The notes below the pieces were generated by a model. That model saw only the letters and a program-made list of their open reading frames with translations. It had not been told where the DNA came from and searched no databases. Made by a program: the position numbers and the translations under genes. From a bacterium (GTDB taxonomy: Bacteria; Bacillota_I; Bacilli_A; RFN20; CAG-826): a stretch of DNA of 64,000 nt. Shown here piece by piece: positions 1 to 64,000 of the stretch. Positions within the stretch are counted from its first letter, which is position 1. Each line of letters starts with the position of its first letter. Location of the stretch: NCBI GenBank assembly GCA_963622135.1, contig CAVFGR010000008.1:150218-214217 (forward strand). The letters are read 5' to 3'.

Positions 1-220
1 GGAACCTTTCGCTATTAGCAATAAGACAATGGAAATAAGCAAAAGGATCCCATTGATGATAAAGGTCATCGTGTAATAGCCATCATCCCCAATGTTTCCG
101 TAAGTTAGGAAGATAGGGACCATCAAAGCGATCAAGGCGAAAATCTTCAGTCTGGCATCCAACTTATGGATGCAGGTATTGTATGGTGCGTAACGACCAA
201 GGGTGATATTAGCGGCCATT
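1..220 (-). CDS. ecfT: ECF transporter transmembrane component EcfT, N-terminal part (gene continues past the window start)
   Basis: Minus-strand translation from the ATG at 218-220 gives MAANITLGRYAPYNTCIHKLDARLKIFALIALMVPIF..., a typical EcfT N-terminus. It overlaps the stop of the upstream ECF ATPase gene, consistent with the ecfA1-ecfA2-ecfT operon. Confidence 0.7.
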
Positions 221-1072
221 GTTTAAAGCCTCCTTGATCGCCTCAGCCAAGTCATCGACGGTATTTAGCTCCTTTTCAGGTAATCTAAGGCCCTTGGCTT
301 TCAGTTCTTTGTAGGTTTTATAGACATCGGGGTTGTCCAATGAATAAATTGAGAGATCTTTTTCAAACAAATCAACAGGTTTTCCATCGAAAGCGATGCC
401 TCCGTCGGCCACAACGATGACCCTGTCGGCATATCTCGCGACGAGGTTCATATCATGGGTGACAAGAATTAAATCCATGCCTTCTTCCGTGTGAATCTTT
501 TTGAAAAGATCCATCGTGTCGATCGAGGCAGCCGGATCAAGACCGGCGGTAGGTTCATCAAGAACCAAGATATCCGGCTTGGCCGCAAGAATTCCGGCAA
601 TCGCGACTTTGCGTTTTTCGCCACCGCTTAATTCAAATGGGGAACGTTTGTAGAAAGATTCATCCAATCCCACCATAGCCAAAGCTTCATGAGCCCTTTT
701 AATTGATTCTTCCTTGGAGACGCCGAAATTCTTTGGGGCAAAACAAACGTCTTTCTCCACCGTTTCTTCAAAAAGCTGATATTCAGGGAATTGGAAAACC
801 ATGCCTATTCTCGAACGAAGGGCTTTAAGTTTCTTGCCTTTAAGTTTGTTCTTTGGCCCATTGAGGAAGCCATCGGCAATAACTTCTCCGCTGGTTGGAC
901 GGAGGAGGGCATTAATATGCTGAATCAAGGTCGATTTGCCAGAGCCGGTTCTGCCCACAATGGCCACGATTGAACCTTTTTCGATGTTTAAAGAAACATC
1001 CTTCAACGCTTCGAACTCAAATGGTGTTTTCTTAGAAAAAACATGCGAGACATTTTGGAAGATTATCGACAT
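209..1072 (-). CDS. ecfA2: ECF transporter ATP-binding protein EcfA2 (CbiO-like ABC ATPase)
   Basis: Walker A GRTGSGKST, ABC signature LSGGEKRKVAIAGILA and Walker B ILVLDEPTAGLD. Second ATPase of the ecfA1-ecfA2-ecfT arrangement; ATG confirmed at 1070-1072. Confidence 0.85.
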   Translation of the reverse strand: MSIIFQNVSHVFSKKTPFEFEALKDVSLNIEKGSIVAIVGRTGSGKSTLIQHINALLRPTSGEVIADGFLNGPKNKLKGKKLKALRSRIGMVFQFPEYQLFEETVEKDVCFAPKNFGVSKEESIKRAHEALAMVGLDESFYKRSPFELSGGEKRKVAIAGILAAKPDILVLDEPTAGLDPAASIDTMDLFKKIHTEEGMDLILVTHDMNLVARYADRVIVVADGGIAFDGKPVDLFEKDLSIYSLDNPDVYKTYKELKAKGLRLPEKELNTVDDLAEAIKEALNNGR

Positions 1073-1884
1073 AGGTAGTCCTCCAATTCATTCATGTTTG
1101 AAATATTTTCGGGAATCTCGATGCCCTTGTTTTTAAGAGCGTGTTTAAGTTGCAAAAAGAATGGAACACCTAATCGAATTGTTTCCAATTCGGCATTGTT
1201 GGCAAAAACTTCGCTTGGTCTGCCGATAGCAACGATTTTACCTTTATTCAAGACGATGACTTTGTCCGCCCTAGCGGCTTCTTCGACATCGTGGGTAACA
1301 GAAAGAATGGTCAAGTTAGGATTATGTTCTTTCATCGAGTTGATGAGATCCAAAATCTCTCGTTTGCCTTTTGGATCAAGCATGGATGTGGCCTCGTCCA
1401 AAATAAGAAGGTCGGGTTCCAAAGCCAAAACGCCAGCGATGGCGACTCTTTGCTTCATCCCACCCGAAAGATTCTCGGGAGCCGATTCTTTGAATTGCTC
1501 CATCCCGACTTCTTTAAGATATTTGTCGATGATCTTCTCCATCTCGTCTTTTTCGATGCAGCGATTTTCCAAGCCGAAAGCAATGTCTTCCGCCACGGTC
1601 GAGGCAACGAATTGGTTATCGGGATTTTGGAAAACAACTCCAACGCGGCGGTGAATCTCATTTAAGTGTTCTTTGTCCACCGGCATATCAAAAACCTTCA
1701 CTTCTCCAGTGAATTTGGTATGCAAGCCAACGATGACCTTGGTAAGAGTGGATTTCCCTGAGCCATTATGGCCAATAAGGGCGACGTGTTCCCCTGACTC
1801 TATGGAGAAAGAAAGGCCGTCGAGGGTGTTATTTTCGCGGTCGTAGCTAAAGACTAGGTTTTTGACTTCGATGGCGGAACTCAT
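1063..1884 (-). CDS. ecfA1: ECF transporter ATP-binding protein EcfA1
   Basis: Walker A GHNGSGKST, signature LSGGMKQRVAIAGVLA and Walker B LLILDEATSMLD. Overlaps the next ATPase gene by 10 nt. Confidence 0.85.
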   Translation of the reverse strand: MSSAIEVKNLVFSYDRENNTLDGLSFSIESGEHVALIGHNGSGKSTLTKVIVGLHTKFTGEVKVFDMPVDKEHLNEIHRRVGVVFQNPDNQFVASTVAEDIAFGLENRCIEKDEMEKIIDKYLKEVGMEQFKESAPENLSGGMKQRVAIAGVLALEPDLLILDEATSMLDPKGKREILDLINSMKEHNPNLTILSVTHDVEEAARADKVIVLNKGKIVAIGRPSEVFANNAELETIRLGVPFFLQLKHALKNKGIEIPENISNMNELEDYLCR

Positions 1885-2102
1885 TGTTGTGTTTCTTTTA
1901 TAGTATTCTTCTTAAGTTTCCTATGGACGATGATCTCGTTAATAATAACGAAAACAAGCCAGAGTCCAGCTAAACATCCACCGACGATCCAATAAACTTT
2001 ATCAGGATCGCTCTTGCCGGCATTAGGGGCGAAAGCAATCGTCGCGATAATGCCGAGAATGAGGATGTAAATGATAATTCGATAGGCGATGCGATTCTTC
2101 AT
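1881..2102 (-). CDS. small two-TM membrane protein, hypothetical
   Basis: 73-aa ORF with two hydrophobic helices. Its ATG at 2100-2102 overlaps the stop of the dCMP deaminase gene, and its own stop overlaps the ecfA1 start, so it is translationally coupled within the operon. Confidence 0.5.
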   Translation of the reverse strand: MKNRIAYRIIIYILILGIIATIAFAPNAGKSDPDKVYWIVGGCLAGLWLVFVIINEIIVHRKLKKNTIKETQQ

Positions 2103-2587
2103 TATTTAACTTGGATATCGATATTTTTGCCATCATACTGGCGGATTTTGACACCTGCCAATTCAAGAATCTTTCTAGAGGCTTGATAGATGACGTCGTT
2201 TTTGTGGATATCGGAGAGATAAACCAATTCTTTGATACCAACTTGAACGATGGCTTTGGCACATTCGTTGCAAGGGAACAGGGTGACATAAAGGGTGCAA
2301 TCTTTCAAAGCCGTGCCTTGTCTGTTGTTCAAGATTGCGTTGAATTCGGCATGGCAAACGAACAGGTATTTGGAATCCAAACCCTCTCCGTGCCCCCATG
2401 GAACATCATCATCGGAGACGCCGCGAGGCATGCCGTTATAACCAACGGAAACGATTTTTTTATCTTTGTCGACGATGCAAGCGCCAACCTGAGTAGACGG
2501 ATCTTTACTACGCAAAGCAGATAAGACGGCAATGCCCATAAAGTATTCATCCCAATCAATGTTATCTAAGCGATAATGTTCTTCCAT
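2102..2587 (-). CDS. comEB: dCMP deaminase (ComEB-like cytidine/deoxycytidylate deaminase)
   Basis: Zinc-binding motifs HAEFNAI and PCNECAKAI; 161 aa. Confidence 0.8.
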   Translation of the reverse strand: MEEHYRLDNIDWDEYFMGIAVLSALRSKDPSTQVGACIVDKDKKIVSVGYNGMPRGVSDDDVPWGHGEGLDSKYLFVCHAEFNAILNNRQGTALKDCTLYVTLFPCNECAKAIVQVGIKELVYLSDIHKNDVIYQASRKILELAGVKIRQYDGKNIDIQVK

Positions 2588-2649
2588 AAGTTCCTCCCTT
2601 TCGCGTAAAGCATACGCTTTAAGGGAAATATCGCAACAAAAGAAAGAAA

Positions 2650-2672
2650 AAGCCCTCCTTTTGGGAGGGTAA
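2650..2672 (-). terminator. rho-independent terminator candidate (CCCTCC-caaaa-GGAGGG followed by a T-rich run on the minus strand)
   Basis: Perfect 6-bp GC stem at 2652-2670, followed on the minus strand by CTTTTTCTTTCTTTT. Lies downstream of the small ORF 2692-2844. Confidence 0.4.
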
Positions 2673-2691
2673 ATAATTTGTGAGAACGCTT

Positions 2692-2844
2692 AGAAATCCG
2701 AGTCGTCAAAGGCCGAAATCATAATTTTGCTCGTGTTATGAACGGCTTCGACCATCTCGCATTCGGAAAGATAATCTTCTTTGCTGGCTCTCGCTCTTTT
2801 GCTGTCATCAACACGGAAAGGGAAACTGTCTGGATTGAACATAA
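2692..2844 (-). CDS. candidate small acidic protein (50 aa), hypothetical
   Basis: Not in the supplied track (under 60 aa). Minus-strand ORF MFNPDSFPFRVDDSKRARASKEDYLSECEMVEAVHNTSKIMISAFDDSDF has an AGAGGT RBS about 8 nt upstream of its ATG and the terminator hairpin just downstream. It sits in an otherwise empty 360-bp intergenic gap. Confidence 0.3.
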
Positions 2845-2951
2845 CTCGACCTCTTTGGGACACATAATTTTGATATGAAAAAAGAGTCTCCTCAATGACC
2901 TGATTTTTACACTGTCTAAATAAAGGCTAAACCACCTAGAAGGCGCCTATA

Positions 2952-3275
2952 TTATTTCTTTTTGGATGGACATAGGGCATAGCCCACACCATAGATAGCT
3001 TTAATCCGAGCAACCTTTATTTTTTGAAGCTTGTTCCTTATGGAAGAGATATGAACATCAACGATTCTAGTATCGTCTCGATGTTCGTTATTGGGCAACA
3101 AATTCAAAAGAAACTCCCTGCTGACAGGCTGACCGACTTTGAAATATAAGCCTTTGAGGAGAGTCCATTCGTTTTTGGTAAACGAGGCCTCGTGATTATT
3201 GAAATATACAACCCTTTTGAGCGAATCGATTTTGACTCTTTCGCCATCATCCCTGACGAGTTCGAGAATAGCCAT
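2952..3275 (-). CDS. stand-alone OmpR/PhoB-type winged-helix DNA-binding domain protein (trans_reg_C only, no receiver domain)
   Basis: Resembles the OmpR C-terminal domain: ...FTKNEWTLLKGLYFKVGQPVSREFLLNLLPNN..DDTRIVDVHISSIRNKLQ...IKAIYGVGYAL. The track start at 3296 is a TTG; the ATG at 3273-3275 (MAILEL) has an AAGGAT RBS. Confidence 0.6.
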   Translation of the reverse strand: MAILELVRDDGERVKIDSLKRVVYFNNHEASFTKNEWTLLKGLYFKVGQPVSREFLLNLLPNNEHRDDTRIVDVHISSIRNKLQKIKVARIKAIYGVGYALCPSKKK

Positions 3276-3276
3276 G

Positions 3277-3435
3277 TTATTTATCCTTGAGAACAACGAC
3301 CACGACTATGCAGGCGATCATCAAAAGAATGAGAACAGAAAAATAAATGATTCTCCTAATCATTGCCTTTTTGTTCGCTTTAACATCGTCCTCATCTAAT
3401 TCGATGAGTTCAGGTTCTTTGTTTTGATCGCTCAT
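3277..3435 (-). CDS. small single-TM membrane protein (52 aa), hypothetical
   Basis: Not in the track. MSDQNKEPELIELDEDDVKANKKAMIRRIIYFSVLILLMIACIVVVVVLKDK has an acidic N-terminus and one TM helix. Its stop lies 1 nt before the ATG of the wHTH gene and its start 3 nt after the smpB stop. Confidence 0.4.
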   Translation of the reverse strand: MSDQNKEPELIELDEDDVKANKKAMIRRIIYFSVLILLMIACIVVVVVLKDK

Positions 3436-3438
3436 AAA

Positions 3439-3906
3439 TCACTTATAATCCGCTGCCTTAAGCCGTTCCATGTCGCGATTTTGATCACGTTCTTTAATGG
3501 ATTCCCTCTTATCGTATAACTTTTTGCCTTTGGCTAGGGCAATCTCCAATTTGGCATAGCCGTGCATCAAAAACAATTTGGTTGGGACACAGGTATAACC
3601 GCCATCTTTAAGACTGTTCCCCAATTTTTTTATCTCTCTTTTCGAAAGCAAAAGTTTCCTGTCTCTCAAATGGTCGACGTTATGAATATTGCCTTCTTTA
3701 TATGGGGCGATGTGCATATTGCAGATAAACGCTTCGCCGTTTCTAACTTGAACATAAGAATCGGTAATTCCGGCATTATGTGCACGAAGCGACTTGATTT
3801 CGGTTCCGGTTAAGACAATCCCAGCAGTCAAAAAATCACTTAAAAAATACTCATAATGAGCACGTCTGTTTTCTAATAAAATGGAGTCGTCTTTCTTCTT
3901 TGCCAT
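3439..3906 (-). CDS. smpB: SsrA-binding protein SmpB
   Basis: Strong SmpB similarity (NRRAHYEYFL, GTEIKSLR, LLLSKREI). The track start at 3912 is TTG; the real ATG is at 3904-3906 (MAKKKDDS). A TATAAT box lies 13 nt upstream. Confidence 0.9.
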   Translation of the reverse strand: MAKKKDDSILLENRRAHYEYFLSDFLTAGIVLTGTEIKSLRAHNAGITDSYVQVRNGEAFICNMHIAPYKEGNIHNVDHLRDRKLLLSKREIKKLGNSLKDGGYTCVPTKLFLMHGYAKLEIALAKGKKLYDKRESIKERDQNRDMERLKAADYK

Positions 3907-3946
3907 AAGCAAAAATGATTATAGCACAATGTTTCCAAGCACTTAA

Positions 3947-3976
3947 TTGGATATGAGCAAATCCGTCTTATACAAT
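3947..3976 (+). promoter_or_regulatory. sigma-A-like promoter candidate for the superoxide reductase gene
   Basis: TTGGAT (3947-3952) followed 16-18 nt later by TATACAAT; AAAGGAGA RBS 8 nt before the ATG at 4000. Confidence 0.4.
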
Positions 3977-3999
3977 GGGCTTAGAAAAAGGAGATAGAT

Positions 4000-4347
4000 A
4001 TGAAAGAAATCAAATTTTATAAGGCAGAAAACGGCGAAATCATCATCAGCGATGAAAACTTTCACGGATTCGCCGAACTAAAAGCGGGCGAAATTGACGC
4101 CTCTTTGGAAAAACACGTCCCTGCTATAAAGCACGAAGATGGAAAACTAATCGTCGACGTCGGTTCAATTGAACATCCGATGATTGAAGCCCATTACATA
4201 AAGTTCGTTGTTTTGAATTCCGAAAGGGGCGCAGAAGTGATTCATTTAAGTCCAGGAAATAAACCACATGCCGAATTCGTCGATGTGGAACATGGCACCG
4301 TTTACGAATACTGCAACCTACATGGGCTTTGGAAAAAAGAATTCTAA
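4000..4347 (+). CDS. sor: superoxide reductase (1Fe-SOR, neelaredoxin/desulfoferrodoxin class II)
   Basis: Hallmark EKHVP motif, plus His/Cys iron ligands (IEHPMIEAH..., CNLHG). 115 aa with no N-terminal desulforedoxin Cys cluster. Confidence 0.8.
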   Translation: MKEIKFYKAENGEIIISDENFHGFAELKAGEIDASLEKHVPAIKHEDGKLIVDVGSIEHPMIEAHYIKFVVLNSERGAEVIHLSPGNKPHAEFVDVEHGTVYEYCNLHGLWKKEF

Positions 4348-4381
4348 AAAAATAGATCGGCTCTGGACCGATCTATTTTTG
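4346..4381. terminator. bidirectional rho-independent terminator between convergent sor and gpmA
   Basis: 10-bp perfect stem AATAGATCGG / CCGATCTATT with a 7-nt loop, flanked by an A-run upstream and a T-run downstream. Confidence 0.7.
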
Positions 4382-4389
4382 AGTTAGGT

Positions 4390-5097
4390 TTATAAATAGT
4401 ATTTGTTTAAAACTTTAAGAGTTTTCTCATCCAACTCATAAACGAGTGGTTTGCCAGTTGGGATTTCAACTTCGAGAATTTGTTCTGGGGTAAGATGCTC
4501 AAGTTCCATAACCAAGGCACGGAGAGAGTTGCCGTGGGCCGCGATTATGATGCGTTTTCCTTCATGAAGGGCCGGAACGATGTGCTCATCGAAGTATGGG
4601 CGGAAACGCTTGGCGGTGTCGATTAAGCATTCAGTGGTCGGAAGTTCTTCTTCCTTCATTTCACCAGATTTGACGAGGTTTTGATATTTCTCCTGGTTGC
4701 CTGGGAATCTTTCGTCATCTTTCGAGAGGGCTGGTGGTTGAACATCAGCAGATCTTCTCCAAATACGAACCTGCTCATCGCCCCATTTCACAGCGGATTC
4801 GGCCTTATTCAAACCTTGAAGAGCGCCATAATGACGTTCGTTTAATCTCCAAGTGTAATGCTTTGGAAGGTCGGCTTGGCCCAATTCGCCCAAAGCATAA
4901 TCCAAGGTTTTGTTAGCACGCATCAAGACAGAGGAATAACCAACATCGAAGTGAAAGCCAGCTTCTTTGAGGGCCTTGCCAGCGGCTTTAGCTTCGTTGA
5001 CGCCGTTAGGCGAAAGGTCAACGTCGGTCCAGCCGGTGAATTTGTTTTCGAGGTTCCACATGGACTGACCATGACGGAGCAAAACTAATTTGATCAT
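4390..5097 (-). CDS. gpmA: 2,3-bisphosphoglycerate-dependent phosphoglycerate mutase
   Basis: [26 protein letters not shown] catalytic His motif; 235 aa. Confidence 0.9.
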
Positions 5098-5115
5098 ATT
5101 TATATTTCCTTTCGT

Positions 5116-6015
5116 TTATTTATTAAGAAATTCAAGAATGTCCTGCATAACTTCAGATTTCTTGTCTTCGTTCAAGATTTCATGACGCATATGCTCATAG
5201 ATTTTAACAGTAACATCCTTCATTCCCAACGATTTATAGAGCTCGCCTAAAGCGATAGGACCTTTGCCCATATTGCCAACAGGGTCACCATCGCCGGAAA
5301 CGATAAGAACGTGTTCGTCTTTCGAAATGTTTTTGAGGTATTTCTTCTTATAAAGGGTGTTCATGCCTTTTAAGAATTCTCTCCAGAAGCCTTTGGAATT
5401 GGTGTGACCAAGGTATGGGTCGGCAATATAATTTTTGACGTTTTCTTCATTATAAGATAACCAATCCACGTCGGTCTTACGGTCTTTTATTGCTTTTGAA
5501 TAAGCACCCAGGCCCAAATTGGTGAGGAATTTTGATGGTTGGTTCCAATTACGTTTGTTGACCGTAAGCTTGGCTAAGAAGCAGCCCATCGCCATCAAAA
5601 GCTTGGCAGGACCATTAGAGCCCATGATGATAACTTTATCGGCGGTATTTGGATAAAGTTCCAGATACGATTGGGTCATAAAGCTGCCCATCGAGTGGCC
5701 CATTAAGCACGTTGGCTTTCCATCTTTTTTGAGTTCCTCGATTTTCTGGTGCAAGGCATTCACAGAATCAAAGAATCCATCTTCTGGCCAAATTTGAAGA
5801 TCTTTTTCAGTCGGCGCATTGAAACCCTGACCATGGGCATCCAAAACATAGAGGTCGATACCGTTGTCATTCAAGAAGTTAGCGAACTCTTCATAACGAG
5901 TGGCCTTTTCTTGCATGCCAGTATGTGCAACAAGATGCATTTTGGCATTTTCGAGTGGCCAAGAAGCCCCGTGCAATGTACGACCGTTTGGCAAACTAAC
6001 AGAAAATTTTTCCAT
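5116..6015 (-). CDS. alpha/beta-hydrolase (lysophospholipase / monoacylglycerol-lipase-like)
   Basis: GHSMGS nucleophile elbow with an alpha/beta-hydrolase fold pattern; 299 aa. Confidence 0.7.
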   Translation of the reverse strand: MEKFSVSLPNGRTLHGASWPLENAKMHLVAHTGMQEKATRYEEFANFLNDNGIDLYVLDAHGQGFNAPTEKDLQIWPEDGFFDSVNALHQKIEELKKDGKPTCLMGHSMGSFMTQSYLELYPNTADKVIIMGSNGPAKLLMAMGCFLAKLTVNKRNWNQPSKFLTNLGLGAYSKAIKDRKTDVDWLSYNEENVKNYIADPYLGHTNSKGFWREFLKGMNTLYKKKYLKNISKDEHVLIVSGDGDPVGNMGKGPIALGELYKSLGMKDVTVKIYEHMRHEILNEDKKSEVMQDILEFLNK

Positions 6016-6024
6016 ATTTTCTCC

Positions 6025-7044
6025 TTATTCTATTCCATTAGGATTTTTTACTTGGAAGTTATAGGCGTCGCGGCAAGCGTCTTCGATGGTTAATTCGGCT
6101 TTCCAATTCAATTCCTTAAAGACTTTGTCGCAATTGGCATAAGAAACTGGAACGTCGCCAGGACGTCTGCCTTCAATTTGATAAGGAACATTAACTCCGG
6201 TTGCCTTCATGAATGCATTGACGATTTCAAGAACCGAAGTTCCGCGGCTGGTGCCAAGATTATAGATAACCAAACCAGGTTTATGTTCGAGTTTATTTAA
6301 AGCAGCGATGTGACCTTTAGCGAGATCAACAACATGGATATAGTCGCGGATTGCGGTTCCATCTTCCGTATCATAGTCGGAACCATACACGTGGAGGAAC
6401 GGCAATGTTCCAATGGCAACCTTTGTGATATAAGGCATCAAGTTATTAGGAATACCATTTGGATCTTCGCCTAACAAGCCGGACGGATGTGCGCCGATTG
6501 GATTGAAATATCTAAGAACTGCTACATTTAACTGGCTGTACTTTTTCGCGAATTCTTGGCATAAACCTTCGCATTCAATTTTAGTTTTCCCATATGGATT
6601 GGCAGGCTTTCCGATTGGATCGTCTTCGGTAACCGGCAATCTTTCTGGCGTTCCATAAACCGTAGCCGATGAAGAGAAAACAAAATTATCAACGTGATAT
6701 TCGACCATCAGTTCAAGAACAACTCTAGCCGAGCCAACATTGTTTCTTTCATATTCGTCAGGCTTTTCAACTGATTCAGCAACCGATTTAAAAGCGGCAA
6801 AATGGATGACTGCATCAATTTTGTTTTCGGCAAAAACCTTTCTCATTGCCTCTTTGTCAGTGCAATCAATCTGATAGAAAAGTGGCGATACACAGGTAAC
6901 TTTTTTAATTCTATCGAGAACTCCGATCTTCGAGTTGGAAAGATTGTCCACAATAATCGGATTGTAGCCTTTTTCAGCCAACTCAACGACAGTCTCGCTA
7001 CCGATGAATCCTAAGCCGCCAGTAACCAATACGTTCTTAATCAT
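6025..7044 (-). CDS. galE: UDP-glucose 4-epimerase
   Basis: NAD-binding VLVTGGLGFIGS, the YxxxK catalytic motif, and GalE-length (339 aa). Confidence 0.85.
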   Translation of the reverse strand: MIKNVLVTGGLGFIGSETVVELAEKGYNPIIVDNLSNSKIGVLDRIKKVTCVSPLFYQIDCTDKEAMRKVFAENKIDAVIHFAAFKSVAESVEKPDEYERNNVGSARVVLELMVEYHVDNFVFSSSATVYGTPERLPVTEDDPIGKPANPYGKTKIECEGLCQEFAKKYSQLNVAVLRYFNPIGAHPSGLLGEDPNGIPNNLMPYITKVAIGTLPFLHVYGSDYDTEDGTAIRDYIHVVDLAKGHIAALNKLEHKPGLVIYNLGTSRGTSVLEIVNAFMKATGVNVPYQIEGRRPGDVPVSYANCDKVFKELNWKAELTIEDACRDAYNFQVKNPNGIE

Positions 7045-7046
7045 TT

Positions 7047-8477
7047 TTATCTCCTTTGCATTTCTGCAATTAAAGTTTTAGAAACCTCTGCAGGGTTAAC
7101 TTTTCCTTGGGAGGCCTTCATAACCTGACCAACCAAGAATCCCAAAGCTCTGTCTTTGCCGCCTTTCCAGTCAGCAATCGACTGAGGATTGGCGTCCAAT
7201 ATTTGATTGACAAATTTTAAAATTACCGAATTGTCAGAAATTTGAGCCTTAATACCCAAAGATTCTTGAGCATCTTTTGGCGATTCTCCAGTCGCTAAAA
7301 CCCTTTCCAAAATTTGAATACATTGTTTGTGTTGAAGGCCACCAGTCTCTTGCATCAAAACAATTTCTGATAAAACTTTAGGTTCTAAAGAAAGCTGGCT
7401 GATGGTCAATCCGTTTTTATTTAGATAGCCATTAATTTCAACAATTAAGAAATTAGCTAAGTCTTTAGCATTTTTAACCAAAGACATGCCTTGTTCAAAA
7501 TAAGCAGCCATATTAGTGTCGGAAAGAATGATTGAGGCATCCGAATTATTTAATCCAGCAGCCAAATAACGTTCCTTCTTCGCATCATAAAGTTCAGGAC
7601 AAGAATCTATAGCGTTTTGAACGAACTCATCAGATAACGCAATAGGCGTGATGTTAGGCTCGCAGAAATATTTGTAGTCAACGGCATCCGTCTTGACACG
7701 CATTAAGATTGTCTTCCCGCTAGCTTCGTCATAACGTCTAGTTTCTTGCCTAACTGTGCCTCCAGAAAGGATGACTCTGCTTTGACGTTCGATTTCAAAA
7801 TCTAACGCTTCCTGAATATTTTTCAGGGAATTGAGATTTTTGACTTCAACTTTGGTTCCAAATTTTTCTTGGCCTAACGGACGAATGGAAATATTGACAT
7901 CGCAACGTAATGATCCTTCCTCCATTTTTCCGTCCGATGTTCCAGAGTAAATAACTATGTTTCGGATTGCCTCGACATATTTCATCGCCTCATAACCCGA
8001 TCTAATTTCTGGCAAAGAAACGATTTCAACCAAAGGAGTACCGGCACGGTTGTAATCGAGCAAGGAATAATCAAGGAAATGTTCTTGCTTGCAGGTGTCT
8101 TCCTCCATATGGATACGTTCTATGCCAATGTTCTTTTTAGAGCCATCGGGCATCTCGATGGTCAAATAGCCGTTTTTGCCAATTGGTCTGGCTTGCTGCG
8201 TGATTTGGTACCCCTTAGGTAAATCAGCATAGAAATAATTTTTGCGATCAAAATAAAGGGTATGGTCAATTTCCATATGCAAAGCGTTCGCAACACGAAT
8301 GGCGTTGATGACCGCTTGTTTATTGACCACTGGCATAGCACCAGGATAACCCATATCTAATTCGGTAATCTGAGTGTTTGGTGTTTTAGAGAAACCATTT
8401 GGAGAAGATGAAAACATTTTTGATTTCGTCTTCATTTGAACATGGATCTCAAGACCGATAACAGGTTCGAAATTCAT
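7047..8477 (-). CDS. gatB: Asp-tRNA(Asn)/Glu-tRNA(Gln) amidotransferase subunit B
   Basis: MNFEPVIGLEIHVQ N-terminus and full-length GatB similarity. Confidence 0.95.
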   Translation of the reverse strand: MNFEPVIGLEIHVQMKTKSKMFSSSPNGFSKTPNTQITELDMGYPGAMPVVNKQAVINAIRVANALHMEIDHTLYFDRKNYFYADLPKGYQITQQARPIGKNGYLTIEMPDGSKKNIGIERIHMEEDTCKQEHFLDYSLLDYNRAGTPLVEIVSLPEIRSGYEAMKYVEAIRNIVIYSGTSDGKMEEGSLRCDVNISIRPLGQEKFGTKVEVKNLNSLKNIQEALDFEIERQSRVILSGGTVRQETRRYDEASGKTILMRVKTDAVDYKYFCEPNITPIALSDEFVQNAIDSCPELYDAKKERYLAAGLNNSDASIILSDTNMAAYFEQGMSLVKNAKDLANFLIVEINGYLNKNGLTISQLSLEPKVLSEIVLMQETGGLQHKQCIQILERVLATGESPKDAQESLGIKAQISDNSVILKFVNQILDANPQSIADWKGGKDRALGFLVGQVMKASQGKVNPAEVSKTLIAEMQRR

Positions 8478-9943
8478 AAGTTTCCCTCCTTTTTATTTTT
8501 AACAGATAAGCCATTTAAACCAGTGATATTTTCCAAGGCTGCCGCCATAGATAAAACGGCACTTTCTTCAAAGGCTCTTCCCATAACGTTAACGCCTACT
8601 GGCAAGCCGTTTTCTAAGAAAAGAGGAATGGTGATTGATGGCAAGCCAGCAAAGTTTCCTAATGCTAAATGATTGTCTGCAATCAAATACTCATCACTGA
8701 GTTTGTCGCTCTTAGCATCTTTCTTAGGGGCAACGCTTGGCGCAGCCGGAACATAGATAAAATCGTAATTGGCAAGAATGTCGTTTGTTCTTTTAACGAT
8801 CTTGGCTCTATTTCTTTGGGCGGCAAGGAATAATTCTTCTTGGTTTTCCTTCATCAAGCAGTAGGAACCAATGACGAAGCGGCGCTTGATAAGTTCAGAA
8901 AAGCCTTTAGTCCTCGCTTGATACATTACCTCTTGGTAGGATTTGCCTTCGTAGTAAGGACCAAATTTAATTCCATCCAAATTAGCGTTGTTCGAGGTTG
9001 CTTCAGCACAGCTAATGACCATATAAGTAGCATAAAGCGACGCTAAAGACTCACGACCAAATTCAACATAGTCGACAATCGCGCCCGCATTCCTAAGGGC
9101 CTCCACCGATTTATCAAATTTTTCTATGATTTTGCTATCGGTGATCGAATCAGTGATTTCTTTTAAGACGGCAACTTTCTTACCGCTTATCGAGTCATTT
9201 AGATGTTTGGAATATTGTTCGACTGGTTTTAAGGAGGAAGTCGAATCTTTTTCACATCTCCCTGCAAGAACTTCGAGAGCTAATGCCGCATCTTTGACAT
9301 TGCGGGTGAAATATGCGACATGATCTAGAGATGGGGCAAATGGGAATAGCCCAAAACGAGAGATTCTGCTCCATGTCGGCTTAAAACCAACCAACCCAGC
9401 GTATGAAGCTGGCTTACGAACGGAGTCACCAGTATCGGAGCCTAAAGCGAACGGCACAATAGAAGCCGCCACCGCAGCCGCTGATCCGCAAGAAGAACCA
9501 CCAACAAGTCTGGTCTTACTTTCGTCATACGGATTGTATGTCATTCCCTTATGACCCGTAGTGCCGGTTCCACCCATCGCCAATTCGTCTAGAGTGGTTT
9601 TGCCAATTAGAACGGCTTTCTTATCTTTCAACGCTTTTATGACATGAGCGTCAAACAAAGGAACGTATCCATTAAGGATATTCGAAGAAGCGGTCGTTTC
9701 GATTCCTTTGGTTGAGAAATTATCCTTGGCCAAGAATGGAATGCCCCAAAAAACATTATCGGGTTCCACTTCTTTTAAGTTTTCAGCGAATTCCAATGCT
9801 TCCTTCTCGCAGATTGTTTCAAAGGCATTGTTGTTATCCGACTTAGCGCGGGCAATAGCCTCTTTGGTTAATTCGAGAGGGGTGGTTTCACCTTTAACGA
9901 GAGCCTCGTGAATCTCGGAAATTGATAAATCTAAGTAACTCAT
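8474..9943 (-). CDS. gatA: Asp-tRNA(Asn)/Glu-tRNA(Gln) amidotransferase subunit A
   Basis: Amidase signature GGSSCGSAAAVAA. The true start is ATG at 9941-9943 (MSYLDLSISE) with an AAAGGTGG RBS; the longer track ORF runs into gatC. Confidence 0.95.
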   Translation of the reverse strand: MSYLDLSISEIHEALVKGETTPLELTKEAIARAKSDNNNAFETICEKEALEFAENLKEVEPDNVFWGIPFLAKDNFSTKGIETTASSNILNGYVPLFDAHVIKALKDKKAVLIGKTTLDELAMGGTGTTGHKGMTYNPYDESKTRLVGGSSCGSAAAVAASIVPFALGSDTGDSVRKPASYAGLVGFKPTWSRISRFGLFPFAPSLDHVAYFTRNVKDAALALEVLAGRCEKDSTSSLKPVEQYSKHLNDSISGKKVAVLKEITDSITDSKIIEKFDKSVEALRNAGAIVDYVEFGRESLASLYATYMVISCAEATSNNANLDGIKFGPYYEGKSYQEVMYQARTKGFSELIKRRFVIGSYCLMKENQEELFLAAQRNRAKIVKRTNDILANYDFIYVPAAPSVAPKKDAKSDKLSDEYLIADNHLALGNFAGLPSITIPLFLENGLPVGVNVMGRAFEESAVLSMAAALENITGLNGLSVKNKKEGNL

Positions 9944-9944
9944 A

Positions 9945-10243
9945 TTATCCGACCACCTTTGGCAACTTAATTTGCCCATCCTTCTTGCTTCCAGCATTCT
10001 TAAGGGCCTCTTCTGGCTCATAAGGGGCTGCTGGCTCATCTTCTCTTAAATATGAGGTGACACATTCCGTGAATGGGAATGTCATTGGCTCATATTCCGC
10101 CAAATCCTTTTGATCGCCGATTGTCTTCATTTGGGCGGTGAGAACAGCAAACTCGTTATAAAGGGTTTGATATTCTTCTTCGCTCAAGTCGAAAAGAAGG
10201 CGATTCGCGGCATCTTTTAAGACTTCAATGGTGATAGTTTTCA

Positions 10244-10244
<1 letters not shown>
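9945..10244 (-). CDS. gatC: Asp-tRNA(Asn)/Glu-tRNA(Gln) amidotransferase subunit C
   Basis: 99-aa GatC-like protein immediately upstream of gatA and overlapping the ligA stop. Confidence 0.9.
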
Positions 10245-14529
<4,285 letters not shown>

Positions 14530-14640
14530 ACACTTGAATAGTATACTCGGATTTATACTTCTCTTAAAGAGAAGCGACATTTATATTTTATCAATCAACT
14601 TTTCTTATAGATAAGTTGTCTATCTTCGTGATTTTATCGA

Positions 14641-15561
14641 ATGAAATTAGGTAGAATATTAAGTATGCGAAAGTTGGAAGAAAGAGAAACGGTATCCCAA
14701 AGCATCGCCTTCCTTGGCATAATGGCCGGCATCTGCGTGGTTTTTTCATTGGTTTCCGCTTTGGTGCCTTTTGTAACCATCGCCTCCATTTTCATCCTGC
14801 CAATCGCTTCCTCGTTAGGCACGAGATTGACCAAGAGTAAATATTCGATTCCTTTTTTGTTAGCGACGTCCGCTTTGATGATTGGAACATCGGCTTTTAA
14901 TATCACCGAGACCATCTTTTATCTTATCCCGGCGCTTCTTTCGGGAGGCTTATACGGCATCTTAGCCAGAGCCAAAGCACCTTCCACTTATACGATTTTA
15001 GCTGTCGCATTTCTTTCCCTGGGCCTGAATTATCTATCCGTCCCAATTCTCAAGGCTTTAACCGGTTTGAATCCTATTGAAACGACCATCACTTTATTGG
15101 GCCTAAATTCATACGAAAATGTTCTCGTAGCTTTCCCAGCCGTCTTATTGGCATTAGGCCTCATTCAGTCCGTTTTATCGCACTTCCTAATCATTTTCAT
15201 TCACGGAAGGCTTGAAATCGAAGAGAACAGAACCTCCTTTTTGCTAGATGGCATCGGAGCCTTATTTTTTGGTCTCATTTCTATCGTGGCAGGACTTTTT
15301 GTCTTGGAACTTGGCTATATTGCGTTGGTTGCTTCTCTCTATTTCTTCGCCATTGCCGTCTATGACATAATCCTCATCAGAAAGAAGCTTTTGTACATCC
15401 TTTCGATTTCCTTTTTGATTCTCGGCGTCTTTCTTATCGCTTTGTTATCTCCACTATTAATCGTCAAGAAAGCCATCCTCTTAGGTGGTTATTATCCAAC
15501 GATCTTTGGATTGCTAATCATTCTTTTCGCTAGGAAAAAGAATGACTCTATAGCAAAATAG
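14641..15561 (+). CDS. polytopic integral membrane protein (about 10 TM), hypothetical
   Basis: Hydrophobic helices throughout with no recognisable catalytic motif. First gene of a three-gene plus-strand membrane-protein cluster. Confidence 0.6.
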   Translation: MKLGRILSMRKLEERETVSQSIAFLGIMAGICVVFSLVSALVPFVTIASIFILPIASSLGTRLTKSKYSIPFLLATSALMIGTSAFNITETIFYLIPALLSGGLYGILARAKAPSTYTILAVAFLSLGLNYLSVPILKALTGLNPIETTITLLGLNSYENVLVAFPAVLLALGLIQSVLSHFLIIFIHGRLEIEENRTSFLLDGIGALFFGLISIVAGLFVLELGYIALVASLYFFAIAVYDIILIRKKLLYILSISFLILGVFLIALLSPLLIVKKAILLGGYYPTIFGLLIILFARKKNDSIAK

Positions 15562-15565
15562 GAAT

Positions 15566-16204
15566 ATGAAATTTCTCAAGGCGCTCGGTTTAGGCATCGT
15601 TTATATGCTCATCTTCCCGTTCATCTTATTGGGATCCGCTCTTTATATGCTTTATGGCCTTGGGAGATGGTTTGTTTTAATTCCAGTCGGAATCATTCGT
15701 TATTTTAAAGGCGAAAAGTTCTTTAAGCCTCTCAAAGAAGATATCGAGGTCGAAGCCGCCAAGAAAGCTCAACACGATGCCTTGCTTTCAAAGGAAACCG
15801 AGGAACCTAGCGAACCAGTTCAGCCAATTAGCAACACCAATACGACAACTTATGTCCAAAACAATTACTACACCAACCCGAACCCTCAGCAAATGGGGCC
15901 ATCTTTGGGTGCGCCGATAAATCAACAATTGGGTGGCCCGCAATACCAGCAACAGCCGTATAACCCGCAACTTAACGGTCCTCAATATCAGCAACAGCCA
16001 TATAACCCGCAGTTAACCGGACCGCAGTATCAGCAGCCTTATCCTCAGCAAATTGATAATTCCATGTATCAAGAAACCCAGAATTCCCAATACCAACAAA
16101 TCCCAGTTCCGGAAGACTCTACAGAACCGGAAGAAGATGAATATTTTGGTTCTTCTATCGATAACCCCATGGAAATTCCGGGAGAAGGAGGTGACGATCA
16201 ATGA
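15566..16204 (+). CDS. membrane protein with two N-terminal TM helices and a Q/P/Y-rich low-complexity tail
   Basis: MKFLKALGLGIVYMLIFPFILL... followed by GPQYQQQPYNPQL repeats and an acidic C-terminus. Confidence 0.6.
   Translation: MKFLKALGLGIVYMLIFPFILLGSALYMLYGLGRWFVLIPVGIIRYFKGEKFFKPLKEDIEVEAAKKAQHDALLSKETEEPSEPVQPISNTNTTTYVQNNYYTNPNPQQMGPSLGAPINQQLGGPQYQQQPYNPQLNGPQYQQQPYNPQLTGPQYQQPYPQQIDNSMYQETQNSQYQQIPVPEDSTEPEEDEYFGSSIDNPMEIPGEGGDDQ
15930..16046 (+). repeat. three imperfect 39-bp tandem repeats encoding GPQYQQQPYNPQL(N/T)
   Basis: ggcccgcaataccagcaacagccgtataacccgcaactt... repeated three times within the CDS 15566-16204. Confidence 0.5.
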
Positions 16205-16881
16205 TTTTTGCGTCCTTCCAGTTAGAGCAGACTGACCGTCGTTTATTGATTGCCGCCATAATCGTTTTAACGATTCTCTTTATCGTTTTCGCTTTAATAG
16301 GAGCCCTCGTCAGGCTTATTACTTTATCTTTCGGGAAGAAACTCGATAACTTGGTCGCGGATGCCGTCAAGTATCGCATCATCGACAACAAGAAACAGTT
16401 TAAAGAATATGCCTATAAGAAAAACGGCCGGAGATTTGTAAAAGAAGCCACTCCAGGAGTCTGTATCATCCTCGTTTCCGTTATCTTCTATATCATTGCC
16501 GGCATTGTCACCAACACTTGGGCAAAACCTTATTTCACCGAATTCTCCACCATTTTCTGGAAATGGGATTTCGCCAACCAAGACAATTATGTCACCCTTT
16601 GGGGTATGAAGCTTTTGAACCATTGGCCAGCTTTGATTAACACCCCTCACTTAGTCAGCGAATATTGGGATTCCTATGTCTTAAGTACCCTTTGGATCGT
16701 CGGAGGAACTTATATTCTCGTCTGTGCTTGGGCATATTTGAGCCGTGCGATTTATGTTTCCAAACGTGCCAATGACATCTATAAGAAGTCTCTCGAAGGA
16801 TTTAATTACTACGATTCCATGGAGACTCCAAAAATCAACCCTAACGAAATTTCCAAACAAAAAAGCGGATCAGACCAATAA
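16201..16881 (+). CDS. integral membrane protein (4 TM), hypothetical
   Basis: ATGA overlap with the upstream gene; hydrophobic segments present. Confidence 0.6.
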   Translation: MIFASFQLEQTDRRLLIAAIIVLTILFIVFALIGALVRLITLSFGKKLDNLVADAVKYRIIDNKKQFKEYAYKKNGRRFVKEATPGVCIILVSVIFYIIAGIVTNTWAKPYFTEFSTIFWKWDFANQDNYVTLWGMKLLNHWPALINTPHLVSEYWDSYVLSTLWIVGGTYILVCAWAYLSRAIYVSKRANDIYKKSLEGFNYYDSMETPKINPNEISKQKSGSDQ

Positions 16882-16925
16882 GGTTTGACCCGCTAAAGTA
16901 AGTTAATGCTAGGATAACCTAGCCA

Positions 16926-17066
16926 TTAGCCAATTATTGCCTCGATCAAGGCCCAAACAAAGAGGCCTGCGAGGATAACGTCCACCACGATCAACGCGAT
17001 GAAACCACGCTTCTTGCCAAGAAGCTTTTTTTCTTCTATTTTCTGAATCTCGGTTTCTTTGGACAT
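16926..17066 (-). CDS. candidate small membrane protein (46 aa) immediately upstream of asnS
   Basis: Not in the track. MSKETEIQKIEEKKLLGKKRGFIALIVVDVILAGLFVWALIEAIIG has one TM helix. A GCTAGG-ataa-CCTAGC hairpin follows its stop. Confidence 0.3.
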   Translation of the reverse strand: MSKETEIQKIEEKKLLGKKRGFIALIVVDVILAGLFVWALIEAIIG

Positions 17067-17067
17067 A

Positions 17068-18453
17068 TTAGTATTTTAACGCATTGCTCGTTCTTGGGTA
17101 TGGTTCGGTGTCACGAATGTTGCCGATGCCGGTGATATACATGAGCAAACGGTCAAAACCAATACCGAAGCCAGCATGACGGCAGCCACCGTACTTTCTC
17201 AGGTTGAGATACCATTCAAGGCCTTTGGTGTTGCCAAGCTTATCCATCTTGGCTTTGAGAAGCTCATAACGATCTTCACGTTCAGAACCGCCGACGATTT
17301 CACCTTCGCCCGGGACTAATAAGTCGCAAGCGGCGACAGTCTTGCCATCGTCATTCTCACGCATATAGAAGGCTTTGATTTCCTTTGGATAGTTGATTAA
17401 GAAGGTTGGACCACCGACGACTTTTTCGGTCAAATAACGTTCGTGCTCGCTCTGTAAATCCATGCCCCATTCGATATTAGGGTTCTCGAATTTGACGCCA
17501 GAAGCGACAGCTTTCTTAAGCAATTCGATGCCTTCGCTGTATTCCATCTTGGTGAAATTGGAAGCTAAAACGGCATTCAATTTATCGAGCAATCCAGGAG
17601 CGATCCATTGATTAAAGAAGGCCATCTCGTCAGGACAACGATCCATAACATATTTAATAAGGTATTTGATGCAATCCTCGATGCATTCCATATCATCATC
17701 CAAATCAGCGAAAGCCAATTCAGGTTCGATCATCCAGAATTCGGAAGCGTGCCTAGTCGTGTTGGATTTTTCAGCGCGGAAAGTCGGGCCGAAGGTATAG
17801 ACGTTTTTGAAAGCCAAAGCAAAGGCCTCGACATGCAATTGGCCGGAAACGGTTAAACTAGCTTTGCGGCCGAAGAATTCGTTGTATGGATCTTTGCCAT
17901 CGGTCACCAGGGTGAAGACGGAGCCAGCCCCTTCGGCATCGTTTCCGGTGATTTCCGGAGTATGGACATAGACGAAGCCACGATCTTGGAAGTAGGAGTG
18001 AACGCCCATAGCAAGAACGCTGCGAACGCGGAAAACAGCATCAAAGGTGTTGGTCCTTGGGCGAAGATAGGCTTCTTCGCGAAGGAATTCCAAACTATGA
18101 CGTTTCTTCTGCAAAGGATAATCTTCGGCAACGGAGCCAATTTGAACGATTTCCAAAGCCTGAATCTCAAACGGCTGTTTCATGTTTGGAGTAAGGACTA
18201 AGTTACCACGAACCGAAACAGAAGCACCGGTATTGAAATGAGAAATATCATCAAAATTCACCAAATCAGATGAATAGACGATTTGAACGGATTTAAAACA
18301 TGTTCCATCATGCAATTCGATGAAACCGATTTTGCCGGAATTGCGATTAGTGCGAACCCATCCTTCAACGAAAATAGGCTTGTCGGTTGGCATTTGCTCA
18401 CCATTTCTATGCATGGTGAATAAAGTTTTGAGTTCAATGGCTTTTTCTTGCAT
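17068..18453 (-). CDS. asnS: asparagine--tRNA ligase
   Basis: Class II aaRS motifs (FRAEKSNTTRHASEFWMIEPELAF, GGSEREDRYE); 461 aa; AGGAGAAAG RBS. Confidence 0.9.
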   Translation of the reverse strand: MQEKAIELKTLFTMHRNGEQMPTDKPIFVEGWVRTNRNSGKIGFIELHDGTCFKSVQIVYSSDLVNFDDISHFNTGASVSVRGNLVLTPNMKQPFEIQALEIVQIGSVAEDYPLQKKRHSLEFLREEAYLRPRTNTFDAVFRVRSVLAMGVHSYFQDRGFVYVHTPEITGNDAEGAGSVFTLVTDGKDPYNEFFGRKASLTVSGQLHVEAFALAFKNVYTFGPTFRAEKSNTTRHASEFWMIEPELAFADLDDDMECIEDCIKYLIKYVMDRCPDEMAFFNQWIAPGLLDKLNAVLASNFTKMEYSEGIELLKKAVASGVKFENPNIEWGMDLQSEHERYLTEKVVGGPTFLINYPKEIKAFYMRENDDGKTVAACDLLVPGEGEIVGGSEREDRYELLKAKMDKLGNTKGLEWYLNLRKYGGCRHAGFGIGFDRLLMYITGIGNIRDTEPYPRTSNALKY

Positions 18454-18504
18454 AAGCTTTCTCCTTTCTAGATAGATTAGAGGCTAAACCTCTAAAGGTG
18501 GTTG

Positions 18505-19527
18505 TCAAGTGTTATAGTCCCTAAACTGGTCGATTTTCCAGTTCGGATCAACCCCAATATCGAGTGGGGCAAAGAAATTCTCGCGATATAGATGCTCGGC
18601 CACTTTGGCGATCATCGCGGCATTATCGGTCGTGCACCAAAGAGGCGGGACGATGAGTTCGACTCCGTTATGCCCAAATCTCTTTTGCATTTCCTCTCTG
18701 AGGTATGAGTTGGCGGAAACGCCACCCGCTAAGACTATTTGAACAACATTGTATTCTTTGGCTGCTTTAACGGTTCTATCGACAATCATACCGATCGCAA
18801 CGTCTTGGAATGATTTGGCCATATCATCGACTCTGACTTCTTCGCCTTTCATCTTTAAGGTATTCACCAAATTGATGACAGAGGTTTTGAGTCCCGAGTA
18901 CGAAAAGTCGTAGGTTTTGCCTTGTAATGGCTTTGGCAAGTCGTAAGTATGTTTGCCATTCTTCGCGTGCTGATCGATAGGGAGACCGCCTGGATATGGA
19001 AGTCCCAAGACGCGAGCAACCTTATCATAACATTCACCAACCGCATCATCTTTGGTCTCGCCGATAATCTCGAAATTGAGATGGTCTCTCATTAAAACGA
19101 GTTCGGTGTTGCCACCGGAAACCACTACGCATAGAAGGGGGAATTTAAGTTCTCCGACATATTCATTCGCATAGATGTGCCCACAAAGATGATGGACTGG
19201 AATAAGCGGCTTATTGTATAGCATCGCGATGGTTTTTGCGGCTTGCATGCCAACATGAAGGCAACCGATAAGACCTGGACCACGGGTAACCGCGATAGCG
19301 TCCATATCCTCATAAGTGAGATGAGCCTGTTCCAAGGCTTCTTTGAGGCAAACTCCGATGTTTTCACAATGAAGGCGAGAAGCAATTTCCGGCATGACTC
19401 CGCCATATTTTTCATGCACCGCAATCTGAGTCGCGACAACATTAGCTAAAAGTTTGCCATCTTCGGTGATGGCCACGGCCGTCTCATCGCAGCTTGATTC
19501 AATTGCCAAGATTCTGACTTTTTTCAT
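18505..19527 (-). CDS. tsaD: tRNA N6-adenosine threonylcarbamoyltransferase
   Basis: Kae1/TsaD family: ILAIESSCDETAVAI and the HxxxH metal site (HHLCGH). Confidence 0.95.
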   Translation of the reverse strand: MKKVRILAIESSCDETAVAITEDGKLLANVVATQIAVHEKYGGVMPEIASRLHCENIGVCLKEALEQAHLTYEDMDAIAVTRGPGLIGCLHVGMQAAKTIAMLYNKPLIPVHHLCGHIYANEYVGELKFPLLCVVVSGGNTELVLMRDHLNFEIIGETKDDAVGECYDKVARVLGLPYPGGLPIDQHAKNGKHTYDLPKPLQGKTYDFSYSGLKTSVINLVNTLKMKGEEVRVDDMAKSFQDVAIGMIVDRTVKAAKEYNVVQIVLAGGVSANSYLREEMQKRFGHNGVELIVPPLWCTTDNAAMIAKVAEHLYRENFFAPLDIGVDPNWKIDQFRDYNT

Positions 19528-19970
19528 AGCACAATACTCCTAACCATATAGATCGCGTCTTCGCCATCATTGTAGTAGTGGCGTTTAACGGTGATGCGTT
19601 CATAGCCGTTCTTTTCGTAGCAGCGGATCGCCGCCTCGTTCGAGGCCCTAACCTCCAAGGTTATCCAGCAAACTTCATCTTCCTGTTCCTTACAGATCTT
19701 CTTCATCTCTTCGAGAAGTTGCAGGCCTAGGCCTTTTCTTCTAAAAGACGGAAGGACGCAGACGCGATTGATGGTTGCCGAATCAAAGGTGATCATAAAG
19801 TCGATATAGCCCACTATCTGGTCGTTTTCCTCGGCGAGGAGCACCACTGAGCAAGGATTTTCCTTTATCTCGTATTCGATTTGATTTTTCGGCCAAGGAT
19901 CTTTGAAACAGGCTTTTTCCAAGAAAGTCACTGCCTCGATATCCTTTTCTTCCATTCTTCTAATCGTCAT
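19524..19970 (-). CDS. rimI: ribosomal-protein-alanine N-acetyltransferase (GNAT)
   Basis: GNAT fold motifs (RRKGLGLQLL); it sits between tsaB and tsaD, as in Bacillus. Confidence 0.8.
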   Translation of the reverse strand: MTIRRMEEKDIEAVTFLEKACFKDPWPKNQIEYEIKENPCSVVLLAEENDQIVGYIDFMITFDSATINRVCVLPSFRRKGLGLQLLEEMKKICKEQEDEVCWITLEVRASNEAAIRCYEKNGYERITVKRHYYNDGEDAIYMVRSIVL

Positions 19971-19972
19971 AA

Positions 19973-20557
19973 CTAGTCTTTCAAATAAACGGGTTTGGCT
20001 CCTAAAGGCTCTTTGCAGAGATGCTTCTCATTGTCCAAATCTTTTAAAACCAGCAAGGTATTGGGCTCTTCTTCCTCTTTGCCCAAATAACGGAGGTCTC
20101 CTCTAAGGACGACATCGGGATTCCCATTGATGTAGTTAAGAACTTCGTCATTTGTCCAAATGGTATCTTCAAGCAAGCATTCGTCCCCGTCATAGATAGC
20201 GACATAACTTCTCTTGTTTCTGGCATTGGAAACACATAAGGATTTCTTGCTTACGTCTTTCAAGCCCTCCAAAGAAGAGACTAAATAAAGAGGAACATCC
20301 AATGAAGTAGCGACGATTTTTCCCACCGTCAAGCCGATGCGAACGCCGGTATAACTTCCCGGACCTTTGGAAACGATAACTTCATTGATATCTTTGGAAT
20401 TCAGTTTGTTGCGTTTCAAAAGATCATCAATTTCTTTAACTAACATCTCGGACTGTCTCTGCCACGCTTCATAATGAACACCATCGAGATATTCGTGGTC
20501 CTTTGCCAAACCGCAGGAGAGATAAGCATTTGAAGTATCAATAAGTAGACTTAACAT
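19973..20557 (-). CDS. tsaB: tRNA threonylcarbamoyladenosine biosynthesis protein TsaB (YeaZ)
   Basis: YeaZ-like N-terminus LLIDTSNAYLSCGLA and GPGSYTGVRIGL. Confidence 0.85.
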   Translation of the reverse strand: MLSLLIDTSNAYLSCGLAKDHEYLDGVHYEAWQRQSEMLVKEIDDLLKRNKLNSKDINEVIVSKGPGSYTGVRIGLTVGKIVATSLDVPLYLVSSLEGLKDVSKKSLCVSNARNKRSYVAIYDGDECLLEDTIWTNDEVLNYINGNPDVVLRGDLRYLGKEEEEPNTLLVLKDLDNEKHLCKEPLGAKPVYLKD

Positions 20558-21024
20558 GAATATTTCTCCTTTAAGGCCTTAAAGAGGTCTTCATATTGAA
20601 GGTCATCAGATTCAAAGACGAAGGAACGATCGTCGGCACCTTTATGAAAAATGGAGATTTCCAATCTTTCATCCGGGATCAATGACATGATGAACTGTGG
20701 CCATTCGATAAGGCAGATTCCATCGCCTTCGATATATTCTTCTAAACCAAGTTCGAGATTTTGCCCCTCTAAGCGATAGGCGTCTATGTGATACATCGGA
20801 ATTCTCGCTTTGAAATAACACTTCATGATGTTGAAGGTTGGGGAAATAACATCCTCTAAAAGTCCAAGGCCTTTGCCGATTCCGCCGGTGAAGGTGGTTT
20901 TCCCAGCTCCGAGATCGCCGCTAAGCAAAACGACGTCGCCTCTTTTTAGATATTGAGCGACGAATTCGCCTAACTCTTTGGTTTCATCCTTGCTATGGGT
21001 GGTCAATTCAGCGCGCATCTTCAT
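20551..21024 (-). CDS. tsaE: tRNA threonylcarbamoyladenosine biosynthesis ATPase TsaE (YjeE)
   Basis: P-loop GDLGAGKTT and the PTFNIM motif. Confidence 0.85.
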   Translation of the reverse strand: MKMRAELTTHSKDETKELGEFVAQYLKRGDVVLLSGDLGAGKTTFTGGIGKGLGLLEDVISPTFNIMKCYFKARIPMYHIDAYRLEGQNLELGLEEYIEGDGICLIEWPQFIMSLIPDERLEISIFHKGADDRSFVFESDDLQYEDLFKALKEKYSC

Positions 21025-21586
21025 TTTTCTCCGTAGCCACGAATGGCCTGGTTTCCTGATAGAACTTGCTAAACAAACGACGCACCTCGTTATCGACGAA
21101 CGGGAAATCTCTCTTTTGCATCAAGGAGAGGACGTGTTCCATCGAAGCCTTTATGGCGGCGCTTAATTCCGGGGAATAGTTGTAGGATTCGCTGTGTCTT
21201 TCGAATTCTTGAATATCCAATTCCTTGACGACGCCATCAGGGAACAATTTAACGTCCAAATCATAATCGATGTATTTGAGATAGCCGTCATCAAGCAAGG
21301 TTGGAGAGGCGATGTTGGTATAGTAGCAAATGCCTTCTTCTTTCATCATGCAGATGACATTCATCCATTCCTTTTTAAAGAGAATGAAAATGGCATGTTC
21401 CTTGGTCATCCATTTGCGTCCATCACGTTCAGTGACATACGAGGCTCTAGAGGCCAAGGCCCAATAGTCGTCGGTTTCTTCAACCAAATAAGCTGGGCTC
21501 CATTTGCGGTGAAGGAGTCCGTCATGTTTGTAGGCTTGCACTACTACCCATTTCGAAAATGGGTTCTCTTTGATTTTTTCATCCAT
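21008..21586 (-). CDS. DUF402-family protein (Ntdp/YgaC-like nucleoside tri/diphosphatase candidate)
   Basis: About 190 aa with DUF402-like conserved aromatic/acidic blocks (WVVVQAYKHDG..., YIDYDLDVK). The track start is GTG; the ATG at 21584-21586 (MDEKIKE) is preferred. Confidence 0.45.
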   Translation of the reverse strand: MDEKIKENPFSKWVVVQAYKHDGLLHRKWSPAYLVEETDDYWALASRASYVTERDGRKWMTKEHAIFILFKKEWMNVICMMKEEGICYYTNIASPTLLDDGYLKYIDYDLDVKLFPDGVVKELDIQEFERHSESYNYSPELSAAIKASMEHVLSLMQKRDFPFVDNEVRRLFSKFYQETRPFVATEKNEDAR

Positions 21587-21698
21587 AAATAAGTCGCGCC
21601 GCTCCACTTTAGCGGCCTTGGCTAGATTATAGCCCCTAAGTTTCTTCTCTTAAAGAAAGAAGAAAAGAGCCCCCATATATGGAGGCCCAAATTTTCTT

Positions 21699-22820
21699 TT
21701 AGAATAAGGATTCAACCACTTCCAAGACGATGGCCAAATCTCCTTTGAACTTATCGGTCGGAGCCGGATTGAACGGAGTGTCAAATGGCGGAACCATCAG
21801 ACTGTCTTCGTATCCCATCATGACATAGGTTGTACCCGGGCGAATGGCAATCGCACAGTCAACTAAAACCTTATCGGTTTTTATTTTAGAGATGGCTTCT
21901 CTGGTTTTTTGGGTCAGAACCTTCTTTTTGCTCTGACCATAAATAACCATCGTTTTCGTGTCGGAAACGACTTCTAATCCATCCAAATTGGTTGGAGGAA
22001 GGGCACGCTTGTTGCCTTTGACATAAACGACGACTGGGTCATGTTCCCAAGAGTTTGGAGCACTGACCATCTTTCCAACGAAAGCGGTCACATAGTTTCT
22101 TCCGTTCGGGCGAGAAGCTGAACAATCGACCAAAGTCACAGGGACGTTGTTGTATTCGAACGTGAGTTTTCCTCTCGAACCGACTTTGGCAACGTCTTTG
22201 TAAAGCAACGAATCAGTCAATTCGTTTGGCTGGATTTTGTCGTTGATGGTGCCTTTGAGATTTTGGACATCGAGTCCATCTAAAACATAGTTCGTTGAGC
22301 ATTCGAAGTATTTAGCTATGTAGGTATTGACCTCTTTTGAGCTCGATCTCTTTGACAAGACCGAGAAAACGCCCAAGAAGATGATCAAGGCAACAAAGAC
22401 GATCAACGTGATGTAGGTTGGCCAGTTGCCGGAGGTTTCTTTATCCATCAAGAGGGTTGGTAACAGCCATCCAAGAACGAGACCCACCAACACGATGCCG
22501 GTAACGATGTATTTTGCGATGTTGCGCTTTTTGTATTTCTTCGCAAATTCCTGTCTGGCATCCTCGATGTTCTTAAGTCCTTCGGTAGTGTATTCGAAGG
22601 TTTCAACCGGACCTTTCTTTTTGCGGCCAAACGAGGATTGGCCGTTAGAAAAGTTAGGATCCACCTCGTTATCTTCGTTATAAAGATTGACGCCCAGCTC
22701 GTTCTTTTCGACCGGCTTTTCGGCTTCTTTCTTTTCTTCTGGAGCAGGCTCGCTCGGTTTTACTTCATCGGCAAAGTCGGAATCTTCGTCGACGATATTC
22801 AAATCTTTTTCTTCTTCCAT
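21699..22820 (-). CDS. membrane-anchored protein: acidic/Lys-rich N-terminal tail, 2 TM, large extracytoplasmic domain; hypothetical
   Basis: Topology inferred from hydrophobic segments IAKYIVTGIVLVGLVLGWLL and WPTYITLIVFVALIIFLGVF. Confidence 0.55.
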   Translation of the reverse strand: MEEEKDLNIVDEDSDFADEVKPSEPAPEEKKEAEKPVEKNELGVNLYNEDNEVDPNFSNGQSSFGRKKKGPVETFEYTTEGLKNIEDARQEFAKKYKKRNIAKYIVTGIVLVGLVLGWLLPTLLMDKETSGNWPTYITLIVFVALIIFLGVFSVLSKRSSSKEVNTYIAKYFECSTNYVLDGLDVQNLKGTINDKIQPNELTDSLLYKDVAKVGSRGKLTFEYNNVPVTLVDCSASRPNGRNYVTAFVGKMVSAPNSWEHDPVVVYVKGNKRALPPTNLDGLEVVSDTKTMVIYGQSKKKVLTQKTREAISKIKTDKVLVDCAIAIRPGTTYVMMGYEDSLMVPPFDTPFNPAPTDKFKGDLAIVLEVVESLF

Positions 22821-22879
22821 AAGGATTTCCCCTAAAAAATGCTAGCCCACTATAGCATGTTTTTTGAGATTTACCCTAA

Positions 22880-23971
22880 TTATTTTCCTTCTTTAGGAGG
22901 AAAAGCCTTTTGGAGTTTTAATAATGGTCCGTACAGGGCCATCAATATCACGGCGCTGATGCCCGCTGAGGCGAAAACATAAATAACGTTATAAGTCATC
23001 GCACCAACGAGGTTTAAACCATAGTTAACAATGGACGATAACGATGAGCCGACAAATCTAACAAAGCCCGACAATAAGCATCCGAGAAGGATAAATATTT
23101 CGCCTTTCACGTTATAACCGACTTGTTTTTCACCAAAAATCAAAGGTTTGAAGAAGCCTAAAATCGCGACCGATCCAAAGCCGACCATATAGTCAAATGG
23201 ATATAAGAAGATGCCGTATCCATCGGTGATACAAGTGATTAAGCCATAGACAATGCCACCGCTGATAAAACCAGCTAATGGACCGTGTCTCAACGCAACA
23301 TATAACAATGGCAAGGTGGCAATGCCAATCGAACCACCAGTAACGCCAAGCGATGGGATGAAGTGCTGAACGACATCGATTACAATGCCCAAAGCCGAAA
23401 GAATGGCAATTTCCATCAAATCGCGAAGAGAGAACTTTCTTTCCTCATATGACGCAGATAAGTTGGCCAAGAAACCAATGAAAGCAAAAACGATGCCCCA
23501 AATGACGCCAGCCGATACACGAGTACCCGCCAAAGATCTCCATTCATCTAAATAATCCATAAAGGAGCTGCCGATGACCGACAAGCATTTCGCATAATCG
23601 TAAAAGATATTGCCAGCCAATAACAAAATCGCTGACATTAAGTAAGCCACTAAACCAGCTTCATAAAACTTCTTATTAACTTTGCCGAGGAAAGAGAAAA
23701 CAATCCCCACCAAAACAAGGGCGTAAATAACTATAAACGCCCACAAACATTCGCTGCCGTTAGCGCCAAATAGGACACTTCCGACATAAATTGATTCTCT
23801 TGAGCCTTTGCTTAATTCGTAGTACTCGCTACCAAGCGATGTACTTACCGTTATAGGCTTAGTTGAGAACATTGGCATTGCCCATCCTAAAAAGATGAGC
23901 GCACCGCATAACGCGGCAATCCACCAGAGGTTGCTCTTTACCCACTGGATTCCTTTTTCTTCCTTTTCCAT
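22880..23971 (-). CDS. thiT: thiamine ECF-transporter S component (ThiT-like C-terminal half) fused to an extra N-terminal ~4-TM domain
   Basis: The C-terminal ~185 aa align with ThiT (LRDLMEIAILSALGIVI..., ALRHGPLAGFISGGIVYGLI versus L. lactis SLRRGLTAGLVGGLIWGIL). A TPP riboswitch lies directly upstream. The track start is TTG; the ATG is at 23969-23971 (MEKEEKG). Confidence 0.6.
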   Translation of the reverse strand: MEKEEKGIQWVKSNLWWIAALCGALIFLGWAMPMFSTKPITVSTSLGSEYYELSKGSRESIYVGSVLFGANGSECLWAFIVIYALVLVGIVFSFLGKVNKKFYEAGLVAYLMSAILLLAGNIFYDYAKCLSVIGSSFMDYLDEWRSLAGTRVSAGVIWGIVFAFIGFLANLSASYEERKFSLRDLMEIAILSALGIVIDVVQHFIPSLGVTGGSIGIATLPLLYVALRHGPLAGFISGGIVYGLITCITDGYGIFLYPFDYMVGFGSVAILGFFKPLIFGEKQVGYNVKGEIFILLGCLLSGFVRFVGSSLSSIVNYGLNLVGAMTYNVIYVFASAGISAVILMALYGPLLKLQKAFPPKEGK

Positions 23972-24105
23972 AAAAAATCCTCCGAAAAACGGAGGAGGAA
24001 TCAATTAATAAAATTCATTCCTCCGCCAGCATTACCTGGATCAGGTTCCGTCGAGCTGGCACACAGCTCCTCTCAGCCCATTCTAATGAGCTCCGGTGAC
24101 ACAAT
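23972..24105 (-). promoter_or_regulatory. TPP (THI-box) riboswitch with an RBS-sequestering terminator-like hairpin
   Basis: The minus strand reads ...GGGCTGAGAGGAGCTGTGTGCCAGCTCGACGGAACCTGATCCAGGTAATGCTGGCGGAGGAA.... This matches the conserved CUGAGA and ACCUGAUC.GGUAAUGCC.GCG.AGGGA cores. It is followed by CCTCCG-ttttt-CGGAGG-ATTTTTT-ATG, a stem that contains the GGAGGA Shine-Dalgarno. Confidence 0.7.
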
Positions 24106-24112
24106 ATTAAAT

Positions 24113-24778
24113 CTAATCAATATGCCAATCAATTGGTTCGACGCCATTTTCGATAAGAAAGTCGTTACATTTGGTAAACAATTTGTTTCCAAACCAGCCT
24201 CCGCGATTGGCAGCCAAAGGGGATGGGTGATTCGCTTCAAGCACAATGTGTTTAGGATTCTTGACGAACGGTTTCAACTTCTTGGCAAAGCCACCCCAAA
24301 GCATAAACACAATAGGCTGATCTAAACCATCGATATATCTAAGCGTGTCCGCCATGAAGAGGGAGTACTCATTTCTTGCGTGTGACAACGGCTTTCCTGC
24401 CTCAACGGATAAATAGGCGTTAAGCATCAAACATCCTTGCTCCGCCCACGGGGTTAAGTCCCCATTACGGAAGTTCATCTTGATGCCTTGATCCGTTTCT
24501 ATCTCTTTGTAGATATTCTTCAAGGATGGCGGCAAAGGCATTCCTCTAGGAACAGAGAATGATAAGCCCATCGCCTCCCCCGGATTGTGATATGGATCTT
24601 GGCCAATGATTACCACTTTAAGGTTTTTTGGCGAGGTTAATTTAAAAGCTTGGAACATCATATCCCTCGGAGGATAAATTGTTTTGCTCTGATATTCTTC
24701 GTTTAAAAAAGCGTTCAATGTCTTGGAATAGTTTGATTCCGACACTTTTTCGAACAATTCTTTCCAATCTTTTAGCAT
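24113..24778 (-). CDS. ung: uracil-DNA glycosylase
   Basis: VIIGQDPYH catalytic motif and C-terminal HPSPL motif. The track start is TTG; the ATG at 24776-24778 (MLKDWKELF) matches the E. coli Ung N-terminal spacing. Confidence 0.9.
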   Translation of the reverse strand: MLKDWKELFEKVSESNYSKTLNAFLNEEYQSKTIYPPRDMMFQAFKLTSPKNLKVVIIGQDPYHNPGEAMGLSFSVPRGMPLPPSLKNIYKEIETDQGIKMNFRNGDLTPWAEQGCLMLNAYLSVEAGKPLSHARNEYSLFMADTLRYIDGLDQPIVFMLWGGFAKKLKPFVKNPKHIVLEANHPSPLAANRGGWFGNKLFTKCNDFLIENGVEPIDWHID

Positions 24779-24820
24779 AAAAAGATTATGCACTCGCAAG
24801 CGTTTACAAGCAAAGCGATA

Positions 24821-24849
24821 TTGTTTAGATTAAATCTAATCCCTATAAT
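24821..24849 (+). promoter_or_regulatory. promoter candidate for eno (TTGTTT-17-TATAAT)
   Basis: TTGTTT at 24821-24826 and TATAAT at 24844-24849. The leader contains the palindrome GCTTA-CCTAG-TAAGC (24856-24870) and an AAAAGGAG RBS. Confidence 0.4.
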
Positions 24850-24885
24850 CAGTGTGCTTACCTAGTAAGCATGTTTATGTGCTAA

Positions 24886-26202
<1,317 letters not shown>

Positions 26203-26218
26203 CAAACCAATAACGAAA

Positions 26219-26248
26219 GACGGAGACCATCACGGCCTCCGTTTTTTT
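26219..26248 (+). terminator. rho-independent terminator after eno
   Basis: GACGGAG-accatcacggc-CTCCGT stem followed by TTTTTTT. Confidence 0.6.
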
Positions 26249-26270
26249 ATTATTAAAAGAAAAGCCGTCT

Positions 26271-26921
26271 TTATTTAGACGACTTAGTTTTATTTTTGAC
26301 TCTCTTCCAAAAAGCCAAGAGCAAGAATATGCCTTGGATAGGGATTCCCGCTAAGATCACATACCAAACATTCATGTGTTCCCAGGTCTGGAAGTGAAGC
26401 AAGAAGGTGATGATAACAAGCCACATCGAAGTTGAAGCAAAGCCGAACGTCACCCATTTATTGGAAAAGAAGAATTTCGACATGATGGCTTCGATAGCGA
26501 GAGCTAAGGATACAGCCCAAAGCATGATGAGCCAATAATGACCTTGATCGCCATAAGGCTTATTAATGAAATCCGAAATAAGGATAAGACCGCCAGCCAG
26601 CACAATCGTCAAAGCGATGATGGTCATAAGGATTATCTTGTTGCGTTTGATGGCAAATCTCTTTTTGCTATGCATCTCATCATTGATGAGGGCGGTGATG
26701 TCTTCCTCGTTCTGCGGGGTGCAAAGATAATCGACGGTGACGCCGTAATATTGAGCCAAATCCAAAAGGATATCGACGGTTGGCAAAGCGTATCCGTTTT
26801 CCCATTTGGAAATGGACTTATCCGAATAATGTATTTCATCGGCAAGCTGAATTTGGGTCATTCCCTTGGCTTTGCGAAGGGTAACCAAGTTCTTACCGAC
26901 AATCTCTGATAAAGTTTCCAT
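26271..26921 (-). CDS. membrane-bound XRE-family transcriptional regulator (N-terminal HTH plus C-terminal 4-TM domain)
   Basis: HTH_XRE signature LRKAKGMTQIQLADEIHYSDKSISKWENG followed by four hydrophobic helices. Confidence 0.7.
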   Translation of the reverse strand: METLSEIVGKNLVTLRKAKGMTQIQLADEIHYSDKSISKWENGYALPTVDILLDLAQYYGVTVDYLCTPQNEEDITALINDEMHSKKRFAIKRNKIILMTIIALTIVLAGGLILISDFINKPYGDQGHYWLIMLWAVSLALAIEAIMSKFFFSNKWVTFGFASTSMWLVIITFLLHFQTWEHMNVWYVILAGIPIQGIFLLLAFWKRVKNKTKSSK

Positions 26922-26969
26922 AGTGCCCTTATCCTAATAGATGAGGGACGATTTTGAAACAATAAATTA

Positions 26970-29900
26970 TTATAGGTGGTTGCTCGGAGTTGGGTTCAAT
27001 GGCAAGGAAGAATAACTGGAAGCAAGGGTCACCGAGCCGTCCGAATTAACAGTTAAGAAGTTATCTTGGAAGAAAGAGTTATTGCTTATCGAATGGAATT
27101 GGGTCTCATAGTAATCAGTGGTAACGAACAAGACCTTCTTGGTGGTGTGATTGATGTTATAAGGCACTTCAATCGAATCATCCCAGCAATAGTAATAATC
27201 AGGCGAGAAGTTGGTGATTTCGGCGCTGAAAGTGACATTGATGACATTGGCAATGCTGATAGCCTCCCTGGTCTTAGCGCTGTTAAAGAGTTTCTTGCCG
27301 TTGGCGTAAGTTCCGCCCAAAGCCAATTTGATGTCACCAATAACGGAATTATGTAACAAAGCGGCGGTGTGTAAATCCAAGTTCCAAACTGGGTTATTTA
27401 AATCATTGTTGAAAGAGAATCCGGTAATGAGATCTTCGCCGTGCAAAGACTGGCTGGAACTAGAAGAGGAACTGCTATCAATAAGATTGAGGACGGTATT
27501 ATTCAAACCAAAAATGTCTTTGGTAATGTATCCCATGATGTCAGATTTAAAGCCTTCGACGTCGAGCCTTGTTTGATAATGGTAGTCATTATCGGTTTGG
27601 CTCTTACCCTTATCGCCATAGTCATCCCAACGATCGATTAAGAACAAACCATCGTTATTTCCAGAAGTGTGATATAAGAAATTGATGTAACGGGTGCCGC
27701 TCTTTGTCAACGACCTCGAGTTAAGGACGCCATTGATAGGCAAGTTTACATAAGCGGCTATACGAATATCCGCACCTTCAACCCTGACAAAGACTTTGAA
27801 GTTAATGACGACATCGCTCAAAACCGGCAAATCGGCTTCAGCCGTTCCTTCAATCTTATAAGCCGAACGGATGACGGACTTGCCGCTCGAAGTGGTAACC
27901 CTATCGCCAGCCAAGAACATATTGACTGCATATTCGGCGAAGGTTTTTAAAGAAGAATAGTTGACAAAGGCGCTGATATCGGTGATGTTCGGCCAGTTCA
28001 TTTCCTGCATTTCGTAACCTAAAACATCGATTTTGAAATAGATGTCAGACACCCCAATGGCCATTTCGAGTTCGATCGATTCGATATCCCCGCCGACAAT
28101 ACGACCATCTTCTCTCGTGACGTCGTTTGCGTAATTGACGGTGATTTTCATGTCGGATTCGCCACCAATTAAGGTAGCTGGCAATTCGAAGACATCCTGT
28201 CTATCACCTAAAGTGATATAGGTAATCAAATCAGACCCCAAGACCTTGTAATATTGTCCGGTGATCATATCGCCGATGACCGAATTGATGAACAAGTCGG
28301 TGATAAGGCTGATGATGCGTTCCATACGTGGGTCATTGGAAGAGAATAAGGTCTTAAAGACATCAACGAAGCCCGAAACAGAATGCATCGCGAATCTCGC
28401 TTTCAAAGGAGTATCGCTTTCCGGCGCGGTCCTATTTTCAGAAGACGGGTATGTTCCGTTGTTCTTCGAATCGTATTGGAAAAGCATCCATTGGGTGCTT
28501 GGATTGGAAGAAGAATAGACTTCCTCATCAGTTTGGGTGGAATCCCCATTCTCGTCCTTCGGTTCTTTGCCGGTGATATCAAATTTCACGTTATGGTCGT
28601 TGACATAGGATTCTTTACGGTCGACGACGGTGATGGCGCCGGTGCTTTGATTGGTGTTCTTATTTATACCGACGTCTCCCGAGAAAGAGAAACCCTGATA
28701 GTTAGGAACGGAGGTCTTATTTCCAATCGTCGTTTGGGTGATGACCGAAGTGGTGTCTCTAGTTAAAACATAGCCTTCCAAACCCAATTTGATTTGTTTG
28801 GTATCGGAAATCTTCACGAACTGATCGGATAAAGATTCAAGGTGTCTGAGCTCTTTATATTGGGCTTTTTCTTCATCGGTCATCGGCGTCCTCTCATATG
28901 GGATGACGTCGATTTCGCCCGAAATGGAGAACGGTTCGACGGTGACGTTATCAAATTTGACGTAGCCAACTGAAACATTGGAACTATCGCCAATCAAATC
29001 AAGAGTGATGGTTCCCTTCATGCCAAAGACCGACAAATCCAAAGTGATGACGACGTTATCGGTTGATCCTTTGAAAGTCGTGATGGCCCCCATAATATCT
29101 TCGTAGTTGCCATCCTTGACATTGCCTAGGCCTTCGGAATTCTTAACGGCATTGATGGCATCGGTCAACGCGCCTCCTAAAGCGGCCAAACCACCGCCTG
29201 ATTTGTTTTTCTTAGAAGAGCTATCTCCTCCGTTCATCAAATCCTTCAAGGATCCCATAATGGAATCGATGACCGTTTTGGAGGTTTTGGCTTTCTGCAA
29301 ATCATTGATGGCGGCGTACACCTCATCGAAAGCGTCCGTCGGAGAACCATTGATCATCATATTGATGATTTGATGCAATCCGGCGAAGGAATAATCAACA
29401 TCGGCATATATGGATTCGAGATTGTTGTCGGTGACATCGATATCGGCACGCAAGGAAAGATACGCTTCCTCGTTGATTTCCGTGGTGTTGAAGAAAACGC
29501 CATCGCCTTCAAAAGCCTCTTCCTGGTGTTTCAATAACAAACCACTTCCGCGCGTAACGACGGAGAATTTTTGAGCGTTCGCATAATCGATGACCTTATC
29601 CCAAATCGCCATGGAATCGACCAAGCTCGTGTATCCGCTGGCATCTTCCGGCGCGGAGATATTAACGGTTTCGTTCCCGCTATCAAGACTGACAGAGGCT
29701 CTGATTTTCGTATCGGAGGAAATCTCGTAATAGCCGCCTTGGACTTTGCTCGGGAAATCGATGCCCGTCCATTGGTAACTGCCCTTTTCGGCTTTTAAGC
29801 CAAGATTGAAGGTCTTATCTCCGATAGGGAGGTTCCAAACAAAATAAGGATTCCCATCCAACGTCCCTTTTTCCATATTTTCCATGGATTCGAGGACGGC

Positions 29901-30554
29901 TTTGGTGTCGAAGGTGAATCTCGATCCTTTATTTTCATCATTCACTTTTAAGAACTTCTCAGACAAAGATTCCAAAATGTCGTCGATGACCCAATCCAAA
30001 TCGCCGTATTCGTAACGATAGATGCCACCAGTCGTCGAATCAACCGATTCGCCTTCCTCGTTGGTCGTATCGTAAGGGGCGATGTTAACCTTGTATTTGA
30101 AATCATAAGAATCGGTGTCGTTCTTGTTATAGATGGCGAAATACAAGTCTTCATCGGATAAGGTGATCTGCAATCCGCGGAGAAGCCCGTTATAGTCGAT
30201 AGGGATGTTGACATCGAATTCAACTTCATGGAGAGACAATCCATTGACGATGAATTGGCCAGAGGCCTTATATGGATCCTTGATGGACAAAACGTTATTG
30301 AAGTTCTTTCCAAGCAAGCATTCGGCTTCGTCGATGGTGAAGCTAAAACCATCTTGGGCCGTTCCGATAAAAGAAGAAAGGAAACGCTGGAGGTTATCCC
30401 CATCGTTAGAGACATAAGAAGAGCCACCGTTATTTCCGTTATTGTATTCGGTTTTGCTATCTTCAGGTGAGGTCAAAGAGCATGAAGAAAGCAACAAAGA
30501 CGCGACAAGCGTTGCGATAGAGGCGTTCTGTTTTAAGGTTTTTACTTTCTTCAT
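26970..30554 (-). CDS. giant surface lipoprotein (1194 aa), paralog A
   Basis: Lipoprotein signal MKKVKTLKQNASIATLVASLLLSSCS. It is paralogous to the upstream 1207-aa gene, with shared blocks such as YNG..RGL...L.D...YF.I......D.KYKV..A.YD.....GGI..Y.YG.LDW.I.DI. Confidence 0.7.
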   Translation of the reverse strand: MKKVKTLKQNASIATLVASLLLSSCSLTSPEDSKTEYNNGNNGGSSYVSNDGDNLQRFLSSFIGTAQDGFSFTIDEAECLLGKNFNNVLSIKDPYKASGQFIVNGLSLHEVEFDVNIPIDYNGLLRGLQITLSDEDLYFAIYNKNDTDSYDFKYKVNIAPYDTTNEEGESVDSTTGGIYRYEYGDLDWVIDDILESLSEKFLKVNDENKGSRFTFDTKAVLESMENMEKGTLDGNPYFVWNLPIGDKTFNLGLKAEKGSYQWTGIDFPSKVQGGYYEISSDTKIRASVSLDSGNETVNISAPEDASGYTSLVDSMAIWDKVIDYANAQKFSVVTRGSGLLLKHQEEAFEGDGVFFNTTEINEEAYLSLRADIDVTDNNLESIYADVDYSFAGLHQIINMMINGSPTDAFDEVYAAINDLQKAKTSKTVIDSIMGSLKDLMNGGDSSSKKNKSGGGLAALGGALTDAINAVKNSEGLGNVKDGNYEDIMGAITTFKGSTDNVVITLDLSVFGMKGTITLDLIGDSSNVSVGYVKFDNVTVEPFSISGEIDVIPYERTPMTDEEKAQYKELRHLESLSDQFVKISDTKQIKLGLEGYVLTRDTTSVITQTTIGNKTSVPNYQGFSFSGDVGINKNTNQSTGAITVVDRKESYVNDHNVKFDITGKEPKDENGDSTQTDEEVYSSSNPSTQWMLFQYDSKNNGTYPSSENRTAPESDTPLKARFAMHSVSGFVDVFKTLFSSNDPRMERIISLITDLFINSVIGDMITGQYYKVLGSDLITYITLGDRQDVFELPATLIGGESDMKITVNYANDVTREDGRIVGGDIESIELEMAIGVSDIYFKIDVLGYEMQEMNWPNITDISAFVNYSSLKTFAEYAVNMFLAGDRVTTSSGKSVIRSAYKIEGTAEADLPVLSDVVINFKVFVRVEGADIRIAAYVNLPINGVLNSRSLTKSGTRYINFLYHTSGNNDGLFLIDRWDDYGDKGKSQTDNDYHYQTRLDVEGFKSDIMGYITKDIFGLNNTVLNLIDSSSSSSSSQSLHGEDLITGFSFNNDLNNPVWNLDLHTAALLHNSVIGDIKLALGGTYANGKKLFNSAKTREAISIANVINVTFSAEITNFSPDYYYCWDDSIEVPYNINHTTKKVLFVTTDYYETQFHSISNNSFFQDNFLTVNSDGSVTLASSYSSLPLNPTPSNHL

Positions 30555-30608
30555 GATTTTTGAGATTCAGGGTGCCCCCGAAGGAGCACCCTTTCAGAGA
30601 ATTATCGC

Positions 30609-33600
30609 TTAAGCGTAGTAGTTTCCGGCTTTTCCGGCTTCGCTTATCACGTAGTTGCGGTTATAGGTTCCGTCCGCGGAGACGTAACCATAATTGGTCG
30701 GCTCACCATAGACTTCGTTGCCATCGATAACGACACTTGGGCAGAAGTAGGTGAAGAAACCTTCTTGTTCGGTTTCGTTCCAGATGTTCTTATAAGTGCC
30801 ATCGGCAAGGTTGGTGATAGAAAGATCGACAATCGCTTTGGCAATCTTCAATTTGCCAGCGAGGGCGAGATTGACTTCCACGTTCAAGCCAGTCAAGGTC
30901 TTGAAGCTATTGCCAGCCGCATCGGTGACGGTGTCGGCGCCGATCTTTAGGGAAGTGGTTCCTAAGAAGCCAAATCCAAGATTGGCAAGATCAAGGTCGA
31001 CGACATAGCTCTTGGCATCGCTATTTTCATCTTCGACAACTTCAATGCCGGAGAAGACATCCATGACGTGAATGGCTTCTTCGAGCGGCAAGCCATAAGA
31101 CTTCTCGGTAGTGGTCGTGCTTTCCGAGGCGGCTTCTTCATCTTCCGCTAAGAGGGAAGAATCAACGCCGAGGAAGTATTCGAGCAACCATCCGCCGACA
31201 TCCTTGGAGAAGATATCTTCAGACATACGAACGGAGTCTTTGACGTTACGGAGTTTGCCATAAGAGGAATCTCTCGTCATCATGACTTCGTCATTGGTCT
31301 CAAGACCGTCGGCGTAGTAGTAGAAGGAGGCGTCTCTGCTTCCTTCGTATTCATGATCGCGGAAGTATTTCTCGTTCTCTGGAGCATTCAAGCCTTTGAC
31401 GGTCGGAATGTCATTGAGATTGACGGCAGCCTGCAACTGAGCGCCATCGATGGAGAGGGCGCCATCTAAAGTCAACGCATTGAATTGGTAATTGCCCAAA
31501 GCAATATCGACATTGGCTTCCAAACCAAGTGTGGTCTGACCATGTCCGTTCTCTTTGATGGCTCCGACGGTCGTGGTGCTGACGGCGTAGTCAGCGAGAT
31601 CCATGACGGTGTCGTAGTTGCAATAATTATCGGATGAGTGATCTTCCAAAGTTTGGAGGTTAGAGGTTTCGGCTCCTTTATCCAAACCGATGGAGAGGTT
31701 CAGGGATTTGCCGTTGGTATCGAAGTCAGCTCCGACATCGATGGATTTGATCGAATTATCGGCGTTGAAGTTGATGGTAACGGTGATGTCTTGGTCTAAA
31801 CCAAGGGAATCGGCGTTGATGACGATGATGTCTTTGTCCGAGGAAGTGGTGAATGATTTGATGACTCTTAACCCAGCCAAGGAGAAGTATTCGCCAGAGG
31901 TGAGGTCGCCAAGGAGGGCGTTCTCGCCCGGTTTGCTCATCGCACGGGAAATACGGCTGAATCTGTTGTCTAAGCTATTGGAAGCCCAATCCATGATGTT
32001 TTGGACGGTACCCATCGCATAACCGACGGACATCGTGCCTTTGATAGGATCAGAGGTCTTCGGATTGGTGTGGGTTTCGCTCATTCCTTCCGGATTGATG
32101 GAATCATAGGAGAAGAAGACGCGGGTATCGCGCTCGGTAGAAGAGGTGCCGTCTTCGTTTTCGACGGAGACATCTTCCTGAGCGACATCGGCTTTGATGT
32201 TGTGATGCTGGACGAACTTTTCTTCGGTCTCTTTGACATCGATGGCGACGCCAGCCTTCAAATCGTTCTTAACGGAAGCATCCAAAGCGATCTTGCCATC
32301 TAAGTCGATGGCCACTTCGCTTTCGGCCGCGAATTTGAATCCGCCGCCTAAGGTGATGGTCGCAGCCTTAGCGTCGACGATGTCCAAGACTTGGTCGGTG
32401 ACGCCCTTCAAGTGAGACATCTCTTGATAGGCTTCTTTGTTAGTTGGTTCGACAACTTCGCTGTAATCGATGACGTTCAAGGCGCCATCAACGGTAAAGG
32501 AAGCGAACTTGATTTTATTCAATTGAACAGTGAGGAGAGGATCGCCTTCGACTTCAGTGTCCTCGGAAATGGTGACGATAATGTCTTTCCCGTCAGCGGC
32601 GCCGGTTTCGATGCCGATCGGCTTAAGGGAAATGACGATTTCGATCTTATTGTCGTTGACCGTGATGGATTTGATGAAATCCAAGGCGGAATCGTAAACG
32701 CCATTGTCCAAGCCCTTCATGAAGTCACTGTCTTTGACGGCCTGAATGGCGGTCGCGATAGCACCTTCGGTCTTGGTTACCTGCTCTTCGGTCTTTTGCT
32801 CTTCAGAGGCATTTCCGGAATCGGTGACAGGATCACTCTTCATCGCGTCTTTGATGGAGCCGACGACTTCGTCGAGCATGACTTTATCGGTCTTAGCAAG
32901 CAAGGTGTTGTTCAAGTTGATGTACATATCCTTGCTTTCTTCGTTTCCATAGTAAGTGGCGGATAAGTTTTGGCTTGATGTAGTGCCATCGGACTCATGG
33001 GAGAAAGCCAAATTAGCATCCAAGGCATTGAGTTTCTTTCCCGAGGCATCCAAATTGGCGTTAAGGGAGAGATTGGCGGTGTCGTTTAATCCGTCTTTCG
33101 CAAACTTATAGACGGAGGCCTCTTCGCCTTCGGTCTCGTAAGAGAGGTCAAGGTCTAAGCCGACACCGAATTTCATCGAGCCAGCGGCGTGGGCAATCTT
33201 TTCAAACAAAGCGACCGAATTGTCTAGGGATTTGTAATCGGCGGCATTATTTGGCTCGCCGAAGACCAAGCTATTGGTGGCGATATCCAATTGAAGTTTG
33301 AAACCCAAACCATCGACCAAATCGGTGATGGCGTCTTGAGCTGCCACGCCATTTTCTGAATGGATACGTGGGAAATCAACGCCGGTCAAATTGTATTCGG
33401 AGTCAGAACGGAGGCCCAATTCAAAGGTCTTATCGCCCAAAACCAAGTCCCAGTTGAAGTAATGCGGATCGCTGGTTAAGGAGGCTAAGGCGCTATCCTC
33501 GACCATATCATTCATGGAATCCAAGATGGCCTGAGCATCGATTGAACTAGATGATTCTTCAGTGCTAGATTCGCTCGTTTCGCCTTCGGAAGAACCATTA

Positions 33601-34232
33601 ACAAGCCCAGAGATGGAAGGGAAACTGACGTCCATTCCTTCACCAGTGAGAATTCCGATGATATCTTCGATCAACCAGTCTAACTTGCCGTAACTATATT
33701 GGACGATACCGCCGGTTTCCGGGTCGATGACTTGAGGATCTGCGTCATAGGCTGCAGTCGAGACCTTGTATTTCAAATCCCAAGTATCGGAATCGTAGTC
33801 GGCGATGTTGAAGTAAATCATGTCATCGACCAAAGATAATCCCAAACCGCGGTTTTTGCCGTTGTAGTCGACTTTGGCATCGACGACCAGATCAATGCCG
33901 TGGACATCGAGAGACTCCATCTTGAATTTGAGGTTCGTGCCTTTCAAATCGAGATTGTTGGCATAGCCTTCAGATTTGCCATCAAGGACGACCAAGCCAT
34001 CTCTGACGGTCGCGCCCAAGCCAGTTGAGACGGAATCAACGATGTTGCCCATCAATTTTTGGGCACCAGTCAGTTCGATTTGGTCTTTGTCTGGGGCAGG
34101 AATGATCGTTTGATGCTGTGGGATGAGTAAGAACGTCCCGGCGGCAGTCATGCCAAAGATTCCAACAAACATGCCAGACATCAAAAGAATGCGTTTGGCT
34201 TTGCTTTTTGGTTTCTTGCTTTCTTTTTTCAT
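30609..34232 (-). CDS. giant membrane-anchored or secreted surface protein (1207 aa), paralog B
   Basis: N-terminal Lys-rich segment plus a signal-anchor helix (ILLMSGMFVGIFGMTAAGTFLLIP). AGGAG RBS; clear paralogy with 26970-30554. Confidence 0.7.
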   Translation of the reverse strand: MKKESKKPKSKAKRILLMSGMFVGIFGMTAAGTFLLIPQHQTIIPAPDKDQIELTGAQKLMGNIVDSVSTGLGATVRDGLVVLDGKSEGYANNLDLKGTNLKFKMESLDVHGIDLVVDAKVDYNGKNRGLGLSLVDDMIYFNIADYDSDTWDLKYKVSTAAYDADPQVIDPETGGIVQYSYGKLDWLIEDIIGILTGEGMDVSFPSISGLVNGSSEGETSESSTEESSSSIDAQAILDSMNDMVEDSALASLTSDPHYFNWDLVLGDKTFELGLRSDSEYNLTGVDFPRIHSENGVAAQDAITDLVDGLGFKLQLDIATNSLVFGEPNNAADYKSLDNSVALFEKIAHAAGSMKFGVGLDLDLSYETEGEEASVYKFAKDGLNDTANLSLNANLDASGKKLNALDANLAFSHESDGTTSSQNLSATYYGNEESKDMYINLNNTLLAKTDKVMLDEVVGSIKDAMKSDPVTDSGNASEEQKTEEQVTKTEGAIATAIQAVKDSDFMKGLDNGVYDSALDFIKSITVNDNKIEIVISLKPIGIETGAADGKDIIVTISEDTEVEGDPLLTVQLNKIKFASFTVDGALNVIDYSEVVEPTNKEAYQEMSHLKGVTDQVLDIVDAKAATITLGGGFKFAAESEVAIDLDGKIALDASVKNDLKAGVAIDVKETEEKFVQHHNIKADVAQEDVSVENEDGTSSTERDTRVFFSYDSINPEGMSETHTNPKTSDPIKGTMSVGYAMGTVQNIMDWASNSLDNRFSRISRAMSKPGENALLGDLTSGEYFSLAGLRVIKSFTTSSDKDIIVINADSLGLDQDITVTINFNADNSIKSIDVGADFDTNGKSLNLSIGLDKGAETSNLQTLEDHSSDNYCNYDTVMDLADYAVSTTTVGAIKENGHGQTTLGLEANVDIALGNYQFNALTLDGALSIDGAQLQAAVNLNDIPTVKGLNAPENEKYFRDHEYEGSRDASFYYYADGLETNDEVMMTRDSSYGKLRNVKDSVRMSEDIFSKDVGGWLLEYFLGVDSSLLAEDEEAASESTTTTEKSYGLPLEEAIHVMDVFSGIEVVEDENSDAKSYVVDLDLANLGFGFLGTTSLKIGADTVTDAAGNSFKTLTGLNVEVNLALAGKLKIAKAIVDLSITNLADGTYKNIWNETEQEGFFTYFCPSVVIDGNEVYGEPTNYGYVSADGTYNRNYVISEAGKAGNYYA

Positions 34233-34267
34233 AAAAACTCCTGTTCTTTTATGATTTCGCTAATTTA

Positions 34268-42572: not shown

Positions 42573-43914
42573 AGCCAGAGTCGTAGCCAGAGGCTAATAA
42601 ATCCCTATATTCCTTTTCTTCCTTCTCGTTGCAGCGGACGAAATGGCCTGGCTCAATCTCGATTAAGCGTGGCTTATCGACGGAATAGTCATGAGAGGCG
42701 CGGGGATCGTATTTGATACGGGTTCTGTGCTTCTCGGTATCCGGGTCGCAGTGTGGAACGGCGGAGAGAAGGGAACGGGTATAAGGATGCAAAGGATGTT
42801 TGAACAATTCGTCCGATGGGGCGAGCTCGACTAAGTTACCGAAGTACATAACGGCGATTCTGTCGCAGAAGTATTTAACGACGGAAAGGTTATGGGCGAT
42901 AAAGAGGATGGTCAATCCCAATTCATCACGTAAATCGTTCAAAAGGTTGATGATTTGGGCTTGGATGGAGACATCCAATGCAGAAACAGGTTCGTCGGCG
43001 ATGATCAATTCCGGATTCATGATCAAGGCACGAGCAATACCGATACGCTGCCTCTGACCGCCGGAGAATTCGTGTGGATAACGATCGGCGTGCTCTGGGA
43101 GCAAGCCGACTTTGTCCAGCATCTCATTGACGCGCTGCTCGATGTATTTCTTGTCTCTCACGCCATTGATGCGAAGACCTTCGGAGATGATGTTGCGGAC
43201 GGTCATACGAGGATTGATGGAAGCCATCGGATCCTGGAAGATCATCTGCATGCCGGAAGTGATACGAGCATGTTTAGCGTCGTTAAGATCCTTCTTATAT
43301 TGTTTAAAAAGTTCTTTTTCTTCGTCGCTTGATAAGACTTTGCCATTGTTGGTATAGCTAAGGAAATCGGCGTATTTGGCCTTGCATTCGGCAACCATCT
43401 GCTTGGCGAAGTTCTTATCGCAGTTCTTGACGTCGTCTTTGACGGCGGCGATACGCTTGCGTTCGCGGTCGCAGATGACTTTAGCGGCATCGATCGCTTC
43501 TTTTCTCTGAGCGTCGTATTTGGCTTTGATTTCCTCAACGTCAGGGTTAGCGGAAGATAATTCGATTTTCTCTTCCGCGTCGATCTCAGCGAGTTTCTGT
43601 TTCAGACGGATGTTGGTGAATTTGATTTCTTTTTCATTCCAACGAGTGCCACCACCGATACGGACGCCCTTAAAATAGACATCGCCAGAGGTTGGCTGAT
43701 ACAAACGGATGATGGAACGGCCGATGGTGGTTTTGCCACAGCCAGATTCGCCGACCAAACCGAAGATCTCGCCTTTATGAATATCGAACGAGACATCATG
43801 GACGGCTTTGTTGTATTTAAAGACACCCGTTCCGCCAAGCTTGAAGTATTGTTTCAAGTGACGGACGCTTAAGATGACTTCTTGCTCTTGAGGCTTTTTG
43901 ACTTCTTCAGACAT
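42562..43914 (-). CDS. oppF: oligopeptide ABC transporter ATP-binding protein OppF (with internal insertion)
   Basis: Walker A GESGCGKTT, signature FSGGQRQRIGIARAL and Walker B LIIADEPVSALD. A roughly 120-aa insertion sits between Walker A and the signature, as in Mollicute-type OppF. Confidence 0.9.
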   Translation of the reverse strand: MSEEVKKPQEQEVILSVRHLKQYFKLGGTGVFKYNKAVHDVSFDIHKGEIFGLVGESGCGKTTIGRSIIRLYQPTSGDVYFKGVRIGGGTRWNEKEIKFTNIRLKQKLAEIDAEEKIELSSANPDVEEIKAKYDAQRKEAIDAAKVICDRERKRIAAVKDDVKNCDKNFAKQMVAECKAKYADFLSYTNNGKVLSSDEEKELFKQYKKDLNDAKHARITSGMQMIFQDPMASINPRMTVRNIISEGLRINGVRDKKYIEQRVNEMLDKVGLLPEHADRYPHEFSGGQRQRIGIARALIMNPELIIADEPVSALDVSIQAQIINLLNDLRDELGLTILFIAHNLSVVKYFCDRIAVMYFGNLVELAPSDELFKHPLHPYTRSLLSAVPHCDPDTEKHRTRIKYDPRASHDYSVDKPRLIEIEPGHFVRCNEKEEKEYRDLLASGYDSGYGE

Positions 43915-45833
43915 TATTTGGCCTCCTTTTCTTCGTTGGCATTTCTCTTATCCAACGCGCGTTTGATACGAGCGGTGACAATCTCAGGCGGGACCGCTTT
44001 TGGAGCTTCCGGAGCCAAGAGCCAAGTAGAGGCGAAATGGGTATCGGAAACTTTAAAGAGAGGCGGTTCTTCCTCGAAATCGATAGCTAGCGCGTATTTG
44101 TTACGAGCAGCGAAAGCGTCACCGACTGGTGGGATAAGCATGTTTGGTGGGGTGCCTGGGATGGCGTCGATCTTTTCTTTGGTATCCAAGTCTGGCATAG
44201 AAGCCAACAAGGCCCAAGTGTATGGGTGGCGTGGATCGTAGAAGATATCATCGACGGAGCCATATTCGACGATTTTGCCGGCATACATGACGGCGATATC
44301 ATCGGCCATATTGGCAACGACGCCCAAGTCGTGGGTGATGAAGATGATGGAGAGGTTGAGTTCCTCTTTGAGGTTGTTGATCAATTCCAAGATCTGAGCC
44401 TGGATAGTGACGTCCAAAGCGGTCGTCGGTTCGTCGCAGATAAGAATCTCTGGCTTGGAGGAAAGAGCAATCGCGATGACGATTCTCTGACGCATACCGC
44501 CGGAGAATTCGAACGGATATTGACGGAATCTGATCTCTGGCTGTGGAATACCGACCTGACGCATGATGTTCAAGGCTTGTTCCTTGGCCTCGGCCTTGGA
44601 AACGGCTCTCTTGCCGGCTTTGATTTCTTTGGCGAAATAAGCCAAGAATGTGTCGACATATTCTTTGGCGTCCAATTTGGTAAGGATGACTTCGGAGACA
44701 TGCTTGACCAATTTGGTGCAGAGTTCTCTAAGCAAGTCCGTCGCATCGGCTGGAGTGAAGGATTTTTCAGGAAGCTTGGCTCTTTCTTTCAAAGTGAAAG
44801 CAGGGACTTCCAAACCTTTCTTGGTGTATGATTCATCTCTCTTTTTAGCCGCTTTCTCGTTATCCAAAGCCAATTTGAGGGCTTCGACATATTTGGCGAA
44901 AGAGGTGTCAAAGACGGCGATGGTATCGTCTTCATCATCCTTGAAAGCAAAGGAGCAGATGACGGATTTGACGGTCTTAATAAGGCCTTTGAGAGTCTTA
45001 TAATCAGCCACATTTTGAGACAATGGACCTTCGATGATGCCGGTGATGGTATCGCGGAGGGTGATCAAGTCGATCTTATAATCCTTGTCGGCCGCTTCGA
45101 TAAGTTCGATAAGCATCTCCCTTAAAGCGGTCTTTTCTTCTTCCGATAAGGATTTTGTAAGCTCTGGTTCGACGAACTCGGTAGGCTCCTCGTGCTTATT
45201 GATGTAGCGGGAGGCGGCCTTCAAAGTCGCGGAAGGATAATGTTCAGGGTCGTTGGCGATGGAGACATTTCTTTCCCAGATGGTCTTATCGCGAATCGAT
45301 TTCTCTTTGGCCTCTAAAACGGACAATTCCTCAAGATTCGCAGCGATGAACTTCTTAACGAGGTTTTCATCATAAGCGATGTTGTTTTTAACCGCCGTTT
45401 TCTTGGTATTATCGAGAATCTCTTTGACTAAACCATTAGCCTCTCTTCTGGCCGCTCGGGCTTTGAGGATGATTGGGTCAGTAAGCTGTTTGCCGACACG
45501 GATGATAGGATCCAAGGCGGACAATGGGTCCTGGAAGATCATGGAGATCTTGGAACCCCTGATGCGATGGAAGCGTTCTTCGGAGATGGTAAGCAAATCC
45601 TTGCCATCGTAGATGATTTCGCCGCCTTCGACCAAAGCGTTCTTGGCTAAAATGCCCAAGATCGCACGGGAAGTGACGGATTTTCCGGAGCCGGATTCAC
45701 CGACGATGCATAAGGTTCTGCCCTTATACAAATCGAAGGAGATGCCACGGACCGCTTTGACGGTGCCGCCATCAACACGGAAAGAGATACGAAGGTCTTT
45801 GACTTCTAAGATTTTGTTATTCTGTTCAGACAT
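43914..45833 (-). CDS. oppD: oligopeptide ABC transporter ATP-binding protein OppD (with large ~280-aa insertion)
   Basis: Walker A GESGSGKS, signature FSGGMRQRIVIAIAL and Walker B LICDEPTTALD; 639 aa. Confidence 0.9.
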   Translation of the reverse strand: MSEQNNKILEVKDLRISFRVDGGTVKAVRGISFDLYKGRTLCIVGESGSGKSVTSRAILGILAKNALVEGGEIIYDGKDLLTISEERFHRIRGSKISMIFQDPLSALDPIIRVGKQLTDPIILKARAARREANGLVKEILDNTKKTAVKNNIAYDENLVKKFIAANLEELSVLEAKEKSIRDKTIWERNVSIANDPEHYPSATLKAASRYINKHEEPTEFVEPELTKSLSEEEKTALREMLIELIEAADKDYKIDLITLRDTITGIIEGPLSQNVADYKTLKGLIKTVKSVICSFAFKDDEDDTIAVFDTSFAKYVEALKLALDNEKAAKKRDESYTKKGLEVPAFTLKERAKLPEKSFTPADATDLLRELCTKLVKHVSEVILTKLDAKEYVDTFLAYFAKEIKAGKRAVSKAEAKEQALNIMRQVGIPQPEIRFRQYPFEFSGGMRQRIVIAIALSSKPEILICDEPTTALDVTIQAQILELINNLKEELNLSIIFITHDLGVVANMADDIAVMYAGKIVEYGSVDDIFYDPRHPYTWALLASMPDLDTKEKIDAIPGTPPNMLIPPVGDAFAARNKYALAIDFEEEPPLFKVSDTHFASTWLLAPEAPKAVPPEIVTARIKRALDKRNANEEKEAK

Positions 45834-45834
45834 A

Positions 45835-47448
45835 TCATTCGCCTCCTCTCAATGTTGGGTTGAACGCATCACGCAAGCCGTTACCGATCAAGTTGAAGGT
45901 AATCATCAATAACGAGATGAAGATCGCTGGGAAGACGATCATATGCGGATAGCTAGATACGAAGTTAGAACCGTCGTTAAGCAAGGTGCCAACGGAAGTG
46001 ATGTTGGAAGTGCTCAAGTTGACGATGTTTAAGTAGGATAAGGACGATTCAGAGAAGATGACGCCCGGAATCATCAAGACCGAGGAAGTGATCAATGTAC
46101 CCATCGCGTTCGGCAAGATGTCGACGAAGATGAGTCGCATGTCTTTCGCGCCCAAAGTACGAGACGCTAAGACATATTCCTGGTTCTTGAATCGATAGAA
46201 CTGCATACGGGTCGTCGAAGCCGTGCCTATCCAGCCTGTTACAACGAAGGCGAACAATAAGGAGATGATAGCCCCGACTTTGGCCGCCAAATGCAATTGG
46301 AACAAGGTCGCGACGATAACGAACGGAATGGCCGATAAGATATCGGTGATACGTTCCATAATAAGGTCGACGGTCCCGCCATAGTAGCCGGAGATAGAAC
46401 CCCATAAAAGGCCGATGATTAGGTTAATCGCGGAAACGCAGACACCTAAGATAAGGGATAATCTGGCACCTGAGGACAAACGGACAAAGATGTCGTTGCC
46501 GACAGAGTTAGCGCCAAATAAGAAGTAGCAGGCTTCGCCGTTGACATATTCGTAATAGTTGTTGTAGTCGACACGGATATGAAGTTTTAAACCGCCGGCG
46601 TCAACGTTTTCGTAATACATGACATTGCCGGAAGCGTCTTTCTTATAGATATCGTAGGCATTGCCTTCGCTATCCAACTTGGCAACGAACTGTTGTCCGG
46701 ATGTTGGCATGACCAATTCATACCAGAGGTTGGCGTTTTGCGAATAGCGGGAAGACATGTTGACACGCAACGTGGTCGTGCCGCCAGGGAATTTGGCAGG
46801 ATAAGTCGGGTCGTAATTTGGAGAAGATGGATCCAATTTGTCATCAATCTCATCGAAATATTTATCGACATAGGTTTCATAATCGATAAGTGGGAGAAGG
46901 ATTTTGCGACCAGTGTTGGCCTCCCATTCCTTGATTTTGTCGATATCGGCAGTGGTGACATCGCGGAGTTCTTTGGCTCCGACGGCGTAGGTATCATATC
47001 TGACTTTGTAATACTTAACCTTCTGGCCAATGACGTTGGTTTCTTCGCCAACTTCGATCTCTTCGGCGATTGGCTTATCTTCCGTCTCATAAAGACGGTA
47101 TTCGTCATAGGAATTGGTGTAGATCTTCTTTTCTTGCGTGCCATCCCAGAAACCGGTTCCTTCGAACATTGGGTTCTTTGGAAGGACGTAAGCGTAGTTC
47201 GCATCGTTCCACTGGACGTTTCTGTCCGTGGTCATCGGAGCGATGATGGCAAACAAAATGATAATCAAAAGGATGACGCCGGCAACGATGGAGCCTTTGT
47301 TGCGGCGGAATCTCTGCCAGCAGCCTCTCAAATATGAGACTGGCTTGGTTTCAAATTTAAGATCGTGGATGGATTTATCCATCTGAACGAAGGTAAATTT
47401 GTCTTTTTTGTAACCGGCATATTCGCTCGGGTTGATAACTTTGCTCAT
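45835..47448 (-). CDS. oppC: oligopeptide ABC transporter permease OppC (with extended N-terminal extracytoplasmic region)
   Basis: C-terminal BPD-transporter permease domain (...LILGVCVSAINLIIGLLWGSISGYYGG...); 537 aa. Confidence 0.85.
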   Translation of the reverse strand: MSKVINPSEYAGYKKDKFTFVQMDKSIHDLKFETKPVSYLRGCWQRFRRNKGSIVAGVILLIIILFAIIAPMTTDRNVQWNDANYAYVLPKNPMFEGTGFWDGTQEKKIYTNSYDEYRLYETEDKPIAEEIEVGEETNVIGQKVKYYKVRYDTYAVGAKELRDVTTADIDKIKEWEANTGRKILLPLIDYETYVDKYFDEIDDKLDPSSPNYDPTYPAKFPGGTTTLRVNMSSRYSQNANLWYELVMPTSGQQFVAKLDSEGNAYDIYKKDASGNVMYYENVDAGGLKLHIRVDYNNYYEYVNGEACYFLFGANSVGNDIFVRLSSGARLSLILGVCVSAINLIIGLLWGSISGYYGGTVDLIMERITDILSAIPFVIVATLFQLHLAAKVGAIISLLFAFVVTGWIGTASTTRMQFYRFKNQEYVLASRTLGAKDMRLIFVDILPNAMGTLITSSVLMIPGVIFSESSLSYLNIVNLSTSNITSVGTLLNDGSNFVSSYPHMIVFPAIFISLLMITFNLIGNGLRDAFNPTLRGGE

Positions 47449-48425
47449 TATTTCTTACCTCCCATACGAATACGAGGATCGACCCAGCCGTAGCTAAGGT
47501 CGACGATTAAGCCGCCGATAAGGCCAATCAAGACATAGAACATACCGACGAACAAGAAGACGTCGTAGTCGCGTCTGTTGATGGACTCTAAGAACAAGCC
47601 ACCGATACCACCGACGGCGAAGATGGATTCGATGACGACGGAACCGGATAAAATGCCGATGAACTCGCCTAAGATCATCGGGAAGATAGGAACCAAGGAG
47701 TTTTTGAATGCGTGTTTGATAGTGGCTTGAGTTCTGGTTAAACCAGTGGTTCTGGCCAATAACATGAAATCAGAGGTTAAGACTTCAGTTAGCTCAGCAC
47801 GAGTATAACGAGCGAAGCCGGCGATGGTGCCGAAGGACATCGAGATGATCGGCGCCAACATCGATTTGAACATTTCCGGGGCGAACCAGTTGCCGCCGTA
47901 AGAGGAAACCGGAGCCAAGGTCAAAGGAAGAATCTTCCAGACCGAACCGAAAAGATACTGAACCAAGAACGCATAAACGAAAGACGGAACCGAAATGAAC
48001 AACATGATGACGACTGACAAGATGTGGTCGATTGGTTTGTTTTTGCGCAAAGCCATCAAAATGCCTAAGCCGAGTCCGACAGGGACGGCAAAGATCATCG
48101 TGTAGATGTTGATAAGAATCGTTGGCGGCATTCTGTTGACCAGCAATTCCCATGGCGACGCTAACCAGGAGATTTGGAAGGAATAGCCGAAATTTCCACC
48201 ATCCGTTGCCGTAAATAAACGGACGAAATAGTTGAAGTACTGGACGATAACAGGATCGTTATAGCCCATTTCTTCTCTGAATCTCGCGGCGATTGCCTCA
48301 CCATCACTGCCTGGAGCTGAAATAAGAGGTACAGGTAAAGCCCTGACCAAGAAGAAGCAGATTGTGAAGATTACGAAGAATGTAAAGATTAACAATCCGA
48401 TACGTTTTAATACATACTTTAACAT
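47448..48425 (-). CDS. oppB: oligopeptide ABC transporter permease OppB
   Basis: MLKYVLKRIGLLIFTFFVIFTICFFLVRALP N-terminus typical of OppB/DppB; 325 aa; GAGGAG RBS. Confidence 0.9.
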   Translation of the reverse strand: MLKYVLKRIGLLIFTFFVIFTICFFLVRALPVPLISAPGSDGEAIAARFREEMGYNDPVIVQYFNYFVRLFTATDGGNFGYSFQISWLASPWELLVNRMPPTILINIYTMIFAVPVGLGLGILMALRKNKPIDHILSVVIMLFISVPSFVYAFLVQYLFGSVWKILPLTLAPVSSYGGNWFAPEMFKSMLAPIISMSFGTIAGFARYTRAELTEVLTSDFMLLARTTGLTRTQATIKHAFKNSLVPIFPMILGEFIGILSGSVVIESIFAVGGIGGLFLESINRRDYDVFLFVGMFYVLIGLIGGLIVDLSYGWVDPRIRMGGKK

Positions 48426-48450
48426 TCGTTAACTCCTCAGGCGTATAGGT

Positions 48451-48488
48451 ATCATACACGCACGGAACGAAAAGACAATTATTCTTTT
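48451..48488 (-). promoter_or_regulatory. promoter candidate for oppBCDF (TTGTCT-16-TATGAT on the minus strand)
   Basis: The minus strand reads ...TTGTCTtttcgttccgtgcgtgTATGATacctatacgcctGAGGAGttaacgaATG. Confidence 0.35.
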
Positions 48489-48751
48489 AGGTGGTTTGGT
48501 TAAAAAGGCCGAGCCATCGAGGATTGACATTATTGACTGACATTTGAATATCGCCAATCCATTTTCATTAAATAATGTTTCATGCATGGTTATCCGTTCC
48601 TTATGCGTTTTTGTTTACTAAAACCACTTTAAAAACGTGTAGGGGTGTCTAACATCGCTCAATTATAGGCATATTTTTCATATTTTAAGTTATGACGCGA
48701 AACAACTATTTCCATTTTTGCCAATCGTTAAAAATCCGAATTAGATAAGCA

Positions 48752-48780
48752 AACAAAAAAGCAGGTCAATTGACCTGCTT
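48752..48780 (-). terminator. rho-independent terminator after oppA (perfect palindrome GCAGGTCAATTGACCTGC plus U-run)
   Basis: 18-bp perfect palindrome at 48761-48778, followed on the minus strand by TTTTTTG. Probably makes oppA transcription partly independent of oppBCDF. Confidence 0.7.
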
Positions 48781-48799
48781 TGATGTATGAACAATTTTA

Positions 48800-51577
48800 T
48801 TATTGCTTATAGAGATCAGCGTTGATTTCGCCAGAAGCGATCTTCTGCGACCATTCGGAATTGGTGAAGTTGAAGGTCATGTAGCGGATTCCGCCGTAAC
48901 CCATAAGTGGGATATATTGTTCAGATCCATAGCTGACCTTGAAGGAAGTCAAGGTAGCGGAGGAACGGGCCAATAATGGCAAAGTGGACCAAGTGTTGAC
49001 ATATCCAGCTTCAAGTTCGGAAAGGATGTTCAACTTCTCGTTATGGCGGGCCTTGTAATCAGCGGCGTATTGAGCAGCGGATTCTGGATCATCCATATCG
49101 TAATCAGCCACGGAGACATCGGTGAGCGAGCTCAATAAGGAATACCATTCATATATATTCTTGGTTTCCTCGGTGCCGTCGCCATCGTAGTCGAAGGTGA
49201 GGTCGATCTTCTTGATCTTGTCGGTCATGCCATATTCGCAGTTGGAATCGAATTCAGCATCGCAATAGACTTCCATCAAGCCCCATGGGTTCATCTGAGC
49301 ACCACCCCAAGTAGAGAAGATGATGTCATAGTTGCCCTTCTTGGCTTCGTCATAGTAGTCTTCGTTCTCGGTCATGTAGTAATCAAACTTAATGACAGAA
49401 GAACCGGCGGCGTCGTTGACGGCTTGGGCCAAAGAATCGAGGGACGCTTTGATGAAGTTATAAGAGGCGATGGTGGTTTCGGAATCGGACTTGTAGACAA
49501 GGATTTCCATCGAGACGGTGTCGCCCTTGCTGAAGTGACCTTCCTGGGTGTCGGCGTTCTCGGTTTCGATAGCGCGCTTGAGATATTCAGCGGCTAAAGT
49601 GGAGTTATAGCCAACGTGGCTGCTATCGAGAGCCTGTCCGTTCTCTTCGTCGATGGTGGAGCCACCGAGGTGGTTATAGATCTTGCCATAGACGCTCTTC
49701 GCCTGAGTCGTGCCACGATAGAACTCGCCATTATCGGCATCAGAGATATAAAGGTTATTCAATAAGCCATAGAAAGCCTGAGAACCAGCGGTGCACTGAG
49801 AGACGTATTGGACACGGTCAATGCAGAGGGAGATGGCTTTGCGGAAGTCTTCGTTGGCCATGATGGTCTTATTGCCGGCATGGGTCGAAGTGGCGGCCTT
49901 TTGTCTCTTCAAGAGCTGCGCACGGGAGACGTTGAAGGACATCTTGGAAGTGTAGGAGGTCGGGGTGAACTGCAAACGGCTGGAAGCGCCGTATTTCTTC
50001 ATATCGGAAGCAGTCAACTCGATATCGTCGATTTCACCATTTTCAAACTTCTGCATAGCAGTGGTGTGGTTGTCGATGATTTCGGTCGTGATCTTCTCGG
50101 TCTGGAACTGACCTTCGTGCTTTCCATCGGTCCAGCCATACCATTTCTCATTCTTTTCGATTTCAATGAGCTTGTTGGACTGGAAGTTGGTGAGTTTGTA
50201 TGGGCCGAAGGATTTATAGTTGCTGGCAGAATCAGTGCCGTACTTGGTGGCCTTCAAGGAGGTACCAGCGACAGTGGTGGTCAATTTGTCGTAAAGTTCG
50301 ATATCGACCAACCAAGAGGAAGTCAAAGAGAACTTCAAGTCAGTCGCGGAGACCGGACTAGCGGAATCCATGATCAAACGGAGGGTGTAATCATCGATGG
50401 CTTCGATACCGACGTTATCGAAGTTGGTGATGCTGGAGTGGTTCTCGTATTCAGCGAACAATGGCAATCTCCAAGCATTGGTCTTATCAGCTAAGCCACG
50501 TGGAGAGCCAAGGGTCTTGATGAAATAGGTAAGATCCGCTTTGAGATCGTTCCAAGTGTAAGCGGTGTAGGAGGCTGGAAGGGATTCGCCATATTTGGCC
50601 AATTCGGATTCAGCAACGATTTTATCGCCGCTGACCTTGAGGCCCAATTCATCCCAATCGTATTGGGAGATATCGTAATCTCTCATTTCCTCGGTGATGT
50701 CGCTGGCGGTTTCAACATTTTTCCAGTCAGTGGAAACCTTAGAGCTTCCGAGAACGCCATCACGACGGATTTTGATAAGGCCTTCTTCGCAGGCATCGAC
50801 AATACGGGTCGCGGCTTTTTCAGCGGCGTCGACTAACTTCGTGCCACGCTGAGCTAAGACCGTATATAAGGAGCCTTCGGTGATATTTGAGAAGATAGCA
50901 CCAGCAAACGGGGAGTCAGCGCCGAGGTTGATATACCAAATATCGTTAGAAGCGAAGTCTGGGTCATCAGAATCGAGATTGCTGTTTCCTTTGATGTAGT
51001 TGTAGGCTGGTTCAACGGTGATCTGGCCGTTTTTGAAGTAAGCTTCAGCATTGGCGAGGATGGTGGTTCCTTTGTAGTAGCTGTCAGCGCGGTGATTAAC
51101 CATCTCAGGGTCGAGCAAACGCTTCATCGATTCGACGTAATCCTGCGCTTTGATCTTGGTTCCATCTTCCCAGCAAGCCGCCTCATTCAATTTGATGTCG
51201 TAGGCGATACCGCTCGGGAGGTTGACGCTAGAACGTCCGAAGTATTTTTGTTTTTCTTCTTTGGTCAATTCGGAAGTGACGTCTTTTGGCATTTCCGAGG
51301 CCATTTCGCATAAGAATTCATAACCGGATTTGTCGGCATTGAATCCGAGATCATAGAATCCCATTTCGGTATAACCCATGATGTAAGAATCAGAGTTGGT
51401 TTCCCAAGCATGCGAGTTCCAGGTTTTTGGGTTGGCATCGAGGTAGGTGCTTAAGGTGTAATCAGCCTTGCTTCCGCCAGATTTACAAGAAACCAAAGCG
51501 GCGACGGCGCCGAAGGACATGACCATAAGAGCTACCAGTTTCTTATTTTTCATACCTTGTATCCTTTCTTTTTTCAA
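48800..51577 (-). CDS. oppA: oligopeptide-binding lipoprotein OppA (925 aa, expanded)
   Basis: Lipoprotein signal MKNKKLVALMVMSFGAVAALVSCKSG and SBP family-5-like core with large insertions. Lies directly upstream of oppBCDF. Confidence 0.8.
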   Translation of the reverse strand: MKKERIQGMKNKKLVALMVMSFGAVAALVSCKSGGSKADYTLSTYLDANPKTWNSHAWETNSDSYIMGYTEMGFYDLGFNADKSGYEFLCEMASEMPKDVTSELTKEEKQKYFGRSSVNLPSGIAYDIKLNEAACWEDGTKIKAQDYVESMKRLLDPEMVNHRADSYYKGTTILANAEAYFKNGQITVEPAYNYIKGNSNLDSDDPDFASNDIWYINLGADSPFAGAIFSNITEGSLYTVLAQRGTKLVDAAEKAATRIVDACEEGLIKIRRDGVLGSSKVSTDWKNVETASDITEEMRDYDISQYDWDELGLKVSGDKIVAESELAKYGESLPASYTAYTWNDLKADLTYFIKTLGSPRGLADKTNAWRLPLFAEYENHSSITNFDNVGIEAIDDYTLRLIMDSASPVSATDLKFSLTSSWLVDIELYDKLTTTVAGTSLKATKYGTDSASNYKSFGPYKLTNFQSNKLIEIEKNEKWYGWTDGKHEGQFQTEKITTEIIDNHTTAMQKFENGEIDDIELTASDMKKYGASSRLQFTPTSYTSKMSFNVSRAQLLKRQKAATSTHAGNKTIMANEDFRKAISLCIDRVQYVSQCTAGSQAFYGLLNNLYISDADNGEFYRGTTQAKSVYGKIYNHLGGSTIDEENGQALDSSHVGYNSTLAAEYLKRAIETENADTQEGHFSKGDTVSMEILVYKSDSETTIASYNFIKASLDSLAQAVNDAAGSSVIKFDYYMTENEDYYDEAKKGNYDIIFSTWGGAQMNPWGLMEVYCDAEFDSNCEYGMTDKIKKIDLTFDYDGDGTEETKNIYEWYSLLSSLTDVSVADYDMDDPESAAQYAADYKARHNEKLNILSELEAGYVNTWSTLPLLARSSATLTSFKVSYGSEQYIPLMGYGGIRYMTFNFTNSEWSQKIASGEINADLYKQ

Positions 51578-51602
51578 AAAATTTCCTTAGAAATCGTGTG
51601 TA

Positions 51603-51629
51603 TTATGCCTAAGAGAGTATGAATGTCAA
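51603..51629 (-). promoter_or_regulatory. promoter candidate for oppA (TTGACA-16-CATAAT on the minus strand)
   Basis: The minus strand reads TTGACAttcatactctcttaggCATAATac, then a ~45-nt leader with an AAAGGA RBS. A 16-bp palindrome GTTTATTAAAATAAAC lies just upstream (51652-51667), in the divergent intergenic region. Confidence 0.4.
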
Positions 51630-51708
51630 TTTTTAAATTACACATTTAAGAAAAAATGATGTTTATTAAAATAAACGCCCAGGCTTTGGCTTTTGATATA
51701 ATGAGAGC

Positions 51709-52854
51709 ATGAACAATACCAAACGAATCTTATTTTTGCTGCCATTGGCGCTTCCTTTATGTTCCTGCAACACAGGTGCTCCGACCGAGGTCTCTTTCGA
51801 GATGACTTCTAGCGAAACCGCTAGCATCCATACCGAACTTCAGGAAAAATTTTTAAACGTCAAAGAAAACGACTCTTTCATCGCCGCTCAGGGCGATACC
51901 TTCGCTAGGACCTCTCAATCCAAGCCAAATCCCGTCAAATTTTCTTGGAAATATAAGGACGATACGACCAAGAAGCCAAGCAAGGCAATCGTCACCTTGG
52001 CGGAAGACCAGAAGATGTCAATCAACAAGATGTCTTATGCCACCACCGAAAAGGAAATATCCATCTACAATTTGAAGATCAATACAAAGTATTACTACAC
52101 GGTTACTTTGGATTATGATGGGGTGAAGTTCACTTCGGAAATCTATAGCAAAACAATCACCGATAAAGCCATCAGAAATCTATACATTGATGGGGTGAAA
52201 AACGTGAGGGACATCGGCGGATACGAAGTAGATGGCGGCATCATCAAGCAAGGCCTTTTGTACCGTTCGGCGGAATTTAACGGAGAGTTTAATTCCATCG
52301 TTACCGCTTCCGGCAAAGAGGAATTAGTCAACACCTTGGGCATCAAGTCAGATATCGATTTAAGAAGAACCACCGCTTTCGCCCAACCGAAAGACGAGAT
52401 TCATTCAATCACCGAATCACCATTAGGATCGTCCGTCAAATGGGTTTCCCTCCCAATGTATTTCGGCGGAACCAACATCTATACCCAACTTTGCAATACT
52501 GACAATATCAAAGCGTTCTTTGAATATCTGGCTGAACCGACTAATTATCCCGCTATTTTCCATTGTGTTCGTGGCACCGACCGCACCGGAGCGTTGAACT
52601 ACGCCTTAGGAGCCCTTCTCGGCATGAACGAAGAGCAATTGATGAAGGATTATCTTTTCTCCAATTTCGACGATCTTGACTCCGATCCGTTAAAGACAAC
52701 CAATATCTCCGGCAAAGGGATGTATGTCTATCTGATCAATCAAGAAGAAGGAGATACCTTATCTCAGAAAGCCGCCAATTACTTGATGAATAGAATCGGC
52801 GTTTCTCAAGAAACCTTAGATAGCATCAAAAATATCCTCATTGAGAAGAAATAA
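51709..52854 (+). CDS. secreted lipoprotein with protein-tyrosine-phosphatase-like domain (Y_phosphatase3 family, CX5R motif)
   Basis: Lipoprotein signal MNNTKRILFLLPLALPLCSC. Active-site loop HCVRGTDRTG (PF13350 consensus HCtaGkDRTG) in the C-terminal domain. Confidence 0.7.
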   Translation: MNNTKRILFLLPLALPLCSCNTGAPTEVSFEMTSSETASIHTELQEKFLNVKENDSFIAAQGDTFARTSQSKPNPVKFSWKYKDDTTKKPSKAIVTLAEDQKMSINKMSYATTEKEISIYNLKINTKYYYTVTLDYDGVKFTSEIYSKTITDKAIRNLYIDGVKNVRDIGGYEVDGGIIKQGLLYRSAEFNGEFNSIVTASGKEELVNTLGIKSDIDLRRTTAFAQPKDEIHSITESPLGSSVKWVSLPMYFGGTNIYTQLCNTDNIKAFFEYLAEPTNYPAIFHCVRGTDRTGALNYALGALLGMNEEQLMKDYLFSNFDDLDSDPLKTTNISGKGMYVYLINQEEGDTLSQKAANYLMNRIGVSQETLDSIKNILIEKK

Positions 52855-52893
52855 GGCAAAAGAAAAAGCAACCATTCAAGGTTGCTTTTATTT

Positions 52894-53976
52894 TTAGGCT
52901 GCCGCTTCCCACTTGGCTAACAAAGTTAAATTGCCAGGGATAATCGTTAAGTCGGTGAATTGGCCAGAATTAGGATTGGTTGGATCGGTGAACCAGCCTT
53001 TGAAGACATAGCCGTCATATTCAGGGATTTGAATATTGGACAAAGCCATCGTCTTCCCGACATAACCGGTCGAAATGATGGCGTTCGTGCTAGTGGTTCC
53101 AGCCCAATGCCCGCCATTAGGGTCGAACATGATGCTGCAAGGAACGTCGGTCGTTGTCGTTTCGGCCTTCATGCAGAAGAGAGGTGTCCAAGAACCATTG
53201 TTTTTGACGTAAACCCAGCCGGTCGAGATATTGACATAATAGTCACCATCAATGGCGTTAGGGGCGACGATGTCGTTTGGGGTAGAAGCTCCATACATCC
53301 ACTGGGTGGCGTGCGGTTTAGGGAAAGTCAGATCCTCGCTCGTGCCATCGGAATAAGTGACGGTAAGGCAATATTCGGTCGTGGTCTGTTTCGAATCATC
53401 GATGGTTACGGAGGCGATGCCTAAGCCGTTGGTTAAATCCAATTCGACTGGTTCTAGTCCTTCATCGGTGAAAGAAATGACGATATGATAGCCGGTTGCG
53501 GTTGGGGTGGCCACGATGTTGGAGATGCCATTGCCCCTCGGGATGGTAATAACTTGGGAGACGGTCTCATCAGAATAATTGAACTGAAGGGTGGTATTGC
53601 CGTTTTCGTCATGGTCGACAGTGACGCCGGTGACGGAAACGCCCTCATAATAAGGGATGGTAAATGAGATAGGATCAACACTTTCGTCAGAGAAGGTGAT
53701 CGTGATGGTGTAGCTATGATCATCATTGTCTTTCAAAGTGGCCGAAGTGATGGAAACGCCGTCTTTGCCAGGCAATCCCTGTGGGATGGTAACGGTGAAT
53801 GGATCCTTATCCTCGTCGGTGAAATAGAAAGTGATGACGGTGTCGCCCGTAGCGGCGTCATAGCTAGTCTCGAACGAGCTTAAGGCATATTCGTTGCTGC
53901 CAAAAAACCCGCAGCTGGTCAAACCGCCCGCTAATAAGGCTGAGGATAAAGCCAACAATAAACCTTTCTTTCTCAT
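52894..53976 (-). CDS. lipoprotein with five ~35-aa tandem modules and a C-terminal Listeria-Bacteroides repeat domain; last gene of the 8-gene operon
   Basis: Lipoprotein signal MRKKGLLLALSSALLAGGLTSCG. Repeated modules: TVITFYFTDEDKDPFTVTIPQG, YTITITFSDESVDPISFTIPY, TLQFNYSDETVSQVITIPRG, HIVISFTDEGLEPVELDLTNG and CLTVTYSDGTSEDLTFPKP. C-terminal MFDPNGGHW...PEYDGYVFKGWFTD...LTLLAKW matches the Flg_new/LB repeat. Confidence 0.7.
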   Translation of the reverse strand: MRKKGLLLALSSALLAGGLTSCGFFGSNEYALSSFETSYDAATGDTVITFYFTDEDKDPFTVTIPQGLPGKDGVSITSATLKDNDDHSYTITITFSDESVDPISFTIPYYEGVSVTGVTVDHDENGNTTLQFNYSDETVSQVITIPRGNGISNIVATPTATGYHIVISFTDEGLEPVELDLTNGLGIASVTIDDSKQTTTEYCLTVTYSDGTSEDLTFPKPHATQWMYGASTPNDIVAPNAIDGDYYVNISTGWVYVKNNGSWTPLFCMKAETTTTDVPCSIMFDPNGGHWAGTTSTNAIISTGYVGKTMALSNIQIPEYDGYVFKGWFTDPTNPNSGQFTDLTIIPGNLTLLAKWEAAA

Positions 53977-56459
53977 ATACTTGCTCCTTTCGCATAATTA
54001 TCTTGCAAATCCTTGATGGTCGGGGCTTTCCCGAACAATGAAGGGGTATCGGTTCCAACAACGTCGTTGGTAACAAATTTAAACGGATGGGTGCCCGTGG
54101 CCATGATGACCGCTTTGGCGAAGATTTGGGTGTACCACGCTTCGTTGATGAAGCGATTGCCGATATTCGCCGCCACCAAATCGACGATGACATTAGAAGA
54201 AAAATCATTCTCACCGGTCAGAGAAATAACGCCCCAATCGGAGCCGTTCAATCCACCGCCGTAATAGGCAATCTTCGTATTGGCGTATTGTTTTCCGTCC
54301 CTCTCGTATAAGCATCCCATCTCTTTCAAAGATTCTTTAAGCATGCTCTTGATTGGGAAGAAGTCATCGATGGTGATGTTGATGTCATGCCCCGCCAAAG
54401 AGGAGGCGATACTTGAGATATTTTCGTCAATCAATGAAGAGACATCGATGGAATCAACATCCTTCCAATCATAGAAATTGGTGTTCCCTTCAATCGATAA
54501 ATCAATAGGCCTGGAGGTGCCACCGATCATATTCGGAATGACGGTCCCTCCTAATATGGAAGTGACTAGCTGAATCGGTGTCGGAAGCCCAGAGTAGAGA
54601 TAACCGCCATTGAAGGAAGTCTCAAGGGCGATGGAGAAGATGCCGGAATTATAGAAAGCGGTGTCGTTGACCTTCATTTTGTGTGGGGCGTTGAAATTTA
54701 CCGTATTATCTAATGCGTTTTGGGTATGTCCCAGCAATTGGACCATCTCATCATCGCTATAATCCTTGTAAGACTTGGTCACGTATTTTTGAATCAATTG
54801 CATATAAGTGTTGTCGCTTGAAGCCTCGCGACCGCCAAAAGCATTTCCGATAAAAGCCGAATAAATGGAATTGGCCGTCCCCGAAGCGGATGAAGTATCG
54901 CCAAAGAAATCATTGAATGACTTATTGACCGCCTCGTTATGGACATCATATATGACGCTCTTTTCAGAGTTAGGTTTGGAAACATCATTGGATCCGACTT
55001 TGAGCAAGAATTCGCAGGCGTTTCTCAAGATGCAGTTGTCCAATTCGAAACCATCTGCCTCAAAAGCCCTGACGGCCACCTTGCCATTCTGAATAATGGA
55101 GTTGGTGATTTTGTTTCCTTGGCCATAAACGTCCACAACCGTGCCGACATACGTGAGATTGTACATATCGTCGGTATTGTTGGTGTTGGAGACTAGGACG
55201 TTGTCCAAAGTGATGTTGTTGCCGTCAAGGTAAATGCCTGAGTTATCTTGTCCCAAAGCCTTCACCATGAAGTTTTCTTCCAATGGACCGATGGTGACGA
55301 AAGGAAGAGGACCTTTGAAAAGGTCTTCGTCTCCCGGCATCAGTTTGCCATTCTTGCCAATGGATCCATGGCTTGGATAGGCAAGCTCATGGAAATTGAG
55401 CGTGAACCCATTGCCATAGAAATCCTTTTGGACATGGATGCCAGAGATAATCTCTGGTTTGAAGTCCGTCCCCATTTGCGAATTGTACTGATCAATGAAT
55501 TCATGATTGTAAGTTGTCTCGAAACGATAGACATCGTCCGCGAAACTGAATTCTTTGTTCTTCCAATCGTAATGGCCCATCAAGGAAGTGTTGTCTTTGA
55601 GCTTGGTGTCGTTATATCCACCATGCGCATAAACATACGTGTTTTTCATGGACTCGAGGTTCACTTGGAGGACGGCCTTTTCCCCGTTGGAGGAAAGGTT
55701 GGTCGCCATCAATAAGTCATCATAGGAATAGATGTTATAAGCACCGTCGATGACTTCGAATCGATAAGTCCCACGGATCCATGACTGTTCTTTGGAAGCC
55801 AAGGTGAAATACGAATCACCGGCTCCCTTTATGATAATTTTTCCGTCCTCATAATCGAGGTTGGAAGATTTATCCACCAATTCGACTTCTTGACCGATCT
55901 CCGTCTCGAAATAGACGGTCGAATCAAATTCGATGGTGGCTGGTTGGTTACTATAGGAATCCTTGATCAAGGAATTGTAAACAAAGTCGTACATGCCATA
56001 GGTGCGGTATGTTTTCACCGAATTGCCCGAGATGGCACGTTTGTCGTTGATGGTAATCGTCCCGTTTTCGAAAATGGTCGCGGTGAAATAGCGAGATACC
56101 GTTCCTCTTTCGTTGGAACAGGTGACTTTTACGTCCCCTTCCTCTAAAGCATAAAGGAAATAGGAACCGTTGTTTTTCGTGACCGCGGCTTTTTCAGTCG
56201 AGCTGCCATTTAGTTCGCTGACTGACCAAACCAAATCATTGCCAGGGGCCAAAATCAGGGATTCATCGATGCGTGGAGAGGCCTCAAGAGCGATAGGCAT
56301 CGCCGGATCGGCCTTGAACGCCATAGTGTCCAAATACGCCCAATCGATGCCCAAAATATCGGAAGCCACCGTGTTGTTCAAGGCGACGACGGAGACGAAG
56401 GCAAGGATAGCCACGACAAAGGGGATAACCAACAAAATAGGAAGCGTCTTGTTCTTCAT
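53973..56459 (-). CDS. large secreted/anchored right-handed beta-helix (pectate-lyase-fold) protein (~828 aa)
   Basis: N-terminal signal anchor MKNKTLPILLVIPFVVAILAFVSVVAL. PbH1-like repeats follow (NITLDNVLVSNTNNTDD..., ITNSIIQNGKVAVRAFEADGFELDNCILRNA). Start reset to ATG 56457-56459 with a GGAGG RBS; ATGA overlaps at both ends. Confidence 0.65.
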   Translation of the reverse strand: MKNKTLPILLVIPFVVAILAFVSVVALNNTVASDILGIDWAYLDTMAFKADPAMPIALEASPRIDESLILAPGNDLVWSVSELNGSSTEKAAVTKNNGSYFLYALEEGDVKVTCSNERGTVSRYFTATIFENGTITINDKRAISGNSVKTYRTYGMYDFVYNSLIKDSYSNQPATIEFDSTVYFETEIGQEVELVDKSSNLDYEDGKIIIKGAGDSYFTLASKEQSWIRGTYRFEVIDGAYNIYSYDDLLMATNLSSNGEKAVLQVNLESMKNTYVYAHGGYNDTKLKDNTSLMGHYDWKNKEFSFADDVYRFETTYNHEFIDQYNSQMGTDFKPEIISGIHVQKDFYGNGFTLNFHELAYPSHGSIGKNGKLMPGDEDLFKGPLPFVTIGPLEENFMVKALGQDNSGIYLDGNNITLDNVLVSNTNNTDDMYNLTYVGTVVDVYGQGNKITNSIIQNGKVAVRAFEADGFELDNCILRNACEFLLKVGSNDVSKPNSEKSVIYDVHNEAVNKSFNDFFGDTSSASGTANSIYSAFIGNAFGGREASSDNTYMQLIQKYVTKSYKDYSDDEMVQLLGHTQNALDNTVNFNAPHKMKVNDTAFYNSGIFSIALETSFNGGYLYSGLPTPIQLVTSILGGTVIPNMIGGTSRPIDLSIEGNTNFYDWKDVDSIDVSSLIDENISSIASSLAGHDINITIDDFFPIKSMLKESLKEMGCLYERDGKQYANTKIAYYGGGLNGSDWGVISLTGENDFSSNVIVDLVAANIGNRFINEAWYTQIFAKAVIMATGTHPFKFVTNDVVGTDTPSLFGKAPTIKDLQDNYAKGASI

Positions 56460-58072
56460 AAGCGAGCCTCCATATGATAGAAAGCCTTTTTGCAGCGAGT
56501 CCCGATTCCGACAAAGAACGGGGTAAGGCAAATAAGGACGAACGAAATTTCAATGATATAAGCGTAAATAGGCTTCAATCTCGCGTAGGTGGTGAGCAAG
56601 AAATGCGAAGCCAATAAAAGAATAGGCAAGGTAAGGGGAACGAAATTGTTCCAGACCTTAAGCTTTGATTTGGAATCGGTGTGGTCGTGCATGTCAGCAT
56701 AAAGTCCGAAGACATTATTCCAGACGATCATGATGGTTCCGATGATGAAGGATGCTAAAGCGACCTGCCAGGTGATGGAAGAGAAAGCCAGTAAGGCAAT
56801 CAAGGAAACCACAAAGCTCGCTTCCGAGAAAATAAACGGAATGGCTAGCTTGCAGAATATTTGGGTTTTGACTGGAATCGGTAGGTATTTGACGATTTGT
56901 ACGCATTTCTTTTCGCGGCTGATGGATAAGGAAGCCGAAGCGTTGATAACGCCAGCGAAAAGCAAGATAACGCACAGATTAATGGCTGAGACCAATTCAG
57001 GGAAGTAAGCGGCATAGAACTTAAGATCATCAAAGATGACACCGTTTAAGGAAGAGATGACCGCGTAAGTAAGGAATGGGGCCATGATAAGCAACGAAGT
57101 ATAAGAGAACATATTCATGTCATCCCTGAACAAAAGGTCCATTTCTTTTTTAAGAAGGGCTTTGGCCGGAGAGACCATTTTCATCGGTTTCTTATCGATT
57201 TTGACCTTGGCAAGGCGGATATCGCCAGTGCGCATCATCTTCGTGTAGGCGGCAGACGCCACGGTGATACCGATGAACAAAGATAAAACGGTCATGCCCA
57301 AGAAGATGGCGGCATTCTGGAAGATATTGGTGCTCGTAACAACCATCATACAGACATTTCTGACCGGCAATAAGTATGTCGAGGCGTTATCAATCCAATT
57401 CATGAAACTATCGGAGAAAACTCCACCGATGGAAGAATCGCTTAAAGCCATCAAGAACATGTCTAAGGCGAGTTTATAAACGTAACATAAGGCAATCATC
57501 AAGACGCAAGCGATGACAAATTGGGCAATCGCGCTTCTTTTAACCAATTTATACAATGCTTGGTATCCGACCGAGAGAAGAAGCGACATACCGGTCGTGA
57601 ACAAAGAAACGAAGAATGGGTAAAGAATGGCAAATACGATGAACCTCGCGATAAGGCCATGCGAGATGCCAAAACAAATCAGGATAGGGGTGGCGATGAC
57701 GGCTTCCAAAATGATTTGATTAAGATAAACAAAGATAATCTTTGACGAAATAATATCGGATGACGAAATAGGCAAGCTTAGGAGAATGGTGCTGTCTTTT
57801 TGATTAAAGATGGTCTTTCTCGCGGAAACCATCGAATACAGGATGCTAGCCAGCATTCCAATAAATAAGAAGAAGACCAAGAACGAGAAAGAGCCATGGT
57901 CCGAATAGGCTGTGAGCTTTTTATGAATCGCCAAGGTAAGGAAGCATTCCAAGGCGATGAAAATGGCGGCGAAAAGGAGCCTGAACAAATAAGAAAAGAC
58001 AACCGAAAGAACGGATCTGTTGGACAGATTCATTCTGGTTAAGAATTCCTTTCTTATAAGTTCAATGAGCAT
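56456..58072 (-). CDS. ABC transporter permease, ~12 TM (ABC-2/EcsB-like), no substrate-binding protein partner
   Basis: 538 aa of hydrophobic helices, 6 nt downstream of the ABC ATPase gene. Confidence 0.7.
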   Translation of the reverse strand: MLIELIRKEFLTRMNLSNRSVLSVVFSYLFRLLFAAIFIALECFLTLAIHKKLTAYSDHGSFSFLVFFLFIGMLASILYSMVSARKTIFNQKDSTILLSLPISSSDIISSKIIFVYLNQIILEAVIATPILICFGISHGLIARFIVFAILYPFFVSLFTTGMSLLLSVGYQALYKLVKRSAIAQFVIACVLMIALCYVYKLALDMFLMALSDSSIGGVFSDSFMNWIDNASTYLLPVRNVCMMVVTSTNIFQNAAIFLGMTVLSLFIGITVASAAYTKMMRTGDIRLAKVKIDKKPMKMVSPAKALLKKEMDLLFRDDMNMFSYTSLLIMAPFLTYAVISSLNGVIFDDLKFYAAYFPELVSAINLCVILLFAGVINASASLSISREKKCVQIVKYLPIPVKTQIFCKLAIPFIFSEASFVVSLIALLAFSSITWQVALASFIIGTIMIVWNNVFGLYADMHDHTDSKSKLKVWNNFVPLTLPILLLASHFLLTTYARLKPIYAYIIEISFVLICLTPFFVGIGTRCKKAFYHMEARL

Positions 58073-58078
58073 ATTCTC

Positions 58079-58873
58079 TTATTCTTCTCCGTAAGTGCTA
58101 AAGAAGATGCGGGCTAAATCCCTTCTCTTCATTGGGTTCGCCTTGAAATCGATGAGTTCGCTGACGACGCCGTTATTGATGATGGCGACCCTATCGCAAA
58201 CCTTGGTGACTAAATCGATGTCATGGGAGGTGATAAAGACGGTTTTCCCGTTTCTGGCAAACTCTTGGATCATGTCGATCAAGGTCTGATAAACGATGAT
58301 GTCCAAACCGACTGTCGGTTCGTCCATAATCCAAATCTTTGGGTTATGAACCAAGGACGCCATGAGGCAGATTTTCTGCTTCATGCCGTGGGAATAGCCG
58401 CTGATACGACGATTTAAATCCTCTTCAGGCATCTTGAATTTCTTTTGGATGAAGGCCATGTTCTTATCGAAAGCTTCTTGGAACATGCCGTATGAAGAAC
58501 CGATAAACTCAAGATAGTCTTTGCCAGTCATCATCTCATAGGCCGTAGGCTCAGAAGAGACATAACCGATGCATTTTTTGGCTTCCAATGGCTTAAGTTC
58601 GATGTCGTTGTTGCAGACATAGATTTTGCCGGAAGTCGGTTCTTTAAGGCCAACGATGCAATCGATGGTGGTCGATTTGCCGGCTCCGTTTTTGCCAATA
58701 AAGCCAAAGACTTCGCCTTTATGGACTTCAAGGTTGATGCCCATGAGGACGTCTTTGTCGGCATAGGATTTTTTAAGGTCTTCGATCACTAAGACATTAT
58801 TGGGGTCTTCGGATGGGGAAAGCTCTTTTGGCTCTTCGGTTTCTATGAGCAATTGCTCTTCTTTTTCTGCCAT
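58079..58873 (-). CDS. ABC transporter ATP-binding protein (exporter-type, single NBD)
   Basis: Walker A GKNGAGKST, signature ISGYSHGMKQKICLMASL and Walker B IWIMDEPTVGLD; 264 aa. Confidence 0.9.
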   Translation of the reverse strand: MAEKEEQLLIETEEPKELSPSEDPNNVLVIEDLKKSYADKDVLMGINLEVHKGEVFGFIGKNGAGKSTTIDCIVGLKEPTSGKIYVCNNDIELKPLEAKKCIGYVSSEPTAYEMMTGKDYLEFIGSSYGMFQEAFDKNMAFIQKKFKMPEEDLNRRISGYSHGMKQKICLMASLVHNPKIWIMDEPTVGLDIIVYQTLIDMIQEFARNGKTVFITSHDIDLVTKVCDRVAIINNGVVSELIDFKANPMKRRDLARIFFSTYGEE

Positions 58874-60294
58874 TATTTCTTCCTCCTTCCTATACTGGTC
58901 AACCAGACTAAGTCACGGTTGTATTGCGGGAGAATCGAGTAAGCCGTCCCGCAGATGGCGCAGATGTAATTCTCGCCGGTGAATGATATTTCTTCGCTTC
59001 CGCAGAACGGGCAACGGTCGCGATATAAGCCGATCGATGATTCAAACAACATCATCATCGAGGCTAAGACGTTACGGATGAGAACCGCCCCATCCTTGCG
59101 GTAATAAGAGAGGTTTATGACGTCTGCGAATTGCTTAAGGACGTTCTTGGCGGTTATAAGCAAGACATCGTCATATCCTGGTTTGGAATCGATGATGGCC
59201 TGAATGGTCTTTTGATTCCTTTCGGTGTAGGAATGGCTGACGATGAGATAATAGGTGGCTTTTCTCTTTTCGTTGTTCTTCTTCTTACCACCCATATAGA
59301 AGACTTTGCATTCGATTCCGTTGTTTTCTCTATCCAAACGGAAGATGAATGAGAAGTTGTCTTTTCTGACCCTTAGTGACTGCATGTCGATACGGCCATA
59401 TTCATCGATGAAGATGGAAGGGGAATTGTCCGGTTCCATTAACTCGGTCGTCGCGAAGTATTTGGCAAAGCCCGTGATGACATAGTTGTAATAAAGGGCA
59501 TCGTTCTTGCTATCATCGTTCTTATTGCTGTAATAAGAAACGTGCATCTTGTAGCAATAATTGTATTTAGGGTCGTGGATAAGGATATTGGTCGGGATGA
59601 CCGAACGATTGAATTTCTTATTGGAAGAAAGACGATAGAATTCCGTTCCTTTAAGATTCTTCAATCTCTTTTGAAGCTTTCTCACCAAGAGAAGCAATTC
59701 ATCTCTTTTGTCCGATTCAGATGAAATCATGAATGGAGTGTAGGGAGCCTTAGATTTGGCGAATTCCTTAAACATCGATTTCTGGCCAAAGGTCTTATCC
59801 GTCCTTTCGAAGTGTTCCTGCAAGGATTCCACGAGAGGAGAGATGTCGCTCATGATAAGATCGACGTCTTCGGCCAACTCATCGATGAACATCGAGATGA
59901 ATTGATTCTCATAGGTATTTAAGGTCTCGGTGTTTTGCAAGGTGTGGACGAATTCCGGAGACATCCCTCCATTCTTCCTTTTCCAGAGCTTTGGATCCCT
60001 CATCGTTTCCGAGAAGGATTCATGAGACAAAGCCCCGGATAATTCAGAATGAATGATGACTTCCTCGGTCGCCGCTTTGATATGGGGATTGGAGACTATA
60101 GCCATAATCTTGTCGGTGGCCGAGCGAATTCTTTCCGCATGGACTAGCTGTTCTTCACAGTCGAAGTCGACGCTGAAAGGGAAGGAGGCCTCTTTGAACT
60201 CTTCGGAATAGACTTTTAAGCCATTCCCAAGGACATTCTTCAGGCAATCCGTGAAATCTCCTAAAAACGATTGGGAAACTAATTTCTCTTTCAT
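58873..60294 (-). CDS. McrC-like partner candidate: 473-aa protein with putative PD-(D/E)xK-like motif and C-terminal Cys4 zinc ribbon
   Basis: Sits immediately downstream of the McrB-like gene. Possible nuclease core IFIDEYG...(25 aa)...GIECKVFY. Zn ribbon CPFCGSEEISFTGENYICAICGTAY. The family assignment is by context plus weak motifs, not firm homology. Confidence 0.45.
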   Translation of the reverse strand: MKEKLVSQSFLGDFTDCLKNVLGNGLKVYSEEFKEASFPFSVDFDCEEQLVHAERIRSATDKIMAIVSNPHIKAATEEVIIHSELSGALSHESFSETMRDPKLWKRKNGGMSPEFVHTLQNTETLNTYENQFISMFIDELAEDVDLIMSDISPLVESLQEHFERTDKTFGQKSMFKEFAKSKAPYTPFMISSESDKRDELLLLVRKLQKRLKNLKGTEFYRLSSNKKFNRSVIPTNILIHDPKYNYCYKMHVSYYSNKNDDSKNDALYYNYVITGFAKYFATTELMEPDNSPSIFIDEYGRIDMQSLRVRKDNFSFIFRLDRENNGIECKVFYMGGKKKNNEKRKATYYLIVSHSYTERNQKTIQAIIDSKPGYDDVLLITAKNVLKQFADVINLSYYRKDGAVLIRNVLASMMMLFESSIGLYRDRCPFCGSEEISFTGENYICAICGTAYSILPQYNRDLVWLTSIGRRKK

Positions 60295-60329
60295 GCGTGC
60301 ACGCGTACCTTAAATGTATTGATAAACAC

Positions 60330-62144
60330 TTATAACTTGCGCAATAAGCGGTCTATCATGTGGTTGGTCTGTGGGAATTTGCCTTCCCCATAGGTTTTGA
60401 TGATCAAAGACTTGAGATTCATCAAGCCTGGCTTGATATAGTCTTCGAAACGTCCGTCTAATTTGGCAACGACCTTGCGGGCGAACATGAAATCCAAGGC
60501 ATCTTCCTTGCTTCCGCCGCATTCGACGAAGACCGGAACAAAGTTCTCAATCTGGTTCATGATACGGTTGCCGTAAGTGATATCGAAGGTATCGTAGGCA
60601 AAGTCAGCGATGATACGGAAATTGTTCATATCCTTATTGGACATCTTGTTTTCTTCTTTGCCTTTGGCTTCGGCAAACAAAGCCTGGAGTTTATCAAAGG
60701 ATAAGGTGATCTTAGAGACATCGCCTTCGATCTCGAATGGCTCGTTGCGGTCATCGAAATCGATGGTAATGGCACGGTCATAAACCTTATCGGTGATGGT
60801 ATAGGTGGAATCATCCTTGTTTGCGGTTCCGATGAAATAGGTGTTGGCAGGAATTTTCAAAATACCGTCCTGCAAATGTTCTGGAGCCTCGAAATCATAC
60901 GGGAACTGCATGATTTTGATCTTCCATTCATCGATTGGATATTCCAAAACCGACAAGAAGTCAGCGAAATAGTATTCAATACGCGAGATATTCAATTCAT
61001 CCAAAACCATGAAGTTCAAATTGCTTGGTTTATAGGAATATTCGTATAAGCGTTTTAAGAATTCGGTTTCGTTATAACTTCTGGAGAAGTCGTTGTAATA
61101 GCCAAGGATGGAGGTTTTATCTCTCCAAGTGGCCTGAACGGCTTCAAAGAAGGATTTCTCGGAAACAAATTCAGAGAAATAACGAGCCAAAGAAGATTTA
61201 CCGGTGCCGGATAAACCTTCAAGGATGATGAAACGGGAAGCGGCCAAACCAGCGACGAATTCGCGGATGATGGTCTCGCTATAATAAAGCTTCAATTCTT
61301 TGGCCAAATAGTTTCTGAATTGAGAGCATAAATCTCTTAAGTTGATGTTGTCGTCGAACATTTGCTCTCTATAGCCAATATAGGCATAATCGACCGAGCA
61401 TAAGCCAGGGAAGACTCTTTCTTTGTCGCTTAAGACACCAGCCTCGCCACCGATTCCAGCTCCGGCCACGCCGTTTCCATTGCCGGCGATGCCATTCCCA
61501 TTAGATTCTCCAAAGGATTCGGCCAAAGAACCTTGATCGGCCATCGCGGCCGCGGCTTCTTCGGCTTCCTTCTTTTCTTCTTCGGCGAGTTCGTCGCCGT
61601 GCTTTCCGAAGAACCTCCAAGGTTCATCGATACGCCTGACATTGACCCATAAGAAGGAAATGTTGAGGATCAATAAGGCCAAGAAGACAAAGAAGATGGT
61701 TCCGACCGCTAAGGACTCAGCGAAATACAAATAGCAGAGTCTTACGGCCTCCGGATTCCATGGATGCAACGAAACATAAGAAATACCGCCAAAGAACGCG
61801 GTAGATAAAATAATCGTCGCAATATAGATAAGGACGTATTTGGCCGAGCCACCCTTCTTTTCGTAATACATCGCGGTGCGATATTCGAAGATGAGGGCGC
61901 TGGTGAGGAACATCGCATAAACGAAGAAGATCAATAACAAGGCCCATCTGTGCCATGTTCCTTCAACGATGATGTTAAATCCTAATGCGATGCCTAATTT
62001 CTGGAACGGGTTGTTCTTAGCGAAGATGCCGATGTCACGATCTAAGCCGAGACCGGCAATAATCACGAACGCCGCCCAGAAAAAGACCACGGTGAGAATA
62101 AGCAAATTCTTACGCGTGAAATGAGTTCTCTTTTTCTTGCTCAT
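60330..62144 (-). CDS. membrane-anchored McrB-like AAA+ GTPase (N-terminal 4-TM domain, Gly/Ala-rich linker, C-terminal McrB/AAA_5 module)
   Basis: Residues 1-160 carry four TM helices. The C-terminal module aligns with E. coli McrB: GLSGTGKSSLARYF (Walker A), VQATWRDKTSILGYYNDF (versus VQFHQSYSYEDFIQGY), FMVLDELNISRIEYYFADFLSVLE (versus FIIDEINRANLSKVFGE) and NTYFIGTANKDDST...DKVYDRAI (versus NVYIIGLMNTADRS...DYALRRRF). ATGA overlap with the sipW-like gene. Confidence 0.7.
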   Translation of the reverse strand: MSKKKRTHFTRKNLLILTVVFFWAAFVIIAGLGLDRDIGIFAKNNPFQKLGIALGFNIIVEGTWHRWALLLIFFVYAMFLTSALIFEYRTAMYYEKKGGSAKYVLIYIATIILSTAFFGGISYVSLHPWNPEAVRLCYLYFAESLAVGTIFFVFLALLILNISFLWVNVRRIDEPWRFFGKHGDELAEEEKKEAEEAAAAMADQGSLAESFGESNGNGIAGNGNGVAGAGIGGEAGVLSDKERVFPGLCSVDYAYIGYREQMFDDNINLRDLCSQFRNYLAKELKLYYSETIIREFVAGLAASRFIILEGLSGTGKSSLARYFSEFVSEKSFFEAVQATWRDKTSILGYYNDFSRSYNETEFLKRLYEYSYKPSNLNFMVLDELNISRIEYYFADFLSVLEYPIDEWKIKIMQFPYDFEAPEHLQDGILKIPANTYFIGTANKDDSTYTITDKVYDRAITIDFDDRNEPFEIEGDVSKITLSFDKLQALFAEAKGKEENKMSNKDMNNFRIIADFAYDTFDITYGNRIMNQIENFVPVFVECGGSKEDALDFMFARKVVAKLDGRFEDYIKPGLMNLKSLIIKTYGEGKFPQTNHMIDRLLRKL

Positions 62145-63394
62145 ATAATGTTCTCCGTATCATCAAGATGATCAAAGAAGGAATCATAATCCTTTTCCTT
62201 TTCGATCTTTGGCTTTTTGCGGGCTTTTTTCTCTTTCACCCGTTTTTTCGAAGGAGCCTCCTCCGTATCGGCTTGCTTTTCCGATTTGGTTTCGCCTACT
62301 GAGACCGCTGGAGAGAAAGGCTTAGCAGGTGATTCTTCTTTTTCGAGCGTCTCCGCTTCAGGCAAAGAAGAAGTTGCCTCTGGCTTGGATTCGCTAAGAG
62401 TCTCTTCCTTATTAGAAGGAATCTTCGCGCCTGCCGATTCTTCGGCGATGGCTTTGTTCACATCAATTCCTTCTAATAAGAAGGAGGTGACGAACTTACC
62501 AGATTCGAAGACATGGCAGTTTCCGTTAAAGAAGATGGTTTCTTTATATTGAGTGACGACAGAATTCTTGTCGTCGACTTCCGGATTGAAGTTGAGGGTC
62601 TCCAAGAGGGTTTTTGTCCTCTCATCGACCGCTTTGGAATACTTATTGCTCAGACGATCGTACATCAATAAGCAATAGATGATGCTGACGATGGTAATGA
62701 TGCCAGCGTTGGATTGGACAAAGATGATGAAGATGCCTAGATCTGGCACTTTATGTCCGGTGTAATAACCAATGATGTCATCATAGGTCAGATAGCCTTC
62801 ATAAAGGTTGTTGTCATCATCGATGGAGTTTTTATCGCCGCGGGTATGATAGGCTTTCGTGCCGTCAGACAGAGTTTCGATAACTCTGATACGATGGACG
62901 ACGACCGTTCCCGAGCGGGATTTATAGGCGATAACATCATATAGATTGATGTCATCTTCGGAATCGTATGGGGCTAAACCGATAATATCGTGCGCATTGA
63001 ACTGATTATCCAAATTGTTTTCCACTAAGTAAGTGTTATTGGAGTTTTGCAACGACATTGAGTCGGTCGCGATGACGATGAAGGAAGCTTTGCCGAACAT
63101 CAACACGTTGTTTGAGAAACGACAATACATCGAAAATACGAAAAAGGCGCTAATGGCGCCCATGATCACGTATTCGGTGATTCGAAGGGCCTTTTTTAAC
63201 CCTCTCTTCGTTTTGTTGTTGGCCTCTTTTTGTTGATAGACGGCTTGCTCGATCAAATCAGCGTCTTCACGGCCGATCTTCACGTTTTCGATGTTCGTGT
63301 AATAGTAATTACGGAACAAGATCGTGAAGACGACCGAGAAACTGATTACGCATACGAGGGTTACCACCAAAGAAATGATTTCTACTGATGACAT
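62141..63394 (-). CDS. sipW: SipW-type (S26B, ER/archaeal-type) signal peptidase I with a ~170-aa charged C-terminal cytoplasmic extension
   Basis: N-terminal TM, catalytic-Ser region IVIATDSMSL, VVVHRIRVIE matching the SipW/Sec11 His box, a second TM LGIFIIFVQSNAGIITIVSIIYCLLMY, then a Lys/Glu/Ser-rich tail. 417 aa versus about 190 aa for B. subtilis SipW. Confidence 0.7.
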   Translation of the reverse strand: MSSVEIISLVVTLVCVISFSVVFTILFRNYYYTNIENVKIGREDADLIEQAVYQQKEANNKTKRGLKKALRITEYVIMGAISAFFVFSMYCRFSNNVLMFGKASFIVIATDSMSLQNSNNTYLVENNLDNQFNAHDIIGLAPYDSEDDINLYDVIAYKSRSGTVVVHRIRVIETLSDGTKAYHTRGDKNSIDDDNNLYEGYLTYDDIIGYYTGHKVPDLGIFIIFVQSNAGIITIVSIIYCLLMYDRLSNKYSKAVDERTKTLLETLNFNPEVDDKNSVVTQYKETIFFNGNCHVFESGKFVTSFLLEGIDVNKAIAEESAGAKIPSNKEETLSESKPEATSSLPEAETLEKEESPAKPFSPAVSVGETKSEKQADTEEAPSKKRVKEKKARKKPKIEKEKDYDSFFDHLDDTENII

Positions 63395-63444
63395 AAGCCC
63401 CTCCTTTTCATGGGTATTATAAGTTTGGTATTAGTATATCAAAC

Positions 63445-64000
63445 TTATTTAGAAGTGACTTCAATTAAGAAACTGACGTTCTTATCCGTTGCGGCTGCAA
63501 CTGCGTTATTCATCGCATTGATGCCTTCGATCGCGGCATTGACCGCAGTCTGATCAGCATCGTTGTTGGCTGGGTTATCATTGCCGAAAGTCGATCCCCA
63601 CATCCAGTTGACCGTGATTGTGACGGTCACAGAAGTATTTGAGGAATCGATGGCGCTGATATTCCAATCGTAGCCGTTTGATAAGGTGCCGGATTTGGTC
63701 GTTCCGCTCTTTTCAGTGGAATAATCAGTTCCGGTGCTGGTATAGAGAGTAACCTTATTTCCCGAATTAGCCGAAGGGTTAGTGATGTAGTTGCTGGTGG
63801 CAAGATCAGTAAGAACCTGCGGATAAGTCGGAGTGATGGTTAATTCATTTAACCTTGTGTTTAAATTCGCGCTTGTGAGCGTGAATTGGAATTGAACGCT
63901 AAGATGTTCGACATCGTTGATTTCTCCGTCTCCGGTAAATCCAGCTTGAATCAAGCCAGTATTATCGGAGGATTCTGGACCAAATACCACATAAGCGGTT
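63445..64000 (-). CDS. secreted Thr/Ser/Asn-rich protein, C-terminal part (gene continues beyond the window end); candidate SipW substrate
   Basis: The ORF stays open to the window edge, and the composition suggests a beta-rich extracellular protein (...SVTVTITVNWMWGSTFGNDNP...). It lies directly upstream of the sipW-like gene, like tapA/tasA in the Bacillus tapA-sipW-tasA arrangement. The N-terminus is not visible. Confidence 0.45.
   Translation of the reverse strand, partial: TAYVVFGPESSDNTGLIQAGFTGDGEINDVEHLSVQFQFTLTSANLNTRLNELTITPTYPQVLTDLATSNYITNPSANSGNKVTLYTSTGTDYSTEKSGTTKSGTLSNGYDWNISAIDSSNTSVTVTITVNWMWGSTFGNDNPANNDADQTAVNAAIEGINAMNNAVAAATDKNVSFLIEVTSK

Follow-up and report, generated by a model that had tools for sequence, protein, structure and literature searches.

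The locus described here very probably encodes a TPP-controlled thiamine S component in which a C-terminal ThiT domain is fused to a second, N-terminal membrane domain. It lies within a 64-kb window (64,000 nucleotides, the whole stretch of DNA analysed) and would serve thiamine uptake in an uncultured gut lineage of Bacilli. The role of accessory subunit that we assign to the N-terminal domain is tentative by itself, while the explanation taken as a whole, comprising both the TPP-controlled two-domain ThiT and the accessory role, is one that we favour with moderate confidence. The regulon and the transporter are of known kinds. The novelty resides in the fused, putatively accessory domain, of which no description was found. 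The literature consulted, a limited library whose silence is weak evidence, describes neither S components with an N-terminal extension or fusion nor bacterial claudin-like proteins. The gene and its leader are arranged as follows:

22880..23431, minus strand: ThiT S-component domain, residues 181-363 plus the stop codon (Pfam PF09515)
23432..23971, minus strand: N-terminal domain, residues 1-180, predicted claudin-like topology (AF2 model, hydropathy)
23972..23996, minus strand: putative terminator and SD-sequestering hairpin, UCCUCCG, UUUUU loop, CGGAGGA, then U6 (terminator scan)
23994..24001, minus strand: AUUCCUCC, anti-SD, 3' strand of the predicted anti-terminator, overlapping the 5' arm of the terminator
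24017..24024, minus strand: GGAGGAAU, putative switching segment, the P4 3' strand and following bases, resembling an SD and able to pair with the anti-SD
24000..24107, minus strand: TPP riboswitch aptamer (THI element), RF00059 match with helices P2, P3, P3a, P4 and P5 present
24101..24128, minus strand: promoter-like site, TTGGCA, 16 nt, TATTGT (consensus scan, 9/12 matches; weak, pattern alone)

The aptamer (24107-24000, minus strand) matches all 105 model positions of RF00059 with a score of 50.8 bits and an E value of 3.3e-9 (cmscan, 401-nt search). The Rfam gathering score for this family is 54.3 bits, so that the aptamer falls 3.5 bits short and no RF00059 match is listed at gathering level in the window. 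Its ligand-contacting core, at 24076-24020, consists of CUGAGA in the pyrimidine-sensor arm and ACCUGAUC..UAAU..GCG.AGG in the pyrophosphate-sensor arm. The window has a single instance of the corresponding pattern CTGAGA..ACCTGATC..GCG, against none in 100 shuffles, and a search across the 64 kb revealed no TPP core beside this one. Comparison of 64 diverged orthologous leaders shows that the TPP-contacting columns are invariant, among 30 invariant columns in the alignment. Compensatory changes, with both sides altered, occur at 15 of 22 aptamer pairs, and the covariation score is 0.506 compared to 0.163 in shuffles. Paired cells amount to 97.7%, a level that 0 of 500 shuffles attain, against 80% in shuffles and 23-50% in slid controls. 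P4 is invariant across the leaders and hence uninformative for covariation.

A conserved P1 closing helix is not detectable in the 64 orthologous leaders: the observed duplex energy is reached by 51 of 200 permuted partners with 10-nt flanks and by 26 of 200 with 18-nt flanks. In the window itself, P1 is reduced to a UCA/UGA pairing of at most 3 bp, and the Rfam alignment flags the P1 pairs as non-canonical. The sub-threshold RF00059 score fits the absence of a conserved P1 helix. The aptamer is thus atypical, both in scoring below the curated Rfam threshold and in having no demonstrable conserved P1. Its identity as a TPP riboswitch, judged from sequence, rests on the TPP core, which does not vary, and on the marked covariation across the 64 leaders. 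An earlier note on this DNA had called the THI-box aptamer clear and had proposed that a score below the gathering threshold would refute the observation. The full-length match, the invariant core and the covariation uphold the identification, whereas the score, 50.8 bits against 54.3, is formally on the wrong side. This shortfall is outweighed by the pairing of the leaders, the invariant core and the orthologues L012 and L013, which lie above the gathering score with the aptamer at the same position.

The low score, the mere 2 of 20 orthologous leaders that pass the threshold (56.2 and 54.8 bits) and the missing P1 signal could also be read as marks of a relic in decay, or of a resemblance due to chance, with no TPP riboswitch function. 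This is very improbable. A relic would decay, and invariant TPP-contacting motifs in 64 diverged leaders whose stems covary therefore argue against it. Moreover, the full RF00059 model is matched at an E value of 3.3e-9, and the expression platform keeps its design while its sequence varies. The weak promoter-like site upstream would place the start of transcription at approximately the first base of helix P2.

The expression platform is a 7-bp stem, TCCTCCG/CGGAGGA at 23996-23978, with five G-C pairs and a 5-nt loop. The GGAGGA Shine-Dalgarno sequence (23983-23978) itself serves as the 3' arm of this stem and is followed by T6 and by the ATG at 23971, in agreement with the SD-burying stem and U-run up to the ATG that had been noted previously. 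The succession of an SD acting as 3' arm, a T-run and an ATG was found in 51 of 61 distinct orthologous platforms. The unconstrained MFE fold (-47.0 kcal/mol) pairs GGAGGAAU with AUUCCUCC at 24001-23994; enforcing P4/P5 gives a fold with the terminator in its place (-41.0 kcal/mol). From these folds we infer the following switching logic. When TPP is absent, the 3' side of the aptamer, GGAGGAAU including the P4 3' strand, would pair with the anti-SD AUUCCUCC, permitting transcription read-through and leaving the Shine-Dalgarno sequence accessible. When TPP is bound, P4/P5 would be locked and the anti-SD would pair with the real SD to give the 7-bp hairpin followed by U6, which could end transcription and also mask the ribosome-binding site.

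The L. lactis thiT leader, an RF00059 member in Firmicutes (PMC8862789), has the same core, CUGAGA and ACCUGAUC..UAAU..GCG.AGG. RF00059 thiT leaders and the leader described here have in common helices P2, P3, P3a, P4 and P5, the gene family and a predicted OFF logic with a terminator hairpin. Unlike these, the present leader scores 3.5 bits under the gathering threshold and has no detectable P1 in 64 orthologues. In addition, the 3' arm of its terminator is the SD and its U-tract is the spacer between SD and ATG, so that transcription and translation could be controlled by a single hairpin, and the GCGGAGG of the aptamer itself is an SD look-alike that may titrate the anti-SD.

The open reading frame downstream (23971-22880, minus strand) encodes 363 aa, and an identical protein is called on an independent contig. 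The gene is flanked by ung and an uncharacterised gene. Related proteins form 118 clusters, 111 of which have lengths of 324-390 aa, and the architecture is common to more than 110 clusters in this length range. The fused gene was located at 80 genomic loci and occurs in at least 80 species-level genomes. As the earlier note had recognised, likeness to ThiT is confined to the C-terminal half (Pfam Thia_YuaJ matches residues 185-347 alone). The additional N-terminal membrane domain of about 180 aa with four TM segments that it had described is likewise recovered, hydropathy and the AF2 model both giving four TM helices in residues 1-180. The full-length AF2 model, with a pLDDT of 91.5 and a pTM of 0.87, predicts a confident two-domain arrangement.

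An in-frame Met at residue 186 and a few short database relatives (200-248 aa) would be compatible with the N-terminal 180 aa being an annotation artefact, the true gene being a ThiT of about 180 aa that begins at an internal start near residue 186. The likelihood of this is minimal, and the internal start is already refuted at the sequence level. The riboswitch and the SD hairpin stand directly upstream of the ATG of the long ORF, here and at related loci: the aptamer core precedes the matched gene in 73 of 81 related loci, and in 71 of those 73 a long ORF (330-391 aa) begins at most 300 nt downstream of it. The family has no conserved Met at this internal position, where its consensus reads TVRDIxE. 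Several of the short matches (e.g. P0120, P0143) are truncated ORFs comprising the N-terminal domain and the start of ThiT. The dN/dS of the N-terminal domain, 0.05-0.10 compared to 0.02-0.04 for the ThiT half, indicates that this half is under purifying selection, while evolving 2-3 times faster than the ThiT domain. It folds with a pLDDT of 89 in the AF2 model, and its length is kept in 111 clusters. The check for a missed internal start thus failed to refute the extension, and riboswitch position, dN/dS and occurrence in more than 110 clusters indicate that the long two-domain ORF is real.

The ThiT domain matches 169 of the 177 model positions of PF09515 (Thia_YuaJ) along residues 185-347, and its 52.1 bits exceed the gathering score of 25.8. 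Its predicted fold is that of a six-helix S component and is nearest to the solved ThiT structures. The NCBIfam equivalog for ThiT, TIGR02357, is not reached (41.6 bits, cut-off 108.45); NCBI labels relatives 'energy-coupled thiamine transporter ThiT' in spite of this shortfall of the window protein. A phmmer search of the single protein against PDB sequences gave no match, and the family profile alone reached ThiT. Compared to ThiT (YuaJ; PF09515) of L. lactis (3RLB) and Listeria (4TKR), the window protein is twice as long, owing to the tetraspan of 180 aa fused at its N-terminus. It shares 20-22% identity with the solved ThiTs, and its loop L1 has no aromatic lid residue of the Trp34 type.

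The residues of ThiT that bind thiamine are Trp34, Glu84, His125 and Trp133 (PMC5037267). In an HMM alignment at about 20% identity, Glu84 corresponds to Asp260 (111/111 family members) and Trp133 to Tyr/Trp317 (110/111), whereas Trp34, in loop L1, and His125 fall on Gly and Ser positions and have no obvious counterpart. In the family, loop L1 is Gly-rich, with a conserved GxTGGS and no aromatic residue. Trp34 and His125 are the residues that sandwich the thiazole in ThiT. Within the domain, D260, Y261, R228, R305, N328 and Y331 show no or almost no variation. Thiamine is the presumed substrate; the missing counterparts of Trp34 and His125 weaken the case for thiamine specificity. A small-xxx-small (AxxxA) motif in helix 1 of S components serves for docking to EcfT (PMC11109136). 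The window protein has A189-I-L-S-A193 in its helix 1, and among 111 family members the first small residue of the docking motif is G or A in 110 (S in one), while A, S or G fills the second position without exception.

An energising module with which this motif could interact is encoded at the start of the window:

1..219, minus strand: start of ecfT, first 72 codons, the gene running off the window; the translation begins MAANITLGRYAPYNTCIHKLDARLK
209..1072, minus strand: ecfA2, second ATPase (TIGR04521, 359.3 bits, cut-off 330)
1063..1884, minus strand: ecfA1, first ATPase (TIGR04520, 357.3 bits, cut-off 315)

The 72-aa ecfT fragment (219-4) has no Pfam or NCBIfam match. In a phmmer search of PDB sequences it matches solely EcfT (4HZU_T and 4HUQ_T, E 0.0013), with the N-termini aligned to each other. 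The thiT gene is about 21-22 kb from ecfA1-ecfA2-ecfT and thus not adjacent, an organisation of the group II type. No S-component gene adjoins the module inside the window, its neighbour at 2102-2587 being a deaminase. The distant module in a group II layout that had been proposed earlier is therefore present, the two ATPases passing their equivalog cut-offs and ecfT being recognised by its EcfT matches. The fused ThiT presumably uses this module: the C-terminal domain, a canonical six-helix ThiT, would bind thiamine and would dock via the small-xxx-small motif of helix 1 on the shared EcfA1-EcfA2-EcfT.

The TM helices of the N-terminal domain are predicted at about residues 15-31, 77-95, 101-133 and 154-175 (AF2 model, hydropathy). 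According to DSSP on the AF2 models, a four-stranded extracellular sheet occupies residues 35-61 (strands 35-37, 40-44, 51-55 and 59-61), and a short fifth strand is found at 151-152. Four strands between TM1 and TM2 (ECL1) and one between TM3 and TM4 (ECL2) constitute, in the predicted model, the topology of the claudin superfamily. The domain would thus share with claudin-type tetraspans both the four TM helices and the ECL1/ECL2 beta-sheet. TM-scores against solved members of the claudin, PMP22 and TARP type are only 0.4-0.5, and a search of PDB sequences with the family profile gave a sole, borderline match to this group, the CaV gamma-1 subunit (E 0.066). PF00822, PF13903 and PF06653 find no match in the window protein at E values up to 1, where Thia_YuaJ is the only Pfam match, and Claudin_2 is touched by 2 of 45 N-terminal domains, at E 0.011 or worse. 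The ECL1 signature of claudins is W-GLW-C-C. It is absent here, residues 36-75 containing one Cys and no GLW. Moreover, claudin, PMP22, TARP-gamma, MP20 and LHFPL tetraspans are animal proteins, while the present domain comes from a bacterium and is joined covalently to the protein presumed to be its partner. It seems possible that the predicted fold, which is a simple one, was reached by convergence.

Among the best hits of a profile of the N-terminal domain, 144 proteins were newly found, 46 with ThiT, 2 without another recognised domain and 96 short. The short homologues are mostly stand-alone proteins of 145-185 aa, together with some fragments, and hhalign links the N-terminal domain to the stand-alone homologues with 99.4% probability (E 1.6e-21). 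The domain therefore belongs, as profile comparison indicates, to an unnamed bacterial tetraspan family that also occurs as free-standing proteins of about 160 aa and comprises hundreds of 50%-identity clusters. No recognised fusion partner other than ThiT appears among the best 150 profile hits. Two candidates for other fusions, P0126 and P0154, lack the ThiT domain and any other Pfam domain, and probably represent fragments or frameshifted genes. Weak Pfam matches most often involve DUF4064 (PF13273), which groups small, functionally uncharacterised membrane proteins of bacteria. It is matched by 6 of 45 fused domains and 10 of 71 stand-alone homologues, always below the gathering score (best E 3e-4), and not by the window protein itself. 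The earlier note had suggested a search for separate genes of this domain beside thiT. Separate homologues do exist, but in the six contexts examined none has thiT, ECF genes or a riboswitch beside it. Their neighbours in these contexts include spore genes, an HTH regulator with UPF0122, LemA, a hydrogenase with carbonic anhydrase, and dapB. A profile search of the 64-kb window for a second copy of the domain found none.

Conservation within the domain is low: apart from the start Met it has no invariant column, and its mean top-residue frequency is 0.34 compared to 0.66 for ThiT. No conserved polar residue is found in the domain, and its extracellular part is also devoid of conserved aromatic residues. 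The lack of conserved polar residues argues against a second ligand site, and the low column conservation fits a structural role better than ligand binding. We therefore propose, tentatively, that this tetraspan with its small extracellular beta-sheet would be a built-in accessory membrane subunit, packing laterally against ThiT within the same polypeptide. It could stabilise, position or oligomerise the S component, or tune its docking and toppling; we do not view it as a second ligand site. A rigidly attached 4-TM domain might hinder the toppling of the S component, and the stand-alone homologues show no neighbourhood link to thiT or ECF genes in the six contexts; both points speak against an accessory role.

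Several other origins and functions of the N-terminal half were considered. The two halves are of near-equal length (180 and 183 aa), as would be expected of a tandem ThiT-ThiT in which the first copy had degenerated. The probability of this is negligible: the N-terminal half has four TM helices and a beta-sheet instead of six helices, the second, very weak match of its profile within the ThiT half is not significant, and fold and topology together rule out an S-component duplication. A passenger status, in which a housekeeping tetraspan became fused to thiT by chance in an ancestor of the clade and was carried along as a functionally unrelated domain, is unlikely but deserves more weight. It would account for the diverse gene neighbourhoods of stand-alone homologues, none of them linked to thiamine or ECF genes, and for a domain evolving 2-3 times faster than ThiT. 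On the other hand, relatives with as little as about 32% identity still have the fusion, which occurs in at least 80 species-level genomes; a short linker joins the domains, and the AF2 model unites them in a single confident assembly (pTM 0.87). A membrane protein with a thiamine-independent job would pay a price for being under TPP control, and the 64-kb window contains no separate copy of the domain.

The earlier note had suggested that the fusion may transport a different thiamine-related substrate or add a regulatory domain. Somewhat less likely still is such a change of cargo, by which the fused protein would transport not thiamine but a related compound (TPP/TMP, HMP, a thiazole precursor or an analogue), the extracellular sheet aiding capture. 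The absence of evident counterparts of Trp34 and His125, an L1 loop with GxTGGS and no aromatic, and a TIGR02357 score far under the cut-off are compatible with such a change. Moreover, fusion solely to ThiT among the best 150 profile hits suggests a substrate-specific role. However, the pyrimidine side of the pocket is kept or conservatively replaced (Asp260 in 111/111, Tyr/Trp317 in 110/111), plain thiamine uptake is what would be expected under TPP-riboswitch control, and the N-terminal domain offers neither an invariant residue, the start Met aside, nor a conserved polar or aromatic residue on its extracellular side.

A precedent for the accessory role is provided by CbiN and NikN, accessory membrane proteins of metal ECF transporters, for which natural Cbi(MN) and Nik(MN) fusions are known. 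In these systems an S component works with, and is at times fused to, a small membrane protein with an extracytoplasmic loop. CbiN and NikN differ from the present domain in having two TM helices, in belonging to group I metal systems, in being fused or encoded C-terminally and in their unrelated fold. To our knowledge, no accessory protein of the CbiN/NikN kind is known for a vitamin S component. A more specific, and speculative, version by analogy, which we consider improbable, is that a claudin-fold tetraspan family exists in bacteria and that its member here is a covalent auxiliary subunit of ThiT, packing in the manner of TARP or CaV-gamma and modulating substrate capture, toppling or competition for the ECF module. 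If true, no earlier accessory membrane domain would be known among vitamin-type (group II) S components, and the principle of tetraspan auxiliary subunits would have its counterpart in prokaryotes.

The basic biology of TPP-controlled thiamine import is unchanged by this locus. In the current view, an ECF S component is a small, free unit of six helices that topples within the membrane, several such units competing for one shared energising module. A ThiT fused to a 4-TM domain and selected across a clade fits poorly with this view, and implies either that toppling tolerates a bulky partner or that the partner joins in toppling. The gut and rumen lineages concerned are seen from MAGs only, and their public annotation reads plainly 'ThiT', leaving the extra domain unremarked. 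That domain defines an unnamed family of bacterial tetraspans whose predicted fold resembles that of animal claudins. Finally, the 64 natural TPP aptamers with no detectable P1, scoring just under the Rfam threshold, should be useful for tuning the RF00059 model.

The thiT gene is read on the minus strand from an ATG at 23971 to a stop at 22880 and encodes 363 residues, of which residues 181-363 make up the ThiT half and residues 1-180 the N-domain, which carries four TM segments by hydropathy. A longer reading from a TTG at 24004 is unsupported and would cross the leader hairpin. On an independent metagenome contig, gene calling gives exactly this 363-aa product between the same neighbours. 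The extra N-terminal 4-TM domain claimed in the earlier note is not an artefact of a missed start: of the 118 database clusters, 111 have lengths of 324-390 aa, the riboswitch and Shine-Dalgarno (SD) sequence precede the long ORF in related loci, residues 1-180 give a dN/dS of 0.05-0.10 in comparison with close relatives (the ThiT half, 0.02-0.04), and the internal Met186 is unconserved. A TPP riboswitch paired with thiT is textbook knowledge, as is the group II layout of the ECF genes, and public databases already hold the two-domain proteins under the plain name ThiT. Within the literature searched, three things are new: that a vitamin S component is fused throughout the clade to a second membrane domain, the prediction that the N-domain is claudin-like, and the unnamed free-standing family to which it belongs.

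The N-domain is poorly conserved in sequence: the start Met is its only invariant column, and the commonest residue of a column reaches a mean frequency of 0.34 (ThiT: 0.66). Modelled alone it folds confidently (pLDDT 89.4). TM1 is predicted to be followed by four beta-strands (35-61), a short helix and TM2; then come a long TM3, a helix, a short strand (151-152) and TM4.

Fold comparison of the N-domain (two values for each comparison)
TARP gamma-7: 12.4; 116
MP20: 12.2; 119
TARP gamma-3: 11.7; 121
Claudin-19, -4, -15: 9.4-9.7; 123-143
Generic four-helix bundles: about 10; about 100

The top 50 Foldseek matches are exclusively claudins, TARPs, GARLH4 or MP20 (E 2e-3 to 2e-2, TM-scores 0.34-0.51), and the family profile matches the CaV gamma-1 subunit in sequence at E 0.066. 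The predicted fold thus appears claudin-like. Since it matches none of the Pfam claudin models and lacks the cysteine signature of ECL1, the N-domain is left outside the claudin superfamily.

Searching 1.84 billion representatives with a profile built from 45 N-domains gave 340 matches at E <= 1e-3. Among the best 150, 144 are proteins new to the analysis: 46 with a ThiT domain, two without any other recognised domain and 96 short. The short proteins are mostly stand-alone, 145-185 aa long and of the same topology, together with some fragments. Within these best 150 of 340 matches, ThiT is the only recognised fusion partner. Fused and free sets match each other in profile-profile comparison (99.4% probability, E 1.6e-21, 138 columns), a result that is partly circular because the free set was picked with the fused profile. 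The sources give the free proteins no name, and these match no Pfam family above threshold, DUF4064 being the commonest weak match. This free 4-TM family of about 145-185 aa (P0166-P0262; genomic contexts L082-L092) has two recurrent motifs: FG, in extracellular loop 1, and LGxGAI, in TM4. This answers the check suggested in the earlier note: there are separate homologues, but not as neighbours of thiT: six varied genomic contexts held no thiT, ECF gene or riboswitch nearby.

The ThiT half is recognised by Pfam Thia_YuaJ at residues 185-347 (52.1 bits, cut-off 25.8) and falls short of the stricter NCBIfam ThiT equivalog (41.6, cut-off 108.45). The helix-1 small-xxx-small motif, linked to assembly with an ECF module (PMC11109136), is A189xxxA193, retained in 111 of 111 family members, and loop L1 consists of a conserved, glycine-rich segment, GxTGGS. 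The contacts to thiamine listed for ThiT are Glu84, Trp133, Trp34 and His125 (PMC5037267). In an alignment at about 20% identity, Glu84 corresponds to the invariant Asp260 and Trp133 to Tyr or Trp317, and Trp34 and His125 have no evident counterpart. Such differences bear on one of the main rival readings, in which the fusion alters or extends the substrate range; at this identity, the alignment is too unsafe to argue for changed specificity. The other main rival would make the N-domain a functionally unrelated passenger. Against these, a structural accessory role is proposed with low confidence, because the domain is conserved in shape and not in residues, a short linker joins it to ThiT, the two-domain model has high confidence, ThiT is the sole recognised partner among the best 150 of 340 matches, and auxiliary subunits packing sideways against membrane transport proteins are among its closest folds.

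The leader of thiT contains the following elements.

24107-24000, minus strand: RF00059 (TPP) aptamer (local search: 50.8 bits, E 3.3e-9, 105/105 model positions)
24128-24101, minus strand: promoter-like site (pattern match only)
23996-23978, minus strand: stem UCCUCCG/CGGAGGA with UUUUU loop, then U6 and the ATG; the SD is the 3' arm of the stem

Searched against Rfam at gathering thresholds, the whole window returned nothing; the aptamer lies 3.5 bits below the RF00059 gathering score of 54.3 bits, and the earlier note had named a score under that value as a refutation. Because of this shortfall the aptamer was tested independently, and it is real. A family profile search of species-representative genomes yielded 80 loci; with one contig carrying the window's own gene, 81 were scanned with a TPP-core regular expression. 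The core is upstream of the gene on the coding strand at 73 of 81, and at least three of the eight others have little or no sequence 5' of the gene. In the window the pattern occurs once (0/100 shuffles). An alignment of 64 distinct leaders has 30 invariant columns, including CUGAGA, ACCUGAUC, UAAU and GCG.AGG, and RNAalifold recovers helices P2, P3, P3a, P4 and P5. Paired cells amount to 97.7%, versus 80.0% in shuffles and 23-50% with slid partners; both sides change in 15 of 22 pairs, and the covariation score (0.506 vs 0.163) was reached by none of 500 shuffles. Two orthologues exceed the gathering score at the equivalent position. Across the clade, TPP aptamers mostly score just below it (2/20 pass). 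The P1 pairs of the window aptamer are marked non-canonical by cmscan, and in the 64 aptamers the P1 flanks pair with their own partner no better than with permuted ones; a missing P1 plausibly explains the 3.5 bits. The promoter-like site suggests that the transcript may start at about the first base of P2.

The stem burying the SD, with its U-run touching the ATG, is as the earlier note described it and proved to be a family trait: in 51 of 61 distinct orthologous platforms the MFE hairpin has an SD-like purine run as its 3' arm, with four or more T and then the ATG behind it. In a few exceptions (e.g. loci L033, L040 and L042) the terminator is separate and the SD lies free, further downstream. 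In the unconstrained fold (-47.0 kcal/mol), AUUCCUCC (24001-23994) is the partner of GGAGGAAU (24024-24017), in which the 3' strand of P4 lies; forcing P4/P5 to form, to mimic bound ligand, gives the terminator/sequestor hairpin instead (-41.0 kcal/mol). Tight ligand binding could bridge a difference of this order, about 6 kcal/mol. The hairpin may act on transcription, translation or both.

The distant, presumably shared ECF module at the window start is also present.

1884-1063, minus strand: ecfA1 (above equivalog cut-off)
1072-209, minus strand: ecfA2 (above equivalog cut-off)
2102-2587, minus strand: 161-aa cytidine/deoxycytidylate deaminase-type protein, adjoining the ECF ATPase genes

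An ORF starting at 219 leaves the window; its sole PDB matches are EcfT chains, N-terminus to N-terminus (E 0.0013). These genes, far from thiT, are a group II layout. The best NCBIfam matches of the deaminase, an anti-phage dCTP deaminase model and ComEB, are both far under their cut-offs. With thiamine sufficient, TPP would rise and lock the aptamer, freeing the anti-SD to pair with the SD, and transporter expression would fall. Under thiamine limitation the two-domain protein would be produced, its ThiT domain capturing thiamine and working through the shared EcfAA'T module.

The gene order around thiT is ung, [TPP] thiT, a gene for an unknown 373-aa membrane protein, DUF402/NtdP and tsaE. 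Two features lie directly 3' of thiT.

21699-22820, minus strand: gene for the 373-aa protein (acidic N-terminus, two hydrophobic segments, C-terminal region of about 230 aa)
22833-22865, between thiT and this gene: A6, 6-bp stem ATGCTA/TAGCAT with 8-nt loop, T6 (read by eye)

The second looks like a weak two-way terminator, too AT-rich for the terminator scan. The 373-aa protein matched no Pfam or NCBIfam family; in 67 of 80 related loci its homologue is the next gene after the long thiT, on the same strand, and ung is found at 69 of 80. The order ung, thiT, unknown gene, DUF402/NtdP-like, tsaE, tsaB-like is conserved between window positions 19973-24799 and loci L002-L081, and persists among relatives whose ThiT proteins are just 32-45% identical. 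Kept across the clade, it looks like inherited synteny; GC content stays even across the locus (42-46%) and so gives no sign of recent import. Record titles of the loci name uncultured Bacilli, 'Candidatus Enteromonas', Mollicutes or Erysipelotrichaceae MAGs, whose isolate names indicate rumen, gut or faecal samples for the most part. Six loci (L002, L005, L024, L034, L053 and L070) come from bins titled Staphylococcaceae, Alistipes shahii, Roseburia hominis, Lachnospiraceae, Oscillospiraceae and Faecalibacillus; such unrelated titles on bins with a Bacilli-type thiT locus point to mislabelled or contaminated MAG bins.

Follow-up and report, generated by a model that had tools for sequence, protein, structure and literature searches.

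A conserved eight-gene operon in the window (the whole 64,000-nucleotide stretch of DNA analyzed here) would encode a single multi-protein envelope machine with an exapted McrBC-type GTPase, being a four-transmembrane (4-TM) variant of the CoCoPALM kind. We give this reading about an even chance of being right.

Organization and conservation of the operon

The eight co-directional genes of the original prediction are all present on the minus strand between positions 52894 and 64000, in the 5'→3' order s-W-B-C-A-P-H-L, followed by a hairpin.

s, 63445-64000, minus strand: 3' part of the gene for a small secreted T/S/N-rich subunit (C-terminal 184 aa, cut at the window end)
W, 62141-63394, minus strand: SipW/SEC11-type (S26B) signal peptidase, 417 aa
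B, 60330-62144, minus strand: McrB-clade AAA+ GTPase, NxD variant, 604 aa
C, 58873-60294, minus strand: McrC-like partner, 473 aa
A, 58079-58873, minus strand: ABC transporter ATPase, DrrA/ABC-2-like group, 264 aa
P, 56456-58072, minus strand: polytopic permease, ~11-12 TM helices, 538 aa
H, 53973-56459, minus strand: large extracytoplasmic protein with a single N-terminal TM/signal anchor, 828 aa
L, 52894-53976, minus strand: lipoprotein with a Listeria-Bacteroides repeat, 360 aa
Hairpin, 52864-52889, both strands: bidirectional terminator-like, 10-bp stem, T-runs on either strand

The hairpin sits between L and a convergent phosphatase gene, is shared by both and corresponds to the 3' end of the operon. 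ATGA overlaps are observed at the W/B, P/H and H/L junctions and a one-base TAATG overlap at C/A; the four overlapping junctions and the gaps of at most 50 bp claimed before (here 50, 35 and 6 bp) are thus retained, although only three of the overlaps, and not four, are of the ATGA type. No convincing internal promoter or terminator was found within the operon, promoter-like sites being fewer than in shuffled sequence. The spacing suggests that the eight genes are transcribed as a single unit, and in support of this the genes are packed just as tightly in 80 other genomes (median gaps between W and L of −1 to 5 bp).

Conservation of the neighborhood had been proposed as a check on the operon, and the same gene set was found without variation in all 80 species genomes examined (RFN20-like Bacilli, Acholeplasmatales and Anaeroplasmataceae). 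The small genes, and then W directly before B, are found in all 70 loci testable upstream, and the order C-A-P-H-L in 55 of the 57 loci testable downstream, both exceptions being ORF-calling artefacts. Among the conserved loci, B identity ranges from 42 to 87% and the flanking genes differ. Moreover, two remoter loci, where B is 36-37% identical, keep all the families in the order s-W-B-C-L-s'-X-A-P-H, A-P-H being an inseparable block in both arrangements. The presence of the same families in shuffled order in distant relatives argues for functional coupling. Judged by gene content and order, the operon is real and conserved across many reduced-genome gut Bacilli. The carriers are host-associated and often wall-less.

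A membrane-anchored McrB-type GTPase and its nuclease-less partner

Protein B begins with a domain of four TM helices (residues 14-32, 68-86, 101-119 and 147-165 in a Kyte-Doolittle scan), which occupies the place of the absent DNA-binding N-terminal domain and is joined by an acidic, Gly-rich linker to a GTPase domain predicted to be cytoplasmic. Its sole PDB sequence match is E. coli McrB (6hz4), with an hhalign probability of 89% (E 2e-6), and Walker A (GLSGTGKS), Walker B (DE) and the N-x-D signature (N442-K-D444-[DE]) are invariant. This places the AAA+ domain in the McrB clade, as predicted, and not among MoxR proteins. B has 7983 representative relatives.

Protein C has a helical DUF2357 N-terminal domain with a disordered insert, an alpha/beta C-terminal half that is not conserved and, at its end, a conserved four-Cys zinc ribbon (CPxC...CxxC), in agreement with its description as a McrC-like protein with zinc ribbon; the same scan detected no TM helices. 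Its conserved features are only the DUF2357 part, which contacts McrB, and the zinc ribbon. None of the PD-(D/E)xK nuclease residues is conserved, no member of the C family matches a nuclease family, and neither another effector domain nor a PADLOC match was found in C. Because C lacks conserved nuclease residues, B and C do not form the NTPase-nuclease pair that had been proposed.

A comparison with canonical McrBC from E. coli and Thermococcus gammatolerans reveals a common AAA+ GTPase core with Walker A, Walker B and Nx(x)D motifs, adjacent genes in the order B then C, and a DUF2357 N-terminal domain through which the partner contacts the McrB GTPases of the hexamer and stimulates them. However, window B is anchored in the membrane instead of carrying a DNA-binding domain, its signature is NxD and not the canonical NxxD, C has no conserved PD-(D/E)xK catalytic residues, and the pair is embedded in a secretion/surface operon and conserved like a core gene.

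The B-C pair could instead work on its own as a membrane-associated module against phages or plasmids, of the CoCoNuT/McrBC-like NxD type, fixed inside an unrelated surface operon and acting in defence or abortive infection, although this seems improbable. B matches the PADLOC candidate-defence profile PDC-M26A (E 1e-37), and the nearest relatives of its GTPase domain include long-coiled-coil CoCoNuT-like proteins of the same sub-clade (40-46% identity over ~360 aa). The whole NxD clade is regarded as derived type IV restriction systems, and in CoCoNuT McrC homologues the nuclease is often inactivated or missing and zinc ribbons are carried (Bell et al. 2024, PMC11090510). Unlike the window system, CoCoNuT is cytoplasmic, with coiled coils of ~400 aa and linked HEPN or other nucleases. 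Also, closely related 4-TM B-C pairs are found without W, A, P, H or L, so the pair can function, or at least persist, alone; for example, the pair at locus L091 adjoins an AAA_21/RloB pair and a recombinase-like gene, and those at L093, L090 and L088 likewise lack W. Nonetheless, a defence module is difficult to reconcile with a partner devoid of conserved nuclease residues, other effector domain or PADLOC match, and the B-C pair holds the slot between W and A in 80/80 species, with reading frames overlapping or nearly so, and is still accompanied by these families in the shuffled arrangement. In addition, the full-length identity of B is 53-100% across the best 120 matches, so it looks like a core gene and not a defence gene, and the operon is surrounded in the window by housekeeping and transport genes, not by a defence island.

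A dedicated signal peptidase and a family of small secreted proteins

W matches the NCBIfam models SipW and sigpep_I_arch with E ~4e-13, both below the family cut-offs, and a profile of its orthologues matches human SEC11A/C (E 6e-11). The Ser/His/Asp catalytic set is intact, with S112-M113, H167-R168, G186-D187 and D193 invariant. This bears out the SipW-like S26B assignment, and by its motifs W is an active S26B peptidase.

The s gene is one of at least two paralogues, and across carriers each genome has 2-7, this being the most expanded and fastest-evolving component of the cluster; a full-length orthologue (P0121) has 271 aa. The family shares a basic N-terminus, a hydrophobic stretch and then G-F-[AS]-x-W-[VI]-[IV], together with a C-terminal W-G-x-x-F-x-x-x-N-P motif; in 176 of 226 small proteins a signal-like N-terminus is followed by G-F-[AS]-x-W. 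The AF2 model (pLDDT 79) shows an Ig-like sandwich with a C-terminal helix, residues 1-46 being unstructured. No relatives were found in Pfam, NCBIfam or the PDB. On this model, the s proteins form a new family of Ig-like proteins, marked by the conserved signal motif G-F-[AS]-x-W.

As in B. subtilis tapA-sipW-tasA and other SipW/TasA-camelysin loci, a dedicated S26B peptidase lies beside presumed secreted substrates. However, at the level of sequence and fold the suggested analogy with TasA/TapA fails, since the s proteins are unrelated to TasA/camelysin in sequence or predicted fold and none of their signals matches the SipW-cognate model TIGR04088. Moreover, W is twice as large as SipW, carrying an additional TM helix at its N-terminus and extending at its C-terminus into the cytoplasm, and the GTPase and ABC exporter are absent from TasA loci. 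SipW-dependent signals contain a G-T-[FW]-A-x-F region, to which the G-F-[AS]-x-[WFY] motif after the hydrophobic core is presumably similar.

ABC exporter and surface proteins

A matches Pfam ABC_tran (E 1e-27), NCBIfam matches of drrA/GldA type being below cut-off, and P has ~11 TM helices in the Kyte-Doolittle scan, its orthologues carrying PF09847 (12TM_1); both support the ABC ATPase and 12-TM permease anticipated. L has a lipobox (LTSC), repeats within the protein and a Listeria-Bacteroides repeat at its C-terminus, matching Pfam Flg_new above cut-off (E 1.6e-8) and TIGR02543, as expected for the repeat lipoprotein described.

For H, an 828-aa protein starts from an ATG after a ribosome-binding site, whereas the 852-aa ORF from a TTG is a mechanical maximum; the single N-terminal TM helix spans residues 8-26 (32-50 in the longer ORF). 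The size of the predicted ~830-aa beta-helix exoprotein is consequently sustained, but the beta-helix is a weak assignment: no Pfam or NCBIfam family matches H of the window, a PDB profile search returned only polygalacturonase (E 0.18), and Beta_helix is matched by only 4 of 23 orthologues (best E 3.3e-5). H may contain a right-handed beta-helix region.

A doubtful alternative is that the locus mainly exports and displays H, as a possible glycan depolymerase or adhesin, together with L through the ABC transporter, the s proteins being anchors or pseudopilin-like pistons and B/C a regulator. The inseparable A-P-H block would fit such a role, as would the surface repeat of L and, among H orthologues, the Beta_helix matches and a phage-depolymerase C-terminal domain matched by one of the 23. 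Against this, H carries an ordinary N-terminal signal anchor and so would need no special exporter, its beta-helix is uncertain in the window, and it is the s family that shows the expansion and fast evolution usual in a main product with a structural or antigenic role.

Resemblance to CoCoPALM and other systems

The original prediction knew of no described system of this kind, which does not hold: the name CoCoPALM has already been given to systems with a McrBC-like pair and a linked signal peptidase, in which NxD-clade McrB GTPases are fused to transmembrane/coiled-coil domains and signal-peptidase-family genes are associated (Bell et al. 2024, PMC11090510). In that work its analysis was deferred to a later publication, leaving it uncharacterized, and a literature search found no follow-up characterizing it. 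Both systems have the NxD signature followed by D/E, a GTPase fused to a transmembrane N-terminal region, an adjoining signal-peptidase-family gene, a McrC homologue reduced to DUF2357 without active nuclease, and a predicted role related to the envelope and not to restriction. However, the published form is a fusion to an FtsB-homologous single-TM and coiled-coil region, with coiled coils in both partners, whereas B of the window has a 4-TM domain with a short linker and no detected similarity to FtsB; also, Bell et al. give no gene-level account of small secreted paralogues, an ABC exporter, H or L. The window system resembles the published description but, with no FtsB-like domain detected, may not be strictly identical to it.

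A putative analogy, of function only, can also be drawn with type IV pilus and type II secretion assembly platforms, which combine a hexameric cytoplasmic NTPase and a polytopic membrane platform with a peptidase dedicated to signal processing and with several small subunits that are paralogues. However, no component is homologous: the hydrophobic core of the s signal precedes the conserved G-F motif instead of following it, W belongs to the serine peptidases (S26B) and not to the aspartic prepilin peptidases, and an AAA+ GTPase stands in for a PilB-type ATPase. It is very unlikely that the locus moves nucleic acids across the membrane of wall-less cells, in DNA uptake or transfer, with s as pseudopilus: McrB is a presumed DNA translocase (Bell et al. 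2024, PMC11090510), C ends in a zinc ribbon and the GTPase is tethered to the membrane, but a TM domain replaces the DNA-binding domain of B, and the genes that accompany the cluster include none for a channel, a nuclease, ssDNA binding or recombination.

Proposed envelope machine

Four observations count against an envelope machine of the CoCoPALM kind, namely the unmatched TIGR04088, the B-C pairs without W, the PADLOC match of B and the lack of an FtsB-like domain. In the proposed machine, the s proteins would enter the membrane by their basic/hydrophobic N-terminal signal ending in G-F-[AS]-x-W, would be cleaved by W as its probable substrates, and would then assemble into, or leave as, a structure at the surface, for example a filament, sheath or matrix, for which they would polymerize. 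At the cytoplasmic face, membrane-embedded B, presumably a hexamer with 24 TM helices, and its nuclease-less activator C would provide regulated GTP-driven work, acting as a motor, or a checkpoint, the pair having been exapted from a type IV restriction ancestry. The A/P exporter, the beta-helix-like H and L would be outer or accessory parts, to which relatives would add the further small protein s' and the ~1000-aa protein X. From the sequence evidence, then, this operon would most likely build or export a surface structure rather than restrict DNA.

Organization and conservation of the operon

The eight genes of the original prediction are present as open reading frames, all on the minus strand, within 52894-64000 of the window:

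63445-64000, minus strand: s, small secreted protein, gene cut by the window end
62141-63394, minus strand: W, putative signal peptidase, 417 aa
60330-62144, minus strand: B, McrB-like GTPase, 604 aa
58873-60294, minus strand: C, McrC-like protein, 473 aa
58079-58873, minus strand: A, ABC ATPase, 264 aa
56456-58072, minus strand: P, permease, 538 aa
53973-56459, minus strand: H, membrane-anchored protein, 828 aa, starting at an ATG behind GGAGG
52894-53976, minus strand: L, lipoprotein, 360 aa

The annotation first given to these genes is largely correct. Read directly, the junctions W/B, P/H and H/L are ATGA overlaps as claimed, whereas the supposed fourth overlap, at C/A, is TAATG; the other gaps are of 50, 35 and 6 bp. 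A single transcript for all eight genes is likely. Between L and a convergent lipoprotein phosphatase gene lies a hairpin (52864-52889) that has a stem of 10 bp and T-runs on either strand.

The convergent gene (51709-52854, plus strand) encodes a lipoprotein with a Y_phosphatase3 domain, and next to it the region 42562-51577 (minus strand) encodes an Opp-type peptide ABC importer together with a 925-aa SBP_bac_5 lipoprotein. The OppD/OppF-like ATPases of this importer, of 639 and 450 aa, are longer than usual. Both the importer and the phosphatase-domain lipoprotein adjoin the cluster in the window's species only. Also, tandem giant ORFs of 1194 and 1207 aa (26970-34232, minus strand) have no Pfam match at E<=1e-5, and the ORFs at 38186-39937 (583 aa) and 40110-41816 (568 aa) could not be annotated.

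The B family returned more than 3000 matches, the best 120 being all full-length and 53-100% identical, and a threshold of E<=1e-3 gives 7983 representative clusters. B is encoded in at least 567 species genomes, including those of Candidatus Enteromonas, which belongs to the GTDB order RFN20 (PMC8035907), Candidatus Onthovivens, "uncultured Mollicutes", Acholeplasmatales, Anaeroplasmataceae and Anaeroplasma bactoclasticum. The carriers are reduced-genome Bacilli, for many of which peptidoglycan deficiency is predicted (PMC10868615). Some cluster-bearing contigs (L007, L017, L021, L038, L051, L062 and L069 in our numbering of loci from relatives) have been deposited as Bacteroidota, for example as Alistipes shahii, Alistipes onderdonkii, Bacteroides uniformis, Prevotella and Paludibacteraceae; the cluster is of the Bacilli type, and the bins are probably mislabelled.

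After ORF calling and iterative HMM labelling of 80 fetched species loci, the s genes and W were found directly upstream of B in 70/70 testable loci, and C-A-P-H-L downstream in 55/57, the remaining two being ORF-calling artefacts. The neighbourhood first described from a single genome is thus conserved; across the 80 loci, the median gaps from W to L range from -1 to 5 bp, and the flanking genes are unrelated. Many relatives add, after the Flg_new lipoprotein, a divergent small protein of 200-235 aa with a G-F-S-S-W signal (s') and a protein of ~1000 aa for which no family match was found (X). This tail occurs in L001 (19364-21842), L010, L014, L015, L020, L060, L063 and others, and is missing from the window's genome.

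Moreover, two distant loci, with B only 36-37% identical, keep all families in the order s-W-B-C-L-s'-X-A-P-H. Three blocks, [s W B C], [A P H] and [L s' X], are thus shuffled with their content unchanged. No other observation argues so strongly that the McrBC-like pair acts together with the rest of the cluster.

A membrane-bound McrB-type GTPase and its McrC-like partner

The N-terminal region of B contains four predicted transmembrane (TM) helices (14-32, 68-86, 101-119 and 147-165), followed by an acidic, Gly-rich linker and the AAA+ domain. Since the N-terminus is basic and the helices are even in number, the positive-inside rule would place the GTPase domain in the cytoplasm. Eleven diverse orthologues share an invariant Walker A (GLSGTGKS), Walker B (VLDE) and N442-K-D444-[D/E]. 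The sole PDB sequence match is E. coli McrB (6hz4), with the motifs aligned, and the orthologue profile matches the E. coli protein with a probability of 89% and an E value of 2e-6 (hhalign). Pfam AAA_5 scores 20.2 bits on B against a cut-off of 22, and the same family (PF07728) is precomputed on a few orthologues. The invariant motifs and the matches to E. coli McrB place B in the McrB-like AAA+ GTPase clade, where the signature Nx(x)D replaces sensor-1, in agreement with the initial description of a McrB-like GTPase with four TM helices. A position in the MoxR or another AAA_5 clade is ruled out because McrB is the only PDB match and the NxD signature is present. No DNA-binding family was matched in B by Pfam or NCBIfam, residues 1-170 being occupied by the four TM helices instead.

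For C, the Pfam family DUF2357 scores above the gathering cut-off in the window copy and in 12/24 orthologues. This family corresponds to the N-terminal domain of McrC, which binds and stimulates McrB (PMC11090510). The only invariant positions among 24 orthologues are L103-W104, P113-E114, Y128-E129-N130, N236, Y244 and the four Cys of a C-terminal CPxC...CxxC ribbon, which agrees with the zinc ribbon originally proposed. An AF2 model (pLDDT 77) is helical in the N-terminal half, where two long helices (128-151 and 194-215) flank a disordered insert (154-193); the C-terminal half is of the alpha/beta type, and the ribbon is modelled as well. Nothing similar to a PD-(D/E)xK triad is conserved in the 24 orthologues, and no member of the family matches a nuclease family. 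Given the DUF2357 match and these two negative results, C appears to be McrC-like in the part that engages the GTPase and to have lost the nuclease chemistry, so that the "NTPase-nuclease pair" of the original prediction loses its second term.

The GTPase-partner pair as a separable module

The GTPase domain of B is 40-60% identical to that of proteins with other N-termini, either different TM domains or CoCoNuT-type coiled coils of ~400 aa. In L091 (9164-14905), a 4-TM B, 59% identical in the GTPase domain, is found with C and without W, A, P, H or L, and W is also absent beside the B-C-like pairs of L093, L090 and L088. The B-C pair is therefore a separable module. As a separate observation, L088 (5092-13235) carries tandem McrB-like GTPase genes (441 and 458 aa), each directly 5' of an unannotated gene (498 and 377 aa), and then a gene for an 874-aa transglutaminase-core protein, which is another uncharacterised architecture in the GTPase clade of B.

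The pair of L091 adjoins an AAA_21/RloB pair and a recombinase-like gene, which suggests that the two-gene module has a defence or mobile setting there. The stand-alone copies may have a role in defence. Also, the PADLOC candidate defence profile PDC-M26A matches B (E 1e-37) through its GTPase core, without a PADLOC partner match to the second PDC-M26 component in C or any other cluster protein. Both observations would favour a defence module embedded in the operon. However, B and C stay with the other cluster families even where the order of the blocks is shuffled, and we consider this explanation rather unlikely.

A putative S26B signal peptidase and a fast-evolving family of small proteins

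The SipW and sigpep_I_arch models of NCBIfam match W at E ~4e-13 in the catalytic part only, which aligns with the C-terminal two-thirds of each model, and the scores lie under the cut-offs (49.5 vs 190 and 49.3 vs 51.85). The catalytic Ser (SGSM box), His (HR box) and GDxN Asp are present, being S112-M113, H167-R168, G186-D187 and D193 invariant in an alignment of 22 orthologues, and the orthologue profile matches human SEC11A/C (E 6e-11). A conserved N-terminal TM helix and a cytoplasmic C-terminal extension add to the size of W. As first proposed, it can be classed by sequence as a S26B peptidase (SipW / SEC11 / archaeal type), divergent, extended and, by its residues, active-looking.

Between one and seven s paralogues, most often two, precede W in related loci, and a full-length orthologue of the truncated s (P0121) has 271 aa. 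A common N-terminus is found in 176/226 small proteins, with a K/R-rich start, ~17 hydrophobic residues and G-F-[AS]-x-W-[VI]-[IV]; in more distant relatives F-A-x-[FY] replaces G-F-[AS]-x-W. Near the C-terminus of this otherwise very divergent family, W-G-x-x-F-x-x-x-N-P is nearly invariant (residues 221-230 of P0121) and may be an inter-subunit or W-recognition site. Homologue searches gave 2 matches with a single sequence and 25 with an alignment, few because the family diverges fast. The small proteins are a new, fast-evolving, signal-bearing family with a predicted Ig-fold. Several independent assemblies, from this species and its sister species, end in the s array or shortly upstream (64000 in the window; the starts of L003, L085 and L086), which suggests paralogous repeats or strain variation hampering assembly.

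The cognate signal expected for a SipW-type peptidase (TIGR04088) gave no match, nor did Peptidase_M73, in 13 full-length small proteins and 7 N-terminal peptides (NCBIfam/Pfam), and TIGR04088 was likewise unmatched by the more TasA-like F-A-x-[FY] variants of L096 and L098. TasA is absent among the PDB sequence and structure matches of the small proteins. Since neither the substrate family nor its fold corresponds to TasA, this is not a TasA locus, and the analogy drawn earlier with TasA/TapA-type substrates does not hold for sequence or fold.

Exporter and surface proteins

A is matched by ABC_tran (E 1e-27, Pfam), and the adjacent P is polytopic, with ~11 helices in a TM scan and 12TM_1 recorded on its orthologues; together they would constitute an ABC exporter, as had been claimed. 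The Flg_new repeat scores above the Pfam cut-off in L, confirming the repeat lipoprotein. H has a single N-terminal TM helix or signal anchor. Its assignment as a beta-helix exoprotein is weak: Beta_helix is matched by 4/23 orthologues (best E 3.3e-5), the window copy has no family match in Pfam or NCBIfam, and a PDB profile search gave nothing significant. That the locus would be an exporter or display system centred on this protein is an improbable reading.

Relation to known systems

McrBC is a textbook case of DNA restriction. The window pair differs from canonical McrBC in that its McrB has no N-terminal DNA-binding (modified-base reader) domain and its McrC-like protein has no PD-(D/E)xK nuclease residues; it is therefore not a canonical McrBC restriction system. 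An active restriction enzyme is ruled out because the nuclease residues are not conserved.

A closer relative is found in the work of Bell et al. 2024, who separate (in eLife) an NxD branch within the McrB GTPases, with a signature "usually followed by E or a second D", and name, within it, the CoCoPALM kind, where the GTPase is fused to an FtsB-like TM/coiled-coil domain (PMC11090510). In CoCoPALM, genes of the signal-peptidase family are associated with the GTPase, and the nuclease is often absent from the McrC homologues; the analysis of CoCoPALM was left to a later paper (PMC11090510). Window B also belongs, as assigned by motif, to the NxD sub-clade, with N-K-D followed by an invariant D/E; it is fused to a membrane domain, the signal-peptidase-family gene W is adjacent, and the McrC homologue is nuclease-less. 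However, B has a 4-TM domain and no evident long coiled coil, just an acidic helix-like stretch of ~25 residues. FtsB homology of its N-terminus was dropped because neither Pfam (DivIC/FtsB) nor hhalign to E. coli FtsB (probability 0.06%, a weak test with a single-sequence template) detected it. The accessory set (s paralogues, ABC exporter, H, L, s' and X) belongs to the present system and is absent from literature descriptions. Literature searches on SipW with McrB, SipW in Acholeplasma, PDC-M26 and CoCoPALM follow-up found nothing beyond Bell et al. The earlier statement that no such system had been described gives way to this precedent (PMC11090510): the system is real, widespread and of a known but uncharacterised kind.

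Possible function and significance

The most likely reading, to which we give an even chance, is that the locus encodes an envelope machine. The s proteins would be inserted by Sec, trimmed by W, and then assembled or released at the surface. B and C would act as a GTP-driven motor or checkpoint at the cytoplasmic face, coupled through the TM domain of B and possibly also through the cytoplasmic extensions of W, and A/P, H and L would be outer or accessory parts. By analogy with SipW/TasA, W would cut s after G-F-[AS], and the freed N-terminal strand would mediate polymerisation. As for a nucleic-acid translocation device, we regard it as very improbable.

A further reading is put forward tentatively, as a possibility on the unlikely side: a new class of filament-assembly machine, in which a membrane ring of GTPases derived from McrBC, plugged by a nuclease-dead McrC, would extract Ig-fold subunits processed by the SipW-type peptidase and polymerise them at the surface of gut Bacilli whose wall is absent or reduced. 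If true, a GTPase ring would stand in place of a PilB-type ATPase, sortase or chaperone-usher, and a motor of restriction-enzyme origin would clearly have been exapted for envelope biogenesis.

Finally, a GTPase and activator module without DNA-binding and nuclease parts appears to be membrane-bound and is inherited as core genes are, together with a secretion and surface set, in at least 567 species-level genomes, many of which come from uncultured gut Bacilli of reduced genome size. Direct tests in culture could be made on Anaeroplasma-type carriers. If this is a surface-structure machine, it would offer a new energy-coupling principle for pilus, matrix or secretion biology and would show the CoCoPALM idea concretely, gene by gene, for the first time, and the s paralogues would be the main variable surface antigens of an abundant, poorly known group of gut bacteria.

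Follow-up and report, generated by a model that had tools for sequence, protein, structure and literature searches.

McrBC is a textbook GTP-driven restriction motor, and the locus described here raises the question of what such a motor might do once its McrC-family component has lost the residues for cutting and its GTPase has gained a membrane anchor. The locus lies in a stretch of 64,000 nucleotides (the window) from an uncultured gut Bacilli lineage, where a gene for a 473-aa protein stands directly downstream of a gene for an McrB-like GTPase (Table 1). On balance, we think it probable that the locus as a whole is explained by a dead McrC homologue and a membrane GTPase forming a pair inside a surface-protein operon, rather than by a restriction system.

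Table 1. Features of the locus, with positions counted from the first nucleotide of the window.
Feature	Position	Strand	Basis
Bidirectional intrinsic-terminator-like hairpin, 10-bp stem, closing the operon	52864..52889	.	
360-aa lipoprotein of the Flg_new (Listeria-Bacteroides repeat) type, ending the gene string	52894..53976	-	
Protein of ~830-850 aa, one N-terminal TM helix, no known family	53973..56531	-	
ABC-exporter-type permease, ~12 TM, 538 aa (families 12TM_1 / ABC_tran_2)	56456..58072	-	
ABC transporter ATPase, 264 aa	58079..58873	-	
McrC-like gene, 473 aa: DUF2357, degenerate restriction-endonuclease-like domain, Cys4 zinc ribbon	58873..60294	-	
Zinc ribbon CPxCG-x13-CxxC, residues 426-467	58894..59019	-	
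Beta-rich domain, PD-(D/E)xK-like fold, no conserved catalytic residues, residues 291-420	59035..59424	-	
Conserved DUF2357 (McrC finger-domain) core, residues 61-255	59530..60114	-	Pfam match, conservation
Palindrome GCGTGCACGC abutting the ATG; chance feature, non-conserved, outside the system	60295..60304	.	
McrB-like GTPase, 604 aa	60330..62144	-	
SipW-type (S26) signal peptidase I, 417 aa	62141..63394	-	
Secreted paralogue, ~271 aa, 3' part; gene runs past the window end	63445..64000	-	

An McrC homologue and its partner GTPase

The 473-aa reading frame, which terminates ...CPFCGSEEISFTGENYICAICGTAY..., is a real gene, with 16 more homologue clusters recovered in a word-seeded search and 399 representatives in an exhaustive HMM search. 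A first-pass annotation had placed its product in the McrC position beside the GTPase, and this assignment is supported by a match to DUF2357 (PF09823, the McrC finger domain) over residues 63-145, at 27.9 bits against a cut-off of 23.3. The same family is matched by 16 of the 17 close clusters in precomputed annotations, and, among 70 diverse relatives, is detected in 38 (best E = 1e-9). Searching for homologues a second time with the 70-sequence alignment returned mostly close relatives, with P0147 as the sole addition. In the alignment of relatives the Y-E-N-x-F core of DUF2357 is invariant, and the near-invariant positions of the conserved core are P70, D100, W104, K/R105, P113-E114, D/E123, Y128-E129-N130, F132, Y220, T235-N236, and Y244. 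Column conservation is 0.51 across residues 61-135 and 216-255, as compared with 0.40 in the zinc ribbon and a mean of 0.25 in the nuclease-like domain, the least conserved portion of the protein. Other searches were less informative: Foldseek gave no match in the PDB at E ≤ 1e-3, a PDB profile search with the family alignment found weak zinc-ribbon matches (E ≥ 0.59) and not McrC, and PADLOC and NCBIfam likewise yielded weak ribbon matches and nothing else.

The AF2 model of the protein has a helical N-terminus and long helices at residues 122-151, 195-215, and 261-282, with no extended coiled coil. The beta-stalk of solved McrC structures does not appear in the model, where the region is merely of low confidence. 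Residues 72-125 are the best conserved part of the DUF2357 core yet are also modeled with low confidence, which is expected if this segment orders only upon binding of a partner. Two basic positions fall inside it, R99, which is K or R in 71% of relatives, and K105, which is K or R in 95%.

The partner GTPase carries four N-terminal TM helices (residues 14-32, 68-86, 101-119, and 147-165), followed first by a linker, acidic and Gly-rich, and then by the AAA+ GTPase domain (residues ~240-604), which is predicted to be cytoplasmic because the N-terminus is basic and the number of helices is even. No match to the FtsB/DivIC families was found in it at E values up to 1. Its motifs include a Walker A (GLSGTGKSS), a Walker B (LDELN), and an N-K-D signature of the NxD type. 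The sole PDB sequence match of the protein is E. coli McrB (6hz4_A, E = 5.5e-4), in an alignment that spans Walker A, Walker B, and TANKDDS, the equivalent of MNTADRS. Within the G-T-A-N-K-D-[DE]-S-T stretch, the fourth residue varies among 22 orthologues, at least 95% of which retain the N, K, and D.

In one branch of the McrB-like GTPases N-x-D replaces N-x-x-D and is usually followed by D or E (PMC11090510). The window's GTPase belongs to this NxD (CoCoNuT/CoCoPALM) branch: the register is the same in the further GTPase classes compared with the window's own class A, namely A', B, and C, and the motif N-x-D-[DE]-S-T is common to class A and to the CoCoNuT-like and CoCoPALM-like GTPases. The protein is strongly conserved, with at least 68% identity in each of its best 120 matches.

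Operon structure and genomic setting

The two genes sit within a longer string on the same strand, which reads from 2-6 secreted paralogues through the SipW-type peptidase, the GTPase, the McrC-like protein, the ABC ATPase, the permease, and the ~830-aa protein to the Flg_new lipoprotein. All fetched class A loci that reach far enough show this same order, even where the McrC-like protein is as little as 30% identical. The genes of the operon overlap or abut one another, and a terminator follows the last gene only. The end of the peptidase gene overlaps the GTPase start by 4 nt, and the stop codon of the McrC-like gene overlaps the start ATG of the ABC ATPase (TAATG). The McrC-like gene starts 35 nt downstream of the GTPase gene, with no convincing terminator in that gap, and the GTPase gene is found upstream of it in all loci, including the distant L027 and L031. 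In these two divergent loci the pair of TM-GTPase and zinc-ribbon McrC has no SipW gene immediately upstream, which leaves room for the pair to act in other contexts as well. The GC content of the cluster (0.451; remainder of the window, 0.447) and its housekeeping neighbors indicate a native chromosomal setting.

The peptidase retains the SM, HR, and GD.N..D motifs in 27 orthologues and matches SipW/archaeal-type signal peptidase I at E ~4e-13 (TIGR02228, 49.3 bits, slightly under the 51.85-bit cut-off), with a low-complexity, non-conserved C-terminal tail. The secreted paralogues, at 2-6 copies per cluster, share a basic and then hydrophobic N-terminus leading to G-F-[AS]-[TS]-W-V, as well as a C-terminal F-x-W-G. 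Sequence searches did not show a relationship of these small proteins to TasA or camelysin, and no informative Pfam, NCBIfam, or PDB family match was obtained for them, for the ~850-aa protein, or for the permease. The ~830-850-aa protein is conserved within the cluster, and its true start is probably near 56459, in line with the source contig, where 828 aa are called. The cluster lacks nuclease, HEPN, and other effector genes, and none of the class A loci carries a helicase or HEPN gene.

A GC-rich palindrome between the two genes, singled out in the first-pass annotation, is present, at coordinates that differ by one from those given there. Its supposed significance did not hold up, as perfect 10-bp palindromes number 61 in the window against 73.6 expected from Markov-1 simulations, and those with at least 8 G/C number 7 against 6.9. 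The palindrome is also missing from the orthologous loci L006 and L007 (protein 88-89% identical), where an AAGG Shine-Dalgarno-like element alone is kept. A role as terminator, operator, or restriction-site signal was rejected given the chance-level frequency, the lack of conservation, and a stem of at most 3 bp with a 4-nt loop.

The nuclease-like domain, the zinc ribbon, and alternative functions

As an McrC homologue, the 473-aa protein is catalytically dead. A restriction-endonuclease-like fold had been proposed as a check on the first-pass annotation, and the C-terminal PD-(D/E)xK (REase-like) fold was indeed found. The candidate D...ExK core suggested there is present in the letters of the window protein, as FIDEYG (D297) and GIECK (E328 and K330), but it is not a feature of the family: D297/E328/K330 is retained in 7 of 157 relatives, and the alternative set D321/E328/K330 in 8 of 157. 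Across residues 285-425 of the same 157 relatives, no column has an acidic share above 51% or a basic share above 46%, and no relative matches a nuclease Pfam family. These results support the earlier suggestion that the pair is a non-nucleolytic McrBC derivative. The C-terminal Cys4 zinc ribbon, also predicted from the first reading, was borne out by the alignment, in which all 157 relatives keep C428 and C431, with C445 and C448 each present in 156 of them. It is the strictest conservation outside the DUF2357 core, and bears a weak likeness to TFIIB, Rrn7, and A2L-type ribbons.

Some residual activity might conceivably persist in the window's own subclade, since D321/E328/K330 is retained there, in 8 of 9 sequences at least 49% identical to the window protein. 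From this triad (or D297) and the REase-like fold one could argue for continued nuclease activity in the window lineage, which we regard as very unlikely, and for a pair that differs from a conventional McrBC-type restriction enzyme only in its membrane tether, which appears just as improbable. However, the triad is absent from every relative of 34-39% identity with the same operon and from ~95% of the wider family, and position 328 is already Ile in P0007 (65% identity). The secondary structure of the model further suggests a non-canonical geometry, in which D321 ends one strand and E328 starts the next over a tight hairpin. The domain also evolves faster than the rest of the protein, and the GTPase carries a membrane domain in place of the DNA-binding domain of canonical McrB. 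An unlikely but different role is that of a protein acting mainly as a zinc-ribbon nucleic-acid-binding regulator, through which the state of the membrane GTPase or of the secretion apparatus would be coupled to operon transcription or translation, with no mechanical part in export. The conservation of the ribbon and its resemblance to those named above would fit such a role, as would the suggestion of Bell et al. that the inactivated PD-(D/E)xK domains and ribbons of CnuC may keep an affinity for nucleic acids (PMC11090510). Against it, conserved basic surface residues were looked for in the nuclease-like domain and none were found, no conserved DNA element was found adjoining the McrC-like gene, and CoCoPALM-type McrC homologues occur in analogous operons without either the ribbon or the nuclease-like domain, so that neither is needed for the shared context. 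Zinc ribbons are, moreover, just as common in the role of protein-protein modules.

A reading of the pair as an anti-phage defense module, derived from type IV restriction or abortive infection, would have the membrane domain or an unseen effector replace the lost nuclease, with the secretion neighbors either incidental or part of a phage-receptor surface structure that the pair guards. This too we consider improbable, although it can draw on CoCoNuT CnuC proteins, which are described with inactivated nuclease domains and zinc ribbons (PMC11090510). The nearest non-membrane relatives of the GTPase (class B, 45% identity) adjoin an MkoA/Upf1-like helicase, as in CoCoNuT defense-like systems, and the GTPase itself matches the PADLOC candidate PDC-M26A at E = 1.2e-37. 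That match, however, is limited to the GTPase core and is equally good in every NxD class examined (A, A', B, and C; 1e-37 to 1e-42), and therefore loci of this sort risk annotation as defense systems. PDC-M26 is a two-component candidate, and the McrC-like protein matches no PADLOC model. Defense genes are typically patchy and lie in variable islands. The class A genes instead keep a fixed, translationally coupled order in all fetched loci reaching far enough, with the highly conserved GTPase, native GC content, housekeeping neighbors, and lack of effector genes described above.

Proposed mechanism and relation to known systems

The genomic context suggests a pair that would serve, at the cytoplasmic face, as a motor or checkpoint for surface subunits processed by SipW, acting on their export, processing, or assembly. 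Context and the N-terminal motifs of the secreted proteins point to a product that may be fibre- or pilus-like. In McrBC, the McrC finger domain stimulates its partner GTPase through a conserved basic residue (PMC7680126). By analogy with the solved complexes, the conserved segment at residues 70-130 would insert in the pore of the GTPase hexamer and may stimulate GTP hydrolysis through such a residue, for which R99 and K/R105 are candidates. The dead nuclease domain and the ribbon, on the same analogy, could form a dimerization or docking module and would not cut nucleic acids (PMC7680126). More tentatively, and with a somewhat less than even chance in our estimation, the McrBC motor may have been exapted across this uncultured gut Bacilli lineage as the GTP-driven engine or gate of a machine for the export and assembly of surface filaments. 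This machine would depend on the SipW-type peptidase and the ABC exporter, with a hexamer of the four-TM GTPase as its membrane platform and the nuclease-dead zinc-ribbon McrC as rotary activator and dimerizer. If true, an AAA+ GTPase would here drive a filament or secretion apparatus of a new kind.

Here a lineage-wide and strictly syntenic version of McrBC has lost its nuclease residues, gained a membrane anchor, and shares its operon with a dedicated signal peptidase, the likely substrates of that peptidase, and an ABC exporter. Together this points to a defense motor repurposed for cell-surface biogenesis. This idea has previously been raised only in a single paragraph on CoCoPALM. The locus is a compact and well-defined variant, with the N-K-D loop, R99, K105, and the Cys4 residues as mutable positions, and it provides a first handle on the surface structures of uncultured RF39-like gut bacteria.

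Canonical McrBC, as known from E. coli K-12 and T. gammatolerans (PMC7680126; PMC6624300), is likewise a two-gene module in which an AAA+ GTPase is followed by an McrC-family partner, with shared Walker A and Walker B motifs, an N..D loop replacing sensor I, a DUF2357/finger domain, and an REase-like fold at the C-terminus. Class A differs in its NxD rather than NxxD signature, in the membrane domain that replaces the DNA-reading domain of McrB, in the loss of a conserved catalytic D...(D/E)xK and the addition of a zinc ribbon, and in its place in a housekeeping-like operon, not a restriction island. Type II CoCoNuT CnuB/CnuC (Bell et al., 2024) shares the NxD GTPase as well as an McrC homologue in which DUF2357 is joined by a zinc ribbon of two Cys pairs and by an inactivated PD-(D/E)xK fold (PMC11090510). 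The class A GTPase domain is 45% identical to that of the fetched CoCoNuT-like class B, whose loci contain an MkoA-like helicase. However, the class A GTPase has a membrane domain instead of the long coiled coil, its McrC homologue has a helical N-terminus and no Ig-like beta-sandwich, and class A occurs in a secretion-operon context without CnuH helicase, CnuE, or HEPN genes.

In the tapA-sipW-tasA biofilm-fibre operon of B. subtilis, a SipW-type (ER/archaeal-type S26) peptidase adjoins its presumptive dedicated substrates. The class A loci resemble it in placing paralogous secreted proteins, with a G/aromatic-containing end of the signal peptide, beside a SipW-type peptidase, whereas the small class A proteins match no TasA/camelysin model or structure by sequence. 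The B. subtilis operon is not known to contain a GTPase, an McrC-like protein, or an ABC exporter.

CoCoPALM, which a single paragraph names while announcing a later paper for the details (Bell et al., 2024, eLife; PMC11090510), is the closest published kind. A literature search returned no follow-up work on it and nothing further on PDC-M26. Both share an NxD-branch McrB-like GTPase with a membrane-anchoring N-terminus, a DUF2357 homologue without an active nuclease, and a signal-peptidase-family gene with arrays of secreted proteins that have a common aromatic-rich, signal-like N-terminus. Class C loci, which are of the published CoCoPALM type, encode a TM-GTPase with a single TM and then a heptad-like segment, a DUF2357 protein, an S24/S26 signal peptidase, and arrays with [GSA]-T-[YF]-A-W-[FY] N-termini. 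The class A architecture differs from this type in several respects. Instead of an FtsB-like single TM with coiled coil, its GTPase carries a four-TM domain, and the GTPase domains of the two are just 39-42% identical. Its McrC homologue retains a degenerate nuclease fold and a Cys4 ribbon, while that of class C has neither and ends in a basic coiled tail. The class A peptidase is upstream and larger (SipW-like, 417 aa) than the ~180-280-aa S24/S26 enzyme just downstream in CoCoPALM, and class A has an ABC exporter inserted after the pair.

Domain structure of the McrC-like protein

The McrC-like ORF lies directly downstream of its McrB-like GTPase, as the first-pass annotation had it, with 35 nt between the GTPase stop and the ORF start, and its own stop codon shares bases with the ATG of the following gene (TAATG). 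Residues 63-145 match Pfam DUF2357, the N-terminal (finger) domain of McrC, at 27.9 bits against a cut-off of 23.3 bits; the protein matched no Pfam nuclease family and no PADLOC or NCBIfam model. A word-seeded search of 5.8 billion clusters returned only 17 clusters, one containing the window's own protein. When 1.84 billion representatives were searched exhaustively by HMM, 399 relatives came up at E <= 1e-3; 182 reach E <= 1e-30, and most match end to end, ribbon included. The database representative P0001 differs from the window translation only by F295S (nt 59410-59412), and its source contig also encodes a protein identical to the window's.

Across 157 full-length relatives, mean column conservation is 0.51 for both residues 61-135 and residues 216-255, 0.40 for the zinc ribbon and 0.25 for residues 291-420. 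Near-invariant positions are P70, D100, W104, P113-E114, D/E123, Y128-E129-N130, F132, Y220, T235-N236, L238 and Y244, and position 105 is basic (K/R) in 95% of relatives. The near-invariance of C428, C431, C445 and C448 bears out the Cys4 motif that had been proposed for the C-terminal end (CPFCGSEEISFTGENYICAICGTAY). The D...ExK core put forward with it is not conserved: D297/E328/K330 is retained in 7/157 relatives, an alternative triad (D321/E328/K330) in 8/157, and within residues 285-425 no column exceeds 51% acidic or 46% basic residues. The motif is lost in all operon-sharing orthologues at 34-39% identity, and E328I is already present in one orthologue at 65%. Nuclease Pfam families matched none of 70 diverse relatives, 38 of which match DUF2357. 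Because no acidic triad is conserved, the suggestion of a non-nucleolytic McrBC derivative is supported, and by these alignments the McrC homologue is a predicted dead nuclease with a zinc ribbon.

A 22-member subgroup from the HMM search (470-1,095 aa, including P0083, P0064, P0080, P0073 and P0086) was also observed. The five members inspected carry two or three copies of an unrecognised ~140-aa repeat after the ribbon (consensus ...YY.ELKNYILSYKKV.SR.SW.YDSF..GR...VKLA.KGKTL..F.ALD...KY...DMG..KKFE.TPMM.KVKS.RG.KYAKELID...), separated by acidic, Pro/Glu/Val-rich linkers. A Pfam scan of the C-terminal extensions of ten long family members (eight from the subgroup) gave no match above threshold; the single weak sub-threshold match was Bacillus_HBL in P0086.

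The palindrome noted in the first-pass annotation exists, one base from where it had been placed, and directly abuts the McrC-like ATG. As a notable feature it falls away, since the counts are at chance level (Markov-1 simulations predict 73.6 perfect 10-bp palindromes for the window, which has 61; for GC-rich ones, 6.9 are predicted and 7 present) and it is absent from orthologous loci with 88-89% identical protein.

Features of the window and of fetched homologous loci (L numbers)
Feature	Location	Strand	Description
McrC-like ORF	58873-60294	minus	473 aa
Palindrome	60295-60304		GCGTGCACGC
McrB-like GTPase	60330-62144	minus	604 aa
SipW-like peptidase	62141-63394		
Small paralogues	63445-64000; L026:267-1902; L028:4311-8982; L030:3555-8772		
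Two ORFs	26970-30554; 30609-34232		~1,200 aa each; no Pfam match at E <= 1e-5
Two ORFs	38186-39937; 40110-41816		~570 aa each; no Pfam match at E <= 1e-5
Bac_transf sugar-transferase gene	L027:1132-1740		
Four-gene clusters	L037, L038, L040, L041, L043, L044 (~2,900-11,700 each)		type II CoCoNuT-like

The membrane GTPase and its operon

The partner is a membrane-anchored NxD GTPase. Its sole PDB sequence match is E. coli McrB (6hz4_A, E = 5.5e-4), in an alignment spanning Walker A, Walker B and TANKDDS, the equivalent of MNTADRS. Four hydrophobic helices (14-32, 68-86, 101-119 and 147-165) follow a basic N-terminus, which by prediction places the GTPase domain in the cytoplasm. N-K-D is kept across 22 orthologues with a variable next residue; this is the NxD signature which, mostly with D or E next, defines the McrB-like branch holding CoCoNuT and CoCoPALM (Bell et al., 2024; PMC11090510). 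At least 6,535 clusters match the GTPase domain at E <= 1e-5, and the best 120 of these all have lengths of ~600-620 aa and identities of 68% or more, against 30-89% for the McrC-like protein across loci, so the GTPase is far better conserved than its partner.

The pair belongs to an operon. Class A loci, the window's type (L001-L026, L028-L030 and L032-L036), come from MAGs and metagenomes of uncultured gut 'Bacilli', 'Bacillales' and 'Candidatus Enteromonas'. Every fetched one that extends far enough has the same order: two to six small proteins (~240-300 aa), SipW-like peptidase, four-TM GTPase, McrC-like protein, ABC ATPase, ~12-TM permease, single-TM protein (~810-870 aa) and Flg_new lipoprotein. 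The genes abut or overlap (ATGA, TAATG), and the sole strong terminator is a bidirectional hairpin with a 10-bp stem just 3' of the Flg_new gene. With equal GC (0.451 in the cluster, 0.447 in the rest of the window) and an Opp transporter, PcrA/UvrD and LigA as neighbours, the cluster is native chromosome rather than an island. The cluster type of the 'Bacilli'/'Bacillales' MAGs also occurs in four MAG records (L011, L014, L017 and L020) whose labels read Alistipes shahii, Alistipes onderdonkii, Bacteroides uniformis and Sodaliphilus sp., which suggests mislabelled or contaminated bins.

The peptidase motifs SM, HR and GD.N..D are retained in 27 orthologues. Its residues ~300-417, after the second TM helix, form a Ser/Glu/Lys-rich low-complexity tail that is unconserved among orthologues. 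The small proteins are secreted tandem paralogues with a basic, then hydrophobic N-terminus followed by G-F-[AS]-[TS]-W-V, and share the C-terminal motif F-x-W-G (F-x-W-G-x-x-F). They matched no family in Pfam, NCBIfam or the PDB, and are likely substrates of the adjoining peptidase.

Related architectures

A metagenome scan separated four classes of NxD GTPase with McrC homologue, all sharing N-x-D-[DE]-S-T.

Classes of NxD GTPase with McrC homologue (identity, GTPase against the window's)
Class	GTPase	Identity	McrC homologue	Neighbours
A	4-5 TM helices	71-73%	459-465 aa in scan loci, 473 aa in the window; nuclease-like domain and ribbon	operon as in the window
A'	4 TM helices	47-52%	nuclease-like domain and ribbon	SipW not immediately upstream (L027, L031)
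B	soluble protein (~745 aa) with a long coiled coil	45%	~600 aa, DUF2357 and ribbon	MkoA/Upf1-like helicase upstream; CoCoNuT type II-like
C	single TM and coiled coil, 505-565 aa	39-42%	400-490 aa with DUF2357 but neither nuclease-like domain nor ribbon	Peptidase_S24/S26 gene; several TM1 proteins with N-termini [GSA]-T-[YF]-A-W-[FY]; 1,000-2,100-aa surface protein

In L027, a divergent relative, the sugar-transferase gene, instead of SipW, precedes the four-TM GTPase and ribbon-bearing McrC pair, which hints at a tie to another surface-polymer pathway. The four-gene clusters encode an SF1 helicase of the MkoA/Upf1-like type (~1,070 aa), a ~495-aa protein, the coiled-coil NxD GTPase and the DUF2357-ribbon protein. 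Class C matches the published CoCoPALM description; in its loci (L047 and L050-L056) the DUF2357 protein has a basic coiled tail.

Proposed function and relation to known systems

What argues most strongly for a functional link to secretion is that two different NxD architectures, A and C, are each tied to a signal peptidase and to protein arrays with related signal-like N-termini. From this context, the pair and the ABC exporter would drive or gate a step in the handling of surface subunits processed by SipW: their export, processing or assembly. Solved McrBC complexes serve as the template for a mechanism; in the McrBC tetradecamer the nuclease domains bridge or dimerise (PMC7680126). By analogy, the conserved 70-130 segment, which has low confidence in the monomer model, would insert into the GTPase hexamer pore and stimulate GTP hydrolysis via one of two basic residues (R99, K105). 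The ribbon and the degenerate nuclease domain would keep the bridging or dimerising role, or dock another partner.

A defence module is a less likely reading of the pair: PADLOC PDC-M26A does match the GTPase, and because it matches all classes about equally (1e-37 to 1e-42), the match is generic to the GTPase domain and does not discriminate between them. Residual nuclease activity in the window's subclade is likewise the less probable case, as is a McrC-like protein acting as a ribbon-mediated regulator.

A published idea, set out in one paragraph without detail or experiment, links NxD McrBC-like modules in general to signal peptidases and pilus assembly (PMC11090510). Compared with CoCoPALM on its four stated features, the window architecture lacks the FtsB-like N-terminus; as to the coiled coils, the monomer model of the McrC-like protein has long helices at 122-151, 195-215 and 261-282 but no extended coiled coil; the context is alike, and the window adds the four-TM domain and the ABC exporter. 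With CoCoNuT type II CnuC, the CoCoNuT McrC homologue, the McrC-like protein shares the predicted dead nuclease and ribbon. The window architecture is a combination of CoCoNuT type II CnuC traits with a CoCoPALM-like context.

Follow-up and report, generated by a model that had tools for sequence, protein, structure and literature searches.

A putatively membrane-anchored McrB-type GTPase and its McrC-like partner in a conserved envelope-gene operon of uncultured gut Bacilli

The stretch of DNA analysed here (the window; 64,000 nucleotides) carries an operon of at least eight tightly packed genes, all on the minus strand, in the order secreted paralogs, SipW/Sec11-type signal peptidase, four-TM McrB-like protein, McrC-like protein, ABC ATPase, 12-TM permease, 828-aa surface protein and lipoprotein (table 1). 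From the peptidase through the lipoprotein the genes overlap or are separated by gaps of at most 50 nt: the end of the peptidase gene runs 4 nt into the McrB-like gene, the McrC-like gene lies immediately downstream of the McrB-like gene, and its last nucleotide is also the first of the ABC ATPase gene. The operon ends at the only strong terminator-like hairpin (10-bp stem), which separates it from a convergent phosphatase-like gene; the remaining terminator-like matches have weak stems of 5-8 bp and are about as numerous as chance would produce. The flanks of the window hold housekeeping-type transport genes and its GC content is even.

Table 1. Features of the operon, in positions of the window
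Feature	Position	Strand	Characteristics
McrB-type AAA+ NTPase domain, residues 241-604 plus stop codon	60330..61424	-	Walker A/B, NxD, R457
Tether, residues 171-240	61425..61634	-	Acidic helix 181-210, EQGxLAxSFGE motif, Gly/Asn/Ser-rich disordered segment
Four-helix TM domain, residues 1-170	61635..62144	-	Predicted from hydropathy and AlphaFold2 helices with high pLDDT
McrC-like partner, 473 aa	58873..60294	-	DUF2357 helical domain, alpha/beta domain ~293-420, C-terminal zinc ribbon
SipW/Sec11 (ER/archaeal)-type signal peptidase, 417 aa	62141..63394	-	Extra N-terminal TM helix, long C-terminal tail
Secreted-protein paralog (p181 family), C-terminal 181 aa	63445..64000	-	Gene continues beyond the window end
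ABC transporter ATPase, 264 aa	58079..58873	-	Pfam ABC_tran, E 1.3e-27; DrrA/GldA-like
Multi-TM permease, 538 aa	56456..58072	-	Hydropathy scan
Large surface protein, 828 aa from the ATG at 56459	53973..56459	-	One N-terminal TM segment (anchor)
Lipoprotein, 360 aa, Listeria-Bacteroides repeat	52894..53976	-	Pfam Flg_new, E 1.6e-8; last gene of the operon
Bidirectional terminator-like hairpin	52864..52889	.	10-bp stem, then T runs on both strands

The McrB-like open reading frame (60330-62144, minus strand) starts with ATG and encodes 604 aa. It is a real gene: more than 3068 database proteins match its product, the best 120 of which are all full-length at 53-100% identity. An earlier note on this DNA had proposed four hydrophobic helices at the N-terminus, and two approaches agree on them: a Kyte-Doolittle scan gives segments at approximately 14-34, 66-86, 103-124 and 140-165, and AlphaFold2 places TM helices at 11-34, 64-95, 101-125 and 131-170 in a block with pLDDT mostly 79-94. 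Lys and Arg residues number ~14 on the side comprising the N-terminus, loop 2 and the post-TM4 region versus ~5 on the opposite side, a bias that predicts an N-in/C-in topology with the AAA+ domain in the cytoplasm. Residues 1-180, compared with 1.84 billion representative proteins, returned only 33 matches, all of them full-length family members or short fragments; the four-TM domain appears to be found only in this protein's own family. As the note had also pointed out, these helices (residues 1-170) stand where canonical McrB has its DNA-binding domain, and neither Pfam nor NCBIfam revealed a DNA-binding domain in the protein. The tether that follows is 58-74 aa long and E/G/S/A-rich in 65 homologs, among which Q204, L207 and F211 are invariant and the EQGxLAxSFGE motif is conserved. 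It contains the flexible Gly/Ala/Asn-rich linker that had been described, GNGIAGNGNGVAGAGIGGEAG, at residues ~214-234, and residues 211-238 are modelled as disordered (AlphaFold2 pLDDT <50).

Judged by its motifs, the AAA+ module appears catalytically intact, comprising a Walker A (GLSGTGKS, 310-317), an inter-Walker block (VQATWRD...YYNDF), a Walker B (MVLDELN, 379-385) and a sensor block (GTANKDDST, 439-447). These are the four blocks by which the module had been called McrB-specific as opposed to generic AAA+, and all are present, with one amendment: the sensor, previously likened to MNTADRS, does align to E. coli MNTAD, but it is an NxD variant (N442-K-D444), whereas E. coli McrB has NxxD (MNTADRS). 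The NxD signature is shared by 79/79 compared relatives (78 loci and the window). Many residues of the McrB blocks are invariant across the 65 homologs, in which the AAA core has a mean identity of 84%; GLSGTGKS and LDE are likewise invariant there and were also found in 78/78 related loci.

The McrC-like partner exceeds the Pfam threshold for DUF2357, the McrC N-terminal domain, as do 16 of its 17 database homologs and the partners from other clades. Its C-terminus carries a zinc ribbon (CPxCG...CxxC) and its alpha/beta domain (~293-420) is poorly conserved. As far as sequence and fold comparisons can tell, the partner has no detectable nuclease active site: no D, E or K is invariant between residues 270 and 420 in 17 homologs, no nuclease family in Pfam matches it, partners from other clades yielded no Pfam nuclease domain, and Foldseek similarity to PD-(D/E)xK folds is weak and non-significant. 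Similarity of the partner family to E. coli McrC was not found by hhalign. The most conserved stretch (E84, H91, D100-P101, W104, K107, E114 and H117) falls within a low-confidence segment of the monomer model and is as would be expected of a finger docking into the pore of a ring. Identity between partners drops to 22-31% where the GTPase retains 45-55%; fast partner evolution is a pattern known from conflict systems too.

The signal peptidase matches the NCBIfam SipW and archaeal signal peptidase I models with E ~4e-13, both below cut-off, and its closest PDB sequences are human SEC11A/C (E 3e-5). The 28 orthologs all keep SM (112-113), HR (167-168) and, from the GDKN box, G186-D187; N189 is at least 80% conserved. 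Upstream of the peptidase, orthologs of the p181 family (210-300 aa) occur in 1-6 tandem copies sharing a K-rich N-terminus, a hydrophobic stretch, VGF[AS]xW[VI]I and a C-terminal F.WG..F....NP, and they diverge fast. We regard these secreted paralogs as candidate fibre subunits, which is a guess because they fall below the TIGR04088 (SipW-cognate signal) model and have no fold recognisable by sequence. Among the downstream genes, the permease has an ortholog (locus L083) carrying PF09847 12TM_1, the 828-aa surface protein has no Pfam or PDB sequence match and is aligned by its orthologs from residue 25 of the listed open reading frame, and the lipoprotein has a lipobox-like LTSC at its N-terminus.

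The whole operon block is syntenic in ~28 loci from genomes of uncultured gut Bacilli, down to 36-45% identity of the McrB-like protein, and the signal peptidase gene is conserved beside the McrB-like gene throughout these ~28 loci. The carriers are many related gut Bacilli metagenome-assembled genomes, and none of the loci examined comes from a cultured organism. In a rough neighbour-joining tree the window's clade is sister to a clade of one-TM relatives, which are flanked by two SipW-like peptidases and accompanied by GGDEF/EAL genes; one neighbouring protein in that clade scores 21.8 bits with the TIGR04088 model of the SipW-cognate signal, whose cut-off is 19. This peptidase-flanked layout is the published 'CoCoPALM' layout (PMC11090510). 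The same GTPase pair recurs beside other filament machinery: in a four-TM clade from Clostridia it begins 46 nt after pilB in each of seven loci; a full or near-full pilin-PilD-PilC-PilB set is present in 6/7, and the seventh is a partial contig with only pilB. A DUF2357 partner adjoins the GTPase in every clade. Two-gene modules also occur away from peptidase and pilus genes (loci L024, L031-L035, L045 and L047/48).

McrBC is the textbook GTP-driven restriction motor. An envelope role is probable for the pair in the window because the DNA-binding head is replaced by an anchor, the partner lacks a detectable nuclease site and the operon encodes surface proteins. The earlier note had argued from membrane anchoring for a function at the envelope rather than methyl-DNA restriction, and that argument now gains strength because of the partner without a detectable nuclease site, the conserved operon of signal peptidase, secreted proteins and ABC transporter, and the filament contexts of the sister clades. 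Our preferred reading, to which we give an about even chance, is that the McrB-like protein is a four-TM, coiled-coil-less variant of CoCoPALM and the NTPase subunit of a membrane-tethered NxD McrBC-type pair that serves envelope or filament machinery instead of restriction. Such a pair would most likely be a GTP-driven module for surface-filament biogenesis.

As to mechanism, we infer that six protomers form an AAA+ ring that depends on GTP and lies at the cytoplasmic side of the membrane, where 24 TM helices would hold it by way of the flexible 58-74-residue tethers. One McrC-like subunit would place its conserved DUF2357 finger (~72-125) into the ring and stimulate hydrolysis via the NxD aspartate, with E. 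coli McrBC as the model. The ring may then act mechanically or as a regulator on the envelope machinery of the same operon (the SipW/Sec11-type peptidase, tandem secreted substrates, ABC exporter and two surface proteins) rather than cleave DNA, so that GTP use would be coupled to the peptidase and to fibre assembly. Some points count against this scheme. The long tether, modelled as disordered, speaks against a rigid mechanical link with the membrane domain, and the two-gene relatives that have neither peptidase nor pilus neighbours, together with the fast-evolving partner, also weigh against it. The need for a motor is unexplained because, to our knowledge, the TasA-type fibres of B. subtilis need no NTPase.

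The preferred reading has to be weighed against three others. That the protein is a generic membrane-anchored chaperone ATPase of the MoxR/AAA_5 type, with only a superficial likeness to McrB, receives some encouragement from structure: Foldseek with the whole model ranks generic AAA+ rings first (MCM, NorQ/RavA/CbbQ, dynein and Lon), McrB is absent from the top 50, and the Pfam match is AAA_5, below threshold. Sequence and profile comparisons, unlike the structural search, pick McrB and reject RavA beyond the P-loop. The sole phmmer match in the PDB is E. coli McrB (6hz4; E 5.5e-4, residues 286-460), and hhalign aligns the family profile to E. coli McrB over 166 columns (probability 89.5%, E 2e-6) but to the MoxR protein RavA only over a 42-column P-loop region (probability 9%), which at this level upholds the distinction drawn in the earlier note between McrB and MoxR, RavA or dynein. 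The invariant Nx(x)D signature, the DUF2357 partner in every clade, a tblastn search that also matches an EVE-domain McrB-type protein and the lack in the operon of the VWA partner typical of MoxR likewise make a MoxR-type chaperone very improbable. Somewhat less remote, though still improbable, is a regulator of cell division or envelope morphogenesis whose link to secretion genes is co-expression only. It would have a precedent in S. aureus PcdA, an NTPase of the McrB family that sets where the division plane lies (PMC12272431), and it accords with the description of the one-TM relatives as fusions of an FtsB-like TM and a coiled coil (PMC11090510) and with the core-genome-like behaviour of the operon. 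PcdA, however, has a degraded pocket and no McrC partner mentioned for it (PMC12272431), whereas pocket and partner are both intact and conserved in the McrB-like pair. Moreover, division genes were not found in the window's operon or the related loci examined, where the recurring neighbours are peptidases, pilins and secreted proteins.

A stronger competitor, which we nonetheless consider unlikely, is an anti-phage system, acting either as a 'gatekeeper' at the membrane or filament base against nucleic acid entering via pili or fibres, or by abortive infection with the four-TM domain as a membrane-damaging effector. Pili and fibres are common phage receptors, and the family has its ancestry in type IV restriction enzymes; the best match in a defence database is the PADLOC model of a candidate system, PDC-M26A (E 1.2e-37). 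The NxD clade is counted among conflict systems by Bell et al. (PMC11090510), stand-alone two-gene versions occur, and both the McrC-like partner and the secreted paralogs diverge rapidly. Set against this, neither a nuclease nor another recognisable effector was found, translational coupling links the genes to others with envelope products, the AAA+ core keeps its 84% identity across the clade, and vertical synteny is retained across deep divergence in small genomes. The McrB-like system is not mobile: relatives were absent from 2.9 million viral contigs, a full-length relative was found on neither plasmids nor phages, and defence genes, integrases or a compositional anomaly were not seen around the operon.

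What this clade seems to have kept is the motor of McrBC and its activator, with the DNA reader and the nuclease site undetected and the motor apparently bolted to the membrane. The recurrence of the pair beside three different surface-filament gene sets suggests that defence machinery was co-opted for work at the envelope. In its widest form this reading, which we offer tentatively as possible but rather unlikely, holds that an McrBC-derived GTPase ring and plug became in Firmicutes a membrane-tethered engine or checkpoint for building or remodelling surface filaments, interchangeable across SipW-processed TasA-like fibres, type IV pili and the RF39-type operon of secreted paralogs and ABC transporter. 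If true, filament-associated NTPases would gain a new class, one that stems from a restriction enzyme and lies outside the PilB/PilT family. The filament involved, the target of the ring and the need for GTP hydrolysis are testable questions.

Among known systems, E. coli McrBC (type IV methyl-directed restriction; PDB 6hz4) shares with the window's pair the AAA+ core with Walker A/B and Nx(x)D, a partner encoded downstream that carries the McrC N-terminal domain, and the B-then-C gene order. It differs in having an N-terminal DNA-binding domain where the window protein has a membrane anchor, NxxD in place of NxD, and a partner with the PD-(D/E)xK residues that are not conserved in the zinc-ribbon partner described here. 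The CoCoNuT systems and the PADLOC candidate PDC-M26 belong to the same NxD GTPase clade, whose McrC homologs often have lost or inactivated nucleases and zinc ribbons (PMC11090510). In contrast to those systems, the window's is without long coiled coils, HEPN or other nucleases and soluble N-terminal domains, and is membrane-anchored within an envelope operon.

The tapA-sipW-tasA operon of B. subtilis resembles the window's operon in that an ER/archaeal-type signal peptidase gene adjoins genes for dedicated secreted substrates, and the one-TM-clade relatives carry the SipW-cognate signal. The window's substrates differ in bearing a related but distinct VGF[AS]xW[VI]I, unmatched by TIGR04088, and we know of no NTPase in the Bacillus operon. 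S. aureus PcdA is similar as an McrB-family NTPase recruited to a non-defence, non-restriction role at the envelope (PMC12272431). It is soluble and has a degraded nucleotide pocket, and no McrC partner is mentioned for it in the review (PMC12272431), whereas the window protein retains all catalytic motifs and has a partner.

The closest likeness is to CoCoPALM, the name given by Bell et al. (2024) to a signal-peptidase-associated NxD McrB clade for which they suggested a link to pilus assembly (PMC11090510). Membrane-anchored NxD McrB homologs beside signal peptidases are thus already known (PMC11090510), from genomics only, in a class so far named in passing. With CoCoPALM the window's system shares a McrB-like GTPase that has the NxD motif and spans the membrane at its N-terminus, next to genes for a DUF2357 (McrC-like) partner and a SipW-like signal peptidase. 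CoCoPALM has one FtsB-like TM and a coiled coil, whereas the window protein has four predicted, family-private TM helices and only a 30-residue acidic helix before the AAA+ domain in place of a long coiled coil; in the AlphaFold2 secondary structure no extramembrane helix of either the GTPase or the partner exceeds ~40 residues. The window's operon also contains one peptidase rather than two and adds the ABC ATPase, 12-TM permease, 828-aa surface protein and lipoprotein. Concrete footholds for experiments on the class are offered by the multi-TM form, its association with type IV pilus operons and the conserved block of at least eight genes.

The McrB-like gene, with an ATG start and a 604-aa product, is real, because more than 3068 database proteins, nearly all without a name, match it and the best 120 of these are full length (all ~600-620 aa, coverage 99-100%, identity 53-100%). 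A hydropathy scan places four segments over the usual threshold (residues ~14-34, 66-86, 103-124 and 140-165), and an AlphaFold2 model from an alignment of 65 homologs, with a mean pLDDT of 77, has high-confidence helices at 11-34, 64-95, 101-125 and 131-170, bearing out the four hydrophobic N-terminal helices claimed in the earlier note. These are followed in the model by a helix (181-210), a disordered stretch (211-238), with the Gly/Asn-rich linker also described there located at residues ~214-234, and an alpha/beta/alpha fold up to the C-terminus. Most Lys and Arg residues of the TM domain lie in the N-terminus (MSKKKRTHFTRK) and in the loops following TM2 and TM4 (~14 on this side versus 5 on the opposite one, counted on the sequence). 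Based on this bias and the even number of helices, we predict that both termini and the AAA+ domain are cytoplasmic. A search of 1.84 billion representative proteins with the four-TM domain returned 33 matches, all from its own family.

Pfam gives only an AAA_5 match to this protein, under threshold, and the sole PDB sequence match is E. coli McrB (6hz4, E 5.5e-4, residues 286-460). With hhalign, a family profile aligns with E. coli McrB over 166 columns, starting upstream of Walker A and running past the sensor block (probability 89.5%, E 2e-6), as against only 42 P-loop columns of the MoxR protein RavA (probability 9%). A tblastn search of plasmids found a protein annotated with an EVE domain, a kind of fusion typical of McrB. 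None of the 65 homologs departs from Walker A (GLSGTGKS), Walker B (LDE) or R457. The window protein and all 78 related loci compared have a shortened McrB signature, GTAN-x-D-[DE]-ST, in place of the MNTAD of E. coli McrB; a major branch of McrB proteins is delimited in Bell et al. 2024 (PMC11090510) by such an NxD variant, in most cases with D or E as the next residue. Given the whole model, however, Foldseek retrieved MCM, NorQ/RavA/CbbQ, dynein and Lon with weak E-values, and McrB was not among the top 50 matches. The earlier proposal of a McrB-specific C-terminal module therefore holds by sequence, by which the AAA+ domain appears closer to McrB than to other AAA+ proteins, but finds no such support by fold. 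We accordingly assign the protein, by sequence, to the NxD clade of McrB-family NTPases; in this protein, a membrane anchor takes the place of the DNA reader.

Its 473-aa partner contains Pfam DUF2357, the McrC N-terminal domain, over threshold, as do 16 of 17 database homologs and the partners from other clades. Invariant residues of the N-terminal half include E84, G87, H91, D100-P101, W104, K107, E114, H117 and Y128-E129-N130, and a second invariant cluster at the C-terminus forms a CPxCG...C..C zinc ribbon. No acidic or lysine residue is invariant between residues 270 and 420 in the homolog alignment, and no nuclease family was detected in the window partner or in any clade's partner, pointing to an activator of the McrC type in which no nuclease active site can be detected. 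The AlphaFold2 model (pLDDT 75.5) comprises a helical N-terminal half, an alpha/beta domain (293-420) and the zinc ribbon; the most conserved stretch (72-125) is modelled with low confidence, as might be expected if it were a finger ordered only within the ring.

The pair is co-transcribed, and partly translationally coupled, with genes for a dedicated signal peptidase and for its likely substrates, as well as for an exporter and for surface proteins (families assigned to the window ORFs with Pfam and NCBIfam).

Genes of the McrB-like operon in the window, in order of transcription, and the hairpin beyond them
Feature	Coordinates	Strand	Remarks
Secreted-protein gene	63445 to >64000	-	Cut at window end; upstream-most gene in the window
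Signal peptidase	62141-63394	-	50-nt gap to secreted-protein gene
4TM-McrB	60330-62144	-	4-nt overlap with signal peptidase
McrC-like	58873-60294	-	35-nt gap to 4TM-McrB
ABC ATPase	58079-58873	-	1-nt overlap with McrC-like
Multi-TM permease	56456-58072	-	6-nt gap to ABC ATPase
828-aa TM-anchored protein	53973-56459	-	4-nt overlap with multi-TM permease
Flg_new lipoprotein	52894-53976	-	4-nt overlap with 828-aa protein; last gene
Hairpin	52864-52889		10 bp, bidirectional

The peptidase belongs to the SipW/archaeal/ER type (NCBIfam E ~4e-13, under cut-off), with human SEC11A/C as the nearest solved sequences, and its SM box, HR box and the GD of the GDKN box are invariant in 28 orthologs. It is about twice the usual length, with an extra N-terminal TM helix bearing a charged loop and an unconserved K/E/S-rich tail of ~170 residues past the last TM helix. 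Elsewhere on the minus strand, two adjoining ORFs of ~1200 aa each (26970-30554 and 30609-34232) match no Pfam family at E <= 1e-5, and an Opp-type oligopeptide ABC transporter operon (42562-51577) encodes ATPases of 450 and 639 aa and a 925-aa binding protein, far longer than usual, a feature of Mollicutes-like genomes.

Conservation is uneven along the McrB-like protein, mean identity among the 65 homologs being 84% in the AAA+ core, 62% in the lid, 38% in the TM domain and 34% in the tether. Although its length ranges from 58 to 74 residues, the tether retains an EQGxLAxSFGE motif with Q204, L207 and F211 invariant. This patch (window 61506-61538, residues ~203-213), conserved within an otherwise variable and disordered segment, looks like a candidate docking peptide for some partner. 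At loci whose GTPase is 55% identical to that of the window, the ABC ATPase is 64-69% identical, the permease 36-47%, the peptidase 42-47%, the 828-aa protein 39-42%, the lipoprotein 38-43% and the McrC-like partner only 28-31%.

Scanning one genome per species yielded 80 loci, which fall into four groups by BLAST and HMM mapping of the window operon proteins and by TM counts. Group A (~28 loci) has four-TM proteins of ~600 aa and comes from uncultured Bacilli, titled among others Candidatus Enteromonas, Onthovivens, Alloenteromonas and 'uncultured Mollicutes', which belong to the RF39 lineage. The complete peptidase-to-lipoprotein block keeps its order except in three loci among the most divergent ones (36-37% identity), where it is rearranged. 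One to six tandem paralogs of 210-300 aa precede the peptidase, sharing a K-rich N-terminus, a hydrophobic stretch ending VGF[AS]xW[VI]I and a C-terminal F.WG..F....NP. Among the closest relatives, bins of L001, L010, L016 and L022 are labelled Alistipes shahii, Paludibacteraceae, Prevotella or Gemmiger formicilis; these contigs are probably mis-binned or mislabelled, since the operons they carry clearly share the Bacilli type. One RF39-like genome carries a 555-aa four-TM copy with a partner and without the peptidase/ABC block (L024:7455-10510), its AAA+ part 60% identical and its TM domain diverged, which may be a paralogous stand-alone module. No relatives were found in viral contigs and no full-length relatives on plasmids or phages. 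The operon arrangement of the window behaves as core genome passed on vertically would.

Group B proteins have four to five TM segments and come from Clostridia and Christensenellaceae. In a Clostridia subclade of seven loci (L034, L036, L039, L040, L041, L042 and L044) the pair directly follows type IV pilus genes and is the tail of their operon: six have a full or near-full set of pilin, prepilin peptidase (A24), 509-aa protein, PilC and PilB, and the seventh, a partial contig, has pilB only. At L039 (949-10432), the four-TM gene begins 46 nt past pilB on the same strand. The remaining members are two-gene modules in unrelated contexts. The HMM of the four-TM domain extends to L024 and to the forms from Christensenellaceae, but misses the pilus-linked subclade. 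Christensenellaceae partners (L031:6286-8658, L033:1968-4325, L045:9000-12431) carry two to four C-terminal repeats of a ~120-aa module, and that of L031, the one tested, matches the PADLOC candidate system PDC-S18 (E 4e-15).

Group C proteins have one TM segment and ~510-526 aa; most are from Clostridia MAGs and Candidatus Coproplasma, and a few are from MAGs labelled Bacilli. Loci with available flanks typically have the order peptidase, McrB-like, DUF2357, peptidase. Two GGDEF/EAL genes lie upstream, together with a gene whose product has an N-terminus scoring over cut-off against TIGR04088, the model of the SipW-cognate signal. At L050, L051, L059, L067 and L078-L080 (e.g. L059:402-11576), the GGDEF/EAL proteins are membrane proteins, a hint that c-di-GMP may regulate the fibre genes associated with them. 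Group D consists of soluble forms of 763-795 aa from Brevibacillus, Butyrivibrio and Ectobacillus, with partners of 760 aa. In a rough neighbour-joining tree of the AAA+ domains, the multi-TM and one-TM clades are sisters and the soluble forms branch outside them.

We favor, at about even confidence, a membrane-tethered, GTP-driven ring and plug doing mechanical or regulatory work on the envelope machinery of the operon. By analogy with E. coli McrBC (PMC11090510), the McrB-like protein would form a hexameric ring, the McrC-like finger would insert into it as a plug, and the preference for GTP and the identity of the client may be assigned likewise. The strongest argument for a role with surface filaments is that the same GTPase pair recurs in sister clades beside SipW/TasA-type genes and beside type IV pilus genes. 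The main rival, a membrane defence role as gatekeeper or in abortive infection with the TM domain as effector, seems to us unlikely. A role in division or morphogenesis like that of PcdA, a McrB-family NTPase of S. aureus (PMC12272431), is less likely, as is a generic MoxR-like chaperone.

The McrB-like and McrC-like pair of the window has a named but uncharacterised counterpart in CoCoPALM, the membrane-anchored NxD McrB homologs adjoining signal peptidases, described in one paragraph with details deferred (Bell et al. 2024, PMC11090510); our literature search found no later paper with these details. Group C has the CoCoPALM layout. Of the four features given for CoCoPALM, the window form lacks two, namely the FtsB-like single TM and coiled coils on both subunits; its additions are a four-TM domain private to it and a conserved operon of larger size. 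Linkage of the sister subclade to type IV pili is not mentioned in the CoCoPALM text (Bell et al. 2024, PMC11090510). The four-TM form with its larger operon can be regarded as a new variation on an already named class.

Follow-up and report, generated by a model that had tools for sequence, protein, structure and literature searches.

SipW/Sec11-like (S26B) signal peptidases in bacteria are about 190 aa long. In Bacillus subtilis SipW, the catalytic residues are Ser47, His87, and Asp106, and the cytoplasmic C-terminal 20 aa have a function apart from catalysis (PMC8767453). In the systems named CoCoPALM, the GTPase is described as carrying an NxD signature, usually with E or another D next to it (PMC11090510). 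Here, a 64,000-nt stretch of DNA (the window) was analysed, in which a long gene for a peptidase of the SipW/Sec11 type precedes a gene for a membrane McrB-like GTPase. With moderate confidence, we regard the peptidase as an active three-helix S26B enzyme dedicated to processing within a conserved envelope gene cluster. The gene and its borders were as follows.

62141..63394, minus strand: long S26B signal peptidase of the SipW/Sec11 type, 417 aa and stop codon, ATG start (ORF list)
63400..63404, minus strand: Shine-Dalgarno sequence GGAGG, 5 nt before the peptidase ATG (read from the sequence)
62141..62144, minus strand: ATGA overlap of the peptidase stop with the McrB-like start (the same 4-nt overlap in L001-L007)

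The original prediction placed the ORF at 62141-63394 on the minus strand and quoted its C-terminal sequence, ...KKRVKEKKARKKPKIEKEKDYDSFFDHLDD, both of which were found. It also had the stop overlapping the start of the McrB-like gene, and this was borne out by the TGA at 62143-62141 and the ATG of the 604-aa McrB-like protein at 62144-62142; as read from the sequence, this ATGA overlap is a translational coupling of the two genes. All 12 members of the 90%-identity cluster of the window peptidase are 417 aa long, and a single frame runs through the tail in eight orthologous loci (L001-L007 and L081); therefore, the 417-aa ORF is an intact gene and no assembly artefact, and a tail created by a frameshift, as had been considered, is not what these loci contain.

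Searching with the window peptidase gave 96 homologue clusters, with a typical homologue covering approximately 72% of the query, i.e. to about residue 300. The catalytic region was located as follows.

62732..63118, minus strand: extracytoplasmic catalytic domain, aa 93-221 (invariant residues, SEC11A/C alignment, Foldseek)
63059-63061, minus strand: S112 codon
62894-62896, minus strand: H167 codon
62834-62836, minus strand: D187 codon

Retention of the catalytic Ser and His boxes was predicted correctly: S112 and H167, together with M113, G186, and D187, were invariant in the alignment of 93 homologues, and the pairs S112-M113, H167-R168, and G186-D187 were invariant or nearly so in sets of 31 and of 93 homologues. 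The Ser box reads TDSMS in the window protein and SGSMS in most relatives. In SEC11A/C, the VHR and GDNN boxes aligned with H167 and D187; the Ser box was in register with VVLSG(S/A)MEP of SEC11A in a sub-alignment that is not significant by itself. Spacing from Ser to His is 55 in the window protein versus 40 in B. subtilis SipW, and that from His to Asp is 20 versus 19 (PMC8767453).

NCBIfam models of SipW and of archaeal SPase I matched the window protein with E about 4e-13. Against TIGR02228 (sigpep_I_arch, cutoff 51.85), it scored 49.3 over residues 128-247 only, and the distant family member L085 scored 59.4, above the cutoff, with its residues 64-239 aligned to positions 2-155 of the 158 in the model. 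With the SipW equivalog NF046067, the window protein reached 49.5 bits, far under the cutoff of 190; this score, together with the 417-aa length, three TM helices, and added modules, rules out a SipW orthologue in the sense of that model. PDB entries 7p2p/7p2q (SEC11A/SEC11C) were matched at E 2.7e-5 with the single sequence and 2.8e-9 with a profile. When the core of the AF2 model (pLDDT 80-89) was searched with Foldseek, the best two matches were SEC11C (7p2q_A, E 6.5e-5) and SEC11A (7p2p_A, E 1.1e-4), with TM-scores on the target of 0.59-0.62; the lambda repressor C-terminal domain came next, and then SpsB and LepB. The conserved Ser/His/Asp residues, SEC11-like fold, and NCBIfam matches uphold the SipW-type assignment. 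Judged by sequence and model, the window protein is a divergent S26B (SipW/Sec11) peptidase, and the conserved residues suggest that it is probably active as a signal-cutting enzyme.

Two TM helices flanking the catalytic domain had been predicted; three were found instead, the extra one lying at the N-terminus.

63317..63382, minus strand: TM1, extra N-terminal helix absent from canonical SipW, about aa 5-26 (Kyte-Doolittle maximum 2.8; conserved in the family)
63182..63316, minus strand: cytoplasmic helical loop, aa 27-71, 45 aa (alignment, AF2, composition)
63119..63181, minus strand: TM2, aa 72-92, the canonical N-terminal anchor of SipW/Sec11 (AF2 helix 61-93)
63002..63055, minus strand: family-specific insertion of about 15-18 aa, aa 114-131, after the Ser box and ahead of the next strand (alignments)
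62660..62731, minus strand: TM3, aa 222-245, C-terminal anchor as in SipW (Kyte-Doolittle maximum 2.2)
62477..62659, minus strand: conserved cytoplasmic segment, aa 246-306 (alignment, AF2)

An AF2 helix (residues 3-40, pLDDT 83-92) extends over TM1. The following loop is basic, with 10 K+R versus 6 D+E, and its G41 and D44 are invariant in the family. Hydropathy of TM2 in a 19-aa window is just under the 1.6 threshold. In the insertion, N120, Y122, L128, and Q131 are conserved. TM3 carries a conserved FxQSxxGIxT and falls within the AF2 helix 229-267, which runs on into the cytoplasmic segment (R259 invariant, L263) and is followed there by a three-stranded beta meander at residues 284-306 (F296). 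The added length thus has four sources, namely the N-terminal TM helix with its loop, the insertion of approximately 15 aa, the post-TM segment of approximately 60 aa, and the charged tail. The extra length had been attributed to the tail, which does contribute to it, but the N-terminal extension and the insertion had been overlooked, as had the probable substrates encoded upstream. The predicted charged C-terminal extension of approximately 170 aa corresponds in length to the 172 residues that follow TM3, but the first 60 or so of these are conserved and form the helix and meander in the model. Loop 27-71 and residues 246-306 appear to be better candidates for a docking surface than the tail, since they are conserved family-wide and the tail is not.

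The low-complexity Glu/Lys/Ser/Ala/Pro tail itself comprises residues from about 307 to 417 (111 aa in the window protein) and can be divided into two parts.

62195..62476, minus strand: disordered, charged, fast-evolving linker, aa 307-400 (pLDDT, composition, charge-hydropathy, dN/dS)
62144..62194, minus strand: conserved acidic amphipathic C-terminal motif, aa 401-417, EKDYDSFFDHLDDTENII (identity, dN/dS)

Disorder of the tail, raised as a question at the outset, agrees with the low-complexity composition and with AF2 pLDDT values below 50 from residue 317. Tail length in the family spans 0-237 aa; the tails cannot be aligned family-wide, and their composition is uniformly charged/polar. 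Compared with six orthologues (L001-L005 and L007), the last 17 aa are 88-94% identical versus 60-79% for the linker. Values of dN/dS were 0.05-0.07 for the core, 0.31-0.53 for the linker, and 0.03-0.19 for the last 17 aa, with dS not reduced; by these estimates, purifying selection acts as strongly on this C-terminal motif as on the catalytic core. The motif was found in P0001-P0009 and is kept in P0008 and P0009 despite a linker half as long. AF2 places a helix of low confidence at residues 408-415, and a short amphipathic pattern near the C-terminus occurred in 34 of 84 tails, compared with 12.1 expected, about 3-fold over shuffles.

Docking of the peptidase to the downstream machinery by this tail, as originally proposed, is a plausible but hypothetical role. 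Constraint on the last 17 aa beside a relaxed linker and the recurrent amphipathic pattern count in its favour, and the variable, unalignable tails count against it. Some homologues have no tail or a very short one, and L039 (333 aa), a short-tailed homologue that was checked, retains the cluster, with the McrB-like gene about 70 nt downstream; a tail essential for association of peptidase and cluster is excluded by this comparison.

Synteny was read in 80 loci (163 species matched), all of one lineage of uncultured gut Bacilli. The remaining genes of the cluster in the window are listed below in order.

60330..62144, minus strand: membrane McrB-like GTPase, 604 aa (Pfam AAA_5; motif conservation; hydropathy)
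58873..60294, minus strand: McrC-like protein, 473 aa (Pfam DUF2357, E 1.7e-6, above its cutoff)
58079..58873, minus strand: ABC transporter ATPase, 264 aa (Pfam ABC_tran, E 1.3e-27)
56456..58072, minus strand: ABC-associated polytopic membrane protein, 538 aa (syntenic in 73 loci)
53973..56459, minus strand: large exported/anchored protein, 828 aa when counted from ATG 56459 (syntenic in 67 loci)
52894..53976, minus strand: lipoprotein, 360 aa, lipobox LTSC, Listeria-Bacteroides repeat, last gene of the cluster (syntenic in 58 loci)
52864..52889, no strand assigned: bidirectional terminator-like hairpin, 10-bp stem with T tracts on both sides, just past the last cluster gene

The link to the McrB-like gene was confirmed: this gene follows the peptidase gene in 80 of 80 loci, directly in 77, and the ATGA overlap is found in the clade of the window. 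The order peptidase, McrB-like, McrC-like, ABC transporter, large exported protein, and lipoprotein is kept, the next five genes being found in the same order in 77, 76, 73, 67, and 58 of the 80 loci. Missing genes mostly coincide with contig ends; L056, L073, and L076 gave no BLAST match for the last gene. The L081 orthologue of the polytopic protein has PF09847 (12TM_1) on record. The large exported protein, entered in the ORF list as 852 aa from a TTG, had no match in Pfam and NCBIfam scans, and no sortase was found among the cluster proteins scanned with Pfam.

In the McrB-like protein, four N-terminal hydrophobic segments precede the GTPase, and in 71 of 76 sequences four such segments lie ahead of Walker A; a short charged helix-like stretch comes after TM4. 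Conservation extends to Walker A (GLSGTGKS), Walker B (VLDELN), and the N-K-D signature, in which N442 and D444 never vary and K443 is kept in 75 sequences and replaced by R in one; the next residue, 445, is either D (60 sequences) or E (16). E. coli McrB (6hz4) was matched at E 5.5e-4, in an ungapped pairwise alignment that also permits an NxxD reading. DivIC/FtsB Pfam models gave no match at E up to 10 in the N-terminal regions of five diverse members. The McrC-like protein has a conserved C-terminal CxxC...CxxC zinc ribbon, and no conserved nuclease motif was seen in 74 sequences. In PADLOC, the GTPase part matched the candidate defence protein PDC-M26A (E 1.2e-37), and neither the peptidase nor the McrC-like protein was matched. 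As a candidate for McrBC Type IV restriction, the locus has the McrB AAA+ motifs; the 4-TM N-terminus and the nuclease-less conservation profile of the McrC-like protein rule against this assignment.

Upstream of the peptidase, the window contains part of another gene.

63445..64000, minus strand: 3′ part of gene X, cut at the window end (ORF list, P0097 match)

P0097 is a full-length copy of X (271 aa, 98% identical to the partial X of the window) with the signal peptide ...SVGSVGFASWVISGG; its AF2 model is a beta-sandwich with pLDDT about 90 for residues 50-271. In 75 of the 80 loci, 1-6 tandem copies lie upstream of the peptidase, giving 191 X genes, 189 of which form one BLAST-connected family. 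Their signal peptides end in G-F-[AS]-[ST]-W-[VI]-[IV], with motif positions 92-96% conserved. Among 156 strict occurrences of the motif in about 1.3 Mb of loci, 148 were within upstream X genes and six in a gene just after the cluster. Even distant long SipW-like genes that lack a McrB neighbour have X-like genes with G-[FY]-[AS]-x-W beside them; L039, with ample upstream sequence, has no adjacent X gene. From these patterns, the X proteins are most likely the substrates trimmed by the peptidase.

Several other explanations of the locus were considered. It is quite unlikely that the peptidase serves a Mollicutes-like lineage with a reduced genome as its general type I signal peptidase, a housekeeping enzyme with an incidental place in the cluster and extra parts for membrane stability rather than coupling. 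All related genomes that were sampled do contain its gene (163 species matched, 80 loci read), the window and the 80 loci, a tiny sample of each genome, showed no P-type (LepB/SipS-like) peptidase, and many exported proteins nearby are lipoproteins, as in Mollicutes, so that few SPase I substrates may exist. However, the place of the gene is strictly fixed, flanked by the X array on one side and the McrB-like gene on the other and often marked by a stop/start overlap, the peculiar motif of the signal peptides is restricted to genes of the cluster, distant relatives are linked to X-like genes in other contexts, and B. subtilis SipW is a precedent for a substrate-dedicated S26B enzyme (PMC8767453). 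Length variation (0-237 aa), failure to align, charged/polar composition throughout, pLDDT below 50, and retention of the cluster by at least one short-tailed homologue (L039) would all suit a tail (residues 307-417) that has no specific function and drifts as a low-complexity appendage tolerated at the cytoplasmic end. This we consider unlikely, given linker dN/dS values below neutrality, still lower values at normal dS in the last 17 residues, persistence of the motif behind the half-length linker of P0008/P0009, and the excess of amphipathic C-terminal patterns over shuffles.

An McrBC-type anti-phage or conflict system (Type IV restriction-like, CoCoNuT-like) with the peptidase as effector or activator is very improbable. 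The gene order is constant across the 80 loci read (163 species matched, one lineage), unlike that of patchy defence islands, the McrB-like N-terminus is a 4-TM domain with no DNA-binding module, the McrC-like protein showed no conserved nuclease motif, PADLOC matched neither this protein nor the peptidase, and the remaining cluster genes encode exported proteins and an ABC transporter. These points outweigh the McrB-like neighbour with its DUF2357 partner, the PDC-M26A match, and the NxD(D/E) signature of the CoCoNuT-like branch (PMC11090510). Even less probable is an inactive, signal-peptidase-like assembly chaperone comparable to streptococcal SipA in sortase pilus clusters: signal-peptidase-like proteins devoid of catalytic residues are known as pilus assembly factors (PMC2797073), and Bell et al. 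call McrBC-linked signal peptidase family proteins likely pilus assembly factors, but all 93 sequences examined here retain Ser, His, and Asp, and the window protein is of the S26B (Ser-His-Asp) type whereas SipA is of the S26A (Ser-Lys) type.

For the preferred reading, a dedicated processing enzyme, we infer the following course for activity, substrate, cleavage, and docking. The small beta-sandwich X proteins would be exported by Sec with their unusual signal peptides, which the peptidase would cut on the extracytoplasmic side at one of two sites: behind G-F-A/S, or three to four residues later, behind W-[VI]-[IV]-[SGNT]. Lying near the catalytic Ser, the insertion probably fits the substrate groove to the X motif. 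Loop 27-71 and the helix/meander of residues 246-306 would form a cytoplasmic surface beyond that of canonical SipW, coupling the peptidase to the McrB-like GTPase, the McrC-like partner and/or the ABC transporter. The tail would be an intrinsically disordered, lineage-variable tether, apparently with a basic stretch followed by the constrained acidic amphipathic motif in the clade of the window, and this motif most likely acts as a short linear motif for binding to a partner in the cytoplasm. A further-reaching scheme, which we put forward only tentatively, assigns the peptidase, as processing subunit, to an envelope machine of wall-less/reduced gut Bacilli that has not been described before: the McrB-type GTPase, nuclease-less McrC, and ABC transporter would drive export of X and its polymerisation into a surface fibre, the cleaved N-terminus (…W-V-I…) would act as donor strand, and the tail and cytoplasmic domain would couple cleavage to the GTPase cycle. 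If true, a restriction-type motor would have been repurposed for protein assembly.

By sequence and fold, the best matches of the peptidase are SEC11A/SEC11C and archaeal Sec11, with agreement in the His and Asp boxes. SEC11 has one N-terminal anchor and works as one of four subunits in a complex, whereas the window protein is one polypeptide with three TM helices and cytoplasmic modules. Streptococcal SipA/LepA and S. suis SipF are likewise signal peptidase homologues encoded beside subunit genes, inside gene clusters for surface fibres (PMC2797073); for the cluster of the window, subunits and fibre are candidates. Those proteins are P-type (S26A, Ser-Lys) homologues that work with sortases on cell-wall-anchored pilins, and SipA, thought to be a chaperone, lacks the catalytic residues, whereas the triad of the window peptidase is intact.

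The cluster resembles the briefly named CoCoPALM systems (Bell et al. 2024, eLife 13:RP94800) by description only, as that account is brief, gives no accessions, peptidase architecture, or substrates, and leaves a fuller description for later. Common to both are an NxD McrB-like GTPase with D or E next, its membrane association through an N-terminal fusion, a DUF2357 McrC-like partner (77 loci), and a signal peptidase family protein (80 loci). In CoCoPALM, the fusion is FtsB-like (single TM plus coiled-coil), and coiled-coils are described on both McrB and McrC; in contrast, the GTPase of the present cluster has four hydrophobic segments, and DivIC/FtsB was not found in five members.

TasA/camelysin-family substrates, as in an operon of the tapA-sipW-tasA type, were not found adjacent to the window peptidase. 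With B. subtilis SipW it nevertheless has in common the S26B Ser-His-Asp chemistry and a TM anchor on either side of the catalytic domain, and both genes adjoin those of the secreted proteins processed, which are candidates here (PMC8767453; PMC11580942). Like the last 20 aa of SipW, the cytoplasmic C-terminus of the window peptidase may act beyond catalysis (PMC8767453).

The peptidase gene is intact, and both its reading frame and its C-terminal sequence agree with the original prediction of a SipW-type enzyme of doubled length. Its stop overlaps the start of the membrane McrB-like gene, as had been noted.

62141-63394, minus strand: peptidase ORF, ATG start, 417 aa
5 nt upstream of the peptidase ATG, minus strand: ribosome-binding site GGAGG, read from the sequence
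62143-62141 and 62144-62142, minus strand: peptidase stop TGA and McrB-like ATG, overlapping as ATGA in the sequence

Four public contigs carry the exact protein. A frameshift that made the tail a separate ORF, or a fusion artefact, was excluded because each of the 12 proteins in the 90%-identity cluster has a length of 417 aa and the tail is kept in a single frame across eight orthologous loci (L001-L007 and L081), where its indels are whole codons and its dN/dS is below 1.

The NCBIfam models for SipW (NF046067) and archaeal-type signal peptidase I (TIGR02228) matched the peptidase with E values of approximately 4e-13, both matches being confined to residues 128-247 and falling below the cutoff (49.3 against 51.85 for TIGR02228); a distant family member, L085, scored above the TIGR02228 cutoff with the full model covered. 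A Pfam scan of the peptidase gave nothing meaningful. The closest PDB sequences were human SEC11A and SEC11C, with E values of 2.7e-5 for the single sequence and 2.8e-9 for the family profile. Alignments of 31 and 93 homologues showed S112-M113, H167-R168, and G186-D187 to be invariant or nearly so. The Ser box, 'ATDSMS' in the window and VIASGSMS in the family consensus, is in register with VVLSG(S/A)MEP of SEC11A, and H167 and D187 fall directly on the SEC11 boxes VHR and GDNN. The catalytic Ser and His are therefore retained, as predicted, and the invariance of Ser, His, and Asp ruled out an inactive homologue. In B. subtilis SipW, the catalytic residues are Ser47, His87, and Asp106 (PMC8767453). 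The His-Asp spacing is 20 in the window peptidase and 19 in SipW, whereas the Ser-His spacing is longer (55 vs 40) because of a conserved insertion after the Ser box. An AF2 model built with 93 sequences was confident over residues 1 to ~270, and its core was nearest to SEC11C and SEC11A, followed by the lambda repressor C-terminal domain, SpsB, and LepB. Assignment to the S26B family is sound, and the peptidase is not a SipW orthologue.

The doubling in length had been attributed to one long tail. A variable tail does exist, at residues 307-417, but alignments, the AF2 model, and hydropathy revealed three further additions, making four in all. Placed among the two anchors, they are as follows:

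Residues ~5-26: addition 1, a strongly hydrophobic N-terminal TM helix preceding the canonical anchor, followed by a basic, helical cytoplasmic loop of 45 aa in which G41 and D44 are invariant
Residues ~72-92: canonical N-terminal anchor
N120, Y122, L128, and Q131: addition 2, the conserved insertion behind the Ser box
Residues ~222-245: C-terminal anchor
Residues 246-306: addition 3, a conserved cytoplasmic segment formed by a helix with invariant R259 and then a three-stranded meander
Residues 307-417: addition 4, the variable tail of the window peptidase

The loop has 10 K+R vs 6 D+E and the catalytic domain 9 K+R vs 19 D+E. This charge distribution fits a predicted topology with the N-terminus outside, the loop inside, the catalytic domain outside, and the C-terminus inside.

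Glu, Lys, Ser, Ala, and Pro are abundant in the tail. Its charge and hydropathy place it on the disordered side of the boundary, and pLDDT stays under 50 from residue 317 on. Among 93 homologues, 0 to 237 aa (median 59) follow residue 306, and the tails are charged and polar throughout and cannot be aligned. Six orthologues with 74-92% overall identity (L001-L005 and L007) were used for comparing selection along the protein:

Core, residues 1-306: dN/dS 0.05-0.07, amino acid identity 79-95%
Linker, residues 307-400: dN/dS 0.31-0.53, amino acid identity 60-79%
Last 17 residues (EKDYDSFFDHLDDTENII): dN/dS 0.03-0.19, amino acid identity 88-94%

The last 17 residues show no drop in dS, so the constraint is one of protein sequence rather than of the ribosome-binding site that overlaps them. 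This constrained C-terminal motif is retained in the homologues P0008 and P0009 despite a linker of half the length. In other clades, the tail often ends in a different amphipathic element, e.g. NFFNKLKAKF, SFIDTIKSFF, or SLTEFIKEL, and amphipathic C-terminal patterns occurred in 34 of 84 tails, with 12.1 expected from shuffles. A flexible tether bearing a short motif under constraint describes the tail best. The same neighbour gene is kept in at least one homologue with a short tail (L039, 333 aa). B. subtilis SipW provides a precedent both for a functional cytoplasmic tail and for substrate dedication (PMC8767453).

A scan of one genome per species detected relatives in 163 species, and 80 loci were read, all of them from uncultured gut Bacilli. 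MAG labels of the source genomes include Mollicutes, Bacillales, Acholeplasmatales, Anaeroplasma, Candidatus Onthovivens, and Candidatus Enteromonas. In several MAGs (L007, L014, L015, L049, L052, L069, and others), the Bacilli-type cluster stands under labels such as Alistipes, Bacteroides, Prevotella, or Lachnospiraceae, which suggests that the source records were mislabelled or mis-binned. The co-occurrence check raised with the original prediction gave a uniform result: the McrB-like gene follows the peptidase gene in 80/80 loci. The genes thereafter keep a fixed order:

McrC-like (DUF2357) protein, next after the McrB-like gene: 77/80 loci
ABC ATPase, after the McrC-like gene: 76/80 loci
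Polytopic permease (PF09847 on record), after the ABC ATPase: 73/80 loci
Exported protein of ~830 aa, after the permease: 67/80 loci
Lipoprotein with Listeria-Bacteroides repeat, last gene of the cluster: 58/80 loci

Genes are missing mostly where a contig stops; for the last gene, L056, L073, and L076 gave no BLAST match. The following features were located in the window:

60330-62144, minus strand: McrB-like GTPase, in which a four-segment membrane domain replaces the DNA-binding domain
58873-60294, minus strand: McrC-like protein, DUF2357 with a conserved CxxC...CxxC zinc ribbon
53973-56531, minus strand: large exported protein, 852 aa in the ORF list from a TTG inside the permease gene
52864-52889: hairpin with a 10-bp stem and T tracts on both strands, between the convergent genes 52894-53976 (minus) and 51709-52854 (plus)

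Orthologues of the 852-aa ORF are called as 828 aa, corresponding to an ATG at 56459 and a 4-nt overlap with the permease stop; further overlaps occur at 58873 and at 53973-53976. With several junctions overlapping in the window, much of the cluster looks translationally coupled. The hairpin is likely a bidirectional terminator marking the cluster end. No Pfam or NCBIfam match was obtained for the 828-aa protein. In L057, L060 (11006-13660), and L065, an added 884-aa secreted protein is encoded between the peptidase and McrB-like genes. Upstream of the cluster in L007 (1437-4800), a gene pair is repeated three times, encoding first a protein of ~130-145 aa (…GPSMRYGNTRGAHHRGEV…) and then a Cys-rich zinc-ribbon protein of ~175 aa (MDKTLKQIKPMDCPVC…); this arrangement resembles a toxin/immunity cassette array.

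Upstream of the peptidase gene, 75 of the 80 loci carry 1-6 tandem genes for small secreted beta-sandwich proteins, here designated X, which are candidate substrates. They number 191 in all, 189 of which fall in a single BLAST-connected family, and encode proteins of 205-310 aa.

63445-64000, minus strand: last X gene of the window, 3' part only; a full-length copy 98% identical to it is P0097
8195-9097 and 9120-9968: X genes in L007

X N-termini consist of a Lys-rich start, a hydrophobic stretch of 16-20 residues, and then G-F-[AS]-[ST]-W-[VI]-[IV], with G, F, and W conserved at 92-96%; the C-terminus has a conserved 'F.WG..F...NP' motif. The signal-peptide motif is private to the system: in ~1.3 Mb of loci, 148 of 156 strict matches fall in X genes, six in a gene just past the cluster, and two, by chance, inside the McrB-like membrane domain. 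Cleavage after G-F-A/S would satisfy the (-3, -1) rule, and so would cleavage after W-[VI]-[IV]-[SGNT]. The AF2 model of P0097 showed a confident beta-sandwich (pLDDT ~90 over residues 50-271) preceded by 48 unstructured residues. Searches placed the X proteins in no Pfam or NCBIfam family and found no relative of solved structure. In L039 (6230-9980, 'Clostridium sp. CAG:568'), only opposite-strand genes, and no X gene, lie directly upstream of the cluster; its substrates may be encoded elsewhere. In six loci, a gene with a GFSSW[IL].. motif lies directly downstream of the last cluster gene; no counterpart was found at this position in the window.

L020, 20187-20711: downstream motif gene
L026, 11929-12498: downstream motif gene
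L031, 18557-18829: downstream motif gene
L033, 20355-20912: downstream motif gene
L059, 20040-20735: downstream motif gene
L068, 20134-20766: downstream motif gene

An exhaustive profile search yielded at least 462 clusters (50% identity) with E <1e-30, and among the matches listed, most of the best ones begin at the extra N-terminal helix. None of the 96 listed homologues has a Pfam domain on record, and only one is named. Four distant members, 525-770 aa in length, have no adjacent McrB-like gene:

L084, 4359-6290: distant long peptidase
L085, 751-3063: distant long peptidase
L086, 886-2463: distant long peptidase
L087, 985-2691: distant long peptidase

They are flanked by X-like genes of ~200 aa with G-[FY]-[AS]-x-W signal ends, and their cytoplasmic C-termini contain acidic linkers and an uncharacterised ~100-aa domain, present once or twice (pattern ...YRKGRK..AKL.IRGK.L.VYLALDP...), for which nothing was found in Pfam, NCBIfam, or PDB. 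In L084, an MreB gene follows. Two traits appear to be family-wide, namely the pairing with motif-bearing proteins and a C-terminal module in the cytoplasm whose content varies; the McrBC/ABC association is limited to one branch.

Several other explanations of the peptidase and its cluster were considered. A search with an approximate SipS query, covering the window and the 80 loci and so a tiny part of each genome, found no LepB/SipS-type peptidase; a housekeeping role for the peptidase, set beside its fixed neighbours and the private motif of the X proteins, is not favoured. Nor is a role as an inactive chaperone, against which the invariant Ser, His, and Asp speak, or a functionless tail, a reading to be weighed with the low dN/dS of its last 17 residues. 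As to a defence system, PADLOC matched the GTPase part of the McrB-like protein to the candidate system PDC-M26A (E = 1.2e-37) and gave no match for the peptidase or the McrC-like protein, and no conserved nuclease motif was present among 74 McrC-like homologues; this explanation is also not favoured.

We propose instead that the peptidase removes X signal peptides outside the membrane, and that the insertion beside the catalytic Ser may tune its specificity. The conserved cytoplasmic face would contact the McrB-like/McrC-like pair or the ABC transporter, a contact which the tethered C-terminal motif would join in the clade of the window.

The interest of the peptidase stems mainly from the system to which it belongs. 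The family of ER-type signal peptidases that it defines is large, essentially without annotation, and of a new architecture, with three TM helices and cytoplasmic modules. One branch of this family is linked, each gene in turn, to arrays of motif-bearing secreted proteins, an ABC transporter, and a McrBC-like GTPase pair, in a cluster spread throughout a group of abundant yet uncultured gut bacteria. If the cluster does build a surface structure, it would amount to a new route of assembly in which McrBC serves a purpose other than defence.

S26B chemistry was already known, as was the concept of a dedicated SipW-type peptidase, and the McrBC-peptidase association had been flagged once; the peptidase architecture, the substrate family and its motif, the tail selection pattern, and the full conserved cluster are new. 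Literature searches gave no paper connecting SipW with Acholeplasma, and papers naming both SipW and McrB did so coincidentally. The link between McrBC homologues and signal peptidases was previously a one-paragraph remark by Bell et al. (2024) on 'CoCoPALM', with the description deferred to a later paper (PMC11090510); CoCoPALM was mentioned in that article only, and no later paper was found. For the present cluster, the analysis specifies the peptidase together with probable substrates, a recognition motif, and residues that can be tested. The McrB-like protein matches E. coli McrB (6hz4) with an E value of 5.5e-4; its Walker A is invariant, four N-terminal hydrophobic segments are present in 71 of 76 sequences, and the signature N442-K-D444 is followed by D (60/76) or E (16/76). 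This agrees with what has been described for the CoCoNuT-like branch, 'NxD, usually followed by E or a second D' (PMC11090510). An FtsB-like domain, a feature of CoCoPALM, was looked for, but no FtsB/DivIC similarity was found in the McrB-like protein. An NxD GTPase, membrane association, and a peptidase are common to both, and the cluster, set against a one-paragraph description, is at least closely analogous to CoCoPALM.
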